Source: an uncultured Gammaproteobacteria bacterium
GTDB taxonomy: Bacteria; Patescibacteriota; Microgenomatia; Daviesbacterales; UBA10151
Assembly: GCA_964523905.1 (NCBI GenBank)
Contig: CAZFYQ010000005.1
Location: 10,299-74,298, forward strand
Length of the DNA stretch: 64,000 nt
Direction of reading: 5' to 3'
Made by a program: the position numbers and the translations under genes
The notes under the pieces: generated by a model
Databases searched by the model: none
What the model saw: only the letters and a program-made list of their open reading frames with translations
What the model was told of the DNA's origin: nothing
Shown here: positions 1-64,000 of the stretch, piece by piece
How positions within the stretch are numbered: position 1 is the first letter of the stretch
Layout: every line of letters starts with the position of its first letter

Positions 1-801
1 ATTTGACAAAATAATCCGGGGTATCAATCATGCGCAGACGATCTACATCAGAGATAAAATTAGCAGTTTGGACACAAAGTAAGGCATCCTGCGCCTCAGC
101 ATCCTGCTTATCAATATAATGAAAGTCATTGGTGGCTACCAGAGGAATTCCTAGTTTTTGGGAAAATTCTTTTAGAGTTGCATGAGTTAAATCCTGTAAA
201 TCAGCTAGCCATTTGATGTCTCTTTTTATAGTGGGATCCTCAAACTTTTCCAGCTGAGCTCGATAAGGGTGAGATTGTACCTCCAGGTAAAAATTATCCG
301 GGCCAAATATATCCAGATAACTTTTTACTACTTCCTCGGCTTTTTCTTTACCAACAGTGTCCAAAGTTTTAATCAGCTCGCCAGAGGGACAGCCTGACAA
401 AGCAATTAAACCCTGGCCAAATTCTTTAAGCAAAGCTTTATCTACCCGCGGTTTGTAATAATAACCCTCGGTGTGAGCAATGGTCACCAGCTTCATCAGG
501 TTTAAATAACCCTGATAATCCTTGGCTAACACTGTTAAATGATAAGGCTCGTTGTCCAACTTGGCTTCTTTGTCTTTGTAAGAACGCTTGGCCACGTACA
601 TTTCTACTCCAATAATTGGTTTGATTCCCTCTGCCAAACAGGCTTTGTAAAATTCCATGGCCCCGTACATCACCCCGTGATCAGTAATAGCCATGGCCTC
701 CATACCAAGGTCTTTAGCTTTTTTAACCAGCTTTGGAATCTTAGATAAACCATCAAGAAGAGAATACTCAGTATGCGAATGAAGATGAACAAACTTACTC
801 A
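1..801 (-). CDS. dnaE: DNA polymerase III alpha subunit, N-terminal PHP domain (5' part; gene continues beyond window start)
   Basis: Minus-strand ORF starts with ATG at 799-801. Translation MSKFVHLHSHTEYSLLDGLSKIPKLVKKAKDLGMEAMAITDHGVMYGAMEFYKA...GIKPIIGVEMYVA matches the DnaE PHP-domain N-terminus. Reading frame is open to position 1. Confidence 0.8.
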
Positions 802-932
802 TGATCTGGACAAGATTCTTGCGGGGATAATTCTCACCGCGCCATCTCGAACGTATAGTTTACCACCGGTGTACAGAATCATTTCAAGAGGCAAATTTAA
901 TTTGTTGAACCCAAAATGGTATTATTAACATA

Positions 933-1514
933 ATGGAGCTTAAAAAAACTTTTTTAAAATCTATCTTGCCTATTATTTTGATTGGCATTTTAATCCTTGG
1001 TGGTTTATCTTTCTGGAAATATTTAAATGATGTTTGGAGTACTTACCAGGCTTTTAAGTACCCTTCACTTTTATCAGATAACTCCTCTTTAGGGATTAAT
1101 TTATCCGAAATAGACTCCATTCCTGCCATCTTCAATGCTATCCCAAAACAAGCATGCAGCAATATAAATGATAATAAAATTGCAGAATTAATTAGCACAA
1201 GTTCCAATTGGAAGGATTTTCCTTCTAAAGACTGCTTCGAGTGGAAAGTTTCTGATAAATTCAGCGTTTTAGATGTATGGTTATTTAATAAATCCACATT
1301 AATGGTAAAAGTATTTAATAGTAAGACAAATAGTTGGGACTATATTAAAGTTATAGAATCCAGATGGCCCGATTATCCTGGTTGGAGTTTTGCTGTTTCG
1401 TCGGTAGATAATAATGGCACTATATACCTGAAATATGGAGGTTATAAATATACCCTTTGGGGAGGCGATGGTACAAAAAATTATCGAATTACTTTTAGAA
1501 AATTAGAGGAGTAG
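933..1514 (+). CDS. hypothetical protein with N-terminal TM/signal anchor
   Basis: 193-aa ORF with a hydrophobic N-terminus (ILPIILIGILILGGLSFW). No recognisable family. Confidence 0.45.
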   Translation: MELKKTFLKSILPIILIGILILGGLSFWKYLNDVWSTYQAFKYPSLLSDNSSLGINLSEIDSIPAIFNAIPKQACSNINDNKIAELISTSSNWKDFPSKDCFEWKVSDKFSVLDVWLFNKSTLMVKVFNSKTNSWDYIKVIESRWPDYPGWSFAVSSVDNNGTIYLKYGGYKYTLWGGDGTKNYRITFRKLEE

Positions 1515-2837
1515 TTTTTCCAAGATTTCTTTAACTTTTCCAGCATCGGCTTTTCCCTGGGTTTTTTTCATTACTCCACCAATTAAGGCTTGAATCGCCG
1601 GAAGCTTTCCAGCCTTGTAATCTTGTACTGATTTATCATTTTCGGCGATCACTTCTTTGGCAATTTTTTCCAATTCCCCTTCGTCAGTAATAACATTTGA
1701 TTTTTCCTCCTTAATGATTCTAATTATTTCTTCTGGTTCTATTCCTGTAAGTTGTTTTTTAAGAACTTGCTGATAATAACGAATGGCCGACATAGGATTT
1801 ATTTCTTGTTCTCTTGCTAAACTCAATGTTCTTATCACATGATCTGCATACTCTCTATCTTCTGACAAAGTTTTAGCTATCATTTCTGGTACCCCTAATT
1901 CAATTAGCCTTTTCTCTTTATCTGCAGCTAGCTCTGGGATTTCTGATTTAATCTTTTCAATCTGATCTTTTGTAGTTCTAATTGGAGGAATGTCAGGCTC
2001 TGGAAAATACCGATAATCATGTGCTTCTTCTTTAGACCTTTGAGAAATAGTGGCATTTTTGGTTTCATTCCAGCCCCTGGTTTCCTGGGCCGGAGTTTCT
2101 CCTTTATCCAGAATCTCAGTTTGTCTTTTTATTTCAAACTCAATCGCATTCTTCACAAATCGAAATGAGTTTATATTCTTTACTTCAACTTTGTAATTTG
2201 GTAATTTGAATTTGTTTGTATCTTGGGATTTGTCATTTGGAATTTCTCGAAGAGATATATTTGGTTCGAGTCTCATATCCCCTTTTTCCATATCTGCATT
2301 GGAAACTTCCAAATACCGCACAATCTGCTGCAGTTTTTTAAGATATTCCACTACATCCTCTGCCGAGTCAAAGTCCGGCTCTGTTACTATCTCAACCAGT
2401 GGTACACCTGAGCGGTTAAAGTCAATTAAAGATTCATTACCAGAATGAGTTAATTTCCCAGTATCTTCTTCCATATGAACTCGGGTAATCCCGATTTTTT
2501 TGCCACTACTTAAAGTAATTTCGCCTTTATATCCAAACGGCTGATCATATTGAGAAATCTGATAGCCTTTAGATAAATCCGGATAAAAATAATTTTTACG
2601 ATCAAATTTGGAAAATTCATTGATCTGACAATTTAGCGCCAGGCCAATTTTAACGCACCATTCAATAGCCAGTTTATTAGGAACCGGCAAAGCACCTGGC
2701 AGCCCCAAACATACCGGGCAAGTATGACTATTAGGCGCTTTACCAAAATAATCTGCCGAGCAGGAACAAAACATTTTTGATTTTGTCTTAAGTTCTACAT
2801 GCACCTCTAGGCCAATAATTGGTTCGTATTTTTTCAT
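1503..2837 (-). CDS. gatB: Asp/Glu-tRNA(Asn/Gln) amidotransferase subunit B
   Basis: MKKYEPIIGLEVHVELKTKSKMFCSCS...CPVCLGLPGALPV matches the GatB N-terminus. Most likely start is the ATG at 2835-2837; the ORF track extends to 2930 through an upstream M. Confidence 0.9.
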   Translation of the reverse strand: MKKYEPIIGLEVHVELKTKSKMFCSCSADYFGKAPNSHTCPVCLGLPGALPVPNKLAIEWCVKIGLALNCQINEFSKFDRKNYFYPDLSKGYQISQYDQPFGYKGEITLSSGKKIGITRVHMEEDTGKLTHSGNESLIDFNRSGVPLVEIVTEPDFDSAEDVVEYLKKLQQIVRYLEVSNADMEKGDMRLEPNISLREIPNDKSQDTNKFKLPNYKVEVKNINSFRFVKNAIEFEIKRQTEILDKGETPAQETRGWNETKNATISQRSKEEAHDYRYFPEPDIPPIRTTKDQIEKIKSEIPELAADKEKRLIELGVPEMIAKTLSEDREYADHVIRTLSLAREQEINPMSAIRYYQQVLKKQLTGIEPEEIIRIIKEEKSNVITDEGELEKIAKEVIAENDKSVQDYKAGKLPAIQALIGGVMKKTQGKADAGKVKEILEKLLL

Positions 2838-2907
2838 AATGATGCTCCAGAACCAATTATAAGATACCCGAACGAAGTGAGGGGAGGTCTTATTACTGGT
2901 GTGTAAT

Positions 2908-3285
2908 TCATAAATTCCTCGCAAACTCATCTAAATAGTCTACAACTGTTGAAAATTCTTGACTCTTTTTCATATCTACTAAGTCTGAGTAAAATTTTCC
3001 TATTCTCTCTGCCTGTTCAGGTTCACTAAGGTCAGCTGTCCATGCTATCTCTCTAAAAGCACTAGCTCCTTCATCAGGAGTAATTCTGGTAAACACAGTG
3101 ACTATACCGCCTAGATTATCGTGTAATCTCCAAGCTCTCATTACTGACATCTTCGCTGCATCAAGCTGAATCCCAGGATCCTTTAAATCTATCTTCTCGT
3201 GCTTTGCTACTGGATTCTCAATTCTCCCAAAAAGTTCTCGCACAAAATCCTCTTCAAAGTAACCTCCATTTTCCTGGCTTCTCAT
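2908..3285 (-). CDS. hypothetical protein inserted between gatA and gatB
   Basis: 125-aa ORF with no recognisable motif. It overlaps gatA by 4 nt, which suggests co-transcription. Confidence 0.45.
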   Translation of the reverse strand: MRSQENGGYFEEDFVRELFGRIENPVAKHEKIDLKDPGIQLDAAKMSVMRAWRLHDNLGGIVTVFTRITPDEGASAFREIAWTADLSEPEQAERIGKFYSDLVDMKKSQEFSTVVDYLDEFARNL

Positions 3286-4706
3286 AATTTTGGCTTTTCC
3301 TTTCTCCAGCTAGTTTCTTTTTCATATTGATACCCCACATTCAAAATCAGAGCCTCGGAAAATTGTGGGCCAATAATTTGCATACCAACCGGCAATCCAA
3401 TTTCATCAAAACCACAAGGCATGTTAATAGCTGGAAGGCCTGCAATAGCGGAGGGCTCTACTAAAACATCAGACATCTCCCCGAACATTGGGCTACTATT
3501 GAAGGCACCTACTTGTAATGCCGTAGATGGGGATGCTGCAGCAATTATTAAATCAACCTCCTTAAAAGCCCGTTTAAAATCTTCTACTATTAAAGTTCTG
3601 ACTTGTTGAGCCTTATTGTAATACTGGTCATAATAACCTGCGGAAAGCGCATAAGTTCCTAGCATAATCCTTCGCTTAGCTTCAGAGCCAAAAAAGGATC
3701 GATCATTGCCAAAACGGATGCCGTCATACCTGGCTAAATTAGAAGAAACTTCTGCTCTTTGTAAAATTGTATAAACAGCTATTGAAAACTTAGGATGAAA
3801 TAAGCTAATTTTCTTTATCTTGGCGCCCATTTTTTCTAATTGCTTGATCCCCTCTTCTACTCTTTCTCTGACTTTAGGATCAACAATCATATTCATATAT
3901 TCGTCTGATACTCCAATAGTTAGACCAGCTATTTTATTTCCCAGATTCATTAAATAATCCTCCGGCTCTTTTGGAGAAGAAGTAGCATCTTTGGGATCCA
4001 TCCCGGCCAGCACCTGCAACATCAAAGCGGCATCTTCCACGGTTTTGGTAATTGGCCCGGGGCTATCCAAAGAAGAAGCCATGGCAATTACTCCATATCT
4101 ACTGACTCGCCCATAGGTCGGCTTCAGTCCCACTACTCCACACCAAGCCGCTGGCTGACGGATAGACCCGGCTGTTTCAGAGCCTATGGCAGCTACAGCC
4201 TCATCTGCAGCAATGGATGCAGCAGCTCCACCGGAAGACCCACCTGGCAAATGTTCAATGTTCCAGGGATTTTTAGTTGCTCCAAAATCTGATGTTTCAG
4301 TGGAAGAGCCATGTGCCCAGGCATCTAAATTTGTCTTACCAACCATTACCATCCCGGCTGCTTTTAATTTTGCCACAACGGTTGCATCATAGGGAGGGAT
4401 AAACCCCTCCAGGACTTTGCTGGAAGCAGTTGTCTGCACACCCTCGGTACAAAAATTATCTTTGATAGAAAGCGGAATTCCTAAGAGCGGTTGATCCTGC
4501 AAGGCGTTGCCTTGGGTGCGTAACTCATCAGCTTTTCCAGCTTGTTCTAGGGCTTTTTCTTTAGTAACAGTAACAAAGGCATTTATTTTCCCTTCAACTT
4601 CCTCAATTCGTTCCAAAACTGCGTTGGTTAAATCCACAGAAGTAAAATCTTTATTCTTTAAGCCTTCTTTGGCTTCTTTAATTGTTAATTCATTTAATTT
4701 ATTCAT
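3282..4706 (-). CDS. gatA: Glu-tRNA(Gln) amidotransferase subunit A (amidase signature family)
   Basis: Amidase signature GGSSGGAAASIAADEAVAAIGSETAGSIRQPAA is present. Length 474 aa. Lies between gatC and gatB. Confidence 0.9.
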   Translation of the reverse strand: MNKLNELTIKEAKEGLKNKDFTSVDLTNAVLERIEEVEGKINAFVTVTKEKALEQAGKADELRTQGNALQDQPLLGIPLSIKDNFCTEGVQTTASSKVLEGFIPPYDATVVAKLKAAGMVMVGKTNLDAWAHGSSTETSDFGATKNPWNIEHLPGGSSGGAAASIAADEAVAAIGSETAGSIRQPAAWCGVVGLKPTYGRVSRYGVIAMASSLDSPGPITKTVEDAALMLQVLAGMDPKDATSSPKEPEDYLMNLGNKIAGLTIGVSDEYMNMIVDPKVRERVEEGIKQLEKMGAKIKKISLFHPKFSIAVYTILQRAEVSSNLARYDGIRFGNDRSFFGSEAKRRIMLGTYALSAGYYDQYYNKAQQVRTLIVEDFKRAFKEVDLIIAAASPSTALQVGAFNSSPMFGEMSDVLVEPSAIAGLPAINMPCGFDEIGLPVGMQIIGPQFSEALILNVGYQYEKETSWRKEKPKL

Positions 4707-4737
4707 ATGGATCCCTGATCAAGTCCGGGATGACAGG

Positions 4738-5028
4738 CTACTGCTCAAGAATCACTTTCACTACGAAAAATCCGTCTTTTTTTGATTTAGCATTTGATAA
4801 AGCTTGATCTTGAGTTAAGGAATCCGCGGCTACATCTTCTCTTTCCACATTTTCCAAACCAGTTACCTGAGAGGTTGGCATAACTCCTTTGGTATCAATC
4901 TCATTTAGCTCCTGGACATAATTTAGGGTTTCGCTAAGCTCGCTTTCCAGTTTTGACGTTTCTTCATCAGTTAAGGGTAGGCTGGCTAATTTGGCAACAT
5001 GTTTAACATCATCTCCTGTTAATTTCAT
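4738..5028 (-). CDS. gatC: Glu-tRNA(Gln) amidotransferase subunit C
   Basis: MKLTGDDVKHVAKLASLPLTDEE... is a typical GatC N-terminus. Lies directly upstream of gatA. Start chosen at the internal ATG; the ORF track begins 6 codons earlier. Confidence 0.8.
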   Translation of the reverse strand: MKLTGDDVKHVAKLASLPLTDEETSKLESELSETLNYVQELNEIDTKGVMPTSQVTGLENVEREDVAADSLTQDQALSNAKSKKDGFFVVKVILEQ

Positions 5029-5035
5029 GGACTGA

Positions 5036-5368
5036 TTATATACCAAAACTTAACAAGTCAGAAAGCTTGGTTTTACTTTTTTGAATAGTGCCTTTAGGCA
5101 ACTCTAAAATCAGATTGTATTTGGGATTCCAGAAAAATACAGAGTTTGGTTTGACTACTGCCAGTTTTCTTACCTTATTTTGTTGATCTATTACTGTCAC
5201 ATCAATAGCCTCTTTCAATCCAAAAGTGTGGATACCGGAATTAATTTTAAACATCAGTGAGCGCGGATTGGTTTTTTTAAGCAGCCCCAAAGTTAAATCT
5301 TCCCAGGTTTTGGCTTCTTTTAAATCTTTGGCAATAATAGTTTTACGGGTGAGATTTTTAACAATCAC
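5036..5368 (-). CDS. DUF192 (COG1430) family protein
   Basis: The LGLL...GIHTFGLKEAIDVTVID...LAVVKPNSVF...LILELPKG pattern matches the DUF192 consensus (GLM..GMLF..IHT.GM..PLDV.F.D...KP......A..VLELP.G). Confidence 0.55.
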   Translation of the reverse strand: MIVKNLTRKTIIAKDLKEAKTWEDLTLGLLKKTNPRSLMFKINSGIHTFGLKEAIDVTVIDQQNKVRKLAVVKPNSVFFWNPKYNLILELPKGTIQKSKTKLSDLLSFGI

Positions 5369-5371
5369 TTT

Positions 5372-6301
5372 TTAAACTTTGCCTTCCATTTCCTGTAAGG
5401 CTTTTATCCTAACCGGAATTGGCGGATGGGTATTAAAAAGATTTGCCATAAAGCTAGCTGCATTCTGACCCTTGAATGGATTAACAATATATAAGTGCGC
5501 AGTCCCACGGTTGGCTACTTCCAAAGGCTCTTGATCAGCGGAAATTTTTTGTAAAGCTGAGATTAAACCTTGTGGATAACGGGTCAGTAACACTCCAGAG
5601 GCATCAGCTAAGAGTTCACGGCGCCGGGAAACTGCCAACTGGATTAAAGTAGCCACAATCGGGGCTAAGATGGCTGCAACTATAGCCAAAATCATAAATA
5701 GCTGATTCCCACCTTCTCTGTCATTATCACGACTACCTCCCCACCACATTGAACGCATAAAAAAATCAGACAACAGGGCAATAGTTCCCACCAAAACAGC
5801 CACCACTGCCATTAAAAGCGTGTCCCGGTTACCAACATGGGACAGTTCATGAGCAGCCACTCCTTCCAACTCCTGTTTATTTAATTTTTCTAAGATTCCA
5901 GAGGTAAAAGCAATTGAAGCATGTTTAGGATCTCTGCCTGTGGCAAAAGCATTCGGTGCAGAATCATTTATAACGTAGATCTTGGGAGTTGGCAGGCCTC
6001 CGGCAATGCCTAAGTTTTCCACAATTCTATATAATTCCTTGTTATCCTTTTCCGAAATTTGTTTGGCCTGAGAAACTCCTAACACAATTTTGTCTGACCA
6101 AAAATAGGAGACAAAATTCATGATGCCGGTAAAAATTAAAGCAAATCCAAAAATTCCCAACCCACCGACCTCTCCATAACCAAAACCACGGGCAATTATA
6201 TAAATTACTGCAATAGCAAAAACCGAGAATAAAAACATAATTACCCAAGTCTTGAAGATATTAGCTGAAACCTGATCCCAAGCAGTTTTAACAGTTGCCA
6301 T
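5372..6301 (-). CDS. htpX: HtpX-like M48 zinc metalloprotease
   Basis: HEXXH motif (HELSHVGNRD) sits between TM helices. N-terminal TM segments and overall length match HtpX. Confidence 0.85.
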   Translation of the reverse strand: MATVKTAWDQVSANIFKTWVIMFLFSVFAIAVIYIIARGFGYGEVGGLGIFGFALIFTGIMNFVSYFWSDKIVLGVSQAKQISEKDNKELYRIVENLGIAGGLPTPKIYVINDSAPNAFATGRDPKHASIAFTSGILEKLNKQELEGVAAHELSHVGNRDTLLMAVVAVLVGTIALLSDFFMRSMWWGGSRDNDREGGNQLFMILAIVAAILAPIVATLIQLAVSRRRELLADASGVLLTRYPQGLISALQKISADQEPLEVANRGTAHLYIVNPFKGQNAASFMANLFNTHPPIPVRIKALQEMEGKV

Positions 6302-6318
6302 ATTTGCCTATTTTAGCA

Positions 6319-6726
6319 CTATTTGCGTTCAAACCAAAGCGGAGCTTTGCTGCCGGAACTCCCCGAATAGTCAAACAAAATCTCCTGGTTCTTTTTAATC
6401 TTTTTTATTGCCGTAAAAGTGATTACTTGCTCTTTTTTATTAATCTCATATTTGACATTGGGATTTTTGGAGTGGTTATATAAAGAGCCATATCCCAAAG
6501 CTAAAACCACATAGTCATCCATCCAGAAGTAGTATTCAAATAACAGATTCCATTTAGTATCCACAAAATCTTTGAAATCCAGAACTAGAATCGGAGCTAT
6601 CTCAATTATTTCCCCACTCCTGATATTTTCTGCGGCAAAAACTCCTCTGCCAGACACAAATTCTTTGTTTTCCGGGTCAAGAACTTTGGATGAGGAAATA
6701 TATAACTTCTTCGGAGGGGAAATCAA
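6319..6726 (-). CDS. SET-domain protein (putative lysine methyltransferase)
   Basis: N-SET motif GRGVFAAENIRSGEIIEIAP, NHSKNPN (NHSxxPN) and EILFDYS (ELxFDY) are all present in 135 aa. Confidence 0.65.
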   Translation of the reverse strand: MISPPKKLYISSSKVLDPENKEFVSGRGVFAAENIRSGEIIEIAPILVLDFKDFVDTKWNLLFEYYFWMDDYVVLALGYGSLYNHSKNPNVKYEINKKEQVITFTAIKKIKKNQEILFDYSGSSGSKAPLWFERK

Positions 6727-7274
6727 AATTTTACTTGAATGTCTTTTTTCTCGTCATCACTAGCTGCAAAGAAAGCTTCTTTTTGGAAACCAAACCACTG
6801 ACCAATCATGGCTGAAGGGAATTGTTCCAAAGAATTATTTAAATCCAAAACATTGGTATTGTAAAATTGACGGGAAGCAGCCACTTTAGTTTCAGTGTCA
6901 GATAATTCATCTTGCAACTCTTTAAAATTATCCGAGGCTTTTAAATCAGGATAGGCTTCTGCCACTGCAAACAAGGACTTCAAAGCACCGGACAACTGGT
7001 CGTTAGCTTTGGCTTTGTCCTGTAAAGATCCGGCACTCATCAAAGCAGAGCGGGCTTTAGTGACATTTTCAAAAACGGATTTTTCATGTTTGGCATAACC
7101 TTTAACTGTTTCTACTAAATTAGGAATTAAAGAGGAGCGGCGTTTTAGTTGGACATCAATCTCAGACCAGGCTTCACGAACCCGGTTTCTCAGAGTAATC
7201 AGACCGTTATAAGTTAACAGCAACCAGCCGCCAATTAAAACTACCAAACCGATTACAATATATAGGGGATTCAT
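6723..7274 (-). CDS. LemA family protein
   Basis: N-terminal TM helix then LITLRNRVREAWSEIDVQLKRRSSLIPNLVETVKGYAKHE..., which matches the LemA family pattern. Confidence 0.85.
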   Translation of the reverse strand: MNPLYIVIGLVVLIGGWLLLTYNGLITLRNRVREAWSEIDVQLKRRSSLIPNLVETVKGYAKHEKSVFENVTKARSALMSAGSLQDKAKANDQLSGALKSLFAVAEAYPDLKASDNFKELQDELSDTETKVAASRQFYNTNVLDLNNSLEQFPSAMIGQWFGFQKEAFFAASDDEKKDIQVKF

Positions 7275-7277
7275 TAA

Positions 7278-9026
7278 CTACAGTTTAAACCATTTGGCAA
7301 AATCTGTCCAGTTCCAGGTATTTACAATGTCCTTTTTTTCAGCCCAGCCCCGGCGGGCAACAGATACTCCATAAGGCATATTTTCCATTTGCGAAACTTC
7401 ATGAGCATCTGTATTAATTACAAATTTAACTCCATAGCCAAGTGCCATTTTCACCAAATCATCCCGCAAATCCAAACGGTCTGGATGCGCATTAATTTCC
7501 ATTAGCTTGTGATTTTTAGCTGCTAATTTAAAAACTGCTTCCCAATCCGCTTCTGATGAAGGACGCTCATTTAGCAGCCGATTAGTGGGATGGGAAATGA
7601 TATCAACATGAGGATTTTCTAAAGCTGCCAAAAGTCTTTTGGTAATTACATCTTTGCCGCCATGGTGTCCGGAGTGAATGCCGGCAATACAATAATCTAA
7701 AGTTTCTAGAGCCTGATCAGGCACGCTTAAACTACCGTCTCCCAGGATATCTATTTCGAGTCCATTAAGTACTCGAATACTATTTGTTTTCTTTTTTACC
7801 TCCTGAATAACTTTTGTCCTCATCTCTATTGCTTTAATCATTTGCTCTTTGCCCATAATGCCATGTCCGGGTGGATGATCAGATATTCCAATGAACTCAT
7901 AACCAAGTTGTTTAGCTTTTTTAATCATCTCTTCAATAGAATCAACACCAGGTCCATGAGAGGGATTAGGGATTGGATAATTAGTATGAATATGTAAATC
8001 ACCTTTGATATCTTTAAGTTCTACCAAGTTCGGCAGTTTATGCGCCAAGGCCGCTTCAATCTCACCAGTATCTTCCCGAATTTCCGGTGCCGGAGTATCC
8101 ATTTTCAGTAATTTATAAAACTCCTCTTCAGTTTTTGTAGGCACGATTTTGCCTGTTTTGGTGTTTTTCACTCCTTGCTCACTCAAGGATAATCCCTTAC
8201 TTAGCGCATAATTTCTCAGCTTAATATTATGATTTTTGCCTCCTGTAAAGTGTTGCAACAAAGCTCCATAACTTTCTGGAGGTCCGACTAATAAATCAAC
8301 ATGCAAACCACTCCCTAAGACTACTGTCGCTCCATATGTGCCTTTTTCTACAATCTGGGAAACCCCTGGCATTTTGGTAAAATATTCCAAAACTGAGGCT
8401 GGTTTTTTAGTAGAAACAGAAAAATCCAGGTCTCCAATGGTCACTACCTGCCTGCGAAGTGAACCTAAGGGGTCTACTTCTAATACATCTGGAGAGATTT
8501 TTAAATACTCAATGATTTTATTAGCCTGAACAGCTGCATAAGGAAGTAACATCCGGTTAGTTTTTTCAGATACCTGCTCTAAAGACACTAATAGCTTCTC
8601 AGCAATCTTTTCTGAGAAGCCTTTTTTAGCCAAGTTGCCAGATTTAATTTGCTTTTTTAAATCACCCAGCGAGCGTATTCCCAGGCTAACTAACTCCTGA
8701 GCAGTCTTCGGACCGATTCCGGGTATATCCAGGAGCTCAAATAGCACCTTTGGAATGCCTTTCTTTGCCCACTGGAACTGTTTAGCCTTACCAGTTCTGA
8801 ATAATTCATCTAAATGACCCTGTATTCCCTTGCCTAAACCAGGCACTAAATCCATCTTTCCTTCCTGCCAGAGATCTTTTATTTCCGAAGTAGAATGTTC
8901 AATAGAATCTGCTGCGTTTTCATAAGCCCGAATCTCAAAAACTACACTGGGCCCTTTTTTCTTAATCGAATAAGCTGCCGCAATTTCACGAAGGAGTTTT
9001 GCAATATAAGCATTGCTTGTTTGCAT
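7278..9026 (-). CDS. polX: DNA polymerase/3'-5' exonuclease PolX (Pol beta-like domain + PHP domain)
   Basis: Helix-hairpin-helix motifs (GIGPKTAQEL) are followed by a C-terminal PHP domain (HIHTNYP...ISDHPPGHG...INTDAH). Start at 9024-9026; the ORF track allows 9059. Confidence 0.85.
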   Translation of the reverse strand: MQTSNAYIAKLLREIAAAYSIKKKGPSVVFEIRAYENAADSIEHSTSEIKDLWQEGKMDLVPGLGKGIQGHLDELFRTGKAKQFQWAKKGIPKVLFELLDIPGIGPKTAQELVSLGIRSLGDLKKQIKSGNLAKKGFSEKIAEKLLVSLEQVSEKTNRMLLPYAAVQANKIIEYLKISPDVLEVDPLGSLRRQVVTIGDLDFSVSTKKPASVLEYFTKMPGVSQIVEKGTYGATVVLGSGLHVDLLVGPPESYGALLQHFTGGKNHNIKLRNYALSKGLSLSEQGVKNTKTGKIVPTKTEEEFYKLLKMDTPAPEIREDTGEIEAALAHKLPNLVELKDIKGDLHIHTNYPIPNPSHGPGVDSIEEMIKKAKQLGYEFIGISDHPPGHGIMGKEQMIKAIEMRTKVIQEVKKKTNSIRVLNGLEIDILGDGSLSVPDQALETLDYCIAGIHSGHHGGKDVITKRLLAALENPHVDIISHPTNRLLNERPSSEADWEAVFKLAAKNHKLMEINAHPDRLDLRDDLVKMALGYGVKFVINTDAHEVSQMENMPYGVSVARRGWAEKKDIVNTWNWTDFAKWFKL

Positions 9027-9093
9027 GTAGTAAATATACCTTTTCGTTGAAATATACACAAGTATTATGTAAAATACTTTCTGGTGTTTATTA

Positions 9094-9167
9094 GGGGCCG
9101 TAACTCAACGGTTAGAGTGCCTCGTTGTCAACGAGGATGTTGCGGGTTCGAATCCCGTCGGTCCCGC
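9094..9167 (+). tRNA. tRNA-Asp (anticodon GTC)
   Basis: Cloverleaf folded by hand. Acceptor GGGGCCG/CGGTCCC with one G-U pair. D-arm ACTC/GAGT. Anticodon loop TTGTCAA gives GTC. T-arm GCGGG-TTCGAAT-CCCGT. Confidence 0.85.
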
Positions 9168-9242
9168 ATTTACCTATTGACAATCAAATTGATTTAGTCT
9201 AAAAAGAAAAAGTAAAACTCCTGCCTATCCTGCTCCCAACTA

Positions 9243-9911
9243 ATGGCTACTAGAGGAAGACCAAAAAAAACTAATACTAAATCCAGCCCTGATTTCTTGG
9301 AAAAAATTTCCCGAGAAACGCAGTCCAATCAATCAAGACTGAGTATGATCTTGGGTGGGTTAATTATTTTAGTAATTGTGGTTTTAATCTTTAATTACTT
9401 TAACAAACCAAAAGCAGAACTAGGTCCTGCTCAACAAACTCAAGCTAATGCTCAACATGATGTCACGCCGGACAATCTTCCCGGTAAATACACTGTTAAA
9501 GATGGTGACACCTTGTTTACCATTGCCGATGCCTATTATAAAGATGGTTATCAATATCCAGTGATTGCTCAGACTAACAACATTGCAAACCCGGATCTTT
9601 TGGAAGCCGGACAGGTTTTAACAATTCCTAAATTACCGGCCTCAGCCATGCAAGAAAATCCTGGTCAAGATCAATCCAGCTTACCCCAAGAACAGGTCAC
9701 CACTGACAATAGCAATACTCCCAATAATGCAACCACCTGGGGACCAACCATCCAAGGTGACAGCTACACAGTAACTGCTGGTGATTGGCTTTCTACAATT
9801 GCCGGCCGGGCTTACGGAGATGTGATGTCTTATCAAAAAATTGCCGATGCCAATGGCATTACTGATCCTAATGTGATTGAAGTTGGCACCGTCTTAAAAA
9901 TTCCCCGCTAA
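9243..9911 (+). CDS. LysM domain peptidoglycan-binding protein (two LysM repeats, N-terminal TM)
   Basis: Two LysM motifs: YTVKDGDTLFTIADAYY...LLEAGQVLTIP and YTVTAGDWLSTIAGRAYG...IEVGTVLKIP. A TM helix lies near the N-terminus. Confidence 0.8.
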   Translation: MATRGRPKKTNTKSSPDFLEKISRETQSNQSRLSMILGGLIILVIVVLIFNYFNKPKAELGPAQQTQANAQHDVTPDNLPGKYTVKDGDTLFTIADAYYKDGYQYPVIAQTNNIANPDLLEAGQVLTIPKLPASAMQENPGQDQSSLPQEQVTTDNSNTPNNATTWGPTIQGDSYTVTAGDWLSTIAGRAYGDVMSYQKIADANGITDPNVIEVGTVLKIPR

Positions 9912-9928
9912 TTTGCTATAGTAGTTAA

Positions 9929-11545
9929 GTGTCTACTCTTTTCAAAAAACCTTTTTATATCTTAATTCTCACCGCTTTGGTTTTTGTAACTTATGTCAAC
10001 TCTTTAAATAACGTCTTTTTATCAGATGATTTAGCAGAGATTGTTAATAATCCTCATGTGACCGACCTGAGTTATCAAATCACCACTCACCCAACTGGTT
10101 TTATCAGGCCACTGATTTATTGGCTCTCTATTAGTATTGCCGGATTAAATCCGTTTTTAATTAGACTAACCAATATTTTATTCCATCTAGGTTCAGTTTG
10201 GCTGATTTTTGCGATTATTACTAAACTGCATCAGTCGAAAAAGTTGGCCTTTTTTGTGGCATCTTTGTTTGCAGTACATCCCGCATATGCTGAAGCAGTG
10301 GTGTGGATTTCCGGTGGCATGTATGCCCAATATGCCTTCTTTTTCCTGTTATCTTTTTGGTTTTACATTTACTCCCCTGCAAAAAAATATTATCTATTAT
10401 CTATTACCAGTTATCTATTATCCTTCATGTCCCATCCGGTCATGCCAGAAGCGCTTTGGCTGGTGTTCCCATTGTATGAGTTGGCATATGGTAATTTTAA
10501 GAAAAATTGGTTAAAGGCTTTACCGTTTTTAATTCTGGCTGTTTGCTATGTGTTTGTAAATTTCTCTGTTTTACCTGAGCGCGAAACTACTTTGCAAACC
10601 GTACACTATCAGGAAAAAGGCATTGATAACCCGTTTATGCTAATTCCGGTGGCCATTGGCTCCTACTTTGAGCTGTTGGTTTTCCCTAAAGATTTAACTT
10701 TATATCATTCTGAGCTCAATTTTGGCCCATTTGTATTTTCTATAATTGTGGCAATCACTTTAGCCTTTATCGGGGCCCTTTTTTGGGCTTTTAAGAAAAA
10801 CAAGCCGATATTCTTCTGGCTGAGCTTTTTCTGGCTGGCTTTGGCTCCGACCTTGACGCCATTTCGGCTGAACTGGATTGTGGCAGAACGATATTTATAT
10901 TTATCATCCATTGGCATTTTTGTGGCTGTGGGACTGGCTTTAGGTCCTTTATTAAAGAAAAAACAGTACCAGACTATTGCAACTGCGATTTTAGTGTTTA
11001 TTTTAATTGCGCTTTCCGTCCGAACTATTTTCCGCAATATTGACTGGGCTACTGAAGATAACCTGTGGATTGCCACTGGTAAAACCTCTCCATCTTCTCC
11101 TAATACACATAATAATCTGGGAGATGTTTACGGTAGACATGGTGATAAACAAGCTGCTTTACGCGAATTTCAAACAGCCATTGATTTAAAGCCGGACTAT
11201 GGTGATGCTTATCATAATTTGGCTAATACCTATAGAGAACTGGGTCAAATGGATAAAGCCTTAGAAAATTACCAAAATGCCATTAAATATAACCCCGGCC
11301 TTTGGCAGTCTTATCAAAATATAGCGGCCATCTACTTCCAAGCTAAAATGTATGATAAAGCCTTAGCCAACATCCAGCAGGCCATTAAAATTAATCCCAA
11401 TAATCTGAATTTAGTAGATAATTTAGGCTTGATTTATTTAACCATGGGTCAAAAAGATCAGGCCAAACAAGTTTTCCAAGCTGTCTTAAACGCCGCACCG
11501 CAAAACCAATTCGCCCAACAAGGCCTAACAGCAGCTTCCAAATGA
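9929..11545 (+). CDS. polytopic membrane protein with C-terminal TPR repeats (TMTC/DUF1736-like putative glycosyltransferase)
   Basis: About 10 TM helices, then three or more TPR-like repeats (AYHNLANTYRELGQMDKALENYQNAIKYNP...). The stop codon abuts tRNA-Thr. Confidence 0.7.
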   Translation: MSTLFKKPFYILILTALVFVTYVNSLNNVFLSDDLAEIVNNPHVTDLSYQITTHPTGFIRPLIYWLSISIAGLNPFLIRLTNILFHLGSVWLIFAIITKLHQSKKLAFFVASLFAVHPAYAEAVVWISGGMYAQYAFFFLLSFWFYIYSPAKKYYLLSITSYLLSFMSHPVMPEALWLVFPLYELAYGNFKKNWLKALPFLILAVCYVFVNFSVLPERETTLQTVHYQEKGIDNPFMLIPVAIGSYFELLVFPKDLTLYHSELNFGPFVFSIIVAITLAFIGALFWAFKKNKPIFFWLSFFWLALAPTLTPFRLNWIVAERYLYLSSIGIFVAVGLALGPLLKKKQYQTIATAILVFILIALSVRTIFRNIDWATEDNLWIATGKTSPSSPNTHNNLGDVYGRHGDKQAALREFQTAIDLKPDYGDAYHNLANTYRELGQMDKALENYQNAIKYNPGLWQSYQNIAAIYFQAKMYDKALANIQQAIKINPNNLNLVDNLGLIYLTMGQKDQAKQVFQAVLNAAPQNQFAQQGLTAASK

Positions 11546-11617
11546 GCCAACGGTGGGATACGAGCCCACGACCTATCCCTTACGAAGGGAGTGCTCTACC
11601 AGCTGAGCTACGTTGGC
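11545..11617 (-). tRNA. tRNA-Thr (anticodon CGT)
   Basis: Reverse complement gives GCCAACG-TA-GCTC-AGCTGGTA-GAGC-A-CTCCC-TTCGTAA-GGGAT-AGGTC-GTGGG-CTCGTAT-CCCAC-CGTTGGC. The anticodon is CGT. Confidence 0.85.
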
Positions 11618-11646
11618 AAGTTACAGTATTATAGTATAATTAGGGC

Positions 11647-11994
11647 ATGAATGACCTCACAAAACAACATTGTGAACCTTGTGAAGGAGGTACCAAGCCT
11701 TTTACTAAGGCTGAGGCCAATAAATATTTAACAGCTGTGGAAAACTGGGAGCTTTTAGCCACGCAAGGCGTTGCCTTGGAGCCTATGAAAATTCAGCGCA
11801 AATTTTCCTTTAAAAATTTCCAGGAAGCATTGGATTTTATTAATAAAGTAGGAAAACTGGCCGAATCCGAAGACCACCATCCTGATATAAACTTACATAA
11901 CTATAGAAAAGTAGATATTACTTTATCTACTCACGCTATTGATGGACTGTCTATTAACGACTTTGTAATGGCTGCCAGAATTAATCAGATTTAA
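11647..11994 (+). CDS. phhB: pterin-4-alpha-carbinolamine dehydratase (PCD/DCoH)
   Basis: PCD signature E-x-x-x-H-H-P-D seen as SEDHHPDINLHNYRKVDITLSTHAIDGLS. Length 115 aa. Confidence 0.75.
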   Translation: MNDLTKQHCEPCEGGTKPFTKAEANKYLTAVENWELLATQGVALEPMKIQRKFSFKNFQEALDFINKVGKLAESEDHHPDINLHNYRKVDITLSTHAIDGLSINDFVMAARINQI

Positions 11995-11998
11995 ATTA

Positions 11999-12547
11999 CT
12001 AACCCTGTTCATACACCCATCGGCGATATCGGTTTAATCCAGTAATTGCTGCAGCCACAGCCATAGCGGCTGAAACTGCACCAGCTGCATCAACCTGGAA
12101 ACCTCTTGTGAAACCTAAACTAGTACGTTCGCCTCTTACATCATCCTGAATTTCATTCAGTGCTTTTATCCGCATATCAGTATTATTAACTATTTTAAAA
12201 GCTAATTTTTGCTGCATAACTTCCTCAGGAAATTGAATCGTTACTTTTGTCCCCTGAGCTGTAGCTACTTCCTGACGGACAATGGACCTCATTGCTCCAG
12301 TTTCCATAGTGGATACTATAGATCTTGATTGAGTTACTTCTTCTCCGCTATAGCCCTGAGGAATCATATGTAAGTTTTCTCTCACCATTAATCTTTGCTG
12401 TATCTCACTATCCATTGCATTTTTATCTTGTTCAACTAATATCATTCCACCAATACCTAACCCTGCAATTAAAGCTAAACGCCCGCCAACAGAAGAAGCC
12501 ACATTTGCTACCCTTTTTACATAATTAACAGAATTTTCTACTAACAT
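11999..12547 (-). CDS. hypothetical protein
   Basis: 182-aa ORF with Ala/Gly-rich hydrophobic ends. No recognisable family. Confidence 0.4.
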   Translation of the reverse strand: MLVENSVNYVKRVANVASSVGGRLALIAGLGIGGMILVEQDKNAMDSEIQQRLMVRENLHMIPQGYSGEEVTQSRSIVSTMETGAMRSIVRQEVATAQGTKVTIQFPEEVMQQKLAFKIVNNTDMRIKALNEIQDDVRGERTSLGFTRGFQVDAAGAVSAAMAVAAAITGLNRYRRWVYEQG

Positions 12548-12632
12548 ATGGGCCCAATATATTATTTATAGTGTTAATTGTCAATCATAAAGCTGATTTT
12601 GACGAACTAAGAAATAATAGTATAGTAGTTAT

Positions 12633-13526
12633 ATGGATGAGGGGGATATGGAACAAGAAAACTTGGTAGGAATACATCCTGATACATACCTTAGAGAACT
12701 TTACGGCAAAGCAGTTGATCCTGAAACCGGCGCTCACAATATGGGTATGGCCCATACCGCATTAGCAGAAGCCTACTTAGTAAAGCTCGAAGACTTTTGG
12801 AAAATACACCCTGAAGAAGCTCCTCAAATTGCCAAGGATCAGGTTAGCAAAGAATTGGAGGAATTGGTTAAACAAGGCAATGAGGAATCGTTTAAATTAG
12901 CCATATTTAAGGAGGGAGCCAGGGCCTTATTTGCGGAGTCAATTAAGGATGCTGATAACGTAATTATTGATACTGTTGGAAATGAGGAGCAGCAAGCACA
13001 GAAGCTTAAATATCTTAATCCGGCTGAACAGGCCACTCAAGAACTGATAGCCGGCGGGATGAGCCAAGAAGAGGCTACACTACTGGTACGTAAGAAGCTT
13101 GAGGTGCATATTCATGCCGCTAATAAACACCAGGTTATTGAGCAGGAAATCAAAATGTTTAAAGCATTAGGTTATCGAACTGTGTTACTAGCCGATGATA
13201 AAGGCGAAAATATTGCCAAATATCAGGAAATTGGCCGAGCCACCAATGATAATAACCCAGAACACCCATTTCAGGTGTTGGATTATTACGTTAATAACGA
13301 CCCTAAGCAAACAGAAGGAGATATTAATCATTTTGGACAGTTTATGCGGGATGAAATCAAAAGAACTCATGAACAAGGCGGTAAAGTAGCCGTGATCTGG
13401 GACTGGGATGATACGCTTTATGATGAGTCTAAGCGCGTCGCAATTGCCCACCAGATCACTGAAAGATTAATTAATCAAAGATACATCAAAATCGCCTCAG
13501 TTCCTTCCCTACCCGTAGCTGCTTAA
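12633..13526 (+). CDS. hypothetical protein with a C-terminal HAD-motif-I-like segment
   Basis: 297-aa ORF. Residues near the C-terminus read GGKVAVIWDWDDTLYD, which matches HAD motif I (hhhhDxDxTL). The rest has no recognisable family. Confidence 0.5.
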   Translation: MDEGDMEQENLVGIHPDTYLRELYGKAVDPETGAHNMGMAHTALAEAYLVKLEDFWKIHPEEAPQIAKDQVSKELEELVKQGNEESFKLAIFKEGARALFAESIKDADNVIIDTVGNEEQQAQKLKYLNPAEQATQELIAGGMSQEEATLLVRKKLEVHIHAANKHQVIEQEIKMFKALGYRTVLLADDKGENIAKYQEIGRATNDNNPEHPFQVLDYYVNNDPKQTEGDINHFGQFMRDEIKRTHEQGGKVAVIWDWDDTLYDESKRVAIAHQITERLINQRYIKIASVPSLPVAA

Positions 13527-13603
13527 TTTTTCTTAATATAACTGCTATAGTGAAATTGTGGCAGAAGCAACATCAACAGGCTAAGCATAACTAGCTAGCC
13601 AAC

Positions 13604-14323
13604 CTAGGGATGATAAGTTACTTTACGCTGGATGTCTGTAGAATTACCGGCTGCATCAGTGGCCTGGATATCAACCGTATTATCTCCTTCATTAATATCA
13701 ATGGTGGTAGAAAAACCACCATCACTACCAAGCACTACTTGGCTACCATTTACTAAGACTTGGATTCCTGGTTCGGTTTTTCCCGAAACCTGAACCTTTT
13801 TATCACCACCCTGGATAGTTTTATTATCTTCCGGTGAATCCACTGATAAATCCGGTTTTTGGTTATCATAAGTAACAGCATATGTTTTGGAAGGTAAACT
13901 GAGCTGGTTTTTATCATCAACAGTTTTAGCGAAAATATTATTAGTCCCTAAACTTAAAGAGATATCATTAAAAATAAACGAGCCGTCATCTCCGGCTTTT
14001 TCTGTGCCTTTTAGGTCATCATCAATATATAAATTAACTTTAGAATCCGCGGTGGCATAGCCGGAAATAGTAATCTGAGCTGTATTTGTAGCCTCAAAAG
14101 GAATACTTAAAATTGGTGGAGCTAAGGTCGGATTTTCCGCCGCTGATTGGACAGGAGCTGATTTGTGTCCAAAGTTTTTAAAAAAACCTACTCCGTTAAT
14201 TAAAAAGGGTAATACCCAGGTAAAAGCCACATATAATAAGACCAGAATTATTACAATGGTAGCAATAAAATTATAACGGGTTTTACGAGCCAATCTTCTG
14301 TTTGAACGCGTCTGATAAGCCAT
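13604..14323 (-). CDS. hypothetical membrane-anchored extracellular protein (Ig/Big-like beta-rich)
   Basis: Basic N-terminus plus a TM helix. The rest is Thr/Ser/Asp/Gly-rich with repeated VxxGxxD patterns. Confidence 0.5.
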   Translation of the reverse strand: MAYQTRSNRRLARKTRYNFIATIVIILVLLYVAFTWVLPFLINGVGFFKNFGHKSAPVQSAAENPTLAPPILSIPFEATNTAQITISGYATADSKVNLYIDDDLKGTEKAGDDGSFIFNDISLSLGTNNIFAKTVDDKNQLSLPSKTYAVTYDNQKPDLSVDSPEDNKTIQGGDKKVQVSGKTEPGIQVLVNGSQVVLGSDGGFSTTIDINEGDNTVDIQATDAAGNSTDIQRKVTYHP

Positions 14324-14506
14324 GCTTTGTTGTCACATCAAACCTATTCCTGTGACAAGAAATTGTTTTTGATACCTCGCAGCTCCTTTTCTGTGGGGTA
14401 TTTCAATACATTATATCCTAGTAGTAAAATAGATGTCGCTAGTTTACTTCTGGTGATTAGCGAGAAGCGGTGGTAATTTCCGACAAAAGCTAGACAATTT
14501 GCCGGA

Positions 14507-14657
14507 CCTGCCAAAATATAGAATTTTTGGCAGGCAGTGGTAGAATGCCTCCTTCCTCCACTAAAAGCCCGCCCATGGCGGGACATTTTAGTGGACCCAC
14601 CAAAATACCTGCCCGCAATTGCTATGCGTTGCAGGCGGGCGAAGTTTTTGGTGGGCA
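14507..14657. repeat. three consecutive long palindromes of form X-AAAA...GC-rich inner stem...TTTT-X'
   Basis: CCTGCCAAAA-tatagaat-TTTTTGGCAGG; CCACTAAAA-gcccgcc-cat-ggcggga-c-ATTTTAGTGG; CCCACCAAAA-...cctgcccgcaattgc...gcaggcgggcg...-TTTTTGGTGGG. Each outer arm pair is an exact reverse complement. Confidence 0.6.
14535..14556 (+). pseudogene. tRNA-Gly fragment (D-loop to anticodon loop), 21/22 nt identical to the intact tRNA-Gly 390 nt downstream
   Basis: cagtggtagaatgcctccttcc versus cagtggtagtatgcctccttcc in the tRNA at 14945-15016. No acceptor or T-arm is present. Confidence 0.55.
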
Positions 14658-14675
14658 AGGTGATAAGCTAAAAAT

Positions 14676-14954
14676 ATGATGTATTTTACTTATGTACTTT
14701 TGTGCGAAAATAGCAAAACTGGTAAAAAGAATTTTTATATTGGTTGGACAGAAAATCTCGAAGAGCGCTTAGAAGATCATCGATCAAAAAGCACGCCAAC
14801 TACAAAACAATTTGATAAAATAGCGCTGGTTTATTATGAAGCAAGTTTATCTAAAACAGATGCTATCAGCAGAGAGAGGCAGCTCAAGACAGGTTTTGGT
14901 AGAGGCTATATTAAGCGAAGAATCGAAAGTTATTTAAAAGATTTGCGGGTGTAG
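14676..14954 (+). CDS. GIY-YIG nuclease family protein (small, UPF0213/YhbQ-like)
   Basis: FYTYVLLCENSKTGKKNFYIGWTENLEERLEDH carries the GIY-YIG motifs (YVL...YIG...R..EH). The ORF's last 10 nt, including the stop, lie inside the tRNA-Gly 5' end. Confidence 0.8.
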   Translation: MMYFTYVLLCENSKTGKKNFYIGWTENLEERLEDHRSKSTPTTKQFDKIALVYYEASLSKTDAISRERQLKTGFGRGYIKRRIESYLKDLRV

Positions 14955-15016
14955 TACAGTGGTAGTATGCCTCCTTCCCAAGGAGGAGATCGCCGGTTCG
15001 AGCCCGGTCACCCGCT
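14945..15016 (+). tRNA. tRNA-Gly (anticodon CCC)
   Basis: GCGGGTG-TA-GTAC-AGTGGTA-GTAT-G-CCTCC-TTCCCAA-GGAGG-AGAT-CGCCG-GTTCGAG-CCCGG(T)-CACCCGC. Anticodon loop TTCCCAA gives CCC. Confidence 0.85.
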
Positions 15017-15030
15017 CTAAAGCCTATAGT

Positions 15031-15059
15031 TTGACAAGGAACGAGCTATTTAGTATAAT
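15031..15059 (+). promoter_or_regulatory. consensus sigma70-like promoter TTGACA-N17-TATAAT, 6 nt upstream of the 15066 ATG
   Basis: ttgaca (15031-15036), 17-nt spacer, tataat (15054-15059). Confidence 0.45.
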
Positions 15060-15065
15060 CTCTCC

Positions 15066-15860
15066 ATGACAAAAGAAGGATTTGAGCCTATATTTCATGG
15101 AAAAATGGAAGCTGTCGCGCAACTTTCTGATCTGGAATTCCAGGAATATGCCCTTGAGAAGAGTCTCTTACTCCCTAGTGCATTAAGGGAAAAAGCAGCA
15201 GCATTTATCCATAACCTAGGTTTGGGTTTACTAGTTTTACCATCCAGGGTGATTTACATTCCAATATCACACGGCCCATTAAATTCACCTGATGAGCATA
15301 AAACTAAAATTGCAGTAGCTAAAGTTTTGGGCAGAACCGTCGGAAATAGCTTGATTGCGAATGGAGAATCCGTAAGTAAAGTACAAAGCCAGCAAGGTAT
15401 TAGAAGAAGTCATCTACGTTTTTTTAGAGAAATGACTAAATGGGGGTTAACTACTAATATCAAAAGTCAACAAAAAACTTTAAGCGGCTTTGAGATGGCT
15501 ATTACTGAATATTTGGCAGAACATCAACACATAAAAGGTGTTGGGGTTGATTCTTTTGATGGAAATATTGTGAGTACTGCAGTCATGAGCCAAGCTTTAG
15601 AATCCGACAGATTTAATATGGAACAAAATTTGGACTTAATTGCTACCTTTGCTGCTGAAGCGAGAACGCGCAATGCGTTAAATAGAGCCACAGTTTATTT
15701 AGATACAAACCAAGAGCTTATTTTTTTCCAGGGATCACTACATCAAAATGGTGTTACTGAGTGGTGTAAGAGGCATACTGTACCATACCAGATACTTACA
15801 CCTGAAACAGAAGAGGTAGAGGATTCATCAATAATACCAGTTGAAAAGCCGGTAGTTTAG
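15066..15860 (+). CDS. hypothetical protein
   Basis: 264-aa ORF directly after tRNA-Gly, carrying the consensus promoter above. No recognisable family. Confidence 0.5.
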   Translation: MTKEGFEPIFHGKMEAVAQLSDLEFQEYALEKSLLLPSALREKAAAFIHNLGLGLLVLPSRVIYIPISHGPLNSPDEHKTKIAVAKVLGRTVGNSLIANGESVSKVQSQQGIRRSHLRFFREMTKWGLTTNIKSQQKTLSGFEMAITEYLAEHQHIKGVGVDSFDGNIVSTAVMSQALESDRFNMEQNLDLIATFAAEARTRNALNRATVYLDTNQELIFFQGSLHQNGVTEWCKRHTVPYQILTPETEEVEDSSIIPVEKPVV

Positions 15861-15864
15861 GTTT

Positions 15865-16920
15865 TTAAGAAACCCAGTAGCCGTTGGTAAATAATATGGT
15901 AAATGCTGACAGAAGCATTAAACTGATCATCTGATAAAAGAAATTTATTTTCTCGTTTTTGATTTGGGCCAGCAGGATAAAAATTGGAAAGACCGGTAAG
16001 ATAAACCGTGGCATTGATATCAAAGAAGTTGTCAGAAGTGGAATAAGCAGGGTTCCTAAACTATAAATACTTAAAAATCCCGGCAAAAAGCGAAAACTGC
16101 GAATGGCAAATCCCAGCCCAAAAATTGCAAAAAGCAGATCCAGTAAAACATTAAAATCAATGTTAACTCCGCTACTGGTTAAGCTTTTAATACTGTCCCA
16201 AAAGCTAAGACCCGGAATAGTTAAGGCTCTTTGCCAATGCTGTTCAGCAGTAAAAAAATAAAACGGGTCCCCTGTTTGATGAAATAAATAAACACAGTAA
16301 ATTACCAGCCCGATTGGCGATAGCAATACTACCCAATTTTTGCGATTAACTCCGGTTATTAAAACTTCCACAATCAAACTAATTGCTACAATAATTCCGA
16401 CCAATCTGGTAGCAGAAGCTAAGGCAGCAAAAATAGTAGCCCAACCAAATTTTTTATTTTGCCAAAAAGAAAAGGTTAAAACTGCCAACAAAAAAAATAA
16501 GCCCTCAGAATATGCAGTTAAAAAGAAAAAAGAAGTTGGAAAAAAAAGCAATGCCAGTATAGTTTTCTCGGCAATTTTTTTGTCAAACAATTTATTAACT
16601 AAACCGTATAAAAAATGCAATCCCAGAAAAAAAGATCCTCCGCTAATTAAAATTGCTGACAATAGATAATTATTTGTTACTAATGATAAGAATCTGATTA
16701 ACAAAGGATACAAAGGAAAAAAAGCATACTGAAAATTCTGTGAATAACCATTTTTTGCTATCCCTAAAAAATGGCCGCCGTCCCAATTTCCTAGATTGGT
16801 TAAAAAGTCTGTAGAAAATTTACCGGAATGAGGAAATTGCATAAACCCAAAATACGAGATAAAAAAAATCGATATTGCCCATATGCAAAAATAGAAGGTG
16901 ATACTAGAATATAATTTCAT
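15865..16920 (-). CDS. polytopic membrane protein, GT-C-like (PIG-V/DUF2029-type mannosyltransferase-like)
   Basis: At least 9 TM helices. The N-terminal region WDGGHFLGIAKNGY...FFPLYPLLIR resembles GT-C mannosyltransferase family proteins. Start is ambiguous: ATG at 16918-16920 or GTG/ATG at 16951-16953. Confidence 0.5.
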   Translation of the reverse strand: MKLYSSITFYFCIWAISIFFISYFGFMQFPHSGKFSTDFLTNLGNWDGGHFLGIAKNGYSQNFQYAFFPLYPLLIRFLSLVTNNYLLSAILISGGSFFLGLHFLYGLVNKLFDKKIAEKTILALLFFPTSFFFLTAYSEGLFFLLAVLTFSFWQNKKFGWATIFAALASATRLVGIIVAISLIVEVLITGVNRKNWVVLLSPIGLVIYCVYLFHQTGDPFYFFTAEQHWQRALTIPGLSFWDSIKSLTSSGVNIDFNVLLDLLFAIFGLGFAIRSFRFLPGFLSIYSLGTLLIPLLTTSLISMPRFILPVFPIFILLAQIKNEKINFFYQMISLMLLSAFTILFTNGYWVS

Positions 16921-18064
16921 GAACTTTTCTGTTTTGATTCTAACACTGGCCATAATTTGCGGTCAATTAATTAGGGTTCCACTTGGACAATCCGGTTACT
17001 TAAATCTGCTGGATGTGACAGTTGGCATACTGGACCTTTGGGCTTTATTTCAAATCAAATTTAAGTTTAAAAAGCCACCGCTTTTTTTAAATTTTGCTTT
17101 TTTGTTTATTGCTGTCGCCGTTATTTCTTTAATATTTACTCCATTACACTTACAATCTAATCAGTATTTAACCAGCTTTTTTTATACTGTTAGATTTTCT
17201 ATCTATATTTTACTTGCTTGGCTACTGTTATTAGGTGCTTTACCGGATTTAAGAAAAAATATTAGTCCCCTGCTTACTGTTAGCGGAATTATCTTGGCAG
17301 TTTTGGGCTTGCTGCAATTTATTTTTATACCGGATTTAAGATTTTTGCAGAACTTTAGCTGGGATCCACATTACTTCCGGACTGTGTCCACATTTTTAGA
17401 TCCCAACTTTATCGGCGCCTTTTTTGTCTTAACCCTTTTGTCATTACAGAGATTGCCGCGTCCTCGCCGATGGCTCGTCCTCGCAATGACGATTACCTAT
17501 CTGGCTTTACTAACTACTTTTTCCCGCTCCAGTTATTTAATGTTTTTAGTTTCCGGTATTACTTTAGCTTTTTTAAACCGCTCCAAAACTCTACTTTTTA
17601 AAACTCTGACTGGATTTATCATTTTACTGTTGGGATTTTGGTTCTATGTCCAGCTGGTAACCCAGCCACATAATATTGATAGGACTCAATCTGCGGCTTT
17701 TCGTTTAACCACCTGGCAACAAGGTCTAGATTTATTTAGCAAAAATCCCTTTTTGGGAGTTGGCTATAATGCATATCGTTTTGGCATTGAACAATATAAT
17801 TTGGGTAATGAGCAGTTTGTGGAAAGTCATGGTTCTACTTCCAATGATTCATCTTTACTGTCAGTACTGTCCACTACTGGTATCCTTGGACTGATTGCTT
17901 TTGGAGCCTGGTTGTTTTTCTCAGTTAAATATTCACGGGGGGGGAATTTAATTCTGATTTCCGGTATTGTCGGATTATTAATCCACAGTTTTTTTGCTAA
18001 TAGCTTATTTTATCCACCAATATTACTTTGGATAATTCTTAATTCCGTAATCCCCAAAACGTAA
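16919..18064 (+). CDS. O-antigen ligase/polymerase (Wzy_C) family membrane protein
   Basis: Multi-TM protein with the LTTFSRSSYLMFLVSGITLAF segment typical of the O-antigen ligase domain, then a periplasmic loop and further TMs. Confidence 0.6.
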   Translation: MNFSVLILTLAIICGQLIRVPLGQSGYLNLLDVTVGILDLWALFQIKFKFKKPPLFLNFAFLFIAVAVISLIFTPLHLQSNQYLTSFFYTVRFSIYILLAWLLLLGALPDLRKNISPLLTVSGIILAVLGLLQFIFIPDLRFLQNFSWDPHYFRTVSTFLDPNFIGAFFVLTLLSLQRLPRPRRWLVLAMTITYLALLTTFSRSSYLMFLVSGITLAFLNRSKTLLFKTLTGFIILLLGFWFYVQLVTQPHNIDRTQSAAFRLTTWQQGLDLFSKNPFLGVGYNAYRFGIEQYNLGNEQFVESHGSTSNDSSLLSVLSTTGILGLIAFGAWLFFSVKYSRGGNLILISGIVGLLIHSFFANSLFYPPILLWIILNSVIPKT

Positions 18065-19046
18065 TTGGCTTTGGTTTTAGAAAGCTTTCCAGATATTCAT
18101 TACTAACCCGTCGGCTTCTTTGTATTTGAGATCTTTTACTTAGCAACCTGGGTAAATTCCAAAGCAACCACAGTTTGGTTAAAATAGGTGGCCAAATAAA
18201 ACCGTTTTTTAATTGATAAAAAACAGTATTGTAATAAACCAAGATAATTTTTAGCCAGCGCCAGTCTTTCAGTAAAACTCCGGATGGAAAATCTTTAATA
18301 ATTGTTGCCATCATATTGCGAAACTGCCAGTACTCAACATGTTGCGGCAATTTTTTAGACGTAGCTTTATGTTTATGAAAAACAACTGCCTTGGGACAGT
18401 ATATTGATTTCCACTCGGCAAACTGCGCCCGAAAAGCTAAATCAACTTCCTCAGAATACATAAAAAAACTGGCGTCAAACATACCAAGTTCAATAAACTC
18501 TTCTCGTCTAAATAATGAGGCTCCCCCTGTGGCTCCGAATATGTATGCTTCTTTTTCATAAAGACCAGTGTCTTTTTCATTCCAACCAATTGAACGAGCT
18601 TGTCCAACCTCATTGATTTGTATTCCTACCCCATCAATTAGCTTTTTATCATAAAAATTTAACAGCTTTGGGTTAACTGAAAAAACTTCAGGGTGTTTAT
18701 CAGCACATTCAACAAGACATTTCAGCCAGTTTTTATCAACCGCTGTATCATTATTTAAAAACACCACATAATTGGCGCGAGATTTTTTAACTCCAGAATT
18801 AATTCCCCCGGCAAAGCCGAGGTTTTTTTTATTTTCAACTATTTTAATCGCCACGTCATTACGAGGCCACAAAGTGGCCGTGGCAATCTTTCTTACATAA
18901 TCCACTGACCCATCCGTCGAAGCATTATCGACTAGAATTATTTCGAAATCTTTAAAAGTTTGTTTAGACAGGGAATCAAAACAGTCTGGCAAAAGTTCTT
19001 TACCATTCCAGTTAGGAATAATTACTGAGGCCTTAACGACTGCCAT
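18039..19046 (-). CDS. glycosyltransferase family 2
   Basis: VIIPNWNGKELLPDCFDSLSKQTFKDFEIILVDNASTDGS is a classic GT2 N-terminus with the DxD region. Confidence 0.85.
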   Translation of the reverse strand: MAVVKASVIIPNWNGKELLPDCFDSLSKQTFKDFEIILVDNASTDGSVDYVRKIATATLWPRNDVAIKIVENKKNLGFAGGINSGVKKSRANYVVFLNNDTAVDKNWLKCLVECADKHPEVFSVNPKLLNFYDKKLIDGVGIQINEVGQARSIGWNEKDTGLYEKEAYIFGATGGASLFRREEFIELGMFDASFFMYSEEVDLAFRAQFAEWKSIYCPKAVVFHKHKATSKKLPQHVEYWQFRNMMATIIKDFPSGVLLKDWRWLKIILVYYNTVFYQLKNGFIWPPILTKLWLLWNLPRLLSKRSQIQRSRRVSNEYLESFLKPKPITFWGLRN

Positions 19047-20271
19047 GAAAAATCTTTCTATTGATCAAGCTATAAAAAACCACAAAAGATAAAATATCAG
19101 ATGCCACAGTCACCCAAGCTGCTCCAATAAAACCCATGCCAGGAATTAATAACAGATTTAAAACCACATTAAATGCTACGGTTAATAGCGAGTAGTAAAT
19201 TACCTGCTTTAAATATTTATCGGAGGATAAAAGCACCTGTACCCCCGGGGTGGCCATAAAGATAAATGGTAAAGATAAAGCAAGTATTTGGATGGCAGAA
19301 ATTGCCGGTAAAAACTGTGGCAGGAAAAAATGAATTAATGGGGGTAATATAAAAACATATCCCACATAAGCTAAAACCCCAAGCATTGCCATTAACTTTA
19401 AACTTTTAAAATAGAGTTTTTTCATCTCCTCAGTGCCACTGTCATGCAATTTAGCCAAACTGGGGAAAAGTGCAGAGGCAAAAGCGCTGGGTACAAAAAT
19501 AATTGCTTCTAGAAATCGGTAGGAGATACCATATATTCCAGTTTCAAAACTACCCCGCAAATAAGACAGGATTATGGTATCAATCCGAAAATATAACAAG
19601 CCCAATATCCCTAATATTCCATAGGGCAAGGATCCTTTTAAAGCTTTTTTTAAAATACTTAGACTAATATTGGTTAAAGATAACACCCGACGCTTTTGTA
19701 AGAATAGGAAAAGCACTAAAACCAGTGTTAATTGTCCAATAATTAAGGCAGAGACTACTCCAGTTGGTCCAAATCCTAAGGTCACCAAATATACACCAAA
19801 CAAAGCATTAACTAAGCTAGAAATAAATAAAGCCAAGGCAGATAATTTAAAACCCTGAGTGGCTAAGAATATGCCATCAAAAGTTAATGCCACTGATTGC
19901 GGCAAAATTGCCAACACTGCCAGCAAAGTTAAATCTACCCGAGTTTTATCCGGATCCAGTAAATATAAACCAAGAGCAAACAGGCCAAAGGTGATGGAAG
20001 TTAGAGTTAAACGAAGCATTAAGACGTTACAAGTTAACTCTGATATTTTTAATTGGTCGCGGGAAATTTCTCGAATTAAAAAACGGTTAAATCCCAAATC
20101 AGCTACTGCAGAAACAATGGAAAAATAAGCTAAAGCCACAGTATATAAACCATAATCAGCTACCCCTAAATTCTTGGCCAGGAAAATCGTATAAAAAAAA
20201 CCGATTAATTTAGTTAAAACCTGAGCTGAAACAAGCCACGAAGCTTGCCTTAAAATCTGCCTCATATCCAA
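19033..20271 (-). CDS. polysaccharide biosynthesis protein / oligosaccharide flippase (MOP/Wzx-like)
   Basis: 412 aa with about 12 TM helices. The N-terminus (LVSAQVLTKLIGFFYTIFLAKNLGVADYGLY) matches the polysaccharide biosynthesis protein (PF01943-type) pattern. Confidence 0.8.
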   Translation of the reverse strand: MDMRQILRQASWLVSAQVLTKLIGFFYTIFLAKNLGVADYGLYTVALAYFSIVSAVADLGFNRFLIREISRDQLKISELTCNVLMLRLTLTSITFGLFALGLYLLDPDKTRVDLTLLAVLAILPQSVALTFDGIFLATQGFKLSALALFISSLVNALFGVYLVTLGFGPTGVVSALIIGQLTLVLVLFLFLQKRRVLSLTNISLSILKKALKGSLPYGILGILGLLYFRIDTIILSYLRGSFETGIYGISYRFLEAIIFVPSAFASALFPSLAKLHDSGTEEMKKLYFKSLKLMAMLGVLAYVGYVFILPPLIHFFLPQFLPAISAIQILALSLPFIFMATPGVQVLLSSDKYLKQVIYYSLLTVAFNVVLNLLLIPGMGFIGAAWVTVASDILSFVVFYSLINRKIFHGSR

Positions 20272-20334
20272 ATTGTACCATCCTTGTCACTATGCTTGAC
20301 TTTGCATCATTAGGATCTATAATCTACAGGTAAT

Positions 20335-20781
20335 ATGGCTGCAACTCCAGAAACATATCAAGAAACACGTGCACATGATTTGGGCTTCAAGGATGAAAAG
20401 GGACAGCCGGTGCTGGGCGTGGGTAAAAGATATACAGAAGATAGTCTTTATCGTTTTATGTATTTGGCTGAAGAGGCTCTCAAACCCGCAAGAATCGTAG
20501 TTACCCTAGGTCTCAAAGAAATAGACACCCCACATGGTGAAGATAAATTACAGTTTACTACTATTACTAAAATTGAGGGCATTTCAATAGAAGAAGCGGC
20601 TTCAAGATTAATGGTGCTAAGAGAAAGTGGACCAAGTTGGGCATTTAAACCAATTCGAAGGACTGGTGACCAAATTGATTATGCGTCTACTACAATTGGT
20701 CCCAATGATACATTAGCTCTATTTAACTTCGATACTGAAGAATTTACACACCTTGTGCCAGCAGCAACAACTCTAAAATAG
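20335..20781 (+). CDS. hypothetical protein
   Basis: 148-aa ORF. GC is noticeably higher than its neighbours. A REP-like element follows immediately. Confidence 0.45.
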   Translation: MAATPETYQETRAHDLGFKDEKGQPVLGVGKRYTEDSLYRFMYLAEEALKPARIVVTLGLKEIDTPHGEDKLQFTTITKIEGISIEEAASRLMVLRESGPSWAFKPIRRTGDQIDYASTTIGPNDTLALFNFDTEEFTHLVPAATTLK

Positions 20782-20820
20782 CTTCCAATCCCAGGGGTTG
20801 AATACGTTCAAACCTCAGGA
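20780..20820 (+). repeat. REP-like 41-nt element, copy A
   Basis: agcttccaatcccaggggttgaatacgttcaaacctcagga, with central palindrome TTGAA-TACG-TTCAA. It is 40/41 identical to copy C. Confidence 0.65.
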
Positions 20821-20874
20821 TTTTTATTAGCCAAACTTTTATGATGATTTTCACCGGACTTAGGCGCTAAATAT

Positions 20875-20903
20875 TTGACAGTTATCCTATAAGCTGATAG
20901 AAT
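20875..20903 (+). promoter_or_regulatory. sigma70-like promoter TTGACA-N17-TAGAAT upstream of the 20913 ORF
   Basis: ttgaca (20875-20880), 17-nt spacer, tagaat (20898-20903). Confidence 0.4.
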
Positions 20904-20912
20904 CGGGGCAAT

Positions 20913-21338
20913 ATGGCAGAACGTGAGCGAACAGGTTCAAAATTATCTCAGGACACAAACCCGGCAGCTGAATTAAGACAGAGGATTAAAGAGGCTGCTT
21001 TAGCTAACCCGGAAATTGTGGCCTTGGCTGCTGATGCTTGGTTTGAAGGAGAATCTACAATTGAGGTAGGGAACGGAGGAGATAGATTAACTATTGATTC
21101 AGAACCACACCCTTTTGGTATTGGTCGAGTACTAAGAGTGACCAATGTAATTGACACCATGAATGGGTATAGACAGATGGAGCTTTTCGTGGCCACAAAC
21201 AACCGACCAAACAGTACATATGATTCAGTAATATTTAGCAAACCCGGACTTCCAGATGAAACTGATAATCCAGCTGCAATAGAAGGTGGGAATGATATAT
21301 TATTTGAAATGGAACGATTCCAACCTCGCGAACAGTAA
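20913..21338 (+). CDS. hypothetical protein
   Basis: 141-aa ORF bracketed by REP-like copies A and B in direct orientation. Confidence 0.45.
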   Translation: MAERERTGSKLSQDTNPAAELRQRIKEAALANPEIVALAADAWFEGESTIEVGNGGDRLTIDSEPHPFGIGRVLRVTNVIDTMNGYRQMELFVATNNRPNSTYDSVIFSKPGLPDETDNPAAIEGGNDILFEMERFQPREQ

Positions 21339-21343
21339 ATAGC

Positions 21344-21384
21344 AGCTTCCAACCCCGGGTGTTGAATACGTTCAAACCCCAGGA
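21344..21384 (+). repeat. REP-like 41-nt element, copy B
   Basis: agcttccaaccccgggtgttgaatacgttcaaaccccagga. It is 37/41 identical to copy A and sits 2 nt from the tRNA-Val 3' end. Confidence 0.65.
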
Positions 21385-21386
21385 TG

Positions 21387-21458
21387 TGGATACTGTAGGG
21401 ATTGGACCTACGACCTCCTCGATGTGAACGAGGCGCTCTACCACTGAGCTAAGTATCC
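21387..21458 (-). tRNA. tRNA-Val (anticodon CAC)
   Basis: Reverse complement gives GGATACT-TA-GCTC-AGTGGTA-GAGC-G-CCTCG-TTCACAT-CGAGG-AGGTC-GTAGG-TCCAATC-CCTAC-AGTATCC-A. Confidence 0.85.
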
Positions 21459-21482
21459 TTATTGCGTAACTGCGCTCTTCCT

Positions 21483-21523
21483 GGGAGTCATTTAGACTCC
21501 CGTCACGATTTTCAATCGTGACC
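21483..21523 (-). other. two abutting hairpins in the tRNA-Val leader
   Basis: gggagtc-attta-gactccc (7-bp stem) directly followed by gtcacgatt-ttca-atcgtgac (9-bp stem, exact palindrome). Confidence 0.5.
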
Positions 21524-21604
21524 CGCTGAGCTATCCGTCCGTTTTCCAATTCTAGCATCCTCTCTCTTGCATCACAACCTAAGTTTTTGCGATAATAGAT
21601 TACT

Positions 21605-22189
21605 GTGGATCCTACAATTTATCAACCCGCCTCTAACAAGGGCTTTTTAGAAAACGCCGGCTCACAAATCATTGATTTTATTCAAACTCTGGTAGTTTTT
21701 GGAGCTATTTTTGCTTTAATTTATATCTTTGTTGCCCAGTTCCACAAAGTCTCCGGCCAATCAATGTTCCCCACCATCCATGATGGAGATTTTTTAGTCA
21801 CAGAAAAAATTAGTTATCGTGTTGGCCAACCAAAACATGGCCAAATCATTGTTTTAAAAGACCCGCGTGATGAATCCCAGGATTTTATTAAACGAATTAT
21901 TGGCTTACCCGGAGATAAAATCAAAATTGATCAAGGCAAATTTTTTCTAAACGGCGGGGTTTTAACTGAGCCATATCTTGCACCCACTGTCCAAGTACAT
22001 GGAGAAAATTTTCTACATGAAGGTCAGGAAATTACTTTAGGACCGGATGAGTACTTTGTAGCAGGAGATAATCGCGAAAACTCTTCTGATTCCAGGGACT
22101 TTGGTCCAATTGCTAAGGAAAAAATGATTGGACGAGCTTTTTTTAGATACTGGCCACCTTCTGCAATCGGCCTGTTAACCAATAAATAA
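21605..22189 (+). CDS. lepB: signal peptidase I
   Basis: SGQSMFPTI (catalytic Ser box), GDNRENSSDSR box and an N-terminal TM helix. GTG start at 21605. Confidence 0.85.
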   Translation: MDPTIYQPASNKGFLENAGSQIIDFIQTLVVFGAIFALIYIFVAQFHKVSGQSMFPTIHDGDFLVTEKISYRVGQPKHGQIIVLKDPRDESQDFIKRIIGLPGDKIKIDQGKFFLNGGVLTEPYLAPTVQVHGENFLHEGQEITLGPDEYFVAGDNRENSSDSRDFGPIAKEKMIGRAFFRYWPPSAIGLLTNK

Positions 22190-22190
22190 T

Positions 22191-23036
22191 TTAGGAGAGA
22201 TTAAAATAACCCACAATAGCTTGACGGATATCTTCTAAAATTGGGGTAGTTTTTCCCGGATCACCTTCAATGGTCATTTCCAATTTCATTTTTTGTCCGG
22301 TTTGCATTAGTTTAACCTGAGTTTTCTCAGCTTTGCGAGAAATAGCAGCTGATAAATCACTTTGCACCTTATCCAACTCATCAGAAACAATATGCATGGT
22401 TTCAGTAACAGCATTTTTCCTAGGCCCAGCTCCTATTCTGGCCCTAAATCTTCGAACCAGTTCTTCAGTACCCCGCACCGATAGGTTTCTTTTTAACACT
22501 TCTTTATATGCTTCAATAATTAAATGCGGATCTTCCAAAGCAGTTAAAGCTCTGGCATGACCTTCAGTGGTGGCACCGGACATTAGAGCGTCTTTTAAAG
22601 CATCCGGCAGGGTCAGGAGTCTAATGGTATTAGAAATATAAGAAGGACTCTTGGAAACTCTTTGGGAAATTTCAGCATTGGTTAAATTAAAATCATCCAT
22701 TAATTTTTTGTAAGCTTGAGCCCGCTCCAAAGGATTTAAATCAATTCTTTGAACATTTTCCACAATGGCCATTTCTAGCATTCCCTGAGGAGTAGTTTCT
22801 CTGATAATTACCGGGACTTTTGGTAAGCCGACTAGTTTGGAGGCTCTCCATCTCCTTTCACCTGCAATAATTTGATATCCAGCCGGAGTTTTGGCCACGA
22901 CAATTGGTTCTAATATGCCATGTGCCCTTAAAGATTCTGCCAGTTCTGAAAGGGATTCAGGGGTAATTAAGCCTCGGGGCTGCAGCGGGTTGGGCTGTAA
23001 CATATCTGTTTCCAGCTCGTAAATTTGTTCATCCAT
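22191..23036 (-). CDS. parB: ParB/Spo0J-like partition protein (no adjacent parA)
   Basis: ParB box GERRWRASKLVGL, N-terminal LQPNPLQPR and a central HTH region. Confidence 0.75.
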   Translation of the reverse strand: MDEQIYELETDMLQPNPLQPRGLITPESLSELAESLRAHGILEPIVVAKTPAGYQIIAGERRWRASKLVGLPKVPVIIRETTPQGMLEMAIVENVQRIDLNPLERAQAYKKLMDDFNLTNAEISQRVSKSPSYISNTIRLLTLPDALKDALMSGATTEGHARALTALEDPHLIIEAYKEVLKRNLSVRGTEELVRRFRARIGAGPRKNAVTETMHIVSDELDKVQSDLSAAISRKAEKTQVKLMQTGQKMKLEMTIEGDPGKTTPILEDIRQAIVGYFNLS

Positions 23037-23038
23037 AT

Positions 23039-23284
23039 TTATACTAAATTAATCACGGTTTTAGACAATTTCTTGGTAAATTTAACTTTACCTTCGGTAA
23101 TTGCAAAAATAGTGTAATCATTACCTTGTTTTGTTCCGACTCCTGGGAAAAATTTATTACCTTTTTGTCTAACAATAATATTTCCGGAAATCACTTTTTC
23201 TCCACCATATTTTTTAACACCCAAGCGCTTGGAAATTGAATCTCTATTTTTCTTGACTGTACCGCCACCTTTTTTATGTGCCAT
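23039..23284 (-). CDS. rpmA: 50S ribosomal protein L27
   Basis: [29 protein letters not shown] is the L27 signature. Confidence 0.9.
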
Positions 23285-23296
23285 AGTATTATGAGT

Positions 23297-23602
23297 TTAT
23301 CCTTTTTTGCCTACGCTTGCAACGACTTTAGTCATCTTGGATCTAAAACCGGTATGCTTTCTAAAATTGGCCTTGGCGTGAAACTTATAGACATGGATTT
23401 TAGGCCCTCTGGTTTCCTCCATCACAGTCAGGGCAATAGTATCTTTAACATACGGTTTACCCAAGGTCACTTTTCCGGCTTCGGAAATTAACAGTACCTT
23501 AGCCTCTGGTTTGTCACCAGTTTTAATCTTGACCTCAAAAGGCACATTTGGTAACACTTTAAATTGTTTTCCACCGATTTCAAAAATCGCAAAATCAAAC
23601 AT
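23297..23602 (-). CDS. rplU: 50S ribosomal protein L21
   Basis: MFDFAIFEIGGKQFKV... is an L21-type N-terminus. Lies immediately upstream of rpmA. Confidence 0.85.
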   Translation of the reverse strand: MFDFAIFEIGGKQFKVLPNVPFEVKIKTGDKPEAKVLLISEAGKVTLGKPYVKDTIALTVMEETRGPKIHVYKFHAKANFRKHTGFRSKMTKVVASVGKKG

Positions 23603-23612
23603 GGTTGTGATT

Positions 23613-24668
23613 TTATCTTACTTTGAGGTTGTTTGCAACAGATGAGAGTAATCCTAAAGACATCAGCGTTGCAATCAAAGAGCTACCGCCATAGGAAATT
23701 AAGGGCAAAGTGATCCCAGTGATGGGCAAAATCCCAATATTCATGCCAATATTAACAAAGATCTGACAAATCAGCATTGAAAAAATTCCAATCACCAGTA
23801 AGAAATTAAAGCTATCATTAACCAGGGACGCCACCCTTAAGCAATAGCCCAGCAAAAAAAGGTAAATTACCAAAATAATTAAAGCGCCGGTAAAACCCAG
23901 CTCCTCAACAGTTGAGGCAAAAATAAAATCAGTCCGGTATTCTGGCAGGAATTGTAAACGTGATTGTGTGCCTCTTCCCAAACCCCGACCAAACAATTGC
24001 CCAGAACCAACAGCAATCGTTGACTGAATTTGATTATAACCTCTACCTAAAGGATCAGACTGCGGTGCAAAAAAACCAATGATTCGGTCTCTTTGATAAG
24101 ACCGCAGAAAAAACCAACCAGCAGGGATAATTAAACTAGCCACTAGTATTAATACGGCAATTTTTTTAACTGAAACTCTGGAGGCAAATAGCATCCCTAA
24201 CCAGATTGCCATCAGTGTTAAGGCTGATCCTAAATCCGGTTGGATAAAAATTAACAGAGCCAAAGGGACGGTAATTAACAAGCTCTTAAAAACATTAGCC
24301 CAGCTTGGTGCCATCCTTGACCAAAAATAAGCTAAGCATAAAATCAGTACAGGCTTGGCAAACTCTGAAGCCTGTACATTAAAAAATCCCAGTGGAATCC
24401 AGCGGATTGCTCCCCGACTTTCAAATCCCCAGAAAAATACTACCAGAAGCAAAAAAATAATGAAAATATACAAGGGTTTTACAAAGCGGGTTAAAACATG
24501 CATATCCAGTTGTGACAAAAAAAAGAAAAACACCAAACCAACCACAGCAAACAGTATTTGTTGAAAAGCAAGAGTTTTGGAAGATGAATAAATTACTAAT
24601 ATTCCAATTGACACTAAGAAAATACTGGATAGAATAGTTGGCAGGCTAAAAAACTTAAGGCTACTCAT
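23613..24668 (-). CDS. SEDS family protein (RodA/FtsW/SpoVE-like peptidoglycan glycosyltransferase)
   Basis: 351 aa with about 10 TM helices. The C-terminal conserved block PITGITLPLISYGGSSL is typical of SEDS proteins. Confidence 0.8.
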   Translation of the reverse strand: MSSLKFFSLPTILSSIFLVSIGILVIYSSSKTLAFQQILFAVVGLVFFFFLSQLDMHVLTRFVKPLYIFIIFLLLVVFFWGFESRGAIRWIPLGFFNVQASEFAKPVLILCLAYFWSRMAPSWANVFKSLLITVPLALLIFIQPDLGSALTLMAIWLGMLFASRVSVKKIAVLILVASLIIPAGWFFLRSYQRDRIIGFFAPQSDPLGRGYNQIQSTIAVGSGQLFGRGLGRGTQSRLQFLPEYRTDFIFASTVEELGFTGALIILVIYLFLLGYCLRVASLVNDSFNFLLVIGIFSMLICQIFVNIGMNIGILPITGITLPLISYGGSSLIATLMSLGLLSSVANNLKVR

Positions 24669-27531
24669 GTTCCTTTATAACTGATAAAACATCACCTTTG
24701 GCAATAGCAACCGAGGCAGTACTTTTTAAAATTTGTTCTTCAAAATCTGCAGGCCAAGAAGGAGCAATGATTTTGGTTTTATCTGCCAAGGTTAAATTCG
24801 AATCTTTTCGTAGTTGCTGGATTTGACGGATCAGATCACGAGCCTGTCCTTCCTCTGCTAGCTCTGGAGTAATATTTGTATCCAATTCGACTTTGAGGCT
24901 ATCCGAGGTAGATATATACTCAACAACTTTAACATTTAATTCATCCGCCAGAATTTTTTCCAATTGCTCGCTTGATTTTTCCTCAGCTTGATACATAATC
25001 TTAGCCAAAGGTTGACGTAATTTAACTGCTGCTTCTTTTCGCAGAGCATGTCCTTTTTCCGCAGCTTCCCGAACTATCTTCATTTGTTCAATTAACTCCT
25101 TATTAACCAAAGATGAATCTGCAACTGGATAATCAGTTAGGTGTACAGACTCTTCTGCGGTTAAATTGCGGTATATTTCTTCACTAATAAATGGTATTAA
25201 AGGTGCTCCCAGCTTGGTAACAGTTACCAAAACCTGATACATCACCGACAAACAAGTATTCTGATCTTTAGTATCAGCTTGAGGGCCCACCCGATCACGA
25301 GATCGTCTAATATACCAAGTTGAAAAGTCATTCACCACAAAATCCTCAATTGCGCGCGAAGCCACATACGGATTAAATTTAGAAAGTCCCTCATCTGCAA
25401 TTGTGATAACCTGTGTCAGTCTTGCTAAAATCCACTGATCTAATACTGATAAATTCTGGGTTTCCTCAACACCATCCCAATAAAGTCCAGCGTAGTCGGT
25501 AAAGAACTTGTAGCTGTTCCATAAAATTAGATAAAACCGCCTTTTGACTTCTGATACTGTGTTACGACCAAATAATAAATTGCTCTCCGGATCCTGGGTA
25601 ACAAACATCCATCTCATTACGTCAGAACCCATTTCATCAGCTGCTTCATTAAATTCAATCGAGTTACCCTTAGATTTATGCATTTCTTGACCTTTTTCAT
25701 CTCTGACTAAGGCATAACCATACAGATTTTTAAAGGGGATGGTATTTTTTAAAGCCGTACTCATAGCAATCATGGCATAAAACCAGTTTTTGAACTGTCC
25801 GGGAAACGATTCAGAAACCAAATCAGCCGGAAACCAACCTTCCGGTAAAGTAGAATATGGCACTATCCCAGCATCCAGCCAGGGATTACCAACGTCGGGA
25901 ATTCGAGAGCTTATTTCACCACATTTTGAACATTTAATTTTTACTTGATCAATCCAGGGCCTGTGAGGTGAATTACCATTAAACTGATCCCAACCATCAA
26001 AAGCTTTTTCTTTTAGCTCCTCTTTGCTTCCTAAAACATCAAAATTATGGCAGTTTCTACATTCCCAAATCGGCAAGGCCAACCCCCAGAATCTTTTTTT
26101 GGAAATTAGCCAATCATGCATATTTTTTAACCAATCTAGTTCACGGTCTAAGGCCCATCCGGGAATCCAGTTAATTTTTTTAGCTACTTCTACCATCTGT
26201 TCGCGGTAAGTTTTACCACTCTCATCTGCTTTATCCATTGCGATATACCATTCGTCTACCACTCTCCAAACTAATTCTGTTTTACACCTCCAACAAGTCG
26301 GATAACGATGCTTATACTTTTCTATTTTAAATACCCATTTATTGCCCTGATTTAATAAATAGTCTAAAATTATGCGAGGGTCTTTTTTGGCATTGGTTCC
26401 GGAAAATTCCCCTAAACCTTCTAAATAGTTGGCTCCTTCATCAATAATATCTACCATCGGCAGCCCCAGTTTTTGACCTAATTTAAAATCCTCCACTCCG
26501 GCTGAAACTGCAGTATGAACTAAACCAGTTCCTTCTTCTAAATTAATGGGCATAATCAACTCATCAGTAGCAATCACAGTATGAAAATCCTTGGATTTTT
26601 CAGCAGCTTTTTTAACTGCTGAGAGGTTATCAAAAGCCCACTCATATTTAAGTCCAACCAGTTCTTTACCTTTAACGGTTTTTACAATTTTTGCATTATC
26701 ACCAAAGATTTTTTTAACTAATTCCTTCACTAACCATAATTTATCACCCTCACTTTCAACTAGAGAATAATCAAATTTCACGTCAACTGCTACTGCCACA
26801 TTTCCTGGTAAAGTCCACGGAGTAGTAGTCCAAACTAATAAATTTTCATTATCTCTACCCTCAATCGGCAGTTTAAAATAAATTGATTCATGAGTCACTT
26901 CCTGGTAACCATCTGATTCAATTTCATGTTGAGAAATAGCAGTTCCACACCTGGGACACCAGGGCACACTGTCATGACCTTTATATAACCAGCCTTTTTC
27001 ATTAATTACTTTAATAAAATTCCAAATGGCATAATTATTTTCATCAGATGAGGTGTGATATGAATTATCCCAATCCATAAAATATCCCAGTCTTTTACTT
27101 TGTTCTGTTTGAATTGCAGAATATTTTTTAACCCGGGCCTTACAAAGATTGACAAACTTCTCCAAAGAAGCAAATTCATTTCCGGGAACAAGATTTAAAA
27201 TATCCTTTTTATTTTTAAGACCTAATTCTTTTTCTACTTCTACCTCTACCCAAAGACCTTGTTCATCAAAACCATTTTGAAAACGTTCAGAGTAACCTTT
27301 CATATTATGAAATCTTTGCCAGACATCTTTTAAAGTTCTTCCCCAAGCATGATGCACTCCCATTGGATTATTAGCCGTAATCGGCCCATCTAAATAGGAG
27401 AATTTTTTATCAGAATTTTTGTTCTTATCTAAATATTTCTTAACTATTCCCTCCTTGTACCAGAAATCTAGTAGTGATCTTTCCATTTCCGGAAAATCCA
27501 TTTGAGAAGAAACAGTTCTAAATTTACGCAT
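24661..27531 (-). CDS. ileS: isoleucine--tRNA ligase
   Basis: 956 aa. HHAWG (HIGH-type), KMSKS-type HKSKGNSIE, a CP1 editing region and a C-terminal Zn-finger CxxC...CxxC. Confidence 0.9.
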   Translation of the reverse strand: MRKFRTVSSQMDFPEMERSLLDFWYKEGIVKKYLDKNKNSDKKFSYLDGPITANNPMGVHHAWGRTLKDVWQRFHNMKGYSERFQNGFDEQGLWVEVEVEKELGLKNKKDILNLVPGNEFASLEKFVNLCKARVKKYSAIQTEQSKRLGYFMDWDNSYHTSSDENNYAIWNFIKVINEKGWLYKGHDSVPWCPRCGTAISQHEIESDGYQEVTHESIYFKLPIEGRDNENLLVWTTTPWTLPGNVAVAVDVKFDYSLVESEGDKLWLVKELVKKIFGDNAKIVKTVKGKELVGLKYEWAFDNLSAVKKAAEKSKDFHTVIATDELIMPINLEEGTGLVHTAVSAGVEDFKLGQKLGLPMVDIIDEGANYLEGLGEFSGTNAKKDPRIILDYLLNQGNKWVFKIEKYKHRYPTCWRCKTELVWRVVDEWYIAMDKADESGKTYREQMVEVAKKINWIPGWALDRELDWLKNMHDWLISKKRFWGLALPIWECRNCHNFDVLGSKEELKEKAFDGWDQFNGNSPHRPWIDQVKIKCSKCGEISSRIPDVGNPWLDAGIVPYSTLPEGWFPADLVSESFPGQFKNWFYAMIAMSTALKNTIPFKNLYGYALVRDEKGQEMHKSKGNSIEFNEAADEMGSDVMRWMFVTQDPESNLLFGRNTVSEVKRRFYLILWNSYKFFTDYAGLYWDGVEETQNLSVLDQWILARLTQVITIADEGLSKFNPYVASRAIEDFVVNDFSTWYIRRSRDRVGPQADTKDQNTCLSVMYQVLVTVTKLGAPLIPFISEEIYRNLTAEESVHLTDYPVADSSLVNKELIEQMKIVREAAEKGHALRKEAAVKLRQPLAKIMYQAEEKSSEQLEKILADELNVKVVEYISTSDSLKVELDTNITPELAEEGQARDLIRQIQQLRKDSNLTLADKTKIIAPSWPADFEEQILKSTASVAIAKGDVLSVIKEHE

Positions 27532-27556
27532 AGGGAAATTTTAACAGATAACTAAC

Positions 27557-27847
27557 CTAGACACTAGCAGTTTCTAGAGGAACAGAGGGCAATGGAAGTC
27601 TCAATCTCCCAACCACAAAATTGCATTGCTGCCGTACACCACTCTCCATTATTCGAGATAATCTGGCATCAGCTGTTGCAAGTTGCGCCTTTTTCCAGAT
27701 TAAATTTCCGAGTGGTGTAAATATATCATTATCTGCTGCTCTCCAACCCATATAGCGATAATTGCGCTCAATCTGAGCACTGGAAACTTCATGTTGATAT
27801 CTCTTCAAAGAAGCAGGCACAGTCTCACTTTCTATACCAATTTTCAT
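27557..27847 (-). CDS. hypothetical small protein (low confidence)
   Basis: 96-aa ORF between ileS and ftsZ. GC is higher than the surrounding sequence. No motif recognised. Confidence 0.3.
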   Translation of the reverse strand: MKIGIESETVPASLKRYQHEVSSAQIERNYRYMGWRAADNDIFTPLGNLIWKKAQLATADARLSRIMESGVRQQCNFVVGRLRLPLPSVPLETASV

Positions 27848-27849
27848 TT

Positions 27850-29016
27850 CTATCTGTTACTCCGTAAAAATGCGGGAATTTCCAAATCTTCGTCTTCTTC
27901 CTGGTGCTCTTTTTCTTCCTCTACTACATCCTGTGAAGAGGTGGTTTGAACAATTGGGTCATCCTGAACTGGAGGAGTACCAGTGGAAAATCCGCTGGAT
28001 TGTTGCTGACCTAAAGAAGCAGAACCCATGCCAGTGCCAATATATTCGCGCAGTCTTCTTCTGGTTTCATCAAAACCGGTAGCAATCACAGAAATCTTGA
28101 TTTGATCCAACTGGTCTTCTTTAATGGTCGCGCCAAAGATAATGTTAGCATCAGGATCTGCTGCCTGGGCAATAATTTGTGCTGCTTCATTAACCTCTGT
28201 CATGGAAAGATCTGCACCACCCACAATGTTAAACAACACTCCTTTGGCTCCTTCTATGGATACTTCAAGTAAAGGTGAGGCAATGGCCATCCTAGCGGCC
28301 GCAGCAGCTCTGTTTTCTCCGCCAGCCATACCAATACCCATCAAGGCTGATCCGGCATTAGACATGATGGTTTTAACATCAGCAAAATCTACATTAATTA
28401 ATCCCGGCATGGTGATTAAATCAGAAATTCCCTGCACTCCTTGACCAAGTACTGAATCTGCCAACTTAAATGCTTCCTGCAAAGTCATATTTTTTTCAAC
28501 GGATTCTAATAGCCTTTGGTTTGGGATAATAATTAAAGCATCAACCTTATCTTTTAGAGCTTCAACACCTTCTTCAGCCACCACCATTCTTCTTGTCCCC
28601 TCAAAAGAAAATGGCTTGGTCACCACAGCCACAGTCAAAGCACCGATTTGTTTGGCAATTTGGGCTACTATCGGAATAGAACCAGTGCCGGTTCCTCCAC
28701 CCATACCGGCTGTTAAAAAAATCATGTCTGCATCTTGTAAAACGTCTTCCAGCTTTTGAGTCGATTCCTCTGCTGCTTGTTTTCCTACATCAGGGTTACC
28801 ACCAGAACCAAGTCCACGGGTTAAAGTTTCACCAATTTGTACTTTGGTCGGAGACTGGTTATTTAACAAGGCCTGAGCATCGGTATTAACAGCTACAAAT
28901 TCCACACCCTGGATCTGTTGCAATGAAATCATCGAGTTTAAAGAATTTGAACCACCACCACCAAGTCCTACAACTTTAATCTTGGCAAATCTTTGAACAT
29001 CAGGTTTGATCAGCAT
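27850..29016 (-). CDS. ftsZ: cell division GTPase FtsZ
   Basis: Tubulin signature GGGTGTG at residues 106-112, with T4/T7 loops and an acidic C-terminal tail. Confidence 0.95.
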
Positions 29017-29108
29017 ATTTTATGAATAGGCAGAATATAACAAAACTTCATGGGAGTAGCAAGCCCCAATCAGTTCACATGATTGGGGCAAGTCCCAATC
29101 CCAAACAA

Positions 29109-30401
29109 CTATGGCAGTAGTGATTTCACTAAACTAATTCCTTTTTGAATCATGCCTTTAATTGGTAAACTACCGGATAAAACAGGCATTCTCATTTGCG
29201 GCGATGAGCCTTGCTGCGCCCCATATAAAATTAAGCCGGCACCGGTCGCAAAGGAGGGTGAATCAATCTCATCCACCATACCGGATAAACCTTCAGCTTG
29301 ACCAAGTCTGGCTGGAAAACCTAACACATATTTAGCTTGCTCCATGGCCCCAATAGTTTGTCCACCACCCCCACAAATAACCAGTCCTGAGGGAATTTGA
29401 GTACCAAACCCACTTCTTTTAATTTCTTTACCCACATATTTAAAGATTTCCTGCAAACGGGGCCTAATAATTCCATCCACCACTGATTTGGTAGAGATTT
29501 TCTGTACAGATTCTTCTATTCCTAAAGCTTTGGTATCTAAAAATCCTTCTTCTTTTTTCTTGGTCTTTTCCTCAATTGGTTCTAACCCTTCTGCCAAAGC
29601 CGGACTTTTTTGAATTTTACCCAGAGATAATTTAATTTTTTCAGCTGATTCCAGAGAAATCCGAAGACCCACTGCCATGTCTGAGGTTATATGCCTGGCA
29701 CCAATTGGTACTACTGAAGAATAAGCCACTGATCCATCAATAAAGATCACCACACTAGTGGTTTCTCCACCAATATCCACCACCACCACTCCCAATTCTT
29801 TTTCAGTATCAGTTAATACGGCCAAAGATGAGGCAACTCCGGAAAACACCAGCTCCGAGACATCAATGCCGACCTGGGACACACATTTAACCAGGTTTTT
29901 CATGGATGTAGTTGAACCGGTAATAATGTGCGTTTCAGTTTCTAGCCTGACTCCAGTCATACCAATCGGATCTTTAATACCTTCTTGGCCATCAACTGTA
30001 AAAGTTCGAGGGATCACATGTAGAATTTCACGGGATGTTGAAAGAGGTAAAGCTCTGGCCGCATCATTAACTCTTTGAATATCACTTTCTTTGATTTCAC
30101 CTTCTGGTTCAGAAACTGCTACCACTGCATGTTGATTAACACTCTCAATTTGGGGACCACCTAAAGAGATATAAGCTGATGAAATAGAATACCCGGCCAT
30201 CCGCTCAGATGCTTCAACTGATTCGGTAATGGCCCGGACAGCCTCATCAATATCAACCACCTGGTCTTTTCTCACACCCCGTGAGGGAGTACTGGAAACT
30301 CCAATTAAATTAATTTTACCGTTTTCATCAATTGAGGCAATCAGGGTAGCAATTTTTGATGAGCCAACATCGATTCCACAAATTATTCTGTCCTTTGGCA
30401 T
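29109..30401 (-). CDS. ftsA: cell division protein FtsA
   Basis: Actin-like ATPase. CGIDVGSSKIATLI N-terminus, GGG box, 430 aa. Lies immediately upstream of ftsZ. Confidence 0.9.
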   Translation of the reverse strand: MPKDRIICGIDVGSSKIATLIASIDENGKINLIGVSSTPSRGVRKDQVVDIDEAVRAITESVEASERMAGYSISSAYISLGGPQIESVNQHAVVAVSEPEGEIKESDIQRVNDAARALPLSTSREILHVIPRTFTVDGQEGIKDPIGMTGVRLETETHIITGSTTSMKNLVKCVSQVGIDVSELVFSGVASSLAVLTDTEKELGVVVVDIGGETTSVVIFIDGSVAYSSVVPIGARHITSDMAVGLRISLESAEKIKLSLGKIQKSPALAEGLEPIEEKTKKKEEGFLDTKALGIEESVQKISTKSVVDGIIRPRLQEIFKYVGKEIKRSGFGTQIPSGLVICGGGGQTIGAMEQAKYVLGFPARLGQAEGLSGMVDEIDSPSFATGAGLILYGAQQGSSPQMRMPVLSGSLPIKGMIQKGISLVKSLLP

Positions 30402-30404
30402 ATG

Positions 30405-31256
30405 TTATTTTTTTGGAGCAAATTTAACCACGGGTTTATCAAACCGCAGATCGATAAACTCAAGGGTCTTATGATCTATTTTAGCCTGACCGTAAATGAG
30501 TTGTAAAGATGCAATTTGTTCGTTAATTTTATCATCAAGTAAAAAGATCATTTTTGGCGTACTACTTATCAAAAGTATGCTTTTTGAGTAGATTTGAGAT
30601 TCCTTTGGATCAATGCCTAAATTCTTGACTGCAGAAAGAATTTTTAAAGTACTAATAATCAGACTTCCGCTTAAAGTTTGACCTAAACTTAAACTAATGT
30701 CACTAATATATACTCGAGGCGCAACAATTTGTTCAATTTTATTGGAATAGATTACTCCATCTACATCAACCAAAAAACTAGGGCCGGATAAATCATTAAC
30801 TTGCGCCGAGCCAGAAGCCTCAGCACTATCTGTTGCCTCGGCTTGACTAAACTGATCCACTAAATTTGCTGATGCTGTAGCACCTTTTTCACCAACCTTG
30901 GTTAAAATTGCAGCGGCAGTCCGGCCACTAATATTTAATATCACTGTACTTGGAAAATTGCGCGAGATCTCAACCATGCCAACGCATAAAAACTTTGTTT
31001 TTAAATTATTAGCGACTGCAGATTTATTCAGCAAGAAAAAGTTTTGCCCGATGAGTCCTGCTTGATCCATGATTTGCTGCTTACTTGCACAGTCAACTTG
31101 ATGAAGATTTACATTAACTGATTTAATATTTAAAAGTCCAATTCGGTAGATAAAAAATCCTAATCCTAAGATTAAAAGAATAAACAGAAAAAATAAAACT
31201 TTAAATAAACTAAAACGCAAAAATCTTTTTGAATTTGGGCGGCGGTTTCTTCTCAT
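30405..31256 (-). CDS. ftsQ: cell division protein FtsQ/DivIB-like (POTRA)
   Basis: Basic N-terminus and a single TM helix. Call rests mainly on its position between murG and ftsA. Confidence 0.6.
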   Translation of the reverse strand: MRRNRRPNSKRFLRFSLFKVLFFLFILLILGLGFFIYRIGLLNIKSVNVNLHQVDCASKQQIMDQAGLIGQNFFLLNKSAVANNLKTKFLCVGMVEISRNFPSTVILNISGRTAAAILTKVGEKGATASANLVDQFSQAEATDSAEASGSAQVNDLSGPSFLVDVDGVIYSNKIEQIVAPRVYISDISLSLGQTLSGSLIISTLKILSAVKNLGIDPKESQIYSKSILLISSTPKMIFLLDDKINEQIASLQLIYGQAKIDHKTLEFIDLRFDKPVVKFAPKK

Positions 31257-31262
31257 CTAATT

Positions 31263-32345
31263 TTATCCCCCGGCCAATATCACTGTTTCCAAAGCAAGTC
31301 TTTTGGCAGCATCGGGAATAATACTTTTTTTAGCCAGCTTGGCCTGTTTGGTAATTTGCGGTAACTGACCTAGTATTTGTTTAATTTTATCGGTTAAGCT
31401 ACTACCGGATAATTTTGATTGGGGCAAAATTTCTACTAGTCCTAACTCTTTAAAATATCTGGCATTTTTATTTTGCTCATCACCATATAAATAACCAATT
31501 GGAATTACCAAAGCCGGCTTACCAGTATAAGCTAGTTCAGTTAAAGTATTAATACCGGCCCGAGATACCACTAAATCAACTTGACCTAAAACATCTCCCC
31601 ACTCTTTGCCGATCCATTTTTTAACTTGATAACGATCATTAAAGTTTCCCAGCTTTTCTAATCTTTCAAAATCTTGGAATTTACTATCTCCGGTGACATG
31701 AATTACTGATGCTATTTTGGTAAGTTCTTTTAAACCCTCTTCCACAGCCAGATTAATGGCATGCGAACCTTGGTTACCCCCGGTAATTAAAATGACCGGC
31801 ACTTTATTCTTTCTTGGAGTTTGTTTCCATTCCAAAATTTCTTTACGGATAGGATTACCCGAGAAAAAAACTTTCTTTTTATCAAAATGATTTTCTCCGG
31901 GAAAAGACAAGGCAATTTTATCTGCAAAAAAAGCGCTGATTTTATTAGCCAGTCCGGATACTAAAGTTTGTTCATGCACTAAAATTGGAATGGAAAATAA
32001 CCAACCAGCCAAAACAGTTGGCACTGCCACATATCCTCCAAAAGATAAAATCACATCCGGTTGTTCCTTAATAATAAAAAACAGTGCCATCAAAAATCCA
32101 ATTGGAATTTTCAAAAGTGAAGGAATTGTATAAATAGTAAAAGACCGTTGCAAACGACCAGTAACTATAGGCAAAAACTTTACACCCATTCCCGGTAAAA
32201 TTTGCGACTCAGCAGATTTGGCAGAGTCACCCTCCATAGTGGTTTTTCTTCCCACATAAACAATTTCAACATCCGGATATTTTTTAAGTTCTGCAATCAC
32301 TGCCGCAGCTGGCGTAAAATGAGCTCCGGTAATAAGGACCTTCAT
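31263..32345 (-). CDS. murG: undecaprenyldiphospho-muramoylpentapeptide beta-N-acetylglucosaminyltransferase
   Basis: MKVLITGAHFTPAAAVIAEL N-terminus, GT28 fold, ITGGNQGS-type and GYVAVPTVLA motifs. Confidence 0.85.
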   Translation of the reverse strand: MKVLITGAHFTPAAAVIAELKKYPDVEIVYVGRKTTMEGDSAKSAESQILPGMGVKFLPIVTGRLQRSFTIYTIPSLLKIPIGFLMALFFIIKEQPDVILSFGGYVAVPTVLAGWLFSIPILVHEQTLVSGLANKISAFFADKIALSFPGENHFDKKKVFFSGNPIRKEILEWKQTPRKNKVPVILITGGNQGSHAINLAVEEGLKELTKIASVIHVTGDSKFQDFERLEKLGNFNDRYQVKKWIGKEWGDVLGQVDLVVSRAGINTLTELAYTGKPALVIPIGYLYGDEQNKNARYFKELGLVEILPQSKLSGSSLTDKIKQILGQLPQITKQAKLAKKSIIPDAAKRLALETVILAGG

Positions 32346-32382
32346 GTATTAATTATAACAAGATTGAATCTGGATTATTGGA

Positions 32383-32733
32383 TTATACAAACAATTTACT
32401 GATGCTTTGTAAAATCTTGTGCTTAATTGCTGGATTTAGTTGACCAACAGCATTTTTAATAATAGTTGTATCAGCGGTGAATAATTTATCCGGTCTAACA
32501 AAACTTGTAACTGGTAATTTACCCTTAGAAAAATCGTCAGACTCAATACGAATAGCGGTCTTACTTGTATAGGATTTTGAGGTAATTTGGCATAAAATAA
32601 GATTACCAAATTCAACTTTAGCCAGGACTAGCGCTGGACGAACTTTTTGGCCCTTTAAATTTGAAAAGGGAAATGTGACTAAAACAACCGTACCTACTCG
32701 TAGAGTAGCTTTGCTCACTGTAGACTGGCCCAT
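32383..32733 (-). CDS. mazF: type II toxin-antitoxin toxin, PemK/MazF family (mRNA interferase)
   Basis: RVGTVVLVTFPFSNLKGQKVRPALVL matches the PemK/MazF consensus (G.V..V.F.P..G.E...RPA.V). Length 116 aa. Confidence 0.75.
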   Translation of the reverse strand: MGQSTVSKATLRVGTVVLVTFPFSNLKGQKVRPALVLAKVEFGNLILCQITSKSYTSKTAIRIESDDFSKGKLPVTSFVRPDKLFTADTTIIKNAVGQLNPAIKHKILQSISKLFV

Positions 32734-32951
32734 GCTTCATCCTCTTCAGGTCGATTCCAATCGGCAGCAAGTGCTTTTTCTGATAGTAAAGCACTGGCTT
32801 CAGTAATGCTCTTAACAGGTGCTGAAACAATTCTTATTTCTCCTTTTTTTACCTGCAACTCAACTTGTTCACCTAGACCACTTTCGCTAAGAACAGGCTT
32901 TGGTATACGTATGCCTCGGGAATTTCCTATCTCGATAATTGTAGTAATCAT
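32715..32951 (-). CDS. mazE: type II antitoxin, AbrB/MazE/SpoVT family
   Basis: MITTIIEIGNSRGIRIPKPVL is the swapped-hairpin AbrB/MazE motif. Overlaps mazF by 19 nt. The ORF track allows an earlier start at 33008, but the promoter geometry favours 32951. Confidence 0.65.
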   Translation of the reverse strand: MITTIIEIGNSRGIRIPKPVLSESGLGEQVELQVKKGEIRIVSAPVKSITEASALLSEKALAADWNRPEEDEAWASLQ

Positions 32952-32989
32952 TGTAGTCACATTGTAGTCACATATAATATAATTGTCAA
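32950..32989 (-). promoter_or_regulatory. putative mazE promoter/operator: -35 TTGACA, 17-nt spacer, -10 TACAAT, overlapping an 11-nt tandem direct repeat
   Basis: Minus strand reads TTGACA (plus 32984-32989), 17 nt, TACAAT (plus 32961-32966). The repeat attgtagtcac occurs twice (32950-32960 and 32961-32971); the second unit holds the -10 and the first overlaps the ATG. Confidence 0.4.
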
Positions 32990-33211
32990 GCCACTTGACG
33001 GCTGACATATAATCTTATACGCTAATTGTATGGACAATAATTCACCTCAGGATCAAAATACTGATTATTCATCTAGCAACTCAGTTACAATCCCTAGCGA
33101 TCCTCAAGCAAATATTCCTACATCTGTTCCTGTGACATCCGGGCCGACCAGTACTCCCGAAACATTCCGTAAGAAAAAACCAACTGTAGTATATGCGGGA
33201 TATTAACTCTT

Positions 33212-33820
33212 ATGCCTGAAAAACAAGGTCCGGAATTAAGTAAACAATATGGTACTGATGTTATTAGTCTCACCAGATCTGAATATTTGGACAGTTTTAT
33301 TCATAATTTAACTACCCCAAAAGAACAGGAAGGCGTTCAGGAAGCTCTAGATCTTGCAATCAAAGAAGCACCGGCTGATGCCGATTTCTGTGTGATTAGT
33401 GACCAGGTAGGAGACCGGCTATCCGCCCGCCATTTATTCCGAGCGGCTGCAGAAGCTTACGAATTTTCGTATGTGCAGGAGGCGGGTTATACTGATGCTC
33501 AAGTCCAACACGCAGAAAAATATGCCAAAGCAGTTGATAGTTTCATTAAAGATGATAGTGATTTGATACCAAAGGCCGAAAAAGAAGGATGGCTGTTAGC
33601 AAAACAATCGACGATCGATGCGGTCAATTTGTGTTTGATTAAGGATCATGACTATCGATGGAGCATGGAGTTTCGTAGACAAGTTAATGAAAAATTTCCT
33701 GATTTCCAGCCTGAACCAAGTGCAGCTTTTGTTCGTACCAATGCTTTAGCAGAATCAAGAGACATGGCTACCGAAGCTACTAAGTTTGTTCAAGCATTAG
33801 CAGAAAGACAAACCAACTAG
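33212..33820 (+). CDS. hypothetical protein (higher GC, opposite strand, inside the dcw cluster)
   Basis: 202-aa ORF with GC visibly around 45-48% against the local background. No recognisable family. Confidence 0.45.
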   Translation: MPEKQGPELSKQYGTDVISLTRSEYLDSFIHNLTTPKEQEGVQEALDLAIKEAPADADFCVISDQVGDRLSARHLFRAAAEAYEFSYVQEAGYTDAQVQHAEKYAKAVDSFIKDDSDLIPKAEKEGWLLAKQSTIDAVNLCLIKDHDYRWSMEFRRQVNEKFPDFQPEPSAAFVRTNALAESRDMATEATKFVQALAERQTN

Positions 33821-34918
33821 CTATCCTTGGTGACGCGAAATATTTAGTAAAATTCCCACGGCTGTTAGATTGGCAACCAGAGCTGAGCCGCCATAGGAAA
33901 TAAAAGGCAGCGGAACTCCGGTTAAAGGAAGCAGCGCTGTCATAGAGGATAAGTTAATCACCACCTGAATCCCCAACCAGCAGGTCAATCCCAAAGCCAG
34001 AATTTTTCCAAAAGGATCACTACAATTTTGAGCAATCTTAAAACCACGGAGGATCAATATTGCAAATAAACAAATTAGAAAAAAAGATCCTAAAAAACCC
34101 AGCTCTTCCCCCACAATGGCAAAAATAGAATCAGTAGAAACTTCCGGAATATATTCAAACTTTTGTCTGGAGTGTCCCAATCCCAACCCTAACCACCCAC
34201 CTGACCCTAAAGCAATTAATACCTGCAGTATATGATAAGTAGAACCTTGCGGATCGGAAAAAGGATCTAAAAACGCTAAAATTCTCTTACTTCTGTAGCT
34301 GGAGGTAAAAATTAATACCGCTAAAGCACTTAACCCAGTGGGTATACTTACTAAAATTTGCCAAAGTGGTGCCCCTGATGCAAAATACAATAAAGAAGCA
34401 GTTGCTACAAAGACAATAGCGGACCCCAAATCCCTTTGTAAAACTCCAGTAATAAGTGTTACTCCTAAAACGACTACTAAAAAAGGCGTAAGTCTGGCTT
34501 TTTTTTCAAACATAGCAGCTAAAAAAATTACTCCGGTTAACTTAATAATTTCGGTTGGTTGAATAGTAATCGGCCCGAATTTTAGCCAACGGTGAGCACC
34601 TCCGCCAGAAATCCCAAATCCGGGAATAAATACCGCCAGTAACATTAAAAAAGAGACTAAAATTAAAGGCAGGGCAAAGGTGCGAAACTTTTTGTAATCA
34701 AATCCAATAAAAAAAATCATTGAAGCAAAACCCAAACCCACCCAAATTACTTGCTGTCTAATATAATAGTAGCTGTCATTATAATCTTTTAAGCCCTGGA
34801 CTACGGAAGAGTCATAAACCATGATTAGCCCAAAAACAACTAACCCCAGCACCACTGTTAAAAGTGGTAGATCTAAGGTTCTTTTTTGTGAGTGGAAGGC
34901 AGTGTTGATACGCTTCAT
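33821..34918 (-). CDS. ftsW: cell division protein FtsW (SEDS)
   Basis: 365 aa, 10 TM. C-terminal LPLTGVPLPFISYGGSAL block. Sits between mraY and murG. Confidence 0.85.
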   Translation of the reverse strand: MKRINTAFHSQKRTLDLPLLTVVLGLVVFGLIMVYDSSVVQGLKDYNDSYYYIRQQVIWVGLGFASMIFFIGFDYKKFRTFALPLILVSFLMLLAVFIPGFGISGGGAHRWLKFGPITIQPTEIIKLTGVIFLAAMFEKKARLTPFLVVVLGVTLITGVLQRDLGSAIVFVATASLLYFASGAPLWQILVSIPTGLSALAVLIFTSSYRSKRILAFLDPFSDPQGSTYHILQVLIALGSGGWLGLGLGHSRQKFEYIPEVSTDSIFAIVGEELGFLGSFFLICLFAILILRGFKIAQNCSDPFGKILALGLTCWLGIQVVINLSSMTALLPLTGVPLPFISYGGSALVANLTAVGILLNISRHQG

Positions 34919-35925
34919 CTGGCGCTAGATAAAAGAGCAATCCAAAGACCAATCATCGCAAACAGTCCCTGAGCTAACCAAAATCTGGTGACGATTTTTG
35001 GCTCTTCCCAGCCCATGTATTTAAAATACATATGAATTGGGGCCACTGGGAAAAGTTTTTTATGCAAAAATCTCTTTGATAAAATCTGAAGTAAAGATGA
35101 TCCGCTAATAATCACAAACATTCCACCAATTATTGCCAGTGCTAAAATTTTACCGGTTAATAGTCCCACCACCCCAAGAGTTGCACCAAAGGCAAATGAC
35201 CCGGCATCTCCTAGAAAAATCCGCGCCGGCCAAATATTAAAATACAAAAAGGCAAATAGCGTTCCAATCCAAATCCCAATAAATGAAGCCAAAGTTAAGT
35301 CCAAAGACCGAGATGCTAGCGCCAAAAGCGCAAATAAACAAATTAACAAAAGTCCTCCGGACAAGCCATCAAGACCATCAGAAATATTGTAAGCATTGGC
35401 AAAAGAAATAATGACAAAAGCCGCTAAAGGAATATACCAGCCGTGAATTACAAAATTGCCAATACCGGAAATGTAGATATTATTTAGTCCCACTGTAAAA
35501 TACAAAGCCCCTCCAATTGCTAAAGCCAACAGAGTTTGAATAACTAACATTCTTGTGCGACTTAGCCCAAACATTTTACCGGTTCGCTTAGTTAAAATAA
35601 ACTTCACATCATCCATTAAACCAAGTAGCCCAAATGAAGATAGGGTCAACAGCAAAATTCGAAGACTGATGCTAAGTCCACCGTTAAAAATACCATATCC
35701 TGCACTGATCAAAAGTAACATAATAATTAACAAGATTCCTCCGCCAGAAGGAGTTGTTAAGTCAGATTTCATTAAACGGTCATGAATCGGGGTCTCTGAT
35801 TTTGTCAAATCTGTTGACTGCCTTTGAAAGCGGTTTTTTAAATAATAAAGCAAATCAATAAACGGCACCATGCAAACAGCAGTGGCAGCAAATGATAATA
35901 AAACCAGTCCTAACAGTTGGGTCAT
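34915..35925 (-). CDS. mraY: phospho-N-acetylmuramoyl-pentapeptide transferase
   Basis: Polytopic membrane protein with NAYNISDGLDGL and FLGDAGS motifs of the MraY/WecA family. Confidence 0.9.
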   Translation of the reverse strand: MTQLLGLVLLSFAATAVCMVPFIDLLYYLKNRFQRQSTDLTKSETPIHDRLMKSDLTTPSGGGILLIIMLLLISAGYGIFNGGLSISLRILLLTLSSFGLLGLMDDVKFILTKRTGKMFGLSRTRMLVIQTLLALAIGGALYFTVGLNNIYISGIGNFVIHGWYIPLAAFVIISFANAYNISDGLDGLSGGLLLICLFALLALASRSLDLTLASFIGIWIGTLFAFLYFNIWPARIFLGDAGSFAFGATLGVVGLLTGKILALAIIGGMFVIISGSSLLQILSKRFLHKKLFPVAPIHMYFKYMGWEEPKIVTRFWLAQGLFAMIGLWIALLSSAR

Positions 35926-35942
35926 CTTTACTCGAAAGTCAT

Positions 35943-37076
35943 TTAGACTTTCTCCTCCTTTTTCTTGGCAATTCTTTTAACTACCTCATCTAATCTTACA
36001 GCATGTTGACCCTTAACTAAAACAACGTCGCCTTTTCCTAAGGTTTTCAAAAGCTTACTGACAATTTGAGAATTTTGTAAATTCGTTTCCACCTTCTCCT
36101 CCCAAAAACCCAATCTTTTTAATTCATCGGCAATGAAAATCGTATCCCCCTGGCCTAGAAAACATAGATCAATTTTTTCTTTATAAATTTTTTGTGCCAA
36201 ATGACGGTGGATTTCTTCTGAAAAGCTGCCTAAATCTCGTAATTCCCCTAGCACTAAAATCCGTCTTCTGGCGCTAATTTGTAATAATGTATCAATCGAG
36301 GCTTCCACATCAGCCGGCGAAAAAGCATGCGTGTCATCCAAGATCACTGAGCCGTTTGGTCCATAAAAAGGCTCCATTTGATGCTCAACCGGCTCCAGCT
36401 CCTCCAAGGCAATTTTGATCCTAGTTAATGGAATTTGGTTAAGGATCCCCAAAGCAGCTGCTGCTAAGGCTGAGTAAACATATTGCATGCCCAACAATTT
36501 GAAATTTACCCTGACTCTTTCCACTCCATAATTTAGTTCAAAAGTAGTTCGAAAATTCTCGATTAAAATATTGCCTGCCCAGACCAAACAATTATCAGGA
36601 TCAGTACCAAAAAATACCACCTGCCCTTGACCTTCTTTAACTAACTTTTTACTAGCCGGATCATCAAAATTTAAAATCGCCACCCCTTTTTCACCAATTC
36701 CGGCAATTAATTTTTGCTCTTCCTCAATAATTTCTTCCAACCCACCTAAATGATCACTATGTGCATAGGCAATTTTAGTAACAATCACTGTTTGCGGCTT
36801 GATTAAGCGAAGATATGAGTCGATTTCCCCTTTTTTATGAATACCCATTTCCAAAATTACTTTTTTTATCGAAGGATTAAGATTTAATAAGGCCTGCGGC
36901 AGTGCCGAGTGCGGACTGGCATTTAATTTAGTGGTTAAAGTTTTGTATTTTTTTCTTAAAATAGCCTCACAAGCCTGTACACAGACGGTTTTGCCAATTG
37001 ATCCGGTAACACCGATAAATAGCTCAGGAGAATAAAACTTGGCATATTGTCTGGCCATGAAAGAGAAAACACCCAT
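35943..37076 (-). CDS. Mur ligase family protein (MurF-like by motif and position), short form
   Basis: P-loop IGVTGSIGKTV, a Mur ligase central domain and a C-terminal domain. It is 377 aa and lacks the usual N-terminal domain. Lies upstream of mraY. Confidence 0.6.
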   Translation of the reverse strand: MGVFSFMARQYAKFYSPELFIGVTGSIGKTVCVQACEAILRKKYKTLTTKLNASPHSALPQALLNLNPSIKKVILEMGIHKKGEIDSYLRLIKPQTVIVTKIAYAHSDHLGGLEEIIEEEQKLIAGIGEKGVAILNFDDPASKKLVKEGQGQVVFFGTDPDNCLVWAGNILIENFRTTFELNYGVERVRVNFKLLGMQYVYSALAAAALGILNQIPLTRIKIALEELEPVEHQMEPFYGPNGSVILDDTHAFSPADVEASIDTLLQISARRRILVLGELRDLGSFSEEIHRHLAQKIYKEKIDLCFLGQGDTIFIADELKRLGFWEEKVETNLQNSQIVSKLLKTLGKGDVVLVKGQHAVRLDEVVKRIAKKKEEKV

Positions 37077-37079
37077 TGA

Positions 37080-38336
37080 CTAATTTCCTCTTTCAATCTG
37101 GGCCCCTAAACTCTGCAGTTTTTCAACAACTTCATCATAACCGCGTTCAATTAACTCTGCCTGATTGATCACACTCTCGCCTTTAGCTATTAAAGCAGCT
37201 AAAACCAAAGCCATGCCAGCCCGAATATCCGGAGTTTCCAGGTTCCTACCATGTAGCTTAGTTGGGCCGGAAACTAACACCCGATGAATATCTGCCAGGG
37301 TAATCGCAGCTCCCATGGAAATTAATTTATCAACAAAAAACATCCGTGATTCATACATCCAGTCATGACATAAAGTTACACCCTTAGACTGCGTTGCCAA
37401 AACAATAGCCACACTCATTAAATCAGTGGGGAATCCCGGCCACAAATTGGTTACTAGTTTATGGGGAGCTTTTAATCTTTCAGCATCAACCACCACTTTA
37501 TCCCCATCTGGTTTAATGCGCACACCAAATCGCTTTAAAGGTTCTAACACCGGTTCTAGATCGGTGCCATCCAGTCCGGAAATTGTAATCTGACCTCCAG
37601 TGATGGCCGCTGCCACAGCATAAGTCCCTACTTCCACATAGTCCACCCCGATTTTAAATTTAGTACCATTTAGCTTTTTTACTCCTTGAATTTTTAAGCT
37701 GTCAGTACCAATGCCCTCAATTTGAGCCCCCATTTGTTGTAACATCCGACATAAATCAACAATATGCGGTTCTTTGGGGCAATTTTTCAAACTAACAGAT
37801 TTTTCCCCAAGAACTGAGGCTAATATTAAGTTTTCCGTAGCAGTAACTGATGCCTCTGATAAAAAAATGTGGTGTTTACTGGAAGTATTTTCATTAAACT
37901 TTAAAGTATATTTTAGATCTTCTTTTTTTAGCTCTGCTCCTAAGGCCTTAAAGCCTTCTAAATGAGATCCGATACTCCTTTGCCCGATCACATCTCCACC
38001 TGGATGATAAAAACAAACTTTTCCCATTCTGGCTAAAATACTACCGACCAACACCATTGACCCGCGTAGTTTAGTCATTAACTCTTTGGGCAAAGTGGTC
38101 TGGCGAATCGAAGAGGCTTCTATTTTCAAAGTAGTCTTATCCTTGGTTACTTTCACTCCTAGCTTATTAAGGATTTCCAAATAAACCTGGGTATCTTTTA
38201 GATTAGAGATATTTTCCAGAATTACCTCCTCTTCCGTTAGCAAGGCAGCAGAAACACAGGGAAAAACCGAGTTTTTGTTGCCGGACATGATTACTTCTCC
38301 TTTTAACTGATTCCCACCTTTTATTGTATATTTCAT
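37080..38336 (-). CDS. murA: UDP-N-acetylglucosamine 1-carboxyvinyltransferase
   Basis: 418 aa with an EPSP-synthase fold. MKYTIKGGNQLKGEVIMSGNKNS...CPKEPHIVDL matches MurA. Confidence 0.9.
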   Translation of the reverse strand: MKYTIKGGNQLKGEVIMSGNKNSVFPCVSAALLTEEEVILENISNLKDTQVYLEILNKLGVKVTKDKTTLKIEASSIRQTTLPKELMTKLRGSMVLVGSILARMGKVCFYHPGGDVIGQRSIGSHLEGFKALGAELKKEDLKYTLKFNENTSSKHHIFLSEASVTATENLILASVLGEKSVSLKNCPKEPHIVDLCRMLQQMGAQIEGIGTDSLKIQGVKKLNGTKFKIGVDYVEVGTYAVAAAITGGQITISGLDGTDLEPVLEPLKRFGVRIKPDGDKVVVDAERLKAPHKLVTNLWPGFPTDLMSVAIVLATQSKGVTLCHDWMYESRMFFVDKLISMGAAITLADIHRVLVSGPTKLHGRNLETPDIRAGMALVLAALIAKGESVINQAELIERGYDEVVEKLQSLGAQIERGN

Positions 38337-38935
38337 TACTGTTTTGCTTTAACCCGAAAAACTGCTGATAAAACAATGTGTTTTTTCGGATTTAGGCCGT
38401 CAGCATCAATTTCTTCAATTTCTGAGGCCTGATCCAATACTTTAATACTTTTTGCCCTTGATTGCAAAAATTTTGATAAAAAAAGATTCCCCCCAATGCT
38501 ACCCGGGATTCCAATAAACTCTGCTGTTGATAATCCTGTTACATCAAGATATTCACAGAATTTGCCAATACTAACTCCGGATTCTACCTCTACCATGGCC
38601 TCTTCTACTCCGATGCCAAACTTTGACACTTTACCCTTGACTGAGACTGTTTTAATATTTTTAGTACGGTTTTTAATCACCAATCCTTTAAATCCAAAAT
38701 CAGAGATTAAAATTTTACTGCCAGTGCCAAAAACAAAAATTGGCAAATTTAATTCCCTAGACATGGTTATAATTTTTACCAGTTCTGAGGTAGTAAAACT
38801 AATAAAAAATAAATCCGCCGGCCCCCCGGCTCTTAAAGCTGTATACTCTTTTAAAGGCTCGTTAAATTTAAACCGATCCTTCCCGAAATAATCAACTATC
38901 AATTTGTATTTGTTATCCACGCCCCACCCTCTCAA
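38336..38935 (-). CDS. murB: UDP-N-acetylmuramate dehydrogenase (MurB)-like, unusually short (199 aa)
   Basis: FAD-binding domain motifs YTALRAGGPADLFF, LPIFVFGTGSKILISD and GIPGSIGGN. The ORF then ends after a MurB-like C-terminal tail (IVLSAVFRVK) with no central substrate-binding domain. Confidence 0.55.
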   Translation of the reverse strand: MRGWGVDNKYKLIVDYFGKDRFKFNEPLKEYTALRAGGPADLFFISFTTSELVKIITMSRELNLPIFVFGTGSKILISDFGFKGLVIKNRTKNIKTVSVKGKVSKFGIGVEEAMVEVESGVSIGKFCEYLDVTGLSTAEFIGIPGSIGGNLFLSKFLQSRAKSIKVLDQASEIEEIDADGLNPKKHIVLSAVFRVKAKQ

Positions 38936-40109
38936 TTACCTCCTTATCCGACCAGGGAATTTCCTTTTTCCCATCCAAATTCATAGATTTTTCATGCCCC
39001 TTACCAAATACACCCACAATATCACCTTTTTTTGCCAATTTATTGATGGCCAGATCAATTGCCCCTTCCCTGTCTTCAATCACAAAGAAATTAATTCCAT
39101 CTTTGGCTCCGGCTTTTTTAGCTCCTTGGGTGATTTGTTGGTTAATTTCTTTGATCTGACCACGCGGATCCACAGCGGTTACTATTACGACATTAGCCAG
39201 CTTCATCGCAATTTCCCCCATCGGGATTCTTTTTCCCGGATCTCTGTCTCCTTCAGCACCAATAATGGCAATCACTCTACCGGAAGTCTGAGTACGCAGT
39301 GTTTTTAAAGCATTTTCCAAAGCATTGGGAGTATGAGCAAAATCCACTATTACTTTAACTCCTTTTTTGGCTTTTACTTCTTCCATCCGGCCGGTTAAAC
39401 CACTAAAGTTTTCCAAAGCTTTTTGGGCAATCTGACGATTTATTCCTAATACAAAACTAACTGCCATGGTGGCCAAAGCATTTTCCAAATTATAATCTCC
39501 GGAAATTTTTAGGTTTAATTTCAAATCTTTTTGATTAAAATCTCCTTTATCTAAACTAAAAGTAATGATTTTTCCCTTAATTTGGGCAATTTCTTTAATA
39601 GAATAATTGACTACCGCAGTTTTAGCATTTTCCGTAAGTTTCAATTTGGTTTTAACATAATTTTCAAAGGTTTTATGATAATCCAAGTGTTCTTGAGTAA
39701 TATTAGTAATTACCCCCACTTCGAACTTAATTCCGGCAAAACGGTGTTGGTCCAATCCATGAGAAGTCACTTCCAAAACCATATATTCATCACCATTTTT
39801 CACTGCAGCATTTAGAAACTGCTGGATCATAAACGGGCTGGGTGAAGTCACATGAAACCCGGTGTCATATTCTTTTCCGGCAATTACAGCATTAATCGTA
39901 GACACCATTGACACCTTTTTCCCAGCCGCCTTAAGCACTTGGTAAATCATGTTGGTCGTAGTAGTCTTACCATCAGTGCCAGTAACCCCAATAATCTTGA
40001 TCTTACTAGCTGGGCTCCCATATCGCAGATTAGCAATTGCAGCCTTAGGCCGATGATACAAATCATTAATAACCTCCTGAGACAAAAACGAACGTATTGT
40101 TTTCTTCAT
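38913..40109 (-). CDS. Mur ligase family protein (MurE-like), short form
   Basis: IIGVTGTDGKTTTTNMI P-loop, VLEVTSHGL and NITQEHLDYH motifs. It is 398 aa and follows ftsI in dcw order. Confidence 0.6.
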   Translation of the reverse strand: MKKTIRSFLSQEVINDLYHRPKAAIANLRYGSPASKIKIIGVTGTDGKTTTTNMIYQVLKAAGKKVSMVSTINAVIAGKEYDTGFHVTSPSPFMIQQFLNAAVKNGDEYMVLEVTSHGLDQHRFAGIKFEVGVITNITQEHLDYHKTFENYVKTKLKLTENAKTAVVNYSIKEIAQIKGKIITFSLDKGDFNQKDLKLNLKISGDYNLENALATMAVSFVLGINRQIAQKALENFSGLTGRMEEVKAKKGVKVIVDFAHTPNALENALKTLRTQTSGRVIAIIGAEGDRDPGKRIPMGEIAMKLANVVIVTAVDPRGQIKEINQQITQGAKKAGAKDGINFFVIEDREGAIDLAINKLAKKGDIVGVFGKGHEKSMNLDGKKEIPWSDKEVIERVGRG

Positions 40110-40171
40110 TGAAGCTAAATTATATCAGAATCTATTGTTTTAATCTGCATCGTGTGAAATAATTTTATTGA

Positions 40172-40762
40172 ATGAAAAATACTGAAAGATTGATAGAGAT
40201 ATTAGGCCTGATTGGTATTCCACTACTGGGATCGACGTTACTAATAAATCTCCTTGCTCTTAATATCGCTCCATATGTAGGCTTATCAATCCTTTTTGGG
40301 ATCAGTACAATTATTAAAACAAAGAAATGGTCAACATATACAAAATTACTTGTAATAATCTTGGCACTATTTATATTCAATATAACCCCCTATTTCCGAC
40401 CAGGGGACTATACAATCTTTGCTGGTGGGGCTGTGCTATTTGGATGCATCAATCAGTCTCCTAACTCTTTAGGATTAGGATGGCCAGCAGCATATGTAAA
40501 ATATTCACTTGAAAGAGGAACCATTTTAGTTGGTTCATCTAGTCTTAAATCTAACTGTGAATATAAAAAAATTGATACAGGGACATTTTTTCCACAAAAT
40601 CCCCAATGGTTAATTTTTGATGTTCTTTTCTCACTTTCATGGTTACCTTTATTCTATAGTATTTTTAAAGGGGGTTCTAACACCAAACTTATTTACTTTC
40701 TGTTAAGTCCTTTGTTTATAATTGTTTTAATAAAAACAATATTCCTCTTCCATATATTATAA
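40172..40762 (+). CDS. hypothetical polytopic membrane protein
   Basis: 196 aa with about 5 TM helices. It is on the opposite strand inside the dcw cluster. Confidence 0.4.
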   Translation: MKNTERLIEILGLIGIPLLGSTLLINLLALNIAPYVGLSILFGISTIIKTKKWSTYTKLLVIILALFIFNITPYFRPGDYTIFAGGAVLFGCINQSPNSLGLGWPAAYVKYSLERGTILVGSSSLKSNCEYKKIDTGTFFPQNPQWLIFDVLFSLSWLPLFYSIFKGGSNTKLIYFLLSPLFIIVLIKTIFLFHIL

Positions 40763-40793
40763 TTTTCGCGCCAATAAGTGGCTAACCTAATAA

Positions 40794-40835
40794 TTTATTC
40801 TGTGGGGGCGATTTTGTAGTAGTTAAATAGTTGTC
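40794..40835 (+). repeat. 42-nt direct repeat copy 1: duplicate of the ftsI 3' terminus (copy 2 at 42574-42615 is the actual ftsI 3' end)
   Basis: tttattctgtgggggcgattttgtagtagttaaatagttgtc versus tttattctgtgggggcgattttgtagtagttaaataattgtc, 41/42 identical. Copy 2 encodes ...QLFNYYKIAPTE* on the minus strand. Confidence 0.75.
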
Positions 40836-40876
40836 AGCTTCCAACCCCAGGGGTTGAATACGTTCAAACCTCAGGA
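40836..40876 (+). repeat. REP-like 41-nt element, copy C, 20 nt downstream of the transposase stop
   Basis: agcttccaaccccaggggttgaatacgttcaaacctcagga. Confidence 0.65.
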
Positions 40877-40895
40877 AATAAGCCTAAAAGAATTC

Positions 40896-41567
40896 TTAAA
40901 TCAAATGCCTGATTTGCGCTAAAGTTCTCTGGTATTCAGCCTGATCGAAAACAAACTCCTTATATTTATCCTCGTTTCCTATTAAACCTAAGATTAAATC
41001 ACTATTAATGAACTGGTAAACTCCTGAGCTCTTTTTTATGTAGTTTTTATATGAAGACCAAATATAATCTTCTAAACTATCTATCTTTACAAGGTAGTCG
41101 GTGGATGGATTCAAATGTATATACCTACTAACATGTAGCAGTTGTTCATCCGTAACAATTCTGACTCCCTTAAACATTGGTTGAAATAATGGGCCGCTCC
41201 TTTCAGATTTAATATTGAAATATTTGGCATATCCATTTTGTAAATTACTGATAAATTTAGCTATACCCTTTTCACTTATTTGTTTTAGGAGAAAATGAAA
41301 ATGATTATTCATTAAGCAGAAAGCCAAAATTTTTATATGAATATCACCTTCCTTCTGTAGACCAGCAAAAATCTTTTCCCTATCCTCTCTGGGAATTTTT
41401 TTAAAATGCGAAAAACTAACCGGGGTATTTTGAAAACGATAATAATCTATTAACTCAATAAAGCGTTGGAAATCTCTTGGTGTCGAAAAAATGGGTAAAC
41501 GAGCAACTCCTCTATTAAATACATGATAAATTTGATCCTGAGCTAGCGGTGTGCTCCTGTAAGGCAT
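40896..41567 (-). CDS. IS200/IS605-like Y1 (HUH) transposase, RAYT/COG1943-like
   Basis: N-terminal YHVFNRGVARLPIFSTPRDFQRFIELI, HUH motif NNHFHFLL and catalytic-Tyr region SRYIHLNPS (RAYT Y-I-H-x-N-P). Start chosen at the ATG at 41565-41567; the ORF track extends to 41690 through REP-related sequence. Confidence 0.65.
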   Translation of the reverse strand: MPYRSTPLAQDQIYHVFNRGVARLPIFSTPRDFQRFIELIDYYRFQNTPVSFSHFKKIPREDREKIFAGLQKEGDIHIKILAFCLMNNHFHFLLKQISEKGIAKFISNLQNGYAKYFNIKSERSGPLFQPMFKGVRIVTDEQLLHVSRYIHLNPSTDYLVKIDSLEDYIWSSYKNYIKKSSGVYQFINSDLILGLIGNEDKYKEFVFDQAEYQRTLAQIRHLI

Positions 41568-41588
41568 TAATTCAATCTTATCCTTAGG

Positions 41589-41621
41589 TTGGAAGCTAGT
41601 CAACACCGGGTGTTGGAAGCC
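41589..41621 (-). repeat. inverted partial REP copies in the transposase 5' flank
   Basis: ttggaagct (41589-41597) and caacaccgggtgttggaagcc (41601-41621) are the reverse complement of the REP 5' half (agcttccaaccccgggtgttg) with 3 changes. They are inverted relative to copy C. Confidence 0.5.
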
Positions 41622-41679
41622 AAAATAATTCTCTGTAATTTGTAAGATTATAGGTTTTTGAGTATAATTTGCCCTTAAT

Positions 41680-42573
41680 ATGATTGACAATTTAGCAGAC
41701 CTTCCAAGAACTGAAAGAGACGGTATCTTTATTGATTACACAATCAGTGATCAAAAAGTAGTAACTCTAGTAAGAAGCTCTATAAATGAAACCGTTATGC
41801 ACGGGTATAACCAACTCCGAGATTGGGAACCTGAAGATAGAATAGAATCAAATTGTCCTTTATATCGTGTAGTAAATGCAGAGCAATCAACAGGTAGTTT
41901 AGACCAAATGATCCGCGTTGGTACGGAATCACAGAGAATTGCACTAGCTGTCTTAGAATCTTATGGACTTAATTTAGATTCACCTGATAATCTAAGCGAT
42001 TACAATGAGGCCAGAGGTCGAGAAAAATTGACTTTTCGCTCTCAATTAGTTGTGGGATTATCTTTTACTCGTCTAGCATTCTACGAAAATCACCCACCAA
42101 CTGCAAAATATGCAGAATGGATGGCTAATTTCTGGGTGCCATTGAGCGACACTGAAACTAAGAAGAGCACCGACGAAAAAGCATATCAAACTCTGCACCA
42201 GATTGCCTCCATTGTTCCTCCTGAGCTAATACAAATGGCTAATGAAGCTGATTTAGCTTTACCTGAAGGACTTCTTAAACATAGGTTCGGTCCTGATTTA
42301 AGCAATGACGAAAGAATTCAATTTGCCAAGTTCCTTTTTGATAGATATCTTTGGTGGGAAGACTCTAGAGGCTCTAGTGAAAGAAAAAGAATTTTTATCA
42401 AAGAAATAGGTATTCCAGCAGCAATAACCGGTAATATCCCCCAAGATCGAAAAAAAGATGAATTAATCAGCAGATTTGGTGGACTAATTGAGGTAGCAAA
42501 AATGTTTAATACACATTTTATTATATTTAGAGAGCGTCACGGATATTCTGTTTCTGAGAATATTTCTACCTAA
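41680..42573 (+). CDS. hypothetical protein (cargo of the transposase island)
   Basis: 297-aa ORF divergent from the transposase. Its stop is 1 nt from the ftsI stop on the opposite strand. No recognisable family. Confidence 0.5.
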   Translation: MIDNLADLPRTERDGIFIDYTISDQKVVTLVRSSINETVMHGYNQLRDWEPEDRIESNCPLYRVVNAEQSTGSLDQMIRVGTESQRIALAVLESYGLNLDSPDNLSDYNEARGREKLTFRSQLVVGLSFTRLAFYENHPPTAKYAEWMANFWVPLSDTETKKSTDEKAYQTLHQIASIVPPELIQMANEADLALPEGLLKHRFGPDLSNDERIQFAKFLFDRYLWWEDSRGSSERKRIFIKEIGIPAAITGNIPQDRKKDELISRFGGLIEVAKMFNTHFIIFRERHGYSVSENIST

Positions 42574-42574
42574 T

Positions 42575-44284
42575 TTATTCTGTGGGGGCGATTTTGTAGT
42601 AGTTAAATAATTGTCTGGCGATTTCAAAGAAGGTTGGAGCGGCTGTGTCAGCTCCAAAGATTGAGGCTGTGGGCTGATCATAGCGAACTAGGATGACAAA
42701 TTTCGGATCATCAGCCGGGGCAAATCCCACAAATGAGGCAATGGTTTTAGTGGGATCATAATGGCCAGCCACTGGAATTTGCGCAGTCCCAGTTTTTCCG
42801 GCAATCTTAAAGTTTCCTACTCCACCATGTGTTTTATACCAACTAGCTTCTCCCTTATCAACTGCTTGCACCATCATTTCTGTGACCACTTTGGCAGTGT
42901 CTGGAGTGACCACTGAGCGGATTACCTTGGGTTTAATTACAAAAGTACTACCATCGCCTTTGATTTCTTTAACAATATGCGGCTCCATTAAATTACCGCC
43001 ATTGGCAAGCGTGGATATCGCGGTAACCATTTGGATCGGAGTAACGGCAATTCCCTGGCCAAAAGTAGCAGTGGCTAAGTCAATTTCATGCCAATCTGCT
43101 TTGGGTCGAATACTGGTATCAGCCCCGTCTTGCAAATCAATATTAGAGGGTTGGCCAAAACCATAATTTTGAATATAACTATATAATTTATCCACACCCA
43201 GTTTTTTGCCGGTAAACACCATTCCGGTGTTATCCGAATGAATAATTACATCAGTCATCGTAGTATCTGGGAAATATTTATTATCCCAGGTTCGGATATC
43301 ATAATCAGCCACACGGACCGGTCCGGCACAATTATCACAAATAGTATCTGGAGTGACTAATTTCTCATTTAATGCCGCCGCCATCACCAGTACCTTAAAA
43401 GTAGAACCAGGCTCATAAGTATCTGCAACTACAGAATCTTTAAAATATTCTTTGGGATATTCAGTATAATTTCCAGGATCATAGTTAGGATAGGCTGCCA
43501 AAGCCAAAACTGCCCCGGTTTTAGGATTCATTACCACAGCTGAGGCTGATTTTGCTCCATATTTTTCAATACCAGCTTTTAAATTCTGCTCAACAATAAA
43601 CTGCACAGAGCGGTCAATATTAAGCTGTAAATCTTTTCCGTTTTTAGCATCGTTACTTAAGAAATTGCCAATTAAAATCGGTAACCCAGAGGCATCAATC
43701 TCATGCCTAAGCAGTCCCGAGCTGCCCTTAAGCTCGCCGTCATAGTACCCTTCCACTCCAAAATAACCCTTGCTTACGCTTTTGGCATCTGCCCCGACAA
43801 ACCCTAATATATGAGCTGAAGAAGATCCTTCCGGATAAAATCTACTGCTGCCTTGTTCAAAACCAATGCCTGGCAGTTTTAGAACTTCAATGGCTTTTTT
43901 CTGATCCGGAGTAATTTGTCTCATCAATACCACCCAGAATAGATCTTGAGACAATTTATTAATTAAGTCCTTGGCGAGACTATCCTGATCCTGATCCGCA
44001 GTAGCCAGTAGTTTAGCCAAAGCATAACCGGTATTAACGGTTTGTGCTTTAGTTAATACTTTTGGCTGGCCAAAAAGTAAATAGGAGGGGTTGGAAGATG
44101 CCAAAATAGAACCATCACTAAAATAAATCCGGCCTCTTAAAGCCTCTACTTTGGTGTCCGAAAAATGTTGCCCTTCGGCCTGAACCTGCAAAAAATCAGC
44201 ATTAACAATTTGCCAAAAATATAATCTGGCTAATATAGCAAGAAAAAAGACTAGAAAAAACGCTTTAATCCAAAATATCCGCAT
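42575..44284 (-). CDS. ftsI: peptidoglycan D,D-transpeptidase FtsI / PBP2-like class B penicillin-binding protein
   Basis: SxxK (GSTFKVLVMAAAL), SxN (HSDNTG) and KTG (AGKTGTAQ) motifs, plus an N-terminal TM anchor. Confidence 0.9.
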   Translation of the reverse strand: MRIFWIKAFFLVFFLAILARLYFWQIVNADFLQVQAEGQHFSDTKVEALRGRIYFSDGSILASSNPSYLLFGQPKVLTKAQTVNTGYALAKLLATADQDQDSLAKDLINKLSQDLFWVVLMRQITPDQKKAIEVLKLPGIGFEQGSSRFYPEGSSSAHILGFVGADAKSVSKGYFGVEGYYDGELKGSSGLLRHEIDASGLPILIGNFLSNDAKNGKDLQLNIDRSVQFIVEQNLKAGIEKYGAKSASAVVMNPKTGAVLALAAYPNYDPGNYTEYPKEYFKDSVVADTYEPGSTFKVLVMAAALNEKLVTPDTICDNCAGPVRVADYDIRTWDNKYFPDTTMTDVIIHSDNTGMVFTGKKLGVDKLYSYIQNYGFGQPSNIDLQDGADTSIRPKADWHEIDLATATFGQGIAVTPIQMVTAISTLANGGNLMEPHIVKEIKGDGSTFVIKPKVIRSVVTPDTAKVVTEMMVQAVDKGEASWYKTHGGVGNFKIAGKTGTAQIPVAGHYDPTKTIASFVGFAPADDPKFVILVRYDQPTASIFGADTAAPTFFEIARQLFNYYKIAPTE

Positions 44285-44288
44285 TAGC

Positions 44289-44585
44289 TTAGCGAATATA
44301 TTCTATACTTAAGTTACTGGAAAAACCAAGTTCTGCCGACTTTGAGGAGATGTTGCTTAATGATGCTTGTCTGGCGATTTCATTTTCCAGAATTTGATTT
44401 TGGGTTAATAAATTGGCTTGCAAGCTTTCCAGTTGATCAAACTTTGCTCCATACATTATTACCGCATTACTAACCCAGATTTGGGTCAGAGCCAGCACAA
44501 ACAAAATTGCTACGATTAATACTAAATATTTCCTCGGAGAGCTGTTCCTTGGTTCTTCTGGTTCAAATTTTTTGATGATAGTCAT
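44289..44585 (-). CDS. ftsL: cell division protein FtsL-like (bitopic, coiled coil)
   Basis: 98 aa with one TM helix then a coiled-coil-like region. It sits between rsmH and ftsI. Confidence 0.55.
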   Translation of the reverse strand: MTIIKKFEPEEPRNSSPRKYLVLIVAILFVLALTQIWVSNAVIMYGAKFDQLESLQANLLTQNQILENEIARQASLSNISSKSAELGFSSNLSIEYIR

Positions 44586-45556
44586 AGTATTTTAAATATC
44601 CGCATTTTGGCTGAACGCGACCTGGGGTTTTGCCTTATTTCATCCTCTGATGGAATAATTGGTTTTTTAGTTACCACTTCCCCAATCCCTTGTTCTTGCC
44701 AGTCTCTAAAAGTATTTTTAACGATCCGGTCCTCAAGTGAATGAAAACTAATGATAATAACATGACCATTTTTAAATATTTTCTCCTTTACCTGCTCTAA
44801 ACCATCTATTAACGCACCTAACTCATCATTTACTGCTATCCGCAAGGCCTGAAAAGCCTTCGTTGCTGGATGTATTCTCCCTTGACGCTCTCCAGCTTTT
44901 CTATAAACTTCCTCTATCAACTCCACTAAATCTCTTGTACTTTGTATTACTGTCCCCTGTTGCCTGTTACCTGTACCCTTTCCTATTTCACGGGAGCTGA
45001 CCAAAGCGTCAGCCAAACGTTTAGAATATTTTTCTTCACCCAGTTTTGAAAATAATTCATATAACTCCTTTCTATCTAATACATTAATTAAATCTAGAGC
45101 CGAAACTCCCAGTGTCGGATCCATTCTCATATCAAGTGGGCCATCTTTTGCGAAAGAAAAACCCCGGTTCGGGGTTAGTAGTTGCAAACTAGAAACCCCT
45201 AAATCAAAAATAGCTCCGCTAAACTTTTGATCCGCAATTTCCGTCTGCAATATTAAATTTTTTAAATCTCTAAAATTACCTTGTACTAATTTGTAATCCT
45301 GTTCCCTAATGCCTGTGGCCTGTAACCTTGCCTTGGTTCTATCCAGTGCCTCTGGATCCACATCCAATCCCAAAACTTTACCCCCCAGCTGCAAAATCTC
45401 TAAGGTGTACCCCCCGTCACCAAGTGTTGCATCCAGATACCATTTATCAGGAGCAACACTTAAGTGCTGCATTACCTCTTTACGAAGAACGCTAGTATGA
45501 TACCCTTCCATTATTTGAGCAGTTCCTGTTGCCTGATCCACGATTTCTGATCCCAA
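44582..45556 (-). CDS. rsmH: 16S rRNA (cytosine1402-N4)-methyltransferase RsmH (MraW)
   Basis: YHTSVLRKEV...DATLGDGGYTLEIL...FDLGVSSLQL...ISFHSLEDRIVK are RsmH hallmarks. An alternative start at 45511 would overlap the mraZ stop by 1 nt. Confidence 0.9.
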   Translation of the reverse strand: MGSEIVDQATGTAQIMEGYHTSVLRKEVMQHLSVAPDKWYLDATLGDGGYTLEILQLGGKVLGLDVDPEALDRTKARLQATGIREQDYKLVQGNFRDLKNLILQTEIADQKFSGAIFDLGVSSLQLLTPNRGFSFAKDGPLDMRMDPTLGVSALDLINVLDRKELYELFSKLGEEKYSKRLADALVSSREIGKGTGNRQQGTVIQSTRDLVELIEEVYRKAGERQGRIHPATKAFQALRIAVNDELGALIDGLEQVKEKIFKNGHVIIISFHSLEDRIVKNTFRDWQEQGIGEVVTKKPIIPSEDEIRQNPRSRSAKMRIFKIL

Positions 45557-45903
45557 ACCTCAAAATGATCTCCTGCTCCAATAATTTGTACTTTTTCACT
45601 AAAGTTTAAATTATCCATAAACTCTTGCGGCAAAATAAATCTTCCCTGGCTATCTAAACTACACTCCTCAGCTTTGGGAAAAAGTTTTAACCTTTTTCTT
45701 CTGCCTTCCTCTGTGGAAAGCGCTGACTGCAATATATCTTCTGCTAATTTATGCCAATTTATTGTGTCAAATCCCCAAATCTCTCCATTTCCCCCCAAAA
45801 GTATATAAAACTTATCCTCATTTCCCAATTCTTTCCTAAATCTCTTAGGTAAAATTAGCCTATTCTTGCCACTAAAGTCGGTTGTATAACTGCCCAAAAA
45901 CAT
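45511..45903 (-). CDS. mraZ: transcriptional regulator MraZ
   Basis: MFLGSYTTDFSGKNRLILPKRFRKELG... shows a duplicated MraZ/SpoVT-AbrB fold. It is the first gene of the dcw operon. Confidence 0.9.
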   Translation of the reverse strand: MFLGSYTTDFSGKNRLILPKRFRKELGNEDKFYILLGGNGEIWGFDTINWHKLAEDILQSALSTEEGRRKRLKLFPKAEECSLDSQGRFILPQEFMDNLNFSEKVQIIGAGDHFEVWDQKSWIRQQELLK

Positions 45904-45978
45904 ATTTTCTGGGCAGAATCACCATCTGTTTCTATTTTCCGCCATTTTAATCATCCTTGTCAATAGGGTATTTATATT

Positions 45979-46014
45979 TGACAAACTGTGTACAATTTTA
46001 AACACAGTTTGTCA
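45979..46014. promoter_or_regulatory. perfect 13-bp inverted repeat with 10-bp spacer upstream of mraZ (candidate operator); each arm contains TTGACA-like hexamer
   Basis: TGACAAACTGTGT-acaattttaa-ACACAGTTTGTCA, 75 to 110 nt upstream of the mraZ ATG. Confidence 0.5.
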
Positions 46015-46137
46015 TCCTGAGGAGCGATTAACGACGAAGGATCTCCTACATGAGTCCGCTGACTTCATTAATTAGATTCTTCGCTTCGCTCAGAATGACA
46101 AAAGTGGTACTTTTTGGTGTGACGAGGTGCGACGGTA

Positions 46138-47031
46138 CTATTTAGCAGTTAAGACTGCAAATATTCCAGCTCCATCAGCTTTCCCGGAGAATTTTGAGCC
46201 GGATAATTTGGCATTTAGATCAACCCAGCTACCTTTGGAATCATCATAGCGCATCAGTTTAGCGTCTGCCGGAGGATTATCAGCCAGTTCCAGGCTGACA
46301 TCTCCACCAGGTAAGGTTTTGGCAATCGGCACGTTTAAGGCATACACTTTTCCTAATACTTTTTTACCATCCGGCAGCTTTGGTACACCGGTTAAATCAT
46401 TTATAATAGTAAAACCAACATTAGATAAAGCTTGCCTATCGGCATTAACTTTATAAACCAAATGCCCATCCCCGGAAGTTAAATTACCTAAAGCCACATC
46501 AGGAGCCTGAATATGCCACTGAGTAGCCATTTTGTAGGCAGTATTACCTTTTTTAATATGCAAAGTTAAAGTACCATTTTCAACTCCTGTATCATATTTA
46601 CAAACGTTCTTGCTACAAGTGCCAAATAAAATTTCTTGGCTGTATTCACCCTTTTTCTCTTTGGTATCGATTTCTCCTACCACACCCCGATCAATAGTAC
46701 CAGATCCTGAACCTTCTTCATCCCCGGAATTATTTCCCTGCACCACTGTTTGATCCTGCTTGGAAGTATAGGCCAGTTCATAGGAAATACTATCATAAGA
46801 GGCAGTCCGTTTAAGATTTAACAGTAAGGCATTACCATCTCTTCTGGGAGATAACAGGGCATAAGGACCTTCTGCATCAAATGGTAAGTCAACCTCAGTC
46901 ACTGGTCCCTGACTGGGTGCAAAGAATTTCGAAGCTCCAATAATTCCACCAGCCCCCAGTACTATCAGTGCCACAATAAGTCCGGCAGTTATTTTGTTGG
47001 CGATTAGCCAATTTCTGAGATTATCCATCAC
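46138..47031 (-). CDS. hypothetical secreted/membrane-anchored protein
   Basis: N-terminal TM/signal (ITAGLIVALIVLGAGGIIG) then a beta-rich region. No recognisable family. Confidence 0.5.
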   Translation of the reverse strand: MMDNLRNWLIANKITAGLIVALIVLGAGGIIGASKFFAPSQGPVTEVDLPFDAEGPYALLSPRRDGNALLLNLKRTASYDSISYELAYTSKQDQTVVQGNNSGDEEGSGSGTIDRGVVGEIDTKEKKGEYSQEILFGTCSKNVCKYDTGVENGTLTLHIKKGNTAYKMATQWHIQAPDVALGNLTSGDGHLVYKVNADRQALSNVGFTIINDLTGVPKLPDGKKVLGKVYALNVPIAKTLPGGDVSLELADNPPADAKLMRYDDSKGSWVDLNAKLSGSKFSGKADGAGIFAVLTAK

Positions 47032-48335
47032 TTTATCTTATCACTGAGGTAAGTATTCAAGTCAACTATCTTTACCCGTTCCTGCTTGGCCGTGTCCCGT
47101 TCTCGAACTGTGACCGCCTGATCTTCTAAGCTATCAAAATCTACTGTAATACAAAACGGAGTCCCAATTTCATCTTGAGCCGCATATCTTTTCCCTATAT
47201 TCCCCCTAGCGTCCCAAGCCACCATAAAATCTTGTTTTAAATTGTCATAAATTTGTTTAGCTTTTTCAACCAGTTCTGGTTTATTAGCCAAAAGTGGAAA
47301 CACTGCGGCTTTATAAGGTGCAATTTTAGGAGAAAGCTTTAAAAATACCCGACCTTCCTGCTCTGTATAAGCATCAATGAGTAAAAACAACGTTGAGCGG
47401 TCCACACCGGCGGAAGTTTCAATATCCCATGGTAAATATTCCTCATTAGTTTCCGGGTCCCGATACATCATGCTTTGTCCGCTATACTGTTGATGCCTGG
47501 ATAAATCCCAATCTCCCCGGTGATGAATTCCCATAAATTCAGACCATCCAAACGGCGCGTTATATTCAATATCACAGGCAGCTTTAGCATAATGGGCTCT
47601 TTCAGACTCGGCATGATCCCGGAAACGCAAATTTTCCTTTTTCATTCCCAAAGACAAATAAAAATCCATCCGATTTTGTTTCCAATACTCAAACCACTTC
47701 TCTCCCTCTTTAATTTCCGGCTTAATGTAAAACTGCACTTCCATTTGTTCAAATTCACGGGAGCGGAAAGTAAAATTCCCCGGGGTTATTTCATTTCGAA
47801 AAGCTTTACCAATTTGTGCAATTCCGAAAGGAATCCGCACTCTGGTAGAATCCAATACATTTTTAAAATTAACCTGCACTCCGTTGGTAATTTCTCCCCG
47901 CAAATAAATTTCTGACTGCTTACCTTCTAAAACTCCCAGGTATGCTTTTACCAATAAATTAAATTGCTTAGGCTCAGTCCACTCCACCTTTTTGTCTTTG
48001 TGAGTGGCAGCGTGTTCTTCAATCTCATCTATCTTGTCAGCGCGAAACCGCTGATTACAGATTTTACATTCAATTAACGGATCAGTAAAAGCCTCTACAT
48101 GCCCAGATGCTTCCCAGGCCTTAGGGTTCATCATAATGGCCGCATCAACTCCCACAATATCATCCCGCAGTTGCACCATTTCTTTCCACCACAAATCCTT
48201 TAGATTCTTTTTTAATAATGCTCCAGCTGGACCATAATCCCAGGTCCCTGCTAAACCACCGTATATCTCAGATCCGGGATATATAAATCCCCGTCTTTTA
48301 CATAAAGCTACAATTTTGTCCATTAAGTTATCCAT
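47028..48335 (-). CDS. glyQS: glycine--tRNA ligase (alpha2 dimeric type)
   Basis: MDKIVALCKRRGFIYPGSEIYGGLAGTWDYGPAG is the hallmark GlyRS N-terminus. Class II motifs and a C-terminal anticodon-binding domain are present. Confidence 0.9.
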   Translation of the reverse strand: MDNLMDKIVALCKRRGFIYPGSEIYGGLAGTWDYGPAGALLKKNLKDLWWKEMVQLRDDIVGVDAAIMMNPKAWEASGHVEAFTDPLIECKICNQRFRADKIDEIEEHAATHKDKKVEWTEPKQFNLLVKAYLGVLEGKQSEIYLRGEITNGVQVNFKNVLDSTRVRIPFGIAQIGKAFRNEITPGNFTFRSREFEQMEVQFYIKPEIKEGEKWFEYWKQNRMDFYLSLGMKKENLRFRDHAESERAHYAKAACDIEYNAPFGWSEFMGIHHRGDWDLSRHQQYSGQSMMYRDPETNEEYLPWDIETSAGVDRSTLFLLIDAYTEQEGRVFLKLSPKIAPYKAAVFPLLANKPELVEKAKQIYDNLKQDFMVAWDARGNIGKRYAAQDEIGTPFCITVDFDSLEDQAVTVRERDTAKQERVKIVDLNTYLSDKIK

Positions 48336-48975
48336 ACTTTAAAAATCCTCTACTCTTCAACTTCCCTTCAATTACTCTTTCTAAATGATAACGCAGAACC
48401 CTCTCCAGTTCCATAGCCTCTTTTTGATTAACCGGGATCTTCTCAATTTGATCCCAAGATAAAGTTTCCAGTTTTTTAAGTAAATCCCCTGCTTCTCCCA
48501 CCAGTCCACCCACTCCAGCACCTTCTTCTTTAAAACCAATAAATCCTAAATCAGCTAAAACTTTAGCCTCAAAAGCCCTAATTAAAATCTGCCGCGGTTT
48601 AATAGACAGTCTTCTTAAAACTTGCAGAAGGTGTTCATATAAGATCCGGTTTTCCTGATTTTCTACTGTCAGTTTGTTAACCAGTTCAATAATATGGAAA
48701 GCATAGGTAGATAGGGTTAAATCCTCCTTTAGCTTGGAAAAAGTTTCTAAACTTTCTGCCTCGGTCAGAATTGGCATGCCCTTTCCCACATATAAATACA
48801 TCTGTACGCGGTTTAGCAGCTCAACATTCCCGGCGCGCCGGGAAGTTACTCTTCTAACCCCCTTAGCCACTATGGAAATTTTCCCTTTTTGAAGTGTAAA
48901 AACAGTTAAAACGCGATCCGCCTCCCCAAAATCTTTTCTTTTTAACACAATCCCTTCACACTTAAATGATGGCAT
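48328..48975 (-). CDS. recO: DNA repair protein RecO
   Basis: GIVLKRKDFGEADRVLTVFTLQKGKISIVAKGVRR is a RecO N-terminal OB-fold signature. Length 215 aa. Confidence 0.8.
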   Translation of the reverse strand: MPSFKCEGIVLKRKDFGEADRVLTVFTLQKGKISIVAKGVRRVTSRRAGNVELLNRVQMYLYVGKGMPILTEAESLETFSKLKEDLTLSTYAFHIIELVNKLTVENQENRILYEHLLQVLRRLSIKPRQILIRAFEAKVLADLGFIGFKEEGAGVGGLVGEAGDLLKKLETLSWDQIEKIPVNQKEAMELERVLRYHLERVIEGKLKSRGFLKYG

Positions 48976-48981
48976 GAGTAG

Positions 48982-49047
48982 GACTATATCACGAAGTCAT
49001 ACAGGAAGCGAAGCGACTATATCACGAAGTCATACAGGAAGCGAAGC
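48982..49047. repeat. perfect tandem direct repeat, 2 x 33 nt, plus a 9-nt third partial unit
   Basis: gactatatcacgaagtcatacaggaagcgaagc occurs at 48982-49014 and 49015-49047, followed by gactagatc. It lies between the recO start and the stop of the DUF4012 gene. Confidence 0.85.
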
Positions 49048-49049
49048 GA

Positions 49050-50921
49050 CTAGATCCCAAATTTAATTTCTTCATCACTGGTTAGGTTTAAATCAGCTTT
49101 GGTAAAAGCGCCGTTTTTGATGATGTAATGAAAGTCTTTGGCGCCGGGCTGTTTTTGGATTAACAGCTGATATTGGCCTTTTGGCTGGTAGGGAATTTGG
49201 TATTCAAATTCCAGTTTTCTGGTATTGCCCGGCCTCACTTGGATAAAGGCATCAAAGACAGTTTTCCCCAGCTCATCAAAAGTGTGCACTGCATCTTCCG
49301 AGCCTTTGGAGGAAATTAGTTTACTACCGGCTGGAACATAGACTCTGACATAATCACGATTAATTCCATTTAACCAGGTGGCAAAGGCTTTGGCATTTTT
49401 ATATTCAATAGTGATTTTTTTAGTCACTTTACCACCAGAAATATTAATTTCCTGAGTGACTGTTTGATCAACATATAAATTAGACTTCCCCCCAGCAAAA
49501 TTAGAATCATTAATCGCCAGATAATCTCCATTATAATTTTGAATTTGACCAGTCCAGTTTAGTTTGGACAATGCCGCTTCTAAATTAGCATCATGCATAT
49601 AAAACAGCACATGCTTTTCATTGGCTAAGGTAGCTAAAGTTTCGATCAGGGCTGGTAGTTTAGCAACATCACTGCCTAATGAATGAGATAGAATTTGTTG
49701 CATCAAAACGCCCAGCACAGCCTTGCGATCTGCCTGACCCTTGGCAGCAATTTCCGCATAGGATTCCAACTCATAAATTACGTTAGGACAACTACATCTT
49801 TGATCAATTTTATCCGAATAAGTAGTACCATTAACATCAATCGGTCCGGTAATACCGATTAGCTCCTCCACTACCTGGGTATCAATATAAATAATTCCAT
49901 CAAATGGTAAGCCTTGACCAAGCAAACTATACATTGTTTCAAATTCTTTGGCCGAAGTTGGTACATCCGGAGATAAATTAGAATCGCGCATACTCCAAGC
50001 CGAACGTGTCTTACCATCAGCTTCCGGCAAGTATTTTACAATCGGAGCCGGAGGAGTTAGGGGACAAATTTTCTTTTGACATACTTGCAGCAATTTTTCA
50101 TCCAAACGGTAAATATCATCGGATGATGTAGCGCTAACCTGGCCGTTACTTAGCTGCATGGTAGCATAGGCTGTCATAAACCCACCAGTGGCCCTAATTT
50201 CTTTGTCATTTTGGAAAAGCAGTAAATAATTTTTACTGGAAGGAATTCCTAGCGCTCCCGGAGCCAATCTTAAAGCATCTTTACCCTGTCCAACTGCCAC
50301 TCCAGCTCCCAAAATAAAGTTTTTGGCTACTTCAATATTTTGACGGACATTTTTGCCCCCAATTTTATCAGGATACTTTGTCGTATCAATTCCTTTGACA
50401 TCATCAGCCCCTTTTTGGAAATTAGCCGCCACTTTATCCAAAATCGGCACTGTTTTATCCAAAATCTTTAGTCCTTGTGAAATACGATCCGGTCCGGATT
50501 TAGGATGCCCATCAAATCCTAGCTCGGCCTTACTAGGAGCTAAATTGTCGAAGATAGTAGTTAAACCAGTTAAATCCGCCACCCCACCAGACACCAACCC
50601 TTGGACATCAGAATAATATCCACCGGCAATTGGTACAATTTTTAGCCAAATTAGAAAAGTTAAGGCAAAATTTACTTGTTGCAATCCACCTTTGGTAGCA
50701 TTAGCTTCATTTCTGATCTGATCAAAATTTTGAGCCTTATAAGCTTCTACCAAACTTTTTCCATGAGCAGATACTTGCTTAAAACCTAAGTAAATAAATA
50801 TTGAAGGAATAATCAAGGCAATTAGTAAAACCACCAGCACTCTCACTAAATTCTTTTTAAAAGCTGAGGGCTTTTTTTTACTAAAACTTTGTTTTTCTAG
50901 TCTTTTGTTTAAATTAATCAT
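49050..50921 (-). CDS. DUF4012 domain-containing protein (secreted, polysaccharide-locus associated)
   Basis: N-terminal TM helix. FQNDKEIRATGGFMTAYATMQLSNGQ matches the DUF4012 core (FQNNAEIRxTGGF). It overlaps the downstream sugar transferase by 4 nt. Confidence 0.7.
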   Translation of the reverse strand: MINLNKRLEKQSFSKKKPSAFKKNLVRVLVVLLIALIIPSIFIYLGFKQVSAHGKSLVEAYKAQNFDQIRNEANATKGGLQQVNFALTFLIWLKIVPIAGGYYSDVQGLVSGGVADLTGLTTIFDNLAPSKAELGFDGHPKSGPDRISQGLKILDKTVPILDKVAANFQKGADDVKGIDTTKYPDKIGGKNVRQNIEVAKNFILGAGVAVGQGKDALRLAPGALGIPSSKNYLLLFQNDKEIRATGGFMTAYATMQLSNGQVSATSSDDIYRLDEKLLQVCQKKICPLTPPAPIVKYLPEADGKTRSAWSMRDSNLSPDVPTSAKEFETMYSLLGQGLPFDGIIYIDTQVVEELIGITGPIDVNGTTYSDKIDQRCSCPNVIYELESYAEIAAKGQADRKAVLGVLMQQILSHSLGSDVAKLPALIETLATLANEKHVLFYMHDANLEAALSKLNWTGQIQNYNGDYLAINDSNFAGGKSNLYVDQTVTQEINISGGKVTKKITIEYKNAKAFATWLNGINRDYVRVYVPAGSKLISSKGSEDAVHTFDELGKTVFDAFIQVRPGNTRKLEFEYQIPYQPKGQYQLLIQKQPGAKDFHYIIKNGAFTKADLNLTSDEEIKFGI

Positions 50922-51553
50922 ACCGCTCCCTTACCCGACAGCACTGCCGGGATAGTTTTTAAAAGTAGCCACAGATCGTAAAAAACTGATCTTTTTTCTA
51001 CATACGAGGCATCCATTTGCACTCTTTTATCAAAGTTAATTTCCGATCTTCCTGATACCTGCCAGATCCCGGTTATTCCTGGTTTACCGGATAAAATAAT
51101 CTTAACATATTTTCTAGATGCCGGATATTCTGCTTGCTGGTGTTCCAACTCATCCGGATAATAAGCTCTTGGACCAACTAAACTCATCTCCCCCCGAGCT
51201 ACGTTAATTAGTTGAGGCAACTCATCTAGGGAATACTTTCTGATAAATTTACCAACCTGGGTAATACGAGGATCATTATATAGCTTGTAACTGCCTTTTT
51301 TGTATTCCTGGTAAAGTTCTTGAAATTTTGGATCAGTCCGCAGTAAATCATGAGCATTGGAAATCATAGATCTAAATTTAAACATCCTAAATTGTTTACC
51401 CTCTTTGCCTACTCTCATTGGAGTATCAGCAAATACCGGTCCCACTGAATCCATTTTTATCGCGATCGCGACCAGTAAAAAGATGGGGGATAAAATAATT
51501 AACCCAATAGCTGCTCCAATTAAATCAATCAGTCTTTTAATTAAACTATACAT
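50918..51553 (-). CDS. sugar transferase (undecaprenyl-phosphate hexose-1-phosphate transferase, WbaP/EpsL C-terminal-domain type)
   Basis: IKRLIDLIGAAIGLIILSPIFLLVAIAIK...GKEGKQFRMFKFRSM...DELPQLINVARGEMSLVGPR are bacterial sugar transferase (PF02397) hallmarks. Confidence 0.85.
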   Translation of the reverse strand: MYSLIKRLIDLIGAAIGLIILSPIFLLVAIAIKMDSVGPVFADTPMRVGKEGKQFRMFKFRSMISNAHDLLRTDPKFQELYQEYKKGSYKLYNDPRITQVGKFIRKYSLDELPQLINVARGEMSLVGPRAYYPDELEHQQAEYPASRKYVKIILSGKPGITGIWQVSGRSEINFDKRVQMDASYVEKRSVFYDLWLLLKTIPAVLSGKGAV

Positions 51554-51564
51554 GCTTTTATATA

Positions 51565-52572
51565 CTACACTAAAGCTACCACTGCTTTCTTAAAATTATC
51601 TTTAAATATCTCTTTACTAAAGTTTGCCGCATTTTCCCGGCATTTTTGAGGATCAAATTTAAGATGCTCCAATTTTTTAATGGCTGCTACTAAACTTTCA
51701 ACCGTTTGATCTTCAAAAAAAATTCCGGTTTCATCTTTAATGACAGTTTCTAAAGCCCCACCTTTAGCAAAGGCGATCACCGGTTTACCTAAAGCCTGCG
51801 CCTCCAAAGCTGATAACCCAAAATCTTCAATCCCAGCAATTACCAAGGCTTTACAACCAGACATTATTTTTACTACTATTTCATCTGATAAACCGCCTTG
51901 GATAACTTTTAATTCAATATCTAAACTGCGACAAGCAGCTTTTACTAAATCCACTTTTTTGTAATTATTTGGTCTGGCCACAACCACAAGATACCCGCCA
52001 TCAAATGTTTCAATATTTTTAAATCTGTCCAGATCTATAAACGGATAAACCACTTTAGACTGTTGATGATAAATTTTGGCAATCCTTTTTTGGGCATTGA
52101 TAGACCCGGCTAAGAAATGGTCCACCCGACTGGCGCTAACCTGATCATAAATCCGCAGTTTACTAAGCAAGACTTCCCCCCAGCCAAAATGCGGTAATCC
52201 GGAAAAATGCCATAGAAATCTCGGCGGAGTATGACAATAACAAATATGCACTGTTTCTGGTTTAGTAACTATCGCTTTAGCAAACCGGGTGGTATGAGAA
52301 ATTACCAAATCAAAACCATCAAAATTAAACTGTTCAAAAGCAATTGGATACAAAGGCAGTAAGGTTTTATATAAGCTGATGGCCCCGGGAATTTTCTGCA
52401 AAAAGGATGTAATAATTTTTTTCTTACCAAATTTCTGTTTTAAAATTGGATTATTTTGATTAAATAAGGAAGTAAAAATTGGCGCTTCCGGATATATTTC
52501 ACATAAACCCTCTAAGACTCTTTCTGCCCCACCCCATTGCACTAAATCATCATGAACTATTGCAACTCGCAT
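51565..52572 (-). CDS. glycosyltransferase family 4
   Basis: GT-B fold. MRVAIVHDDLVQWGGAERVL N-terminus and a C-terminal E..G...LEAQALGKPVIA motif. Confidence 0.8.
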   Translation of the reverse strand: MRVAIVHDDLVQWGGAERVLEGLCEIYPEAPIFTSLFNQNNPILKQKFGKKKIITSFLQKIPGAISLYKTLLPLYPIAFEQFNFDGFDLVISHTTRFAKAIVTKPETVHICYCHTPPRFLWHFSGLPHFGWGEVLLSKLRIYDQVSASRVDHFLAGSINAQKRIAKIYHQQSKVVYPFIDLDRFKNIETFDGGYLVVVARPNNYKKVDLVKAACRSLDIELKVIQGGLSDEIVVKIMSGCKALVIAGIEDFGLSALEAQALGKPVIAFAKGGALETVIKDETGIFFEDQTVESLVAAIKKLEHLKFDPQKCRENAANFSKEIFKDNFKKAVVALV

Positions 52573-53648
52573 TTTTCGTATACCTCCAAAGTTTGCTGTG
52601 CAAGATGTTTCCAGCTAAATAATTTTACTCGCGTTTGTCCTTTTTTAATCAATTCCTTTCTTAAACTTGCTGATTCAATAACTGAGGATATTTTATTCGC
52701 CATTTCTGGGATATTTTTCGGGTTAAAATAAATCGCCGCCTCCCCTCCCACTTCTGGTAAACTCCCAGCACTAGAGGAAACTACTGGCGCACCCAAAGCC
52801 ATTGCTTCCAGTATTGGTATACCAAATCCCTCCTCAAACGACGGTTCAATATAGGCTACTGCGTTTTGATACAAAGCAGTCAGCTGAATATCTGTTACAA
52901 AACCTGTATAAATAATATCCGGGTCTCGATATTTTTCCTGAAGTCTTTGCCAAAAATAACTACTTTTACCAACCAAAACTAATTTCAATGAAGCATTAGT
53001 TTTTTTCAATATTTGAAAGGCCTTTAATAAACCTTCCACATTTTTGTGTGGATGCGCATTACCGACAAATAAAATATATTTGCCATTAATTTCTGTCTTA
53101 GTTTTTGATTGATTTAATAATCGATCATCAGCAGCCTCATTAGTGATGGTAATTTTTTGTCCCTGCAAATTAGTTTCATTAATTAATTGTTCCTTAACAT
53201 GTTTGGAGGGTACTAAAATATGAACAGATTTTTTAATAGCATGATTAAACACTTTAGAATATCCAATTTGCTTTAGCTGATAAACTAGTGGTCCATGAGT
53301 TGTCGAATGTTGCAGATTAAAATGCCTGTGAATCAAGTCATGAATTGTTACCACAAATTTGCCTTTATAAAAAACCGGCACATTAAAATGTGGAAAATGC
53401 ATCAGATCTAAATTATATTTATTTAGCAGTGCTGGAAATTTAAATTGTTCAGCCATTCCATACCAGGGAAAATCAGCCGCAACTGCTTTAAAATTGGCAC
53501 TGATTTTAAAATCAGCTAAATCCTTGGATAACATAAAAACCACATACTGATTTTCTTTATCCAATAGCTGCAGATTAGAAATTAAATTCCGGATATAACG
53601 GCCAACGCCGGATTCATTATAAAAACGCGCGTCAATGCCAATGATCAT
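52557..53648 (-). CDS. glycosyltransferase family 4
   Basis: C-terminal EGFGIPILEAMALGAPVVSSSAGSLPEVGG is the GT4 EX7E region. Confidence 0.85.
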   Translation of the reverse strand: MIIGIDARFYNESGVGRYIRNLISNLQLLDKENQYVVFMLSKDLADFKISANFKAVAADFPWYGMAEQFKFPALLNKYNLDLMHFPHFNVPVFYKGKFVVTIHDLIHRHFNLQHSTTHGPLVYQLKQIGYSKVFNHAIKKSVHILVPSKHVKEQLINETNLQGQKITITNEAADDRLLNQSKTKTEINGKYILFVGNAHPHKNVEGLLKAFQILKKTNASLKLVLVGKSSYFWQRLQEKYRDPDIIYTGFVTDIQLTALYQNAVAYIEPSFEEGFGIPILEAMALGAPVVSSSAGSLPEVGGEAAIYFNPKNIPEMANKISSVIESASLRKELIKKGQTRVKLFSWKHLAQQTLEVYEKCELQ

Positions 53649-54832
53649 TTTTTGGCCAGGCCCTCATAAATCTGGCTTAGATTTTTGGCAATCTGGTCCC
53701 AGTTATTTTTTTGCTCAACTAATTTTTTAGCATTTTGGGCAATTTTTTTAGCTAACACAGGATCATTAATTACCTCAATTGCTGCTTTGGCAAGTTCACC
53801 GGGATTATCTCGCAAAATCACTTCAAGTCCATCTTTGGCATCAATTCCTCCAATACCAATCGAGGTAGTTACAACCGGCAGACCTGAAGCAAATGCTTCA
53901 AAGTTTTTATATCTGGTTCCTCCTCCACCATAAATTGGTGCAACGAGTACCCAAGCCTGTTGATAAACCTCACGAACATCAGCAACTTCATCTACTCTAA
54001 TATTTGATCCTTCTAAATGATGGAAAAAGTTTTTAGCATCCTTACCAATAATCCAAAGTTTGGCACTTGGAATACTTTGGCTAATAGTTGGCCAGACTTT
54101 GCTTATTAAAATCTTGACTGCTTCTCTATTTTGTAACCAGGTAAAGTTTCCTAAGTATAAAACTACCGGTTCTTTAAACCTCTTACTTACTACCTTACTA
54201 AAATAAGCTGTATCCACCCCATTTGGCACAATTTCTGAGCGCAGTCCAGGCAACTGAAACTTCATTGTTTTCTCATCCTCATCTGACATGGCAGCTACCA
54301 CTGTAGCTTTCTCCCAAAATCTTTTCTCCCAAAGTTTTAGCTTTTCGACATCTATGTACAGAAAAGGCTTCAAGAAAAGCAAAGAAAATTCATCGACAAA
54401 ATGTTTATAAACTAAATATTCAATAGTTTGTTCTACAAGCAAAACTGGTATGTTAGTTTCCGGCAAATGAGGCATTACATAAAAAGTTTCCGCATGAATT
54501 AAATCAAATTGCTCTTTTTTTAATTTTTCCTCAATCGCCGCTTTTTCTCCCTTAGCCCAATTTCTAATTACCAAAAAGGGATAGACTGAAAAGCCGGTTC
54601 TTAAAATATTGGTAAATGTCCACGGTTTTTCCGGACGATTAAATACTCGAACTTCCTGACAATATTTTTCCAGCTCCGAGACATATTGTTTTTCTTTTTC
54701 ACTTTTTACTAGACAAAACAATGTAATTTGATGACCGAGGGAAGATAATCTTTTAATTAAGTTGTATGAACGGGTCTGACCACCTGTTAGTAATGGATAC
54801 GGCAGATATGGAGTCAGCATTAGCACTTTCAT
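53645..54832 (-). CDS. glycosyltransferase family 4
   Basis: GT-B fold with GGGTRYKNFEAFASGLPVVTT motif. Confidence 0.8.
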   Translation of the reverse strand: MKVLMLTPYLPYPLLTGGQTRSYNLIKRLSSLGHQITLFCLVKSEKEKQYVSELEKYCQEVRVFNRPEKPWTFTNILRTGFSVYPFLVIRNWAKGEKAAIEEKLKKEQFDLIHAETFYVMPHLPETNIPVLLVEQTIEYLVYKHFVDEFSLLFLKPFLYIDVEKLKLWEKRFWEKATVVAAMSDEDEKTMKFQLPGLRSEIVPNGVDTAYFSKVVSKRFKEPVVLYLGNFTWLQNREAVKILISKVWPTISQSIPSAKLWIIGKDAKNFFHHLEGSNIRVDEVADVREVYQQAWVLVAPIYGGGGTRYKNFEAFASGLPVVTTSIGIGGIDAKDGLEVILRDNPGELAKAAIEVINDPVLAKKIAQNAKKLVEQKNNWDQIAKNLSQIYEGLAKK

Positions 54833-54840
54833 GTTTATGT

Positions 54841-56301
54841 TTATGGTTCCGGGTCAGTAGCAGTTAACGGATGTTCAATTACAGTTAGATCAGCAATTAC
54901 AAATCCCGGAGTATTTTCCAGGATTTTGAAATGCCGAATTACCCAGTTAGTCTTATCATCTTTGCTTACTGAAACAAAACTCGTCACACCATAATCTGCC
55001 ACTAAATCAGTTAGTGGCAACGGCGTAAACGGGAAACCAACCCGATTGGTTTGATACAAAAAAGCCGTGTCTCCGTTATACGGGGCCACAACGACCGCAT
55101 CCGTTGGTAAAATTTTATCAGCCTCTTTTCCAGCATCCACAATCACTCCATTATTAATCTGATAAAAACCCTTCACCTGAGTATAGGTGAAGTAAAAAGC
55201 TAAAGGCAGAAAAAGTAAGGCTAAAATAATAGTCCAAAATCTTGGTAGAAATTCCTTGATCCCTTTGATTAAATAAACAAAACCTAAGGTTAAAAAAACC
55301 GCGGCAATCGGCACAAAAATATATTGATAATAATTATGTTGCACGTTGCCGGTTGCAAAAATTACAAAATATCCAAAAAAAGATAGCAGCCAAACATGAA
55401 AAAAGTAATTACGGTCTTTTGGCTTAATAATTACACCAATTACAAAAAGCACTAAACCGGTTGCACCAAGTATCTCCTGTCCCAGTCTTTCACCAATAAT
55501 CCACCACCAAAAAGCCGGACGGAAACGAATGCCATTAGAATTTAGCAGCCAACTGGATGCCGGAATTCCCTCTGGATGATTTAAAATCCAAAGCCGCCAA
55601 ATAATAAATGGCAAAACAGCTAAAACAAATGGCCAAATATATTTTAAACTTTTTTTAAAACTGCCTTCTTTTCTTAACACCGAATACAGCAAAGGTGGCA
55701 CGAAAAAAATCGCCCAAGGCTTTATTAAAAATGCTACCATTGTAAAAATAAAACCCCATCCTCCCCATTGTCTTTTGTCCGTGATCCAGGAATCGACAAA
55801 GTAAATCATTCCTAAAGAAAAAAATAAAAAGGTCGGTTCGGGTAAGGTAGTTCTGGAAAAGTAAATATTAAACGGCAATAGTCCATAAATTAATGCAATT
55901 AAAAGTCCTTTTAAAACTCCCAAATATTTCCGGGAAATTAAATACAAAAAGATAATACTGCCTAAAGAAAAAAGCACCGAGACCAACCGGGAATATTTAT
56001 CCATTGCTCCAAAAAATAAAAAAATAAGATAAACCGCCATGTTGTAAATAGGAAACTCCACAAAGCGATAGTGATTAAAATTAATAATTGGATGCTCAGA
56101 AATACCTGACATATCATCAAATTTGGGTAAAAATGGATTGAACCCATATTTTAGGAAGTTTCTGGTCACTCCTGCTGTGTCTGCTTGTCTCCAGGAATGC
56201 CAATCAGCAATTGGTGAATCAATTTTATAAAGCCTAACTATCAAGGAGACCAGTAAAATTAAAAGTAGCCAAAAATATTGGTTTTTAAAAACTTTTATCA
56301 T
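54841..56301 (-). CDS. GT-C family membrane glycosyltransferase (GT39/ArnT/PMT-like)
   Basis: About 12 TM helices. N-terminal RLYKIDSPIADWHSWRQADTAGVTRNF resembles the ArnT/PMT_2 loop motif. The ORF track allows a start at 56340. Confidence 0.65.
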   Translation of the reverse strand: MIKVFKNQYFWLLLILLVSLIVRLYKIDSPIADWHSWRQADTAGVTRNFLKYGFNPFLPKFDDMSGISEHPIINFNHYRFVEFPIYNMAVYLIFLFFGAMDKYSRLVSVLFSLGSIIFLYLISRKYLGVLKGLLIALIYGLLPFNIYFSRTTLPEPTFLFFSLGMIYFVDSWITDKRQWGGWGFIFTMVAFLIKPWAIFFVPPLLYSVLRKEGSFKKSLKYIWPFVLAVLPFIIWRLWILNHPEGIPASSWLLNSNGIRFRPAFWWWIIGERLGQEILGATGLVLFVIGVIIKPKDRNYFFHVWLLSFFGYFVIFATGNVQHNYYQYIFVPIAAVFLTLGFVYLIKGIKEFLPRFWTIILALLFLPLAFYFTYTQVKGFYQINNGVIVDAGKEADKILPTDAVVVAPYNGDTAFLYQTNRVGFPFTPLPLTDLVADYGVTSFVSVSKDDKTNWVIRHFKILENTPGFVIADLTVIEHPLTATDPEP

Positions 56302-57713
56302 AATTCTCTTCCAGCCAATCCCAATCCTAGCATTAACCAAAACAAAGAGGCCACTTTTGATGCTTCCAAAACATCAATAAACATCCCGTTAATAATAAAG
56401 GCAATCATCATTGCAAATACCCCGACAGAAAAATAACGAATTAATTTACTTTCACTTTTAATATCATTTAATAATCTTTTTCCAACGGCAATAAGAACCA
56501 GTAACAGCGCCCAAGTCCCCAAAATTCCCACCTCCCCCAAAGACCTTAAAAAATCATTATCTGTGGCGATATCAATTGATGAATAACCAGTTCCCAAAAA
56601 TGGGTTTTTGGTAAAAGCTGCAATCGCCCTTGGCCATTCAATATTTAACCGAATTTCAAATGAACGAAAAACTCCCAGTTGAGTTGTATCAATTGGTTCA
56701 CCTGGTGCAATATCTGTTGCTACACCAGCAGAATGAGTGGCAAAAGTAGCAGTATTGGCCGAAGTACTGGATGTTTTTACAGCCAACGTTGGAATGTTTA
56801 ATTTACTGCGAATTTGTTGATCCTGAGTTTTTCCAGTATACCTTTGCCCTAAGTTAAACAAATTAACAGTCACAGTAGAGACTAGTCTATCCCGCAACTG
56901 GGAAGGATATAACAAGATTACTACTGCTGCGACAACAAATAATAGAATATATTTTTTCTGTTTTCCTAAGATAAGTACCAAAATCATCCCTGCCAAAGCC
57001 GCAAAAAAGGATTGCCTAGCAGCAGTCATAATCAACAAAAATAATGACAAACCGCCCAAAAGAATTACCGGGAACCTAAATCGTTTTTTGAGAACAAAAA
57101 AAAGCGCTGTTAAAACCGTAATTGCCATGGCCAAAAAGATTGCCAAATCATAATGTCCGGCAAAAGTAGAATTAACTCTGGCATCCGGTGTTAGCCGTAA
57201 AATTTGTCCTTTTGAAAATTCAGAATTAGTTGTAGAAATAACTGGCCAGTCCAGATATATTTGTCCCAGTCCATATACATTAACTGCCAAAATTGTCGCA
57301 GCTAAAACCAAAAGGATAATCACCACATCTTTTTTCTTTCGCACCACTGAAACCACCACAGGCAAAAGTATCATAAATTCTACTCTTCTTAAAAAATGTA
57401 AAAAGCCCAGATGTGGCACGACTGTATGAGTTAAAAAAATTGCCGAGAAAGTCGACACCAGTCCTACAAAAAAGAACAGCAAAATTGTTTGGTTAAGTCG
57501 GTCTTTAAATAAACTGACTAAAGTACCTGTTAACAACACATTAATCCCCCACAGTAAAATAGCAATTGCAATTAAAATATCCTCCAAACGAATTGCCACA
57601 AAAGTTCCTGAGACATTAAATAAAGGAAATTTAGGATATAGCGGAATAAAAGCAAAAATAAAAGTAACAAACCAGTAAAGAAATTTGTTTAAAAAATTAT
57701 TGAATTTATTCAT
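56298..57713 (-). CDS. O-antigen ligase/polymerase (Wzy-like) family membrane protein
   Basis: 471 aa and polytopic. The LIMTAARQSFFAALAGMILV segment resembles the O-antigen ligase domain. Confidence 0.6.
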   Translation of the reverse strand: MNKFNNFLNKFLYWFVTFIFAFIPLYPKFPLFNVSGTFVAIRLEDILIAIAILLWGINVLLTGTLVSLFKDRLNQTILLFFFVGLVSTFSAIFLTHTVVPHLGFLHFLRRVEFMILLPVVVSVVRKKKDVVIILLVLAATILAVNVYGLGQIYLDWPVISTTNSEFSKGQILRLTPDARVNSTFAGHYDLAIFLAMAITVLTALFFVLKKRFRFPVILLGGLSLFLLIMTAARQSFFAALAGMILVLILGKQKKYILLFVVAAVVILLYPSQLRDRLVSTVTVNLFNLGQRYTGKTQDQQIRSKLNIPTLAVKTSSTSANTATFATHSAGVATDIAPGEPIDTTQLGVFRSFEIRLNIEWPRAIAAFTKNPFLGTGYSSIDIATDNDFLRSLGEVGILGTWALLLVLIAVGKRLLNDIKSESKLIRYFSVGVFAMMIAFIINGMFIDVLEASKVASLFWLMLGLGLAGREL

Positions 57714-58257
57714 GTTTAAAAATCACTATCTTGCTTAAAACATACAGTAAAAAAACCGATGCCGTAATTCCCAGCCAAACCAAAAGTCTTATTAACAGGC
57801 TCGAGGGATAGAATCGCATTGTTACTTTAGTTGACCAGTGGTCACCATTTTGCACAAAATCAGTTGCCCCCCAAAATTTTGGAGTACCGTCCTGATAAAA
57901 AGGTTCAAAACCATTAACATAAATTGAGTCCCTAAGAGGATAAACAAACTCTTCAATATAGGTACTATCAGTATACTTTTTTATCGCAATCCAGGCATAT
58001 TCCGGAGGGCGATTAATCACAATTGGTGGAAATGGCAAGCCGGTTCTTGTTTGATAAAAGTGCTCATAAAAAGGAATGACAAAATCACGGTAGTTATTGG
58101 AAAAATACCCAGCCACATTAGGTATCTGTATGGTGTCCCCCTCTAATGTTGATTTATCAGACTTGGGTAAAGCCGGAAAATCGGAAATTCTGCCCGGGCC
58201 TGACCAGATCATATAAACCAATAAAACTATTGAAAATGTAATAAAAATATATTTCAT
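57706..58257 (-). CDS. hypothetical protein with N- and C-terminal TM helices
   Basis: 183 aa with no recognisable family. Flanking overlaps indicate it is co-transcribed within the polysaccharide cluster. Confidence 0.45.
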
Positions 58258-58856
58258 TGAAACCAGCGAGCCCTACCCAACTTGTAATGCGGATCTTTTA
58301 ATTTTCTCTCCCCTATGACTTTGGCAGGCACCCCACCAACAATAGCAAATTCTGCCACATCTTCCACTACTACAGCAGCAGCAGCTACAATAGCGCCCTT
58401 TCCAATAGTCACACCTGGTAAAATAATCGCCCTTGGCCCAATGAATACGTAATCATCAATCACTACTGGTGCCAAAACTGCTTTAAAATCCTCCGCGCTA
58501 ATGTCATGCTCGGAATTATAAATTAACACATCTGAGGCAATATCCACATGATTTCCAATAATTAAACTGTCCCGACCATCTAAAAAGACATTTTTGCCAA
58601 TTAAAGTATCTGTCCCAATACGAACTTTTTTTAAAGAAAAAAAACTGCCACCCATATGAATACTGGTTCCTGAACCAATTTTGGCTCCGGCCAGTCTATA
58701 AAGTAGCCGACGCAGGTGATGTAAGGGCAAATAGCTAAGGATATTTATCACAAACAAAGCTAAATCAGCTAAATAATTATAAAGTCGGTTAGCAATCTTA
58801 CCTGAAGCCTCCTCAGAAGATAATTCCCTACCATTACGATCATAAAAAACAGCCAT
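58254..58856 (-). CDS. hexapeptide-repeat (LbH) sugar O-acetyltransferase
   Basis: Repeated [LIV]GxxxxI hexapeptides ([29 protein letters not shown]...[26 protein letters not shown]). Confidence 0.8.
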
Positions 58857-58960
58857 ACCTACTAATTATATGGAGAATCCACACCATAAGCAAACCCTAC
58901 CATAGCTCTCGATCCTATAGTTTCTGGTAATCTCCCTAATTTTTTGTATAATACTCCTCT

Positions 58961-59374
58961 ATGGTTAGCGAATCTTTATTTAGTAAGCTAGAAACTGATG
59001 CTCAAGAAGCTGCAGATCTTGCATACCGGGCAGTCTCAAAAGGTTATGGTGTTCCTGTAGACCTAATATTTCGTCAAGCAGGATTCTGCTTCTCAGTAAG
59101 TAAAGATATGGTGGAAACTCTGCATAAAATGAATCGTAATGCTTATCTCTTAGAAGCAAACGGAAGAGGTCACTTTAATGTTGAACTTGAGGCTTTGTTT
59201 CTTACTGATGCTACATGGCAACAATTTTTGGGATTGAACCCTTCCGATCCAAGCCCTGCACTCGCACCTAAAGTTTTAATAGGACTTCGATCCGAAATCC
59301 CTGTAATACTTAGACGATTTAGTACTCCTGATTATGCAATATCTCTAATAACTAAAACACATATATTTCGTTAG
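58961..59374 (+). CDS. hypothetical protein
   Basis: 137-aa plus-strand ORF embedded in the minus-strand polysaccharide cluster. No recognisable family. Confidence 0.4.
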   Translation: MVSESLFSKLETDAQEAADLAYRAVSKGYGVPVDLIFRQAGFCFSVSKDMVETLHKMNRNAYLLEANGRGHFNVELEALFLTDATWQQFLGLNPSDPSPALAPKVLIGLRSEIPVILRRFSTPDYAISLITKTHIFR

Positions 59375-59404
59375 GCGCAGTTTAAGTAAGAGTATAATGA
59401 GGTT

Positions 59405-59770
59405 ATGAGAAACCTCGAACCTAAAATATATAGGCAAAGGCTTATTATTGAGGGTCACTACACACGAAAAGTCGTCGATGGTGAAATAATCAGAGATTAC
59501 TTGGCAGAATTGTCAAAAGTTTTAGAAATGAGGATATTTTCTGGCCCCTTTTCCTGGCCTCCTGACAAATGGGATCACCCAGAAGTTCCACTATTCGAGC
59601 TAAATGGATTTGTTGCCTGGACAGAATCAGGGGCACACGTTTATGCCTGGAGAAAAGTTAAATTTTTTACCTCCGATATTTATAGTTGCAAACCTTTTAA
59701 TTCTAAAAAAGTTATTAAGTTTACTAAAGATTTTTTTATGTCTGAAGATTTGGTTCAACAAGAGATATAA
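59405..59770 (+). CDS. possible S-adenosylmethionine decarboxylase-like (SpeH/SpeD pyruvoyl family) small protein
   Basis: The WTESGAHVYAW segment resembles the SpeH/SpeD self-cleavage and active-site region (ES|H...H.W.E). Length 121 aa is typical of the bacterial small form. Tentative. Confidence 0.35.
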   Translation: MRNLEPKIYRQRLIIEGHYTRKVVDGEIIRDYLAELSKVLEMRIFSGPFSWPPDKWDHPEVPLFELNGFVAWTESGAHVYAWRKVKFFTSDIYSCKPFNSKKVIKFTKDFFMSEDLVQQEI

Positions 59771-59784
59771 ATATTAGCCACTGG

Positions 59785-60933
59785 CTAAACTAACAGCACC
59801 TTTAATAATTCCTTGGCAGCTTTTTCCCAAGAAAATTTTTGGGCTTGAATTAGTCCCAGTTTTGAATATTTTTGTCGGAGTTTATGATCTGTTACCATAA
59901 CCCTGATGGCTTGTTCAATTTGATCAATTGAATAAGGATTAATTAAGATCCCGGCATTGCCTACTACTTCCGGCAATGATGACACATTGGAGACTATCAC
60001 TGGAGTACCTGTTGCCATTGCCTCTGCAACTGGGATACCAAATCCTTCATACAAAGAAGGTAGAATAAAAGCTTCTGCACCAGATAGCAAATGCACTAAA
60101 TCATAAGTTTCCACAAAACCCGGAAACTTGACCCGATCTTCAACCTGAAGTCTTTTAGGAGTTGCCAGAATTTCTTCAAATTTCCACCCCTGTTGACCTT
60201 CTCCGGTAGTCTTACCAGCTATTACCAACTGCAAATTCCCTTCAATCCTAGCAAATGCTTCAGTTAATCTCACCAGATTTTTCCTAGGCTGAATTGTTCC
60301 TATATATATAATGTAGTTATTTTTTATTTGATATTTTTTCTTAGCTTCTTCAATTTTAACTTTTTCATTCTCGCTGGAAAAAGAACCATTCTTTTTTTTC
60401 ATTTTAAACTTTGTTTGATCAAAACCCGGATAAATTACAGTAACTTTTTCTTTAGCCAAATGATAATCTTGCAAAATATCCTTTTTGGAGGAGTTGGAAA
60501 TAGTTACTATCTGATCTGCATTTTCCGCTGTAAATTTAGTGCCATTAGTTAACTGCCATAAATCTTTTTTTTCAAACATTTCGGGAAAATGTAAAAAAGA
60601 CATATCAAAAATAGTGGCGATTTTCTTTACCGAACTTGGTGCAAATCGAGGAATATAATGTGTTGGTGAGAAAAAAACATCCGGTTTATCTTTACTTAAA
60701 AATAATTCCTTAGGCAAAGCAATTTTGGTCCACAATTTTTTGGGTTTTAAAATTTTATACTGCCAATTAGTCCGGGGCTTTGGTAAATCACCCAAAGGAT
60801 CTGATGGCAATAAAATTGTGTAGCTGTTTTTCCGGTCCAGTTTTTCTAAATGATTAATCAATTCATAAGCCCACTGGGAAGATCCTAAGCGTTGTTTTAC
60901 ATTAGCCTCATATCCATCAATCCAAATTTTCAT
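59785..60933 (-). CDS. glycosyltransferase family 4
   Basis: [30 protein letters not shown] is the GT4 signature. Confidence 0.85.
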
Positions 60934-61946
60934 CGCATTAATTCCTTATATACCTCAAAGGTTTCCTTAGCATTTTTCTCCCAGGAGAATTTTTTCACCT
61001 GCTCTAAACCTTTCTTGACTAAATCTGTTCTTAGATTTTGATCATTCATTATTTCAGTTAACTTTTCTTTGATATCATCGATATTCCTTGGATTAACATA
61101 CAATGCTGCATTCCCACCCACCTCTGGCATTGAAGAAATGTTAGAAGTAATCACCGGTACTCCACAAGCCATGGAATCGACTATCGGCAAACCAAAGCCC
61201 TCATACAACGAACAGTAAACTAAAACCGTGGCTGATCCAAATAATAATTCTAGCTCTTCAATAGTTAACCAAGGAATAGTTTGTCCGGCAATCACCAAAT
61301 GATAATCTTTGGCTGCTTCTTTAATGCGGTCCAAATTTCTTCTTTCTCCAATGCCACCAATTGCCAACACGAAGTTTTCCGGTAAATTATATTTTTCCTT
61401 AAATTGTTTAATTTTTACATCAGTCGATGGTTTAAAATCTGCAGTCGCTCCTTCATAAATTACTTTAATTTTATCCTCTGGAATAGATGAAACTTCCATT
61501 AAATCTTTTTTCGTAGACTCTGAAACCGCAATTACCATATCAATTTCCTCTTGTACTAATTGCAGTCTTCTCTTATGCACTGCCACAATTTTAGGATGAG
61601 ACCACTCAGGATATTTTATCGGCACTAAATCATGATAAGTAGTTACCTTCTTGGCCTTGGAAGGAGGCTGAATCCAATCGCTAGAATGAAATACATCAAT
61701 TGGTCCAATAAACTTTTCAATTGGGACATTTCTCCAGCGATTAAACAGCATTTCAAACAAAGATGGCGGTAGTTTGTATTTCTTGACATGTTTTAAGGAT
61801 CCTTTGTAGGGTTTTCTAAGTGATGAATAAAAATATGCCATTTCTAAATCATTAAGTTTTGACAATTGTTCCGTTAGATTCCGGGTATAGGTATTCACTC
61901 CCCCTAGATGAGCTAATTGTGAGATATCCATCCCAACGCGTAACAT
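60930..61946 (-). CDS. glycosyltransferase family 4
   Basis: EGFGLPIVDSMACGVPVITSNISSMPEVGG is the GT4 signature. Confidence 0.85.
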   Translation of the reverse strand: MLRVGMDISQLAHLGGVNTYTRNLTEQLSKLNDLEMAYFYSSLRKPYKGSLKHVKKYKLPPSLFEMLFNRWRNVPIEKFIGPIDVFHSSDWIQPPSKAKKVTTYHDLVPIKYPEWSHPKIVAVHKRRLQLVQEEIDMVIAVSESTKKDLMEVSSIPEDKIKVIYEGATADFKPSTDVKIKQFKEKYNLPENFVLAIGGIGERRNLDRIKEAAKDYHLVIAGQTIPWLTIEELELLFGSATVLVYCSLYEGFGLPIVDSMACGVPVITSNISSMPEVGGNAALYVNPRNIDDIKEKLTEIMNDQNLRTDLVKKGLEQVKKFSWEKNAKETFEVYKELMR

Positions 61947-61963
61947 GAATTAATTGTAGCAGA

Positions 61964-63328
61964 TTAAGGGACTTTGCGGCGCATAATTTGCGTTGTCCCA
62001 ACCTGATCTATTAGCTGATAATTTTCATTAATGTATTGATCAATTTCTTTACCGAATTCAGTAATTGGTTGATCCTCAATTTTTACAGTTCGATCAGACA
62101 CAATAATATTTGGCTTATCTTGCTTGATGCCATTTAGTATGCGACCTTCTGCTACTTTAAAAAACCAAGGAAATTGAAATACAAATATATTTCCGGCCGG
62201 CCTGGTTTTAGTCATTTGGTACAGGCCAGGTGAAGCTCCGAAGATAAATATAGTTTGCCCATAATCTGCATAGGAATGAATTTTACTGGCTAATAATTTG
62301 GTTTGTGGGTCAAAAAATAAAACTTGATTACTAATATGGCCTTTGTAAAAAATACCCAACCACCAAACTGCAATTAGCGAATAGGTCAGCAATAAGATTT
62401 TCAGCAACTTTTGATTAAACAACTGATAAATTCCTAAAGTACTGGCCAACAATACGAAAGGAAGCGACGGCTGAAAATGCACAAAATCAGCGCGGTCAAA
62501 AATTCCAGCCATAGACCCCAACAAAAATAACAGCAAAACAATGGCCATTTTTCTGTCCTTTAGGAAAAAAAGTAATAAGCCACCGCTATAAACCAGTAAT
62601 GGTCTGGCAATTAAACCAAAAGTCGTAGGGGCAGTAGTGCCATATTTGGCAAACACCGTTAGATTAAAAACTACAGTCCAATACCAAAAATCCGCTAAAA
62701 CACCAATACTAAATAGATAAAGCAACATTAATCCCACTGGTAAAACCAATCCAGTAATATACCTAAGGACCATCCTTATATCCCTAACCTCCCAAATCAT
62801 CCAAACTAACACTAGTCCTCCCAAAGGAATAAGAGTCTGCTTAAACACTATTCCTAACCCAAGAAATATACCCGTTAAAAAATACTTTTTCCTTAGGTGA
62901 AAATAAAAAGCCGGCAAGAGTAACAATGGTAAAAAGCTATCAATCCATAAAACCCAGCCTTCAAAAAATGGCTGCCATATTAGATATAAAACATTTACCA
63001 GCAGTGCTTTTTTTCTGCTTTTTAAAATTGAGGCAGCAATGAAAAAGAGCAGTAAATGAACAAGGATAATAATTCCCATCGACCAGTATCTGGCAATAAC
63101 TTCATTATTCATTCCTAAATTATCCAAATTTACTGGTAGAAACATCAGCCCTGGGAAATGCTGATCCAAAATCTGAGAATACGGTTTTAATCCATGATTA
63201 GTTAGATAGGGATAAACAAATAATTCCGGGTATGGAAAATAGATTAATTTAGTCAGTATAAAAACATGACCTAAAATAATTATTAAAAGTATGGGTATAG
63301 CAAATTTACCTAACATAATGATAAACAA
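61964..63328 (-). CDS. polytopic membrane protein (GT-C-like, polysaccharide cluster)
   Basis: 454 aa with 10 or more TM helices. No clear signature. Confidence 0.5.
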   Translation of the reverse strand: MFIIMLGKFAIPILLIIILGHVFILTKLIYFPYPELFVYPYLTNHGLKPYSQILDQHFPGLMFLPVNLDNLGMNNEVIARYWSMGIIILVHLLLFFIAASILKSRKKALLVNVLYLIWQPFFEGWVLWIDSFLPLLLLPAFYFHLRKKYFLTGIFLGLGIVFKQTLIPLGGLVLVWMIWEVRDIRMVLRYITGLVLPVGLMLLYLFSIGVLADFWYWTVVFNLTVFAKYGTTAPTTFGLIARPLLVYSGGLLLFFLKDRKMAIVLLLFLLGSMAGIFDRADFVHFQPSLPFVLLASTLGIYQLFNQKLLKILLLTYSLIAVWWLGIFYKGHISNQVLFFDPQTKLLASKIHSYADYGQTIFIFGASPGLYQMTKTRPAGNIFVFQFPWFFKVAEGRILNGIKQDKPNIIVSDRTVKIEDQPITEFGKEIDQYINENYQLIDQVGTTQIMRRKVP

Positions 63329-64000
63329 ATCCTAAACCGTTAAAATCCCGGGTTTCTTTAATTTTATACCCTAATTCATTCAGATTCTGGGCAACTAATC
63401 GATTTGGGTCACTGATTTGCACTAAATAATCTACTAAAAATACATTGCTTGATCCATTGATCATTGCATTTAAATCCTCTATCTCATTACTGTTACGAGC
63501 AGGGAAGGTTTTTAGGGCACCATAAGCCTTGATTCGATTCTTTGCATAGTAATCAAATGGCGGAAAGGTTCCCGAACTTTCAAATAACACTACTGATTGA
63601 TTCTGTATATTTAGAAAATTCACCAGGCCTTTCCAGTTTTCTCTTTGGTAGCTGGGATTAAACAAATAAATTAAACTGGAAAATATTTCTACTGCTGTTA
63701 TCACAACAAAAAAAGTATTCCGCAGATTTCTTTGATAAGAAAAAATTCCCAAGGCAACCAGAATAATAAAAGCTGGCAATATATAAAGCAGTCGAAAGTA
63801 TTCATAAATTGGTATTACCAAAGAAATAAGAGAAGCTAAAATAATTGGTACTACCAGCCAAGAAGATAATAAGTTTTTATAGAAAGTCATGGCTTTTTTA
63901 TAACCCCTTAACAGCAGCCATATAAACAATAGACAAACCGGTATTAGAGCTGAATAATAGATCAGTTTATCCGGATAGCTTATTCTGCCAATAATGAATT
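63306..64000 (-). CDS. polytopic membrane protein, 3' part (ORF continues upstream beyond window end)
   Basis: The reading frame stays open from 63929 to 64000 with no stop (by hand: ...FIIGRISYPDKLIYYSALIPVCLLFIWLLL...), so the listed Met is probably internal. Confidence 0.5.
   Translation of the reverse strand, partial: FIIGRISYPDKLIYYSALIPVCLLFIWLLLRGYKKAMTFYKNLLSSWLVVPIILASLISLVIPIYEYFRLLYILPAFIILVALGIFSYQRNLRNTFFVVITAVEIFSSLIYLFNPSYQRENWKGLVNFLNIQNQSVVLFESSGTFPPFDYYAKNRIKAYGALKTFPARNSNEIEDLNAMINGSSNVFLVDYLVQISDPNRLVAQNLNELGYKIKETRDFNGLGFVYHYVR

Follow-up and report, generated by a model that had tools for sequence, protein, structure and literature searches.

Why does the gene for a small GIY-YIG nuclease run into the 5′ end of an intact tRNA-Gly gene, and why is a piece of that tRNA repeated upstream of it? 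We analysed this locus in a 64-kb stretch of DNA (64,000 nucleotides, the window below), for which a preliminary description had proposed a selfish insertion that disrupted and partly duplicated tRNA-Gly or, alternatively, an integration scar. We propose, with a probability of roughly 0.6, that the locus belongs to a family of minimal selfish cassettes, apparently undescribed so far, that occupy tRNA genes in Patescibacteria (CPR). Such a cassette consists of a partial tRNA copy near the promoter, limited to the 5′ part and dead because its 3′ half is missing; one or two double-hairpin palindromes (HP) where a loop of that tRNA would be; about 17 nt further on, the gene for a 91-aa UPF0213/Slx1-like GIY-YIG protein; and an intact tRNA that the open reading frame (ORF) enters, its stop falling on tRNA nucleotides U8-A9-G10. 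We searched the literature on GIY-YIG proteins with tRNA, Patescibacteria, tRNA-Gly or UPF0213, and on CPR tRNA introns, and found no description of this cassette. In the window the locus is laid out as follows.

14467..14478, + strand: segment 1 of pseudo-tRNA 'a', GCGGTGGTAATT, equivalent to tRNA-Gly positions 1-12 and 8/12 identical to the real tRNA
14479..14534, no strand: double-hairpin module HP_D in the pseudo-tRNA D-arm, after position 12 (inverted repeat I17 and fold), with two hairpins, one decayed (14479-14506) and one intact (CCTGCCAAAA..TTTTGGCAGG, 14507-14534)
14535..14556, + strand: segment 2 of pseudo-tRNA 'a' (22-mer), equivalent to tRNA positions 13-34, from the D-loop to the second anticodon base
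14557..14655, no strand: double-hairpin module HP_AC, which separates the second from the third anticodon base of the pseudo-tRNA (inverted repeats I18 and I4), made up of hairpin 1 at 14557-14595 and hairpin 2 at 14596-14655, the latter with a nested palindrome at 14608-14639
14656..14663, + strand: segment 3 of pseudo-tRNA 'a', CAAGGTGA, where the tRNA resumes (positions 35-42; 6/8 matches to the real tRNA)
14676..14954, + strand: GIY-YIG nuclease ORF, 92 aa if read from 14676; the start is most likely the ATG at 14679, which gives 91 aa
14945..15017, + strand: intact tRNA-Gly(CCC), 'b', by ARAGORN; Rfam tRNA at 14945-15016 with 66 bits

ARAGORN places the 5′ end of the tRNA upstream of 14954, so the reported overlap of the two genes stands. 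It measures 10 nt: the TAG at 14952-14954 is tRNA U8-A9-G10, and the final codons of the ORF, stop included, lie in the first 10 nt of the tRNA. The 22-mer was 21/22 identical to 14957-14978, and a match with three or fewer mismatches arose in 0 of 100 dinucleotide-shuffled windows, in agreement with the earlier view that chance is an unlikely source. The duplicated fragment is therefore real, but it is not isolated. It is the middle piece of a longer pseudo-tRNA that represents the whole 5′ part of the tRNA, and the DNA separating the pseudo-tRNA segments consists of two G+C-rich double-hairpin palindromes. Thus the partial duplication of the locus held up while its disruption did not: the functional tRNA is unbroken, and an intact copy is kept in every related locus.

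Several elements of this layout were also seen elsewhere. At loci L035 and L003, too, GCGGTGGTA(G/A)T(T/A), like segment 1, precedes a hairpin module, and L035 carries a homologue of HP_D, a TCCGACAAAAG... module, at the identical tRNA position. An HP_AC-type module occupies the identical tRNA position in 30 related copies, and the nested palindrome of HP_AC, CCTGCCCGCA..TGCAGGCGGG, recurs in L019 and L139. For 14495-14675 the folding energy is −82 kcal/mol (z = −7), whichever strand is folded. Segment 3 is Shine-Dalgarno-like (AAGGTGA) and lies 12-15 nt 5′ of the ATG, and we found no convincing promoter at the window's own upstream half-tRNA. Rfam identified four tRNAs and nothing else over the whole window; at a permissive threshold (E ≤ 10) across 13500-16000 the tRNA alone was credible, with no intron or ribozyme match, and the few other matches (E 3-8) were far under their gathering thresholds. 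The window's cassette is an old copy, whose dead half has decayed and has gained a second HP.

The ORF matched Pfam PF01541 with 47.5 bits (cut-off 22.6, E=2.3e-12) over residues 2-76, confirming its identification as a GIY-YIG protein. The start codon is likely the second ATG, since a 91-aa form beginning MY(F/Y)TYVL is what gene callers predict and what all homologues have; databases carry this form, and the 92-aa form has no exact database match. The 532 homologues are nearly all about 91 aa long and from Patescibacteria, and the mean column identity of the family is 68%. Gene callers lengthen some homologous ORFs to 98-134 aa. Residues Y6, Y21, G23, R31, E55, R66 and E67 and the KTGFGRGY motif are invariant (Y6, Y21, G23, R31, E55 and E67 were checked in 42 sequences), H35 is at least 90% conserved in the 42 sequences, and the catalytic set of the superfamily is present: the Tyr residues of the GIY and YIG strands, a helix-1 Arg and an acidic metal ligand, for which the invariant Glu residues are candidates. 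PHROGs gave no match to the protein, and PADLOC gave no full-length defence match, only partial matches at the domain level (best E=1.6e-6, about 55 of 301 profile positions).

An AF2 model (pLDDT 91.5) has the order beta-beta-alpha-beta-alpha-alpha, with a three-stranded sheet and helices, and its top PDB matches are all GIY-YIG proteins (1zg2, Slx1, HIGLE, UvrC and I-TevI). The nearest folds are UPF0213, Slx1 and HIGLE (1zg2 at E=4e-4 by profile; Slx1 and At-HIGLE at TM 0.57-0.64), which are also the best sequence matches. The protein is closest to the UPF0213 (YhbQ-like)/Slx1-like branch of structure-specific GIY-YIG nucleases. The earlier description placed the gene in a homing-endonuclease-related superfamily; within GIY-YIG the protein is nearer to this branch than to I-TevI-type homing enzymes. 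Sequence similarity is marginal, at 20-28% identity; moreover the C-terminus of the cassette family bears an invariant KTGFGRGY(I/L)KRR motif and a helix peculiar to it, and the family lacks the Slx4-type partner and RING domain of Slx1. Slx1 and HIGLE cut branched DNA, an activity that would suit hairpin or cruciform substrates. UPF0213 is not known to be linked to tRNA, and we found no such linkage in the literature.

We found the order of half-tRNA, HP in a tRNA loop, spacer of about 17 nt, 91-aa GIY-YIG ORF and intact tRNA in about 100 Patescibacteria genomes. The loci number only 104 among 185,579 GTDB species and are spread across many CPR classes. A survey of GIY-YIG and tRNA adjacency, as the preliminary description had suggested, found a same-strand tRNA at or overlapping the 3′ end of 70 of 77 homologous ORFs from GTDB genomes. 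The ORF stop lay within the tRNA in 57 of 73 loci, and in 42 of the 73 it was U8-A9-G10 with an overlap of exactly 10 nt. Partner tRNAs are Gly(CCC/UCC/GCC), Val, Ile, Thr and Asn, and the junction of ORF and tRNA is constant to the nucleotide over the Gly, Val, Ile and Thr loci. In 44/73 loci the 5′ part of the local tRNA is duplicated 60-160 nt upstream of the ORF; the match to the local tRNA reaches 33/34 or better in 13 of these 44 half-tRNAs (often 34/34), though tRNA sequences vary among the genomes.

The HP splits the upstream copy. The working tRNA never contains one, and HP-bearing tRNA copies are all truncated on one side and adjoin the intact copy. In the relatives the tRNA sequence resumes after the HP for 0-10 nt (median 4), and the distance from HP end to ATG has a median of 17 nt, in nearly every locus. 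TATAAT-like boxes were present at -21..-9 of 17/43 dead halves as compared with 5/64 live tRNAs. We also considered a live-tRNA promoter within the last ORF codons and dropped the idea, as such boxes are not enriched there. Tandem remnants occur at L014 and L008, and units on the 3′ side, consisting of a full tRNA, 5-12 nt, an HP and a tRNA 3′ part, at L001, L009, L011, L014, L027, L029, L067, L079 and L112. ARAGORN makes a false tRNA-Arg call at L067.

The HP itself is a dyad-symmetric palindrome in which reverse complementing hairpin 1 gives hairpin 2. In the relatives it is 55-85 nt long, and it directly follows the half-tRNA in nearly all loci. It carries a conserved unpaired base, a bulged A in hairpin 1 and a bulged T in hairpin 2. 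Since the stems are purely Watson-Crick (G.U about 1% on both strands) and the two strands fold equally well, selection at the RNA level is disfavoured, and we abandoned the idea that the HP is an RNA structure. Insertion points are the anticodon loop (30 copies) and the D-arm (18 copies, the position shifting nucleotide by nucleotide), and also the T-loop, the 7/8 junction and a tRNA 3′ end. A pattern search of metagenomes recovered the HP solely beside this ORF or tRNA fragments. Solo HPs without an ORF of their own are seen in the dead half of the window (its second HP), at L003, L035 and L014, in the 3′-side units and at the ORF-less L112. In viral contigs the HP centre pattern had 26 matches, all judged to be chance and none with the two-hairpin structure; one sequence, found in five contigs, has a partial hairpin. 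Three further ideas were rejected. A simple target-site-duplication model fails, for at L029 the inner flanks beside the HP are of the live-tRNA type and not copies of the outer flanks; two HPs are not the two ends of a single insertion, for at L027 they sit in different loops; and the tRNA stretch after the HP is too short and pairs too poorly to have been kept as the basal stem of a three-way junction.

The downstream 264-aa ORF of the window has no homologue except itself; for this reason the LysM gene of related loci was used to search for empty sites. Eight genomes sharing the order LemA, PolX, tRNA-Asp, LysM gene, tRNA-Gly(CCC) were sampled blind to the cassette. Seven of them were empty (plain tRNA and no HP) and one was occupied, a presence/absence polymorphism at one genomic site, as is expected of homing endonuclease genes, among distant relatives whose LysM proteins are about 50% identical and which do not form one population. 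We found no closely related occupied and empty pair. At L011 the dead half equals the tRNA of an empty-site genome (L148) at 34/34 positions, and the live tRNA is a different, internally co-varying allele. At L029 the 5′ and 3′ parts of the dead copy are perfectly paired, and both differ from the live tRNA. The two tRNA copies, upstream and downstream, are in many cases different alleles, which implies repeated invasions. ORF identity correlated weakly with that of either tRNA copy (rho 0.16-0.44), too weakly for distance to tell which copy travels with the ORF.

The proposal of a selfish insertion is thus strengthened by recurrence at tRNA genes, by the empty syntenic sites and by the differing tRNA alleles; that the cassette moves, and by what mechanism, we infer. 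Lying between the tRNA promoter and the working tRNA, the cassette would be co-transcribed with the tRNA, which would be freed from the transcript by 5′ processing. The nuclease may cut cassette-free tRNA genes, or hairpin or cruciform DNA at tRNA loops, and recombinational repair would then copy the cassette in, with homology provided in one arm by the dead 5′ part and in the other by the live tRNA. The essential tRNA would survive without a self-splicing intron because the cassette brings or regenerates the full 5′ part. The flanking direct repeats (up to 35 nt) would permit both scar-free loss and tandem amplification.

Some observations sit poorly with this model: the live tRNA of an occupied locus is an intact potential target of the nuclease, the protein amounts to a catalytic domain alone, with no obvious part for reading sequence, the 3′-side fragments are outside the predictions of simple homing, and the upstream half in the window lacks a convincing promoter. 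A more tentative possibility, which we would not favour at present, is a structure-guided element. Here an Slx1-like nuclease and the cruciform-forming HP would recognise folded single-stranded loops of tRNA genes, insert there and regenerate the tRNA from the carried half-gene; the D loop, anticodon loop, T loop, 7/8 junction and 3′ end would be targets by shape and not by sequence.

It is unlikely, in our judgement, that the HP is the real mobile element, a MITE-like sequence entering tRNA-like loops, with the half-tRNAs left by rescuing tandem duplications and the GIY-YIG gene a passenger or host-derived factor. The solo HPs and the shifting D-arm positions would fit such an element, as would the GC-rich double-hairpin elements (DHEs) of fungal mitochondria, which are likewise short, G+C-rich in an A+T-rich genome, built of two adjacent stem-loops and thought to be mobile (PMC10085805, PMC4618339). 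However, DHEs are mostly intergenic or in rRNA variable regions and occur as dispersed copies, whereas the HP is dyad-symmetric and has copies only in tRNA-like loops beside one nuclease family. Its position, a median of 17 nt from the ORF start in nearly every locus, also speaks against independent movement, and random duplication and decay would not be expected to yield an ORF-tRNA junction fixed to the nucleotide over four tRNA identities. Quite improbable, too, is a vertically inherited housekeeping operon in which the nuclease has a cellular role linked to tRNA-Gly and the half-tRNA and hairpins form a tRNA-mimicking regulatory leader. The strong conservation of the protein, a layout that forces co-transcription with the tRNA and the resemblance of the tRNA piece after the HP to a ribosome-binding site would all be at home there. 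Yet the strand-symmetric Watson-Crick stems, the seven empty syntenic loci, the rarity of the loci, the changing identity of the partner tRNA, and dead halves that decay (as in the window) and carry foreign alleles are not what an operon would predict.

That the locus is an integration scar (attL/attR), left by an integrase-driven element attached at tRNA-Gly, is very improbable. Integrases that target tRNA genes have att junctions in the anticodon loop and leave direct repeats flanking the insert. The cassette resembles such insertions in its direct repeats of a tRNA segment, its anticodon- or T-loop junction and its regenerated intact tRNA, and serine recombinase genes lie directly 3′ of tRNA-Gly in L011 and L145. 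But only 422 bp separate the repeat copies, with the GIY-YIG ORF as sole coding content and no integrase; the duplicated part is the 5′ and not the 3′ part; the content recurs in about 100 genomes; and L145 has the recombinase gene without a cassette. We give hardly any credence to the view that the HP, or HP plus ORF, is a tRNA-Gly intron removed from RNA. Bacterial group I tRNA introns do sit in the anticodon loop, and nuclease ORFs are common in such introns. Against this, Rfam detected no intron or ribozyme, the intact tRNA is without insertion, HPs are confined to one-side-truncated copies that adjoin an intact one, and the HP is a DNA-type palindrome of only 55-85 nt.

Among known systems, the closest in layout are the Seg genes of T4-like phages, free-standing GIY-YIG homing endonuclease genes such as SegB, which lies in a tRNA gene cluster (PMC2988022, PMC13096335). 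Like them, the cassette has a GIY-YIG gene between or against tRNA genes with no intron, and its presumed spread is the same: an allele lacking the cassette is broken, and the gene with its flanks is then copied in by recombination. Seg proteins, in contrast, have 200 or more residues with separate DNA-binding domains, whereas ours is a bare 91-aa domain with no PHROG family. The cassette is also cellular rather than of phage origin (the HP is absent from viral contigs), and it adds the half-tRNA duplicate, the palindromic hairpins and a stop codon taken from the tRNA. Paquin et al. reportedly described in 1994, for atp6 and ORF360 of Allomyces, a mobile endonuclease ORF of fungal mitochondria that replaces part of its host gene and leaves the displaced piece as a remnant. 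There, too, a nuclease ORF and a replacement gene part would enter an essential gene, which stays functional beside a dead partial duplicate; but the target is the 3′ end of a protein gene, while the cassette affects a tRNA gene, in its 5′ part, on a bacterial chromosome. REP/RAYT, IS200/IS605 and integron attC systems also tie imperfect palindromes with a conserved unpaired base to one enzyme gene. This is analogy only: their enzymes are HUH or tyrosine enzymes with covalent intermediates, and GIY-YIG nucleases are not known to join DNA.

Known selfish nuclease genes colonise essential RNA genes by way of self-splicing introns; the cassette would do so by duplicating half of the gene, within roughly 420 bp. 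If the proposal is correct, this is the first biological context for a UPF0213/Slx1-like GIY-YIG branch, and the small nuclease is then a candidate for an enzyme that recognises the shape of DNA, such as hairpins and cruciforms. The structure-guided reading, if true, would mean invasion of an essential RNA gene without ribozyme intron, integrase or transposase. Expression of the tRNA would be tied to the parasite by co-transcription, and because the stop codon lies inside the tRNA, excision of the tRNA would leave a stop-less mRNA, a built-in brake on nuclease expression. The half-tRNAs and hairpins mislead tRNA finders and gene callers, and the cassette may serve as a marker of horizontal exchange among CPR lineages.

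We examined the locus in which a GIY-YIG ORF had been described as running 10 nt into tRNA-Gly(CCC), with a 22-nt fragment of that tRNA repeated upstream. Both observations were borne out. ARAGORN and Rfam agree on the tRNA boundaries and the overlap with the ORF stands. The 22-mer is 21/22 identical to 14957–14978 and, as the preliminary description had held, is unlikely to match by chance, since 0/100 dinucleotide shuffles of the window gave such a match. Read against related loci, 14467–14663 is a pseudo-copy of tRNA-Gly positions 1–42 split in three, and because of this we read the 22-mer as the central segment of a dead half-tRNA. The pieces are separated by two copies of a palindromic double-hairpin module, here called HP.

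Features of the locus in the window
14467–14478: dead half-tRNA, piece 1 (tRNA-Gly positions 1–12)
14479–14534: HP, decayed, in the D-arm of the dead half
14535–14556: dead half-tRNA, piece 2 (positions 13–34; the 22-mer)
14557–14655: HP, intact, between the second and third anticodon bases of the dead half
14656–14663: dead half-tRNA, piece 3 (positions 35–42)
14676–14954: GIY-YIG ORF (Pfam E=2.3e-12)
14952–14954: ORF stop codon TAG, 10 nt inside tRNA-Gly
14945–15017: tRNA-Gly(CCC), canonical, the live tRNA

Homologues and gene callers place the protein start at the second ATG (14679), giving 91 aa. The stretch between the 22-mer and the ORF is G+C-rich and folds very stably (14495–14675, −82 kcal/mol, z about −7, equal on either strand), and it matched no Rfam family. 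A convincing promoter was not found for the dead half of the window, which would suit an old copy in decay. The window genome belongs to the Patescibacteria (CPR), Microgenomates type, and the closest homologues of its ORF are from Levy-, Gottesman-, Woese- and Curtissbacteria. The same DNA also appears in an NCBI contig of 102 kb and in run SRR9179560. Downstream, a perfect TTGACA-17-TATAAT promoter lies 14 nt past tRNA-Gly, ahead of a 264-aa ORF (15066–15860, within 15031–15860) without a match in Pfam or NCBIfam, whose sole homologue among 5.8 billion proteins is itself.

Relatives of the protein were scanned in one genome per GTDB species (185,579 species), which gave 104 loci, 80 of them kept. 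A same-strand tRNA abuts or overlaps the ORF 3′ end in 70/77 loci with a complete ORF; the adjacency noted in the window is a trait of the family. The partner is mostly tRNA-Gly(CCC), sometimes Gly(UCC/GCC), and for more distant protein relatives Val, Ile, Thr, Asn or Ala. The ORF ends within the tRNA in 57/73 loci; the overlap is exactly 10 nt in 42/73, where the stop codon is tRNA U8-A9-G10, and the remaining frames stop at tRNA positions 12–23. In 44/73 loci the 5′ part of this tRNA is present a second time, 60–160 nt 5′ of the ORF, and 13 such copies are at least 33/34 identical to the local tRNA despite tRNA sequences differing among genomes. After the dead half comes an HP, then 0–10 (median 4) nt of resumed tRNA sequence, with a median of 17 nt from the HP end to the ATG. 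Gene callers sometimes lengthen the nuclease ORF through the HP, producing versions of 98–134 aa.

By sequence, conserved residues and fold the window protein belongs to the GIY-YIG superfamily, and its wider family comprises 597 clusters (50% clustering, E≤1e-10). Across 42 aligned members Y6, Y21, G23, R31, E55, D62, R66 and E67 are invariant, as is an LKTGFGRGY motif leading to a basic C-terminal helix. The AlphaFold model is confident (pLDDT 91.5), and the closest solved structures are UPF0213 protein BH0048, next Slx1 and Arabidopsis HIGLE, with UvrC and I-TevI lower. Branched DNA is cut by Slx1 and HIGLE. A relative of these enzymes adjoining a palindrome that could form a cruciform is a suggestive arrangement.

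The HP consensus is (T/C)CCGCCAAAAGC-loop-GCATTTTGGCGG(A/G), then CCCGCCnAAATGC-loop-GCTTTTGGCGGG. The two hairpins are reverse complements of each other, which makes the module look identical on both strands, and there are conserved bulges, an A in hairpin 1 and a T in hairpin 2. The stems differ among loci with full compensation (e.g. TCCACT/AGTGGA and CCCACC/GGTGGG in the window). G·U accounts for about 1% of some 1,390 predicted HP pairs in either orientation and the sense and antisense strands fold with equal strength. The HP thus carries the signature of a DNA palindrome, whether this acts as a cruciform, as hairpins of single-stranded DNA or through a mechanism of copying, and not that of an RNA whose structure is under selection. 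Nested mini-palindromes are frequent in the loops, and that of the window's hairpin 2 recurs at two other loci (L019, L139).

HP insertion points
Anticodon loop, past the second anticodon base: 30 copies
D-arm, positions 12–22: 18 copies
T-loop: one locus, recovered three times with identical sequence (L009, L126, L129)
7/8 junction: one locus, recovered two times with identical sequence (L110, L137)
3′ end of tRNA-Pro: L034, L053, L061

These are unpaired cloverleaf positions, except for the copies after position 12, at the D-stem edge. An ORF-independent metagenome search by HP centre recovered true HPs only beside this ORF or tRNA fragments; viral contigs gave chance matches only, and there is no HP elsewhere in the 64-kb window. 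One G+C-rich phage sequence, in five viral contigs (L085, L089, L092, L095, L098), holds CCCGCCCAAATACGC...GCGCTTTTGGCGGGC and resembles a single HP-like hairpin in apparently coding DNA; we judged it chance. In three Shapirobacteria-type loci, L034 and L053 (both about 1353–1790) and L061 (1342–1823), the HP begins exactly where a complete tRNA-Pro(UGG) has its 3′ end. The ORFs of L034 and L053 end on a stop codon of their own, with no tRNA downstream. These loci are a cassette variant without half-tRNA duplication. HP-bearing fragments can also yield false tRNA calls, because the 94-nt "tRNA-Arg(TCG)" of ARAGORN in L067 (648–741) is hairpin 2 plus a dead tRNA-Val 3′ part.

The window holds other repeats. 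Three copies of a 41-nt repeat that forms a hairpin are 90–98% identical (20780–20820, 21344–21384, 40836–40876); the second adjoins the 3′ end of tRNA-Val(CAC) (21386–21458, minus strand), and its most stable fold is on that strand (−20 kcal/mol). The repeat resembles a terminator or an element of REP type, and its sequence is unrelated to HP. The third is immediately preceded by the first copy of a 45-nt direct repeat, 98% identical (40791–40835, 42571–42615). A 33-nt unit, GACTATATCACGAAGTCATACAGGAAGCGAAGC, is exactly duplicated in tandem at 48982–49047.

Many Microgenomates loci share the order LemA, PolX, tRNA-Asp, LysM gene, cassette, tRNA-Gly. We sampled LysM homologues on long contigs, picked blind to the cassette, and found seven genomes with an empty site (L145, L147, L148, L150/151, L153, L154, L155) versus one occupied (L156). 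The empty sites carry a plain tRNA-Gly(CCC) downstream of a TATAAT-type box and neither ORF nor HP. Judged by their sequences, the tRNA copies at occupied loci are allele mosaics. The dead half of L011 matches the working tRNA of empty L148 at 34/34 positions, and its live tRNA is another allele with co-varying 5′ and 3′ halves. At L029 the upstream dead 5′ part pairs perfectly with a downstream dead 3′ part, both unlike the live tRNA between them, and the downstream dead 3′ part of L156 belongs to the local Levybacteria type. A double-HP dead half is shared by the window, L003 and L035, which differ in live tRNAs and neighbours. Ahead of the dead half, L014 and L008 keep a remnant of another ORF 3′ end, which indicates tandem copies. 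The family is rare, with its 104 loci scattered over many CPR classes, yet its members are still 55–70% identical; in combination these facts favour horizontal mobility over ancient vertical descent. Serine recombinase (resolvase-type) genes lie just 3′ of tRNA-Gly(CCC) in occupied L011 (1864–3255, minus strand) and empty L145 (4196–4693); this tRNA may also be the attachment site of a separate integrative element.

The recurring architecture, the empty sites and the mosaics support the earlier proposal of a selfish insertion and allow it to be extended considerably. We give a mobile selfish cassette a probability of about 0.6. The proposal also suggested that the tRNA-Gly locus was disrupted and partly duplicated. 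The dead half supports the duplication, but the working copy is uninterrupted, which together with the lack of a ribozyme also rejects a tRNA intron. The alternative of an integration scar was not upheld: there is no integrase, which places the element outside the att-site class.

From the recurrent architecture, the empty sites, the mosaics and solo HP insertions into dead copies we infer the following steps, and any particular repair route deserves considerably less confidence than mobility itself. The dead half occupies the place of the tRNA's own start and TATAAT-like boxes lie at −21 to −9 of 17/43 dead halves versus 5/64 live tRNAs, which makes it probable that ORF and live tRNA form one transcript from the tRNA promoter, from which RNase P would free the tRNA. 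With the stop codon inside the tRNA, a single transcript could not be both processed and translated to its end, which would keep the nuclease low. A break in a cassette-free tRNA gene would be mended from an occupied allele, with the dead 5′ part and the live tRNA 3′ part as homology arms and the HP, the ORF and a new tRNA 5′ part copied between them. Such spread would require tRNA homology only, which would explain hops among tRNA-Gly isoacceptors and, rarely, to other tRNAs. The direct repeats would permit precise loss, leaving scarless empty sites, and tandem amplification (L014, L016, L005). The HP would also insert alone into tRNA-like DNA, and because only hits in dead copies would survive, the window's dead half may have come to hold two.

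Some observations are at odds with this scheme. It leaves an intact candidate target in the live tRNA and does not account for self-immunity. Many loci carry mirror-image units 3′ of the live tRNA, composed of 0–20 nt, 5–12 nt of tRNA left flank, an HP and a tRNA 3′ part (L001, L009, L011, L014 with two in tandem, L027, L029, L067, L079, L112, L122). They could represent a sister cassette that lacks the ORF and duplicates the 3′ part of the tRNA, leftovers of earlier residents or the right-hand ends of whole elements; L027, whose two HPs occupy different loops, speaks against one answer for all. The tRNA stretch on the inner side of the HP is short and regular, one possibility being a cut at a fixed distance from bound HP. 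Distance correlations did not discriminate which tRNA copy moves with the ORF.

Among known systems the nearest parallel to how the cassette works is the free-standing homing endonuclease gene. The cassette also resembles those endonuclease ORFs of fungal mitochondria that arrive with a replacement for part of the host gene, the displaced part staying behind. T4 SegB is located among tRNA genes (PMC2988022, PMC13096335), and the HP is like mitochondrial double-hairpin elements in shape (PMC10085805, PMC4618339). The cassette belongs to no PADLOC or PHROG family. Full-text literature searches yielded no account of a GIY-YIG/half-tRNA/hairpin cassette from CPR bacteria; the papers they returned on CPR introns concern rRNA genes. 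The most fitting class for the element is that of selfish genes driven by a nuclease, and several of its features are without precedent: tRNA genes of the chromosome are targeted in their 5′ part, hairpin modules with dyad symmetry sit in tRNA loops, the tRNA lends the ORF its stop codon, and the gene is rescued via half-gene duplication, not splicing.

Follow-up and report, generated by a model that had tools for sequence, protein, structure and literature searches.

Our results suggest, at a probability of roughly two in three, that the nested palindromes at positions 14479-14655 of the 64,000-nt stretch of DNA analyzed here (the window) form the left-end cis module of a compact mobile cassette whose targets are tRNA genes. 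The cassettes span ~0.5 kb, and between their copies of a double-hairpin module, which we call H, lie only a gene for a 92-aa GIY-YIG nuclease and a tRNA. In the complete form a host tRNA gene is divided at a point p, giving the order host tRNA positions 1 to p, H, 5-12 nt of tRNA, the nuclease ORF, an intact tRNA, 5-10 nt of tRNA, H, and host tRNA from p+1 to the end; p falls within a tRNA loop, namely between positions 35 and 36 of the anticodon loop, in the D loop or, rarely, in the T loop. The cassette is widespread in the ultra-small CPR/Patescibacteria bacteria.

The first-pass annotation had described three consecutive hairpins of 30, 37 and 62 nt with exactly complementary arms. Their position and the perfect 10-nt inverted repeats of their arms hold (14507-14516/14525-14534 in unit 1, 14557-14566/14586-14595 in unit 2, and 14596-14605/14646-14655 in unit 3), while the lengths are 28, 39 and 60 nt; folding also predicts the GC-rich inner stems that it saw in units 2 and 3. 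Perfect inverted repeats of at least 9 nt with loops of at most 70 nt number only 28 across the whole 64-kb window, and the three adjacent units share the arm motif CC-N-R-C-Y-AAAA. Given this adjacency, the common motif and the paucity of such repeats in the window, the array exceeds chance expectation. It is not a CRISPR array, as the annotation had also stated, since its units are inverted repeats differing in sequence and length, with no identical direct repeats. Folding of 14500-14665 as RNA gave -80.5 kcal/mol on the plus strand and -80.9 kcal/mol on the minus strand versus about -52 kcal/mol for shuffled sequences (z = -6.9 and -7.0; none of 200 shuffles equals it). The hairpins are thus real, with z of about -7 on both strands in the folding check proposed in that annotation. 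For single-stranded DNA, z lies between -5.8 and -8.4 for both modules of the array, whichever strand is folded. The annotation had not recorded a fourth, degenerate hairpin (14479-14506, TCCGAC..GCCGGA), which together with unit 1 makes up a second module, H1. Also overlooked were the link to the GIY-YIG gene and intact tRNA downstream, and the fact that units 2 and 3 are a single conserved module. A covariance model made from the H copies of other genomes (R1) matches the window at 14551-14661 (62 bits, E = 1e-11) and 14473-14540 (52.5 bits, E = 2e-9), with no further match elsewhere within the 64 kb.

The locus can be read base by base as the dead 5' remnant of a tRNA-Gly gene interrupted by two H modules, in the order positions 1-12, H1, positions 13-34, H2, CAAGG. 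The outermost piece of the disrupted host gene is a degenerate remnant of positions 1-12 on the plus strand (GCGGTGGTAATT, 14467-14478), for which L004 and L036 (such handles denote individual loci) have the aligned counterparts GCGGTGGTAGTA/GCGGTGGTAGTT in the equivalent position; positions 1-12 of tRNA also form the left flank of 16 other H copies, as in GCGGGATTAGTT-H-TAGTGG. H1 (14479-14534; unstranded, like H2 and the mini-hairpin below) is an older, partly degenerate double hairpin in the D loop of the remnant, between positions 12 and 13. It consists of hairpins A' (14479-14506) and B' (14507-14534, unit 1), folds as DNA at -14.2/-15.7 kcal/mol (z = -5.8/-6.5), and shows compensatory differences in its arms relative to L004 (CCAGCC/GGCTGG) and to L036. 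The plus-strand piece that follows, positions 13-34 from the D loop to the second anticodon base (14535-14556), is the tRNA-Gly fragment that had been noticed between units 1 and 2, and 21 of its 22 bases equal those at 14957-14978 of the intact tRNA-Gly(CCC); in L004 and L036, too, this piece lies between two H modules. H2 (14557-14655) is a well-preserved double hairpin, made of hairpin A (14557-14595, unit 2) and hairpin B (14596-14655, unit 3) and placed between anticodon positions 35 and 36 (CTTCC-H-CAAGG). It aligns column by column with H from 14 other genomes, folds as DNA at -34.3/-33.1 kcal/mol (z = -8.4/-7.2), and its arms TCCACT/AGTGGA and CCCACC/GGTGGG carry compensatory changes relative to the consensus TCCGCC/GGCGGA and CCCGCC/GGCGGG. 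The loop of hairpin B in turn contains a GC-rich mini-hairpin (CCTGCCCGCAATTGCTATGCGTTGCAGGCGGGCG, 14608-14641), whose family occurs also in L020, within a tRNA 5' remnant, and in L042, reversed in the loop of hairpin A; the window has no second copy of it. Hairpins are likewise nested inside the loops of other hairpins in L006 and L028, which accords with loops being the targets.

On the inner side of H2 the tRNA continues on the plus strand with CAAGG (14656-14660), positions 36-40, followed by the nuclease gene (14676-14954, plus strand; likely start at the second ATG, 14679). The stop codon of this gene, TAG (14952-14954), constitutes positions 8-10 of the intact tRNA-Gly(CCC) (14945-15017, plus strand; called by ARAGORN and matched by the Rfam tRNA model at 66 bits), so that gene and tRNA overlap; this is the working tRNA that accompanies the nuclease gene. 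The window therefore holds the common left-only form, in which the dead 5' remnant has been struck twice, by H1 in the D loop and by H2 in the anticodon loop; the R1 search found no right-end H and no 3' tRNA remnant in the window. The same layout is found in L004 and L036, with compensatory changes in the arms, and in both a TATAAT lies just ahead of the 5' remnant. The array sits between the divergent gene starts at 14323 (minus) and 14676 (plus), and neighboring ORFs encode an Ig-domain protein, an orphan protein and glycosyltransferase-type proteins. The 264-aa neighbor is recorded only in the same sequence (L001), with no homolog at E <= 1e-10, and neither the GIY-YIG protein of the window nor the 239-aa protein has an exact-match record. 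It is barely conceivable that the locus instead encodes a 104-aa minus-strand protein (14344-14658) and that the palindromes are incidental. An open reading frame does exist there, but a Pfam search with its translation gives no match, the homologous DNA of L004 and L036 contains stop codons in every minus frame along with indels whose lengths are not divisible by three, and the tRNA remnants and H explain the DNA base by base; the earlier suspicion that this ORF is spurious was correct.

The nuclease matches Pfam PF01541 (E = 2.3e-12; 47.5 bits versus a cut-off of 22.6). Among 31 homologs Y6, Y21, G23, R31 and E67 are invariant and H35 is nearly so, residues which we take to correspond to Y6, Y17, R27, H31 and E75 of I-TevI. 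Judged from its sequence, the protein is a stand-alone member of the GIY-YIG superfamily with the catalytic residues present. An AF2 model (pLDDT 88) compared by Foldseek returned 1zg2 (UPF0213), 7cq3 (Slx1), 7wme (At-HIGLE) and 4xlg (Slx1), in that order, ahead of I-TevI and UvrC, although with weak E-values (8.6e-4 at best). A phmmer search of the PDB gave as its sole match, weakly, the UPF0213 protein 1ywl (E = 0.085), and an NCBIfam scan gave nothing above threshold. Sequence and predicted fold, at these weak scores, both point to the Slx1/UPF0213 subgroup rather than to the homing endonuclease or UvrC types.

The association of H, nuclease and tRNA recurs across genomes. We counted linkage in 80 species-level genomes, each with a locus homologous to the nuclease gene; all are metagenome assemblies, in which such repeats may be collapsed or mis-joined. 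H lies within 250 nt upstream of the nuclease ORF in 74 of the 80 loci, and a tRNA lies within 200 nt of the ORF in 74. In 66 loci a same-strand tRNA starts between -25 and +30 nt from where the ORF match ends (49 of the 66 are Gly-CCC), and in 16 of the 80 loci the carried tRNA is followed downstream by another H and a tRNA 3' remnant. Among 98 H copies, the insertion loop was the anticodon loop for 42, the D loop for 41 and the T loop for three, with flanks of TTCC-H-CAAG or TTCC-H-CAAA in 42 of the 98. The inner flank of H follows even unusual anticodon stems (CAAACT in L029 and L064, CAAGCAT in L024), and the tRNAs struck, at three different loops, are those for Gly, Val, Ile, Asn, Thr, Ala and Leu. 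The left and right H copies of one locus are often near-identical (64 of 68 positions in L070 and 64 of 69 in L081). Viral carriage found no support: six viral contigs had the junction pattern and none of them a true H, and no relatives of the nuclease were found encoded on viral contigs.

Units 2 and 3 are one copy of this conserved double-hairpin DNA palindrome, H. Its hairpin A reads TCCGCC-N-AAAG..loop..CATT-N'-x-GGCGGA and its hairpin B is approximately the reverse complement of A; the conserved core comprises an outer CCGCC/GGCGG clamp, a fixed bulge and an A.A mismatch, and H varies in size from 56 to 100 nt. When units 2 and 3 were aligned with H from the 14 other genomes, compensatory changes appeared at 16 of 23 predicted pairs, and in 150 matches to the covariance model 96.1% of cells are paired, with both sides changed in all 23 pairs. 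The covariation score is 0.42, versus 0.139 for shuffles (none of 500 reaches 0.42); with slid partners it does not exceed 0.087. The fold of H that covariation supports is one of two hairpins side by side. We rejected a single long hairpin and a cloverleaf-like four-way junction, as the variable N and N' pair within the hairpins and not across them. Moreover, H is dyad-symmetric and the covariance model matches both strands, and among 1792 pair cells in ORF-sense rows G:U occurs 17 times and A:C 16 times. Because G:U is as rare as A:C and both strands are matched, Watson-Crick pairing is kept on both strands; with all 23 stem pairs covarying, this argues that the constraint acts on DNA.

Two other readings were weighed. 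It is very improbable that H and the preceding tRNA 5' half form a functional RNA, whether a 5'-UTR regulator or processing signal, or a guide plus scaffold for the nuclease by analogy with the omega RNAs of IscB and TnpB. The layout, with a flanking target, conserved hairpins and a nuclease ORF, does resemble an omega-RNA locus, covariation is very strong, and the position just 5' of the ORF is conserved. However, G:U pairs show no excess over A:C, the model matches both strands of this dyad-symmetric module, further copies are found 3' of the tRNA or on their own, no Rfam family covers H, and the nuclease is a 92-aa catalytic domain with no obvious RNA-binding surface. Rfam 15 gives nothing that overlaps 14467-14660, even at E <= 10; a permissive search of 13500-15600 and a search of the whole window at gathering thresholds returned tRNAs only. 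The structured noncoding RNA that had been offered as one guess thus finds no backing.

The second reading, in which the hairpins are bidirectional intrinsic terminators or insulators that stop transcription from a dead tRNA promoter or a divergent gene, is improbable as well. The inner stem of unit 2 (14568-14582) fits a terminator pattern on both strands, bidirectional terminators have the same arrangement of A-tract, stem and T-tract, Watson-Crick-only covariation would likewise follow if both strands were selected for folding, and H is present also 3' of the tRNA, where a terminator would be expected. Yet this inner stem alone is terminator-like in the supposed trio of the first-pass annotation, many H copies have no GC-rich inner stem, and what comes after the conserved outer CCGCC/GGCGG clamp is CAAGG or a further stem rather than a T tract. 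The upstream H, furthermore, stands between the sole plausible promoter and the nuclease ORF, and the stem sequence is kept across CPR phyla far beyond what termination needs. The array also does not lie at the 3' end of a transcription unit; it is flanked by divergent gene starts, 5' of the gene that it accompanies, just as H is 5' of the nuclease ORF in the 74 loci. In all probability, the hairpins are neither a stand-alone RNA nor a trio of terminators.

The best evidence for insertion comes from in silico removal. When the block from the left H to the right H is deleted, a junction-spanning tRNA that ARAGORN accepts is obtained in L012, L030 (identical to L133), L070, L002 and L014. The restored tRNAs are isoacceptors of the carried tRNA with a different sequence (37 of 73 positions identical in L014), and their junctions have no duplicated and no missing bases, thus no target duplication. 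Since a tRNA is restored when the whole block is removed, the block is an insert in a tRNA loop and brings its own substitute tRNA. Excision of H alone gives a junction-spanning tRNA only in L002, where it is borderline; two other calls merely touch the 3' end of an adjacent tRNA-Pro. We therefore rejected H as an intron, because apart from this borderline case its excision gives no intact tRNA genes. A group I intron was rejected too, as there is no Rfam intron match, H measures only 56 to 100 nt and it does not separate two complete exons. A cassette that carries only the 5' half of a tRNA is contradicted by the downstream H, the 3' remnants and the whole-block excision. Other loci hold decay forms: the ORF is deleted in L158, only a C-terminal ORF stub is left in L154, L163 has a tRNA, H and a 3' half without the ORF, and elsewhere H stands alone, in L122, L151, L159, L127 and L111 even with no tRNA context at all. 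Such a decay series is typical of a selfish element, and H may, given its solo copies, have an independent life of its own.

Alternatively, H could be an autonomous small palindromic repeat, REP/BIME- or MITE-like, that gathers in tRNA loops and beside the GIY-YIG gene, spreads alone or via a trans-acting enzyme, and is a separate entity from the nuclease-tRNA block. We consider this unlikely. It would account for the 19 true H loci obtained in an H-seeded search, only eight of which have the nuclease gene and five to eight of which have no nearby tRNA, for single hairpins nested in the loops of others, and for two H copies within one remnant in the window, L004 and L036. Against it, however, stand the 74 of 80 nuclease genes with H closely upstream, the bracketing of the block by H on both sides, and the restoration of a tRNA by removal of the whole block and not of H alone. 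In addition, the window holds only two copies of H in 64 kb, both at one locus, so that H is no dispersed high-copy repeat here, and solo copies could equally well be leftovers of recombination, like solo LTRs.

For the tRNA-splitting cassette we propose the following mechanism, in which structure-specific cleavage and copy-repair are inferred. A structure-specific nuclease of Slx1/UPF0213 type would break an uninvaded tRNA gene at an extruded stem-loop, and an invaded allele would serve as the template for repair, so that the cassette is copied into the break by way of the homologous tRNA halves (homing by copy-repair). The carried tRNA would keep the host viable. At the ends of the cassette, H would act as a hairpin or cruciform site in the DNA, interrupting the targeted loop in leftover copies of the arm, and is probably the recognition or cleavage substrate of the nuclease itself, although simple homing needs no cis element. 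Loci with only a left end, only a right end, no ORF or a solo H might then arise when the repeated tRNA halves, or the two H copies, recombine. Depending on the locus, the short inner flanks agree with either the carried or the host tRNA, and joining could occur either by copy-repair from the donor or by staggered cuts at the arm base. Several points count against the cassette: the presumed target is present intact in the carried tRNA, the 92-aa nuclease has no DNA-binding domain, and the window locus offered neither an empty allele nor a right end. Judging from the arrays in loci like L015 and from the two hits in the window, the carried tRNA does not always seem to escape cutting.

A bolder version, which we put forward tentatively and hold to be doubtful, is that this is a new DNA mobile element whose sole protein, a minimal GIY-YIG nuclease resembling a Holliday-junction resolvase, reads shape, not sequence, and cuts extruded stem-loops or cruciforms. 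Its targets would be the D, anticodon and T arms of tRNA genes and the loops of its own hairpins, and the double-hairpin palindromes would be cruciform-forming ends for cutting, copying or joining. The inner arm copies beside each H might then record staggered cutting where the extruded arm begins, at its base. In this version a 90-residue enzyme would drive structure-targeted transposition or homing, the tRNA being its compensating cargo.

If the cassette is real, it would be among the smallest self-contained mobile elements known, with two palindromic ends, a 90-residue nuclease and a tRNA, and it would compensate for an essential gene that it destroys with a replacement that it carries. It would explain why, in hundreds of CPR/Patescibacteria genomes (a single pattern-limited scan gave 228 at species level), small genes of the GIY-YIG nuclease family abut tRNA genes, and account for the tRNA half-fragments, the odd nested palindromes and the possible horizontal movement of tRNA-Gly genes at such loci. 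The tRNA fragments, and spurious ORFs over the palindromes such as 14344-14658, are traps for annotation, and the covariance model of H now finds both cassettes and relics. A minimal nuclease for the loops of DNA stem-loops would also be of interest for studies of structure-specific nucleases and of how homing targets change.

In the literature that we searched, which mostly excludes subscription journals and hence provides only absence of evidence, no cassette of GIY-YIG gene, tRNA and double hairpins is described. Several known systems nevertheless share features with it. SegB, a free-standing GIY-YIG homing endonuclease gene, lies within the tRNA gene cluster of phage T4 (PMC2330249). Like the cassette, the seg genes of T4-like phages combine a GIY-YIG gene with neighboring tRNA genes, and they are thought to spread, along with their neighbors, by cutting alleles that lack them and by repair copying. 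Seg proteins are larger, however, and have DNA-binding domains, whereas the cassette nuclease is a bare 92-aa domain with a predicted fold nearer to Slx1/UPF0213 than to I-TevI; in the seg case, moreover, the tRNA gene is unsplit and there are no palindromic end modules and no tRNA half remnants. A homing-type insertion interrupts a host gene that its precise removal restores, and this is what we found in L012, L030/L133, L070, L002 and L014.

Tyrosine-integrase islands and prophages also insert into tRNA genes, often in the anticodon or T loop region, and leave a displaced tRNA fragment; they carry tRNA sequence, as the cassette does, so that a working tRNA persists. They use an integrase and restore just the 3' part of the tRNA, whereas the cassette has no recombinase (no tyrosine or serine recombinase gene is found among the ORFs neighboring the window locus), carries a whole replacement tRNA, leaves both host halves and has a double hairpin at each junction. 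REP/BIME-RAYT systems and IS200/IS605 elements employ HUH tyrosine transposases and occur as many dispersed copies. They resemble the cassette in their short, GC-rich, imperfect palindromes, which are often in inverted pairs and serve as DNA-level cis sites, and in the absence of target duplication; they differ in that the cassette has a hydrolytic GIY-YIG partner and no HUH (Y1) transposase ORF, a low copy number (two in 64 kb) and tRNA-loop targets. Of the three guesses made for the array in the first-pass annotation, a MITE-like remnant came nearest: H does occur at both ends in the manner of terminal inverted repeats in 16 of 80 loci (in the window at the left end only), but there is no target-site duplication and no DDE or other transposase, the GIY-YIG nuclease being the only ORF of the cassette.

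As for the nuclease, Slx1 and HIGLE cut branched DNA and Holliday junctions, which fits a substrate of extrudable hairpins. Unlike it, Slx1, HIGLE and the YhbQ-like UPF0213 proteins serve in housekeeping repair and have additional domains or partner subunits, and we know of none that is linked to tRNA genes or palindromic modules. Mitochondria offer small mobile double-hairpin elements and, in Allomyces, a mobile endonuclease ORF that carries a replacement gene end; the likeness is conceptual only, as the genomes, sequences and endonucleases differ and tRNA loops are not targeted. Archaeal tRNA introns of the BHB type and split tRNA genes likewise involve several loop positions and tRNA halves, whereas H alone does not lie between complete exons, no splicing motif or endonuclease is implied, and a separate intact tRNA functions. 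The insertions in rRNA genes of CPR bacteria interrupt structural-RNA genes at stem-loops and, where they encode GIY-YIG proteins, are unlike group I and group II introns (PMC11270868). They share with the cassette both the host group and the choice of conserved structural-RNA genes, but are presumed to be removed from the RNA, whereas the tRNA that the cassette interrupts is dead and is replaced by the carried copy.

The three consecutive hairpins that the first-pass annotation placed at 14507-14657 are indeed present as units 1 (14507-14534), 2 (14557-14595) and 3 (14596-14655), each with outer arms forming a perfect 10-nt inverted repeat (CCTGCCAAAA/TTTTGGCAGG, TCCACTAAAA/TTTTAGTGGA and CCCACCAAAA/TTTTGGTGGG, respectively), and folding predicts the GC-rich inner stems of units 2 and 3. 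However, a fourth, degenerate hairpin at 14479-14506 had been overlooked. The entire window contains just 28 inverted repeats that are perfect over at least 9 nt, and the hairpin segment outperforms shuffled sequences on both strands as RNA (z = -6.9 and -7.0) and also as DNA (z = -5.8 to -8.4). It occupies a divergent intergenic region, with a nuclease ORF and then a tRNA next on the + strand. The tRNA-Gly fragment reported between units 1 and 2 is 22 nt long and agrees at 21 of 22 bases with positions 13-34 of a tRNA-Gly(CCC) whose gene lies 400 nt downstream. An Rfam search over the hairpins gave no family match. The 104-aa minus-strand ORF in the same space, already suspected to be spurious, matches no family and is not kept in homologous DNA, and it is almost certain that the region does not encode it.

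The arrangement recurs in other genomes, and we suggest, with a probability of roughly 0.7 for the reading as a whole, that the hairpins are the end module of a mobile cassette that invades tRNA genes. A scan of species-representative genomes yielded 228 loci with a relative of the nuclease, 80 of which were retrieved and form the basis of our counts. A same-strand tRNA starts between -25 and +30 nt from the end of the ORF match in 66 of the 80 and within 200 nt in 74, and four of the remaining loci are contig ends. The carried tRNA is Gly-CCC in 49 loci and Gly-UCC or Gly-GCC in 13, the others being Asn, Val, Ile, Thr, Ala and Leu. In many of the 80 loci its first 12-35 nt are repeated, exactly or nearly so, upstream of the ORF, and between this copy and the ORF sits a conserved hairpin pair followed by the next tRNA bases (e.g., CAAGG). 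The first hairpin reads TCCGCC-N-AAAG..CATT-N'-x-GGCGGA and the second CCCGCC-x-N-AATG..CTTT-N'-GGCGGG; units 2 and 3 of the window match this pair, which we call H (hairpins A and B), column for column. Seven cassette-bearing MAGs (L007, L009, L013, L073, L076, L078 and L080; L-numbers denote homologous loci from other genomes or metagenomes) carry the titles Gammaproteobacteria, Clostridia, Elusimicrobia or Sedimentisphaerales, which are either default or mis-binned labels on genomes of CPR (Patescibacteria) or a sign that the cassette extends beyond CPR. Non-Gly targets (Asn, Val, Ile, Leu, Ala) are concentrated in more distant homologues with those titles.

The bases on either side of each H are successive tRNA positions (98 copies). 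H lies between anticodon positions 35 and 36 in 42 copies (..CTTCC-H-CAAGG..), in the D loop in 41 (e.g., GCGGGATTAGTT-H-TAGTGG or ..GTTGGTTA-H-GAGC..) and in the T loop in 3, while 12 have no clear placement. Right downstream of the intact tRNA, 16 of the 80 loci have a second H, preceded by a few tRNA bases and followed by the remaining tRNA through its 3' end, so that the complete layout is bracketed by H: host tRNA positions 1 to p (the insertion point), H, 5 to 12 nt, nuclease ORF, intact tRNA, 5 to 10 nt, H, and host tRNA from p+1 to its end. Deletion in silico from left H to right H produces a junction-spanning tRNA that ARAGORN accepts in L012, L030 (and its metagenomic twin L133), L070, L002 and L014, with zero bases extra or missing, that is, the loop was entered without target duplication. 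The restored and carried tRNAs are the same isoacceptor but differ in sequence, down to 37/73 identical positions in L014. Deletion of H alone followed by an ARAGORN rerun did not restore the tRNAs (except the junction-spanning tRNA in L002). Since it is whole-block removal that restores the tRNA, the block is an insertion in a pre-existing tRNA gene that brings its own like-for-like replacement. Assigning the short inner flanks to the donor versus to staggered cuts at the arm base had a mixed outcome.

The window locus, lacking the right-end H, belongs to the common left-only type, and its 5' remnant was hit twice: degenerate tRNA-Gly positions 1-12 (14467-14478, GCGGTGGTAATT), H1 as a D-loop insertion (14479-14534), tRNA positions 13-34 (14535-14556), H2 as an anticodon insertion (14557-14655), CAAGG (14656-14660), the nuclease ORF (14676/14679-14954, +) and the intact tRNA-Gly(CCC) (14945-15017, +). 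Because L004 (a Levyibacteriota genome) and L036 share this double-hit layout with compensatory arm changes (e.g., CCTGCC/GGCAGG against CCAGCC/GGCTGG), with ORFs about 62-67% identical, the hairpins have been maintained across considerable divergence.

Fifteen copies of H were aligned with MAFFT, and RNAalifold resolved them into a pair of adjacent hairpins in which 16/23 pairs carry compensatory changes. The covariance model built from them finds exactly two copies in the window, at 14551-14661 (62 bits) and at 14473-14540 (52.5 bits), the latter comprising unit 1 and the degenerate hairpin, and places H just 5' of the nuclease gene in 74/80 loci. Across 150 model matches, 96.1% of cells are paired, double changes occur at 23/23 pairs, and the covariation score is 0.42; shuffles score 0.14, and slid partners no more than 0.09. 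Hairpins A and B are approximately reverse complements of each other, which makes H dyad-symmetric and lets the model match it on either strand; moreover, G:U cells are as rare as A:C cells (17 and 16 of 1792), so Watson-Crick pairing is kept on both strands. Such conservation is that of DNA, whether as a hairpin, as a cruciform or as a site read from either strand. A one-strand transcript would not give it, and a functional RNA or guide, which the omega-RNA-like locus layout might suggest, is very improbable given the lack of G:U enrichment, the dyad symmetry and the presence of H also 3' of the tRNA. Scarcely more probable are bidirectional terminators, which the inner stem of unit 2, and no other, would fit, but no T tract follows the conserved clamp and H stands 5' of the ORF. 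A GC-rich mini-hairpin (CCTGCCCGCA..TTGCAGGCGGGCG) nested in the hairpin B loop of the window (14608-14641) also occurs inside the tRNA 5' remnant of L020 (about 2370-2406) and, reversed, in the hairpin A loop of L042 (about 2395-2435), and may belong to another family of small palindromic insertions, one that likewise inserts into the loops of hairpins.

The 92-aa ORF at 14676-14954 (+) encodes a GIY-YIG nuclease domain and nothing more (Pfam E 2e-12), and the intact tRNA directly follows and overlaps it (14945-14954). The final codons of the ORF (ttG CGG GTG) come from the acceptor stem, and its TAG stop is tRNA positions 8-10, the conserved U8-A9-G10. Such an overlap seems to be common, judging by the family's C-terminal consensus ('..K x x R x') and by how many tblastn matches extend into the tRNA. 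Homologues number in the hundreds at 55-70% identity, the named ones from Levybacteria, Gottesmanbacteria and other Patescibacteria. The catalytic residues are conserved. AlphaFold models the protein with confidence (pLDDT 88), and in the PDB the fold comes closest to BH0048, a stand-alone UPF0213 protein, to Slx1 and to plant HIGLE, with I-TevI and UvrC ranking below. By sequence, the only solved structure that matches belongs to another UPF0213 protein. As structure-specific nucleases, Slx1 and HIGLE cleave branched DNA and Holliday junctions, and a cruciform is a junction of the Holliday type. A consensus -10 box (TATAAT) lies 8-13 nt upstream of the dead tRNA 5' remnant in L004 (about 2305-2335) and L036 (about 2305-2330, with TG upstream), so transcription of the nuclease gene, through H, may start from the former tRNA promoter; the corresponding box of the window (14450-14466) has decayed to GATTAG. 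Further on, a perfect sigma-70 consensus (TTGACA-17-TATAAT, 12/12; 15031-15059) precedes a 264-aa ORF (region 15031-15860) that has no Pfam match and, in a search of 5.8 billion proteins at E<=1e-10, matches nothing but its own sequence.

A metagenome search seeded on the H junction and filtered by the covariance model gave 19 true H loci, eight of them complete or left-only cassettes. Decay is seen as a series: L158 (230-450) has 19 nt in place of a deleted ORF, L154 (1800-2050) keeps the last ~13 nuclease codons (..KRRLENFLKSKM*) between H and tRNA, and L163 (270-470) lacks an ORF and reads tRNA, H, 3' half. H also occurs solo, with neither a tRNA nor a nuclease gene near it (L122 1613-1670, L151 1850-1896, L159 1533-1592, L127 626-673, L111 9962-10006), in AT-rich stretches between genes or in other settings; in some of these copies one hairpin is reduced to TCCGCC-loop-GGCGGA. 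Such copies would suit an independent REP- or MITE-like repeat, but the linkage of H to the nuclease gene and the tRNAs restored by whole-block excision make this unlikely. No H was found in viral contigs. Left and right H of one locus are often near-identical (64/68 in L070, 64/69 in L081). Whole B-type hairpins sit within another hairpin's loop in L006 (2384-2434) and L028 (2690-2724), as in TCCGCCCAAAG [ CCCGCCAGAAT..TTTGGGCGGG ] CATTGTGGCGGA, so H loops are themselves insertion targets. In L015 (2850-3100), the intact tRNA is followed by the unit ATGAAGTATTAAGACCTTCC - H - tRNA 3' half twice in tandem, with a different acceptor strand in the second 3' half; repeated invasion or an assembly artefact could account for this.

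We propose how a tRNA-invading cassette might move, with considerably less confidence in any single step than in the cassette-end reading itself. The nuclease would break uninvaded tRNA genes at extruded stem-loops, and repair of the break would copy in the cassette of an invaded allele, with the tRNA halves as homology, giving full, left-only or right-only products according to the repeated half used. Recombination between repeats could then yield ORF-less and solo-H forms. H would be the cis element, a probable binding or cleavage site for the nuclease, and would interrupt the target loop in leftover arm copies. It is tempting to see here a truly new, structure-targeted mobility mechanism, which we regard as possible but doubtful.

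We rate the cassette as a homing-type selfish element. It would work in like manner to free-standing homing-endonuclease genes; T4 SegB is located among tRNA genes (PMC2330249). It is also like tRNA-targeting integrative elements in restoring the tRNA, and its ends resemble REP/BIME or IS200/IS605 hairpins. However, it is not a group I intron by the tests that define one, it has neither the target-site duplication nor the transposase of a TIR transposon, and it lacks the HUH enzyme of IS200/IS605 and REP-RAYT systems and the recombinase of an integrase island. A full-text literature search, with most subscription journals lying outside it, held no description of the cassette. The nearest parallel in the same host group is the insertion sequences in CPR rRNA genes, where every GIY-YIG protein was reported to be encoded by insertions unlike group I and group II introns, and where most insertions occupy either the top or the base of a stem-loop (PMC11270868). 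Those GIY-YIG insertions may be the same kind of cassette.

Follow-up and report, generated by a model that had tools for sequence, protein, structure and literature searches.

REP-like palindromes at gene 3' ends, a RAYT-like transposase gene and two orphan genes at a variable tRNA-Val flank in a Daviesbacteria-type genome

The 64,000-nt stretch of DNA analysed here (the window) contains a small family of REP-like palindromic repeats, two copies of which (A and B) stand directly behind two orphan genes, ORF148 and ORF141, at the flank of a tRNA-Val gene where the gene content differs between relatives. Judged by its relatives, the window is a piece of a Candidatus Daviesbacteria-type (Patescibacteria) genome; it is AT-rich (GC 0.38) and its genes are tightly packed. 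We consider it moderately probable that the repeats are 3'-end palindromes dispersed by a RAYT, two of which came to lie behind the orphan genes at this variable tRNA flank. The RAYT-like HUH/Y1 single-strand DNA transposase whose gene lies at 40.9-41.6 kb, between an inverted pair of the repeat, is most likely the cognate enzyme. The RAYT would disperse the repeats, and A and B would each have inserted immediately after the stop of a small gene that has a leaderless-type promoter of its own. At these 3' ends they most likely act as hairpins, with a putative role as terminator or stabiliser; three closely spaced transcription units would thereby be kept apart: ORF148, ORF141 and, in convergent orientation, tRNA-Val. 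ORF148 and ORF141 themselves would have arrived via recombination at the hot spot, not by REP-mediated transposition. The repeats do not mark the ends of the cargo and have not demonstrably mobilised it. The features discussed below are collected in Table 1.

Table 1. Positions of the repeats, genes, promoters and tRNA elements in the window, counted from its first nucleotide
Feature	Position	Strand	Remarks
Lineage-specific variable segment	20283..21385	.	between conserved flippase promoter and tRNA-Val 3' end
ORF148 promoter	20296..20323	+	TTGACT-16-TATAAT, 11/12 matches
ORF148	20335..20781	+	no homologue; GC by codon position 0.53/0.42/0.26
REP-like repeat copy A	20780..20821	+	nhmmer 54.8 bits; followed by TTTTTATT
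ORF141 promoter	20875..20903	+	TTGACA-17-TAGAAT, 11/12 matches, TG extension
ORF141	20913..21338	+	single known homologue, 87% aa identity (L001)
REP-like repeat copy B	21344..21385	+	starts 5 nt past ORF141 stop; abuts tRNA-Val 3' end
Intact tRNA-Val(CAC)	21386/7..21458	-	acceptor stem GGATACT
Ancestral-type tRNA-Val remnant	21459..21540	-	positions 1-26 (GGACGGATAGCTCAGCGGG...AGAGCGC), 43-nt D-loop insertion
tRNA-Val promoter, conserved	21549..21577	-	TTGTGA-17-TAGAAT
REP-like repeat copy C	40836..40877	+	18 nt downstream of RAYT stop codon
RAYT-like Y1/HUH transposase gene	40896..41567	-	probable start ATG at 41567; longest ORF runs to 41690
REP-like repeat copy D, diverged, full-length	41580..41621	-	inverted with respect to C; 12 nt upstream of RAYT ATG

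The repeat family and the RAYT-like transposase gene

The 18-nt core of the repeat, GTTGAATACGTTCAAACC, occurs exactly three times in the window, against 0.07 expected, and copy D was detected with a profile built from seven repeat copies (E = 5e-5). Over the whole 64-kb window this profile found no repeat beyond A, B, C and D, giving a copy number of 4 in 64 kb. Copies A and B (41-42 nt) are 90% identical and lie in direct orientation with a spacing of 564 nt; copy C is 98% identical to copy A. The 41-nt unit encloses a palindrome with 7+7 arms and a 1-nt spacer (H1, CAACCCC-N-GGGGTTG), which is paired in 95% of the cells of nine aligned copies and shows one compensatory change, from C-G to A-T, in copy D; since the sequences are few, these pairing statistics are weak. 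The unit also has a second, overlapping hairpin and an internal half-repeat. H1 is preferred over the hairpin H2 (GGGGTTGAA/TTCAAACC), which was rejected because covariation is lacking and two copies disrupt it. As DNA, the repeats fold with -5 to -7 kcal/mol. A terminator scan did not call their hairpins terminator-like (a T-run is present at copy A only), and no Rfam family matched the repeat.

Outside the window, all copies that turned up in the public scans are in related Daviesbacteria-type DNA. A Daviesbacteria reference MAG has two exact-pattern copies, one of them 11 nt downstream of tRNA-Arg; in the metagenome contig L004 an arginase-like ORF takes its last ~18 codons from a copy; in L007 a partial copy lies 13 nt from tRNA-Gly. 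Another metagenome hit (L005) was discarded as a chance match, as the core alone matches, inside unrelated coding DNA. In viral contigs neither a copy of the repeat nor relatives of the ORF148 and ORF141 proteins were found. All nine copies (9/9) are located at gene 3' ends, namely those of ORF148, ORF141, the RAYT gene, tRNA-Val, tRNA-Arg (L003), tRNA-Gly (L007) and the L004 ORF. Three of the nine are at most 14 nt from a tRNA 3' end, with constant relative orientation, and we estimate, from this small sample (3/9), that the association with tRNA 3' ends exceeds chance. The placement at 3' ends, together with the intrusion into the L004 ORF, looks like insertion of a mobile repeat.

The RAYT-like gene is present in one copy in the window. 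With the start picked by alignment to a homologue, the protein has about 223 aa; it matches Pfam Y1_Tnp (PF01797) with 31.3 bits (cutoff 23), and its best and only NCBIfam match is REP_Tyr_transpos (E = 1.8e-10). The equivalog level of NCBIfam NF047646 is not reached (40.9 bits, cutoff 80). The HFH and RYIHLNP motifs, assigned by eye, are invariant between the protein and a 49%-identical paralogue from L007. Searched against solved structures, neither the protein alone nor a two-sequence profile gave a significant match (ISDra2 TnpA appears at E about 0.5). Copies C (+) and D (-) bracket the gene as an inverted pair, and the -35 box of the RAYT promoter lies within copy D. An inverted flanking pair of REPs is the defining mark of RAYT genes (PMC2817692). 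The name REP, which an earlier reading of the sequence alone had given to the repeats, is supported by the presence of a RAYT-like Y1 transposase gene with inverted repeat copies on both sides. Against a REP/RAYT reading stand the apparently low copy number, the absence of GTAG and CGTC from both ends of the 41-nt consensus, a RAYT score under the equivalog cutoff, with insignificant matches among solved structures, and the lack of REPIN or BIME doublets: A and B run in the same direction at a spacing of 564 nt, and the sole inverted pair, C/D, has the transposase gene inside it.

A second RAYT-like gene, 49% identical, is found between the IleRS and FtsZ genes of L007 (16049-16818; in L008, 12375-13144), an intergenic site which is empty in the window, L015 and L017. 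At this other locus the gene is flanked by a palindrome of its own, CACACACC-NN-GTGTGT, and each palindrome copy has GTAG within 1-4 nt after it. Because the palindrome of the L007 homologue is a different one, the Daviesbacteria clade holds at least two RAYT/palindrome pairs.

The repeats could also be read as an immobile, shared cis element, either a hairpin for processing or for termination in both directions, or a palindromic operator to which a dimeric DNA-binding protein would bind, and we regard this as unlikely. Selection would then hold the repeats at certain gene ends, especially after tRNA genes, which we find similarly hard to credit. This explanation is consistent with the 3'-end position of every copy, with the uniform orientation of the three copies close to tRNA 3' ends, and with the core being a near-perfect palindrome with a 1-nt spacer. 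It also fits the repeat of L001, the contig with the homologue of ORF141, which differs from that of the window at 5 of 41 positions, well below the synonymous divergence of the gene (pS 0.41). On the other hand, the boundaries of the repeats are sharp and the flanks of different copies are unrelated, one copy intrudes on a coding 3' end (L004), and the orthologous tRNA-Val and tRNA-Gly loci in relatives are without the repeat. The inverted pair around a Y1 transposase gene, and a second RAYT of the clade with a different palindrome, also speak against a cis element. Dispersal of the repeats by the RAYT is preferred.

Of the surroundings of the transposase gene, the following may be added. A 45-nt direct repeat (40791-40835 and 42571-42615, 44/45 identical) brackets a 1,735-nt unit composed of copy C, the RAYT gene, copy D and an unannotated ORF297. 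The 45-nt sequence is the last 38 nt plus the stop of the ftsI/PBP2 transpeptidase gene, and the 1,735-nt unit, along with the low-GC ORF196, stands between ftsI and murE, which adjoin in the classical dcw cluster of other bacteria. By its layout the unit looks like an integrated element with a replacement copy of the ftsI tail; a Pfam search found no integrase domain for it. Farther along the window, at 48982-49047, an intergenic gap contains a perfect tandem duplication (two copies of the 33-nt unit GACTATATCACGAAGTCATACAGGAAGCGAAGC).

The variable segment at the tRNA-Val flank

The first 2 nt of copy A are also the last 2 nt of the ORF148 stop codon (TAG, 20779-20781). Copy B abuts the 3' end of tRNA-Val(CAC), with a gap of 0-2 nt, because the tRNA gene lies on the minus strand. 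The sequence-only reading had described this layout correctly, including the direct A/B pair, the end of ORF148 at copy A, the sigma-70-like promoter and the 141-aa ORF between the two copies, and the tRNA 3' end next to copy B. The layout of both promoters is leaderless-type: from the end of the -10 box to the ATG there are 11 nt for ORF148 and 9 nt for ORF141, whose promoter is kept in L001. A Logan contig from an independent short-read run (L019) has the same order of flippase, ORF148 and copy A, and breaks inside the repeat. The leaderless-type layout recurs throughout the window: in a strict scan, 12 of 65 ORFs have good -35 and -10 boxes and no Shine-Dalgarno motif, the -10 box ending 6-11 nt ahead of the start codon (for example 20323/20335, 20903/20913, 41575/41567 and 41668/41680). 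This suggests that leaderless mRNAs are frequent in the source organism.

Synteny was anchored on LepB, with relatives at 82-67% LepB identity. The order tRNA-Val(CAC)-LepB-ParB-L27-L21-FtsW is kept in all fetched relatives, which vary in the stretch from the tRNA-Val 3' end to the flippase gene. This slot is empty in two lineages, with 40 nt (L010) or 127 nt (L015/16) from tRNA-Val to the flippase gene, and three other lineages have different cargo: a Bro-N-domain gene (L007/8/9), a large serine recombinase gene with its 3' end overlapping the tRNA, the flippase being replaced by other genes (L011-13), and three unrelated ORFs (L017). In the window the slot is filled by 1.1 kb with ORF148, copy A, ORF141 and copy B. 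Homology of the flanks stops on one side at about 20282, where the flippase -10 region is conserved, and on the other side at the tRNA, and the segment between is therefore lineage-specific cargo of a hot spot. Since there is no REP at its left edge (~20283), copy A being internal, the inserted segment is not framed by the REP copies. The proposal that the small genes are horizontally acquired, REP-delimited cargo thus holds in so far as they are lineage-specific genes in a variable tRNA-Val slot, and fails as to the repeats marking its left edge. The comparison with relatives that the same proposal called for found ORF148 and ORF141 absent where the flanking genes are kept. No recombinase or integrase domain was detected by Pfam in the segment; there are no tRNA-derived direct repeats, and the REP-like repeats contain no tRNA sequence.

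In the relative L012, the large serine recombinase gene by tRNA-Val is flanked by ~110-nt inverted repeats, and in L013 it is the other version of the repeat that adjoins the tRNA (100% vs 96.5%), which suggests an inversion polymorphism. Beside the L012 recombinase repeats there is a 114-nt conserved non-coding element, which ends in ATCCAC(CA) and includes a conserved mini-ORF (AKSKIKNQSFSLAT, then a stop); neither Rfam nor ARAGORN made a call for it in L001 or L012. The loci of these inverted repeats and of the non-coding element are L012 2550-2850 and 4306-4420, L013 1357-1467, and L001 512-625.

ORF141 is a real protein-coding gene under purifying selection: in comparison with L001 the dN/dS is 0.13 (dS 0.59), and the substitutions number 12/7/44 by codon position. 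ORF148 is a probable coding sequence, judged by its GC1 > GC2 > GC3 pattern and its promoter. Among 5.8 billion proteins (word-indexed search), ORF141 matched itself and one homologue, and ORF148 had no homologue besides itself. Pfam, NCBIfam, PHROGs and PADLOC gave no match for either protein, and paralogy of the two was ruled out by comparing them with each other. A full HMMER scan of 1.84 billion representatives with an ORF141 profile added two giant repeat proteins (E = 3e-8 and 3e-7), the significance of which is the sum of 7-11 repeat stretches at 30-35% identity; these matches are a weak lead to a possible beta-rich repeat unit, not an assignment. The two AlphaFold2 models are of low confidence (mean pLDDT 51 and 46). 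The remote homology searches proposed earlier, with profiles and structure prediction, assigned no family or fold to the 148- and 141-aa proteins. The description of both ORFs as compositionally foreign did not stand. In respect to the 65 ORFs of the window, overall GC is slightly high (0.425, z = +1.5, for ORF141; 0.403, z = +0.75, for ORF148), and GC3 (0.289 and 0.255) does not exceed the host mean of 0.318; scores for synonymous codons lie within 1 sd of the mean, so that GC3 and codon usage are host-like.

The tRNA-Val locus itself has been rebuilt at least once, since a 5' remnant of the ancestral tRNA-Val is left and a different copy now serves. The distance from the promoter to the tRNA is 11-25 nt in all relatives, and the window has about 90 extra nt. 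This extra sequence starts with GGACGGATAGCTCAGCGGG at the native position, continues with the 43-nt insert and then with AGAGCGC, and corresponds to positions 1-26 of the GGACGG-type tRNA-Val of L012 and L017. The remnant stands between the tRNA promoter and the intact tRNA-Val, the acceptor stem of which is matched by no relative examined; no 3' remnant of the ancestral tRNA-Val was found. On the simplest reading, the ancestral tRNA-Val would have been broken and another tRNA-Val copy would have come in, possibly with adjacent DNA.

The 43-nt insert consists of two perfect hairpins, GTCACGA-TTGAAAA-TCGTGAC and GGGAGTC-TAAAT-GACTCCC, unique in the window. The predicted leader of the tRNA-Val precursor (~90 nt, 21459-21548, minus strand) has a fold z-score of -4.0, and Rfam had no match for the leader or its hairpins. 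Across L007, L010, L012, L014, L017 and the window, the acceptor stems of the syntenic tRNA-Val(CAC) genes comprise GGATACT, GGACTCG, GGTCGTG, GGACGGA, GGAGCCG and GGACGGG. The difference is strong despite the 67-82% LepB identity to the window, which is unusual for a tRNA, and suggests that tRNA-Val has been repeatedly replaced at this hot spot.

Mobility of the stretch from copy A to copy B

Copy A, the promoter, ORF141 and copy B might form a non-autonomous cassette moved in trans by the Y1 transposase, in the manner of IS200/IS605/PATE elements. We hold this to be quite improbable, and the same applies to the role that A and B would have in it, as left- and right-end hairpins on one strand. 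The two copies are indeed direct and on the same strand as C, and a RAYT-like enzyme is encoded in the window. Further, L001, the only relative with ORF141, keeps the promoter, the ORF and the repeat, with homology stopping 8 nt beyond. The downstream flank in L001 is not tRNA-Val and matches the 114-nt non-coding element on the far side of the L012 recombinase island; this may be taken as the only hint of an A-ORF141-B module in another context. The contig, however, is 1.1 kb long with its upstream end cut at the contig edge, and as both flanks end in ATCCAC, the different flank in L001 may reflect a local rearrangement of the same hot spot or a short-read chimera at the repeat. There is one ORF141 copy per sampled genome (two sequences worldwide), and no second genomic context with REP ends on both sides of ORF141 was found. 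Around the RAYT gene the copies are inverted, as in REP/RAYT systems and unlike IS200, and to our knowledge RAYTs do not carry passengers. The low probability given to a cassette follows from L001 being short and lacking its upstream part, and from the fact that short-read contigs can be chimeric at repeats. In its most specific form, the RAYT-like enzyme would use the direct REP pair as a substrate and move a promoter-equipped passenger between ATCCAC-type RNA-gene 3' ends (tRNA-Val in the window genome, the conserved non-coding element in the L001 relative), which we find very doubtful.

An origin of A and B as attL/attR scars, left by a site-specific integrative element which had inserted at the tRNA-Val 3' end, is extremely improbable: the tRNA 3' flank has proved to be a hot spot, and the serine recombinase gene of one relative overlaps the tRNA-Val 3' end, but the repeats include no tRNA sequence, the segment has no integrase, copy A is inside the lineage-specific segment and not at its edge, and the third and fourth copies, 20 kb off around the transposase gene, largely refute it.

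Comparison with known systems

In general, the locus is a further example of a known repeat type, REP/RAYT, at an ordinary tRNA-flank hot spot; a new mobile cassette is not demonstrated, and current concepts are unchanged. What is known of REP/RAYT systems comes almost entirely from Proteobacteria and from a few other groups in culture. If the reading of RAYT-dispersed palindromes is true, a RAYT with inverted cognate palindromes and solo copies would mean that single-strand HUH "domesticated repeat" systems operate in Patescibacteria too, whose genomes are very small and dense with genes, with two different RAYT/palindrome pairs within one Daviesbacteria clade. The locus also documents lineage-specific gene gain, as the cargo at the tRNA-Val flank differs in nearly every relative and the tRNA itself appears to have been replaced. 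It is a tidy, testable example.

The segment resembles tRNA-flank islets in that relatives carry different cargo at one tRNA 3' flank, in one lineage a recombinase-bearing element, and that its own cargo consists of orphan genes. Unlike such islets, it has no integrase and no tRNA-derived direct repeats, its composition is host-like, and the tRNA was apparently replaced, leaving a 5' and not a 3' remnant. With the IS200/IS605/PATE elements the window shares the enzyme superfamily (PF01797), and the A...B arrangement resembles their direct subterminal hairpins on one strand. In contrast to IS200/IS605, no transposase lies between A and B, and the flanks of the transposase gene are inverted, not direct. 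The protein of about 223 aa fits the RAYT model better than IS200, and multiple copies of the A-B unit, as in IS200/IS605/PATE, were not seen (one other instance, L001, with its upstream end cut by the contig edge).

REP and RAYT systems are on record from gamma-proteobacteria, and later work extended them to many bacterial classes (PMC2817692, PMC3337134, PMC5581495). In our full-text literature search no title or abstract described REP/RAYT in Patescibacteria, and one preprint mentions both terms; the Daviesbacteria-type host sets the window apart from the classical systems. Classical REPs have a conserved GTAG or CGTC tetranucleotide head (PMC3733652, PMC2817692) and often more than 100 copies per genome (PMC2817692), whereas the repeat of the window appears to be low-copy, lacks a GTAG head and is not arranged in REPIN or BIME doublets. 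Low-abundance flanking repeats have been reported for RAYT groups 1 and 4 (PMC5581495). The length of 41 nt, the overlapping second hairpin, the internal half-repeat and the association with tRNA 3' ends are also unlike classical REPs. As in REP/RAYT systems, the repeat is a short imperfect extragenic palindrome at gene 3' ends, the Y1/HUH gene is placed between two inverted copies, and each RAYT of the clade has its own palindrome.
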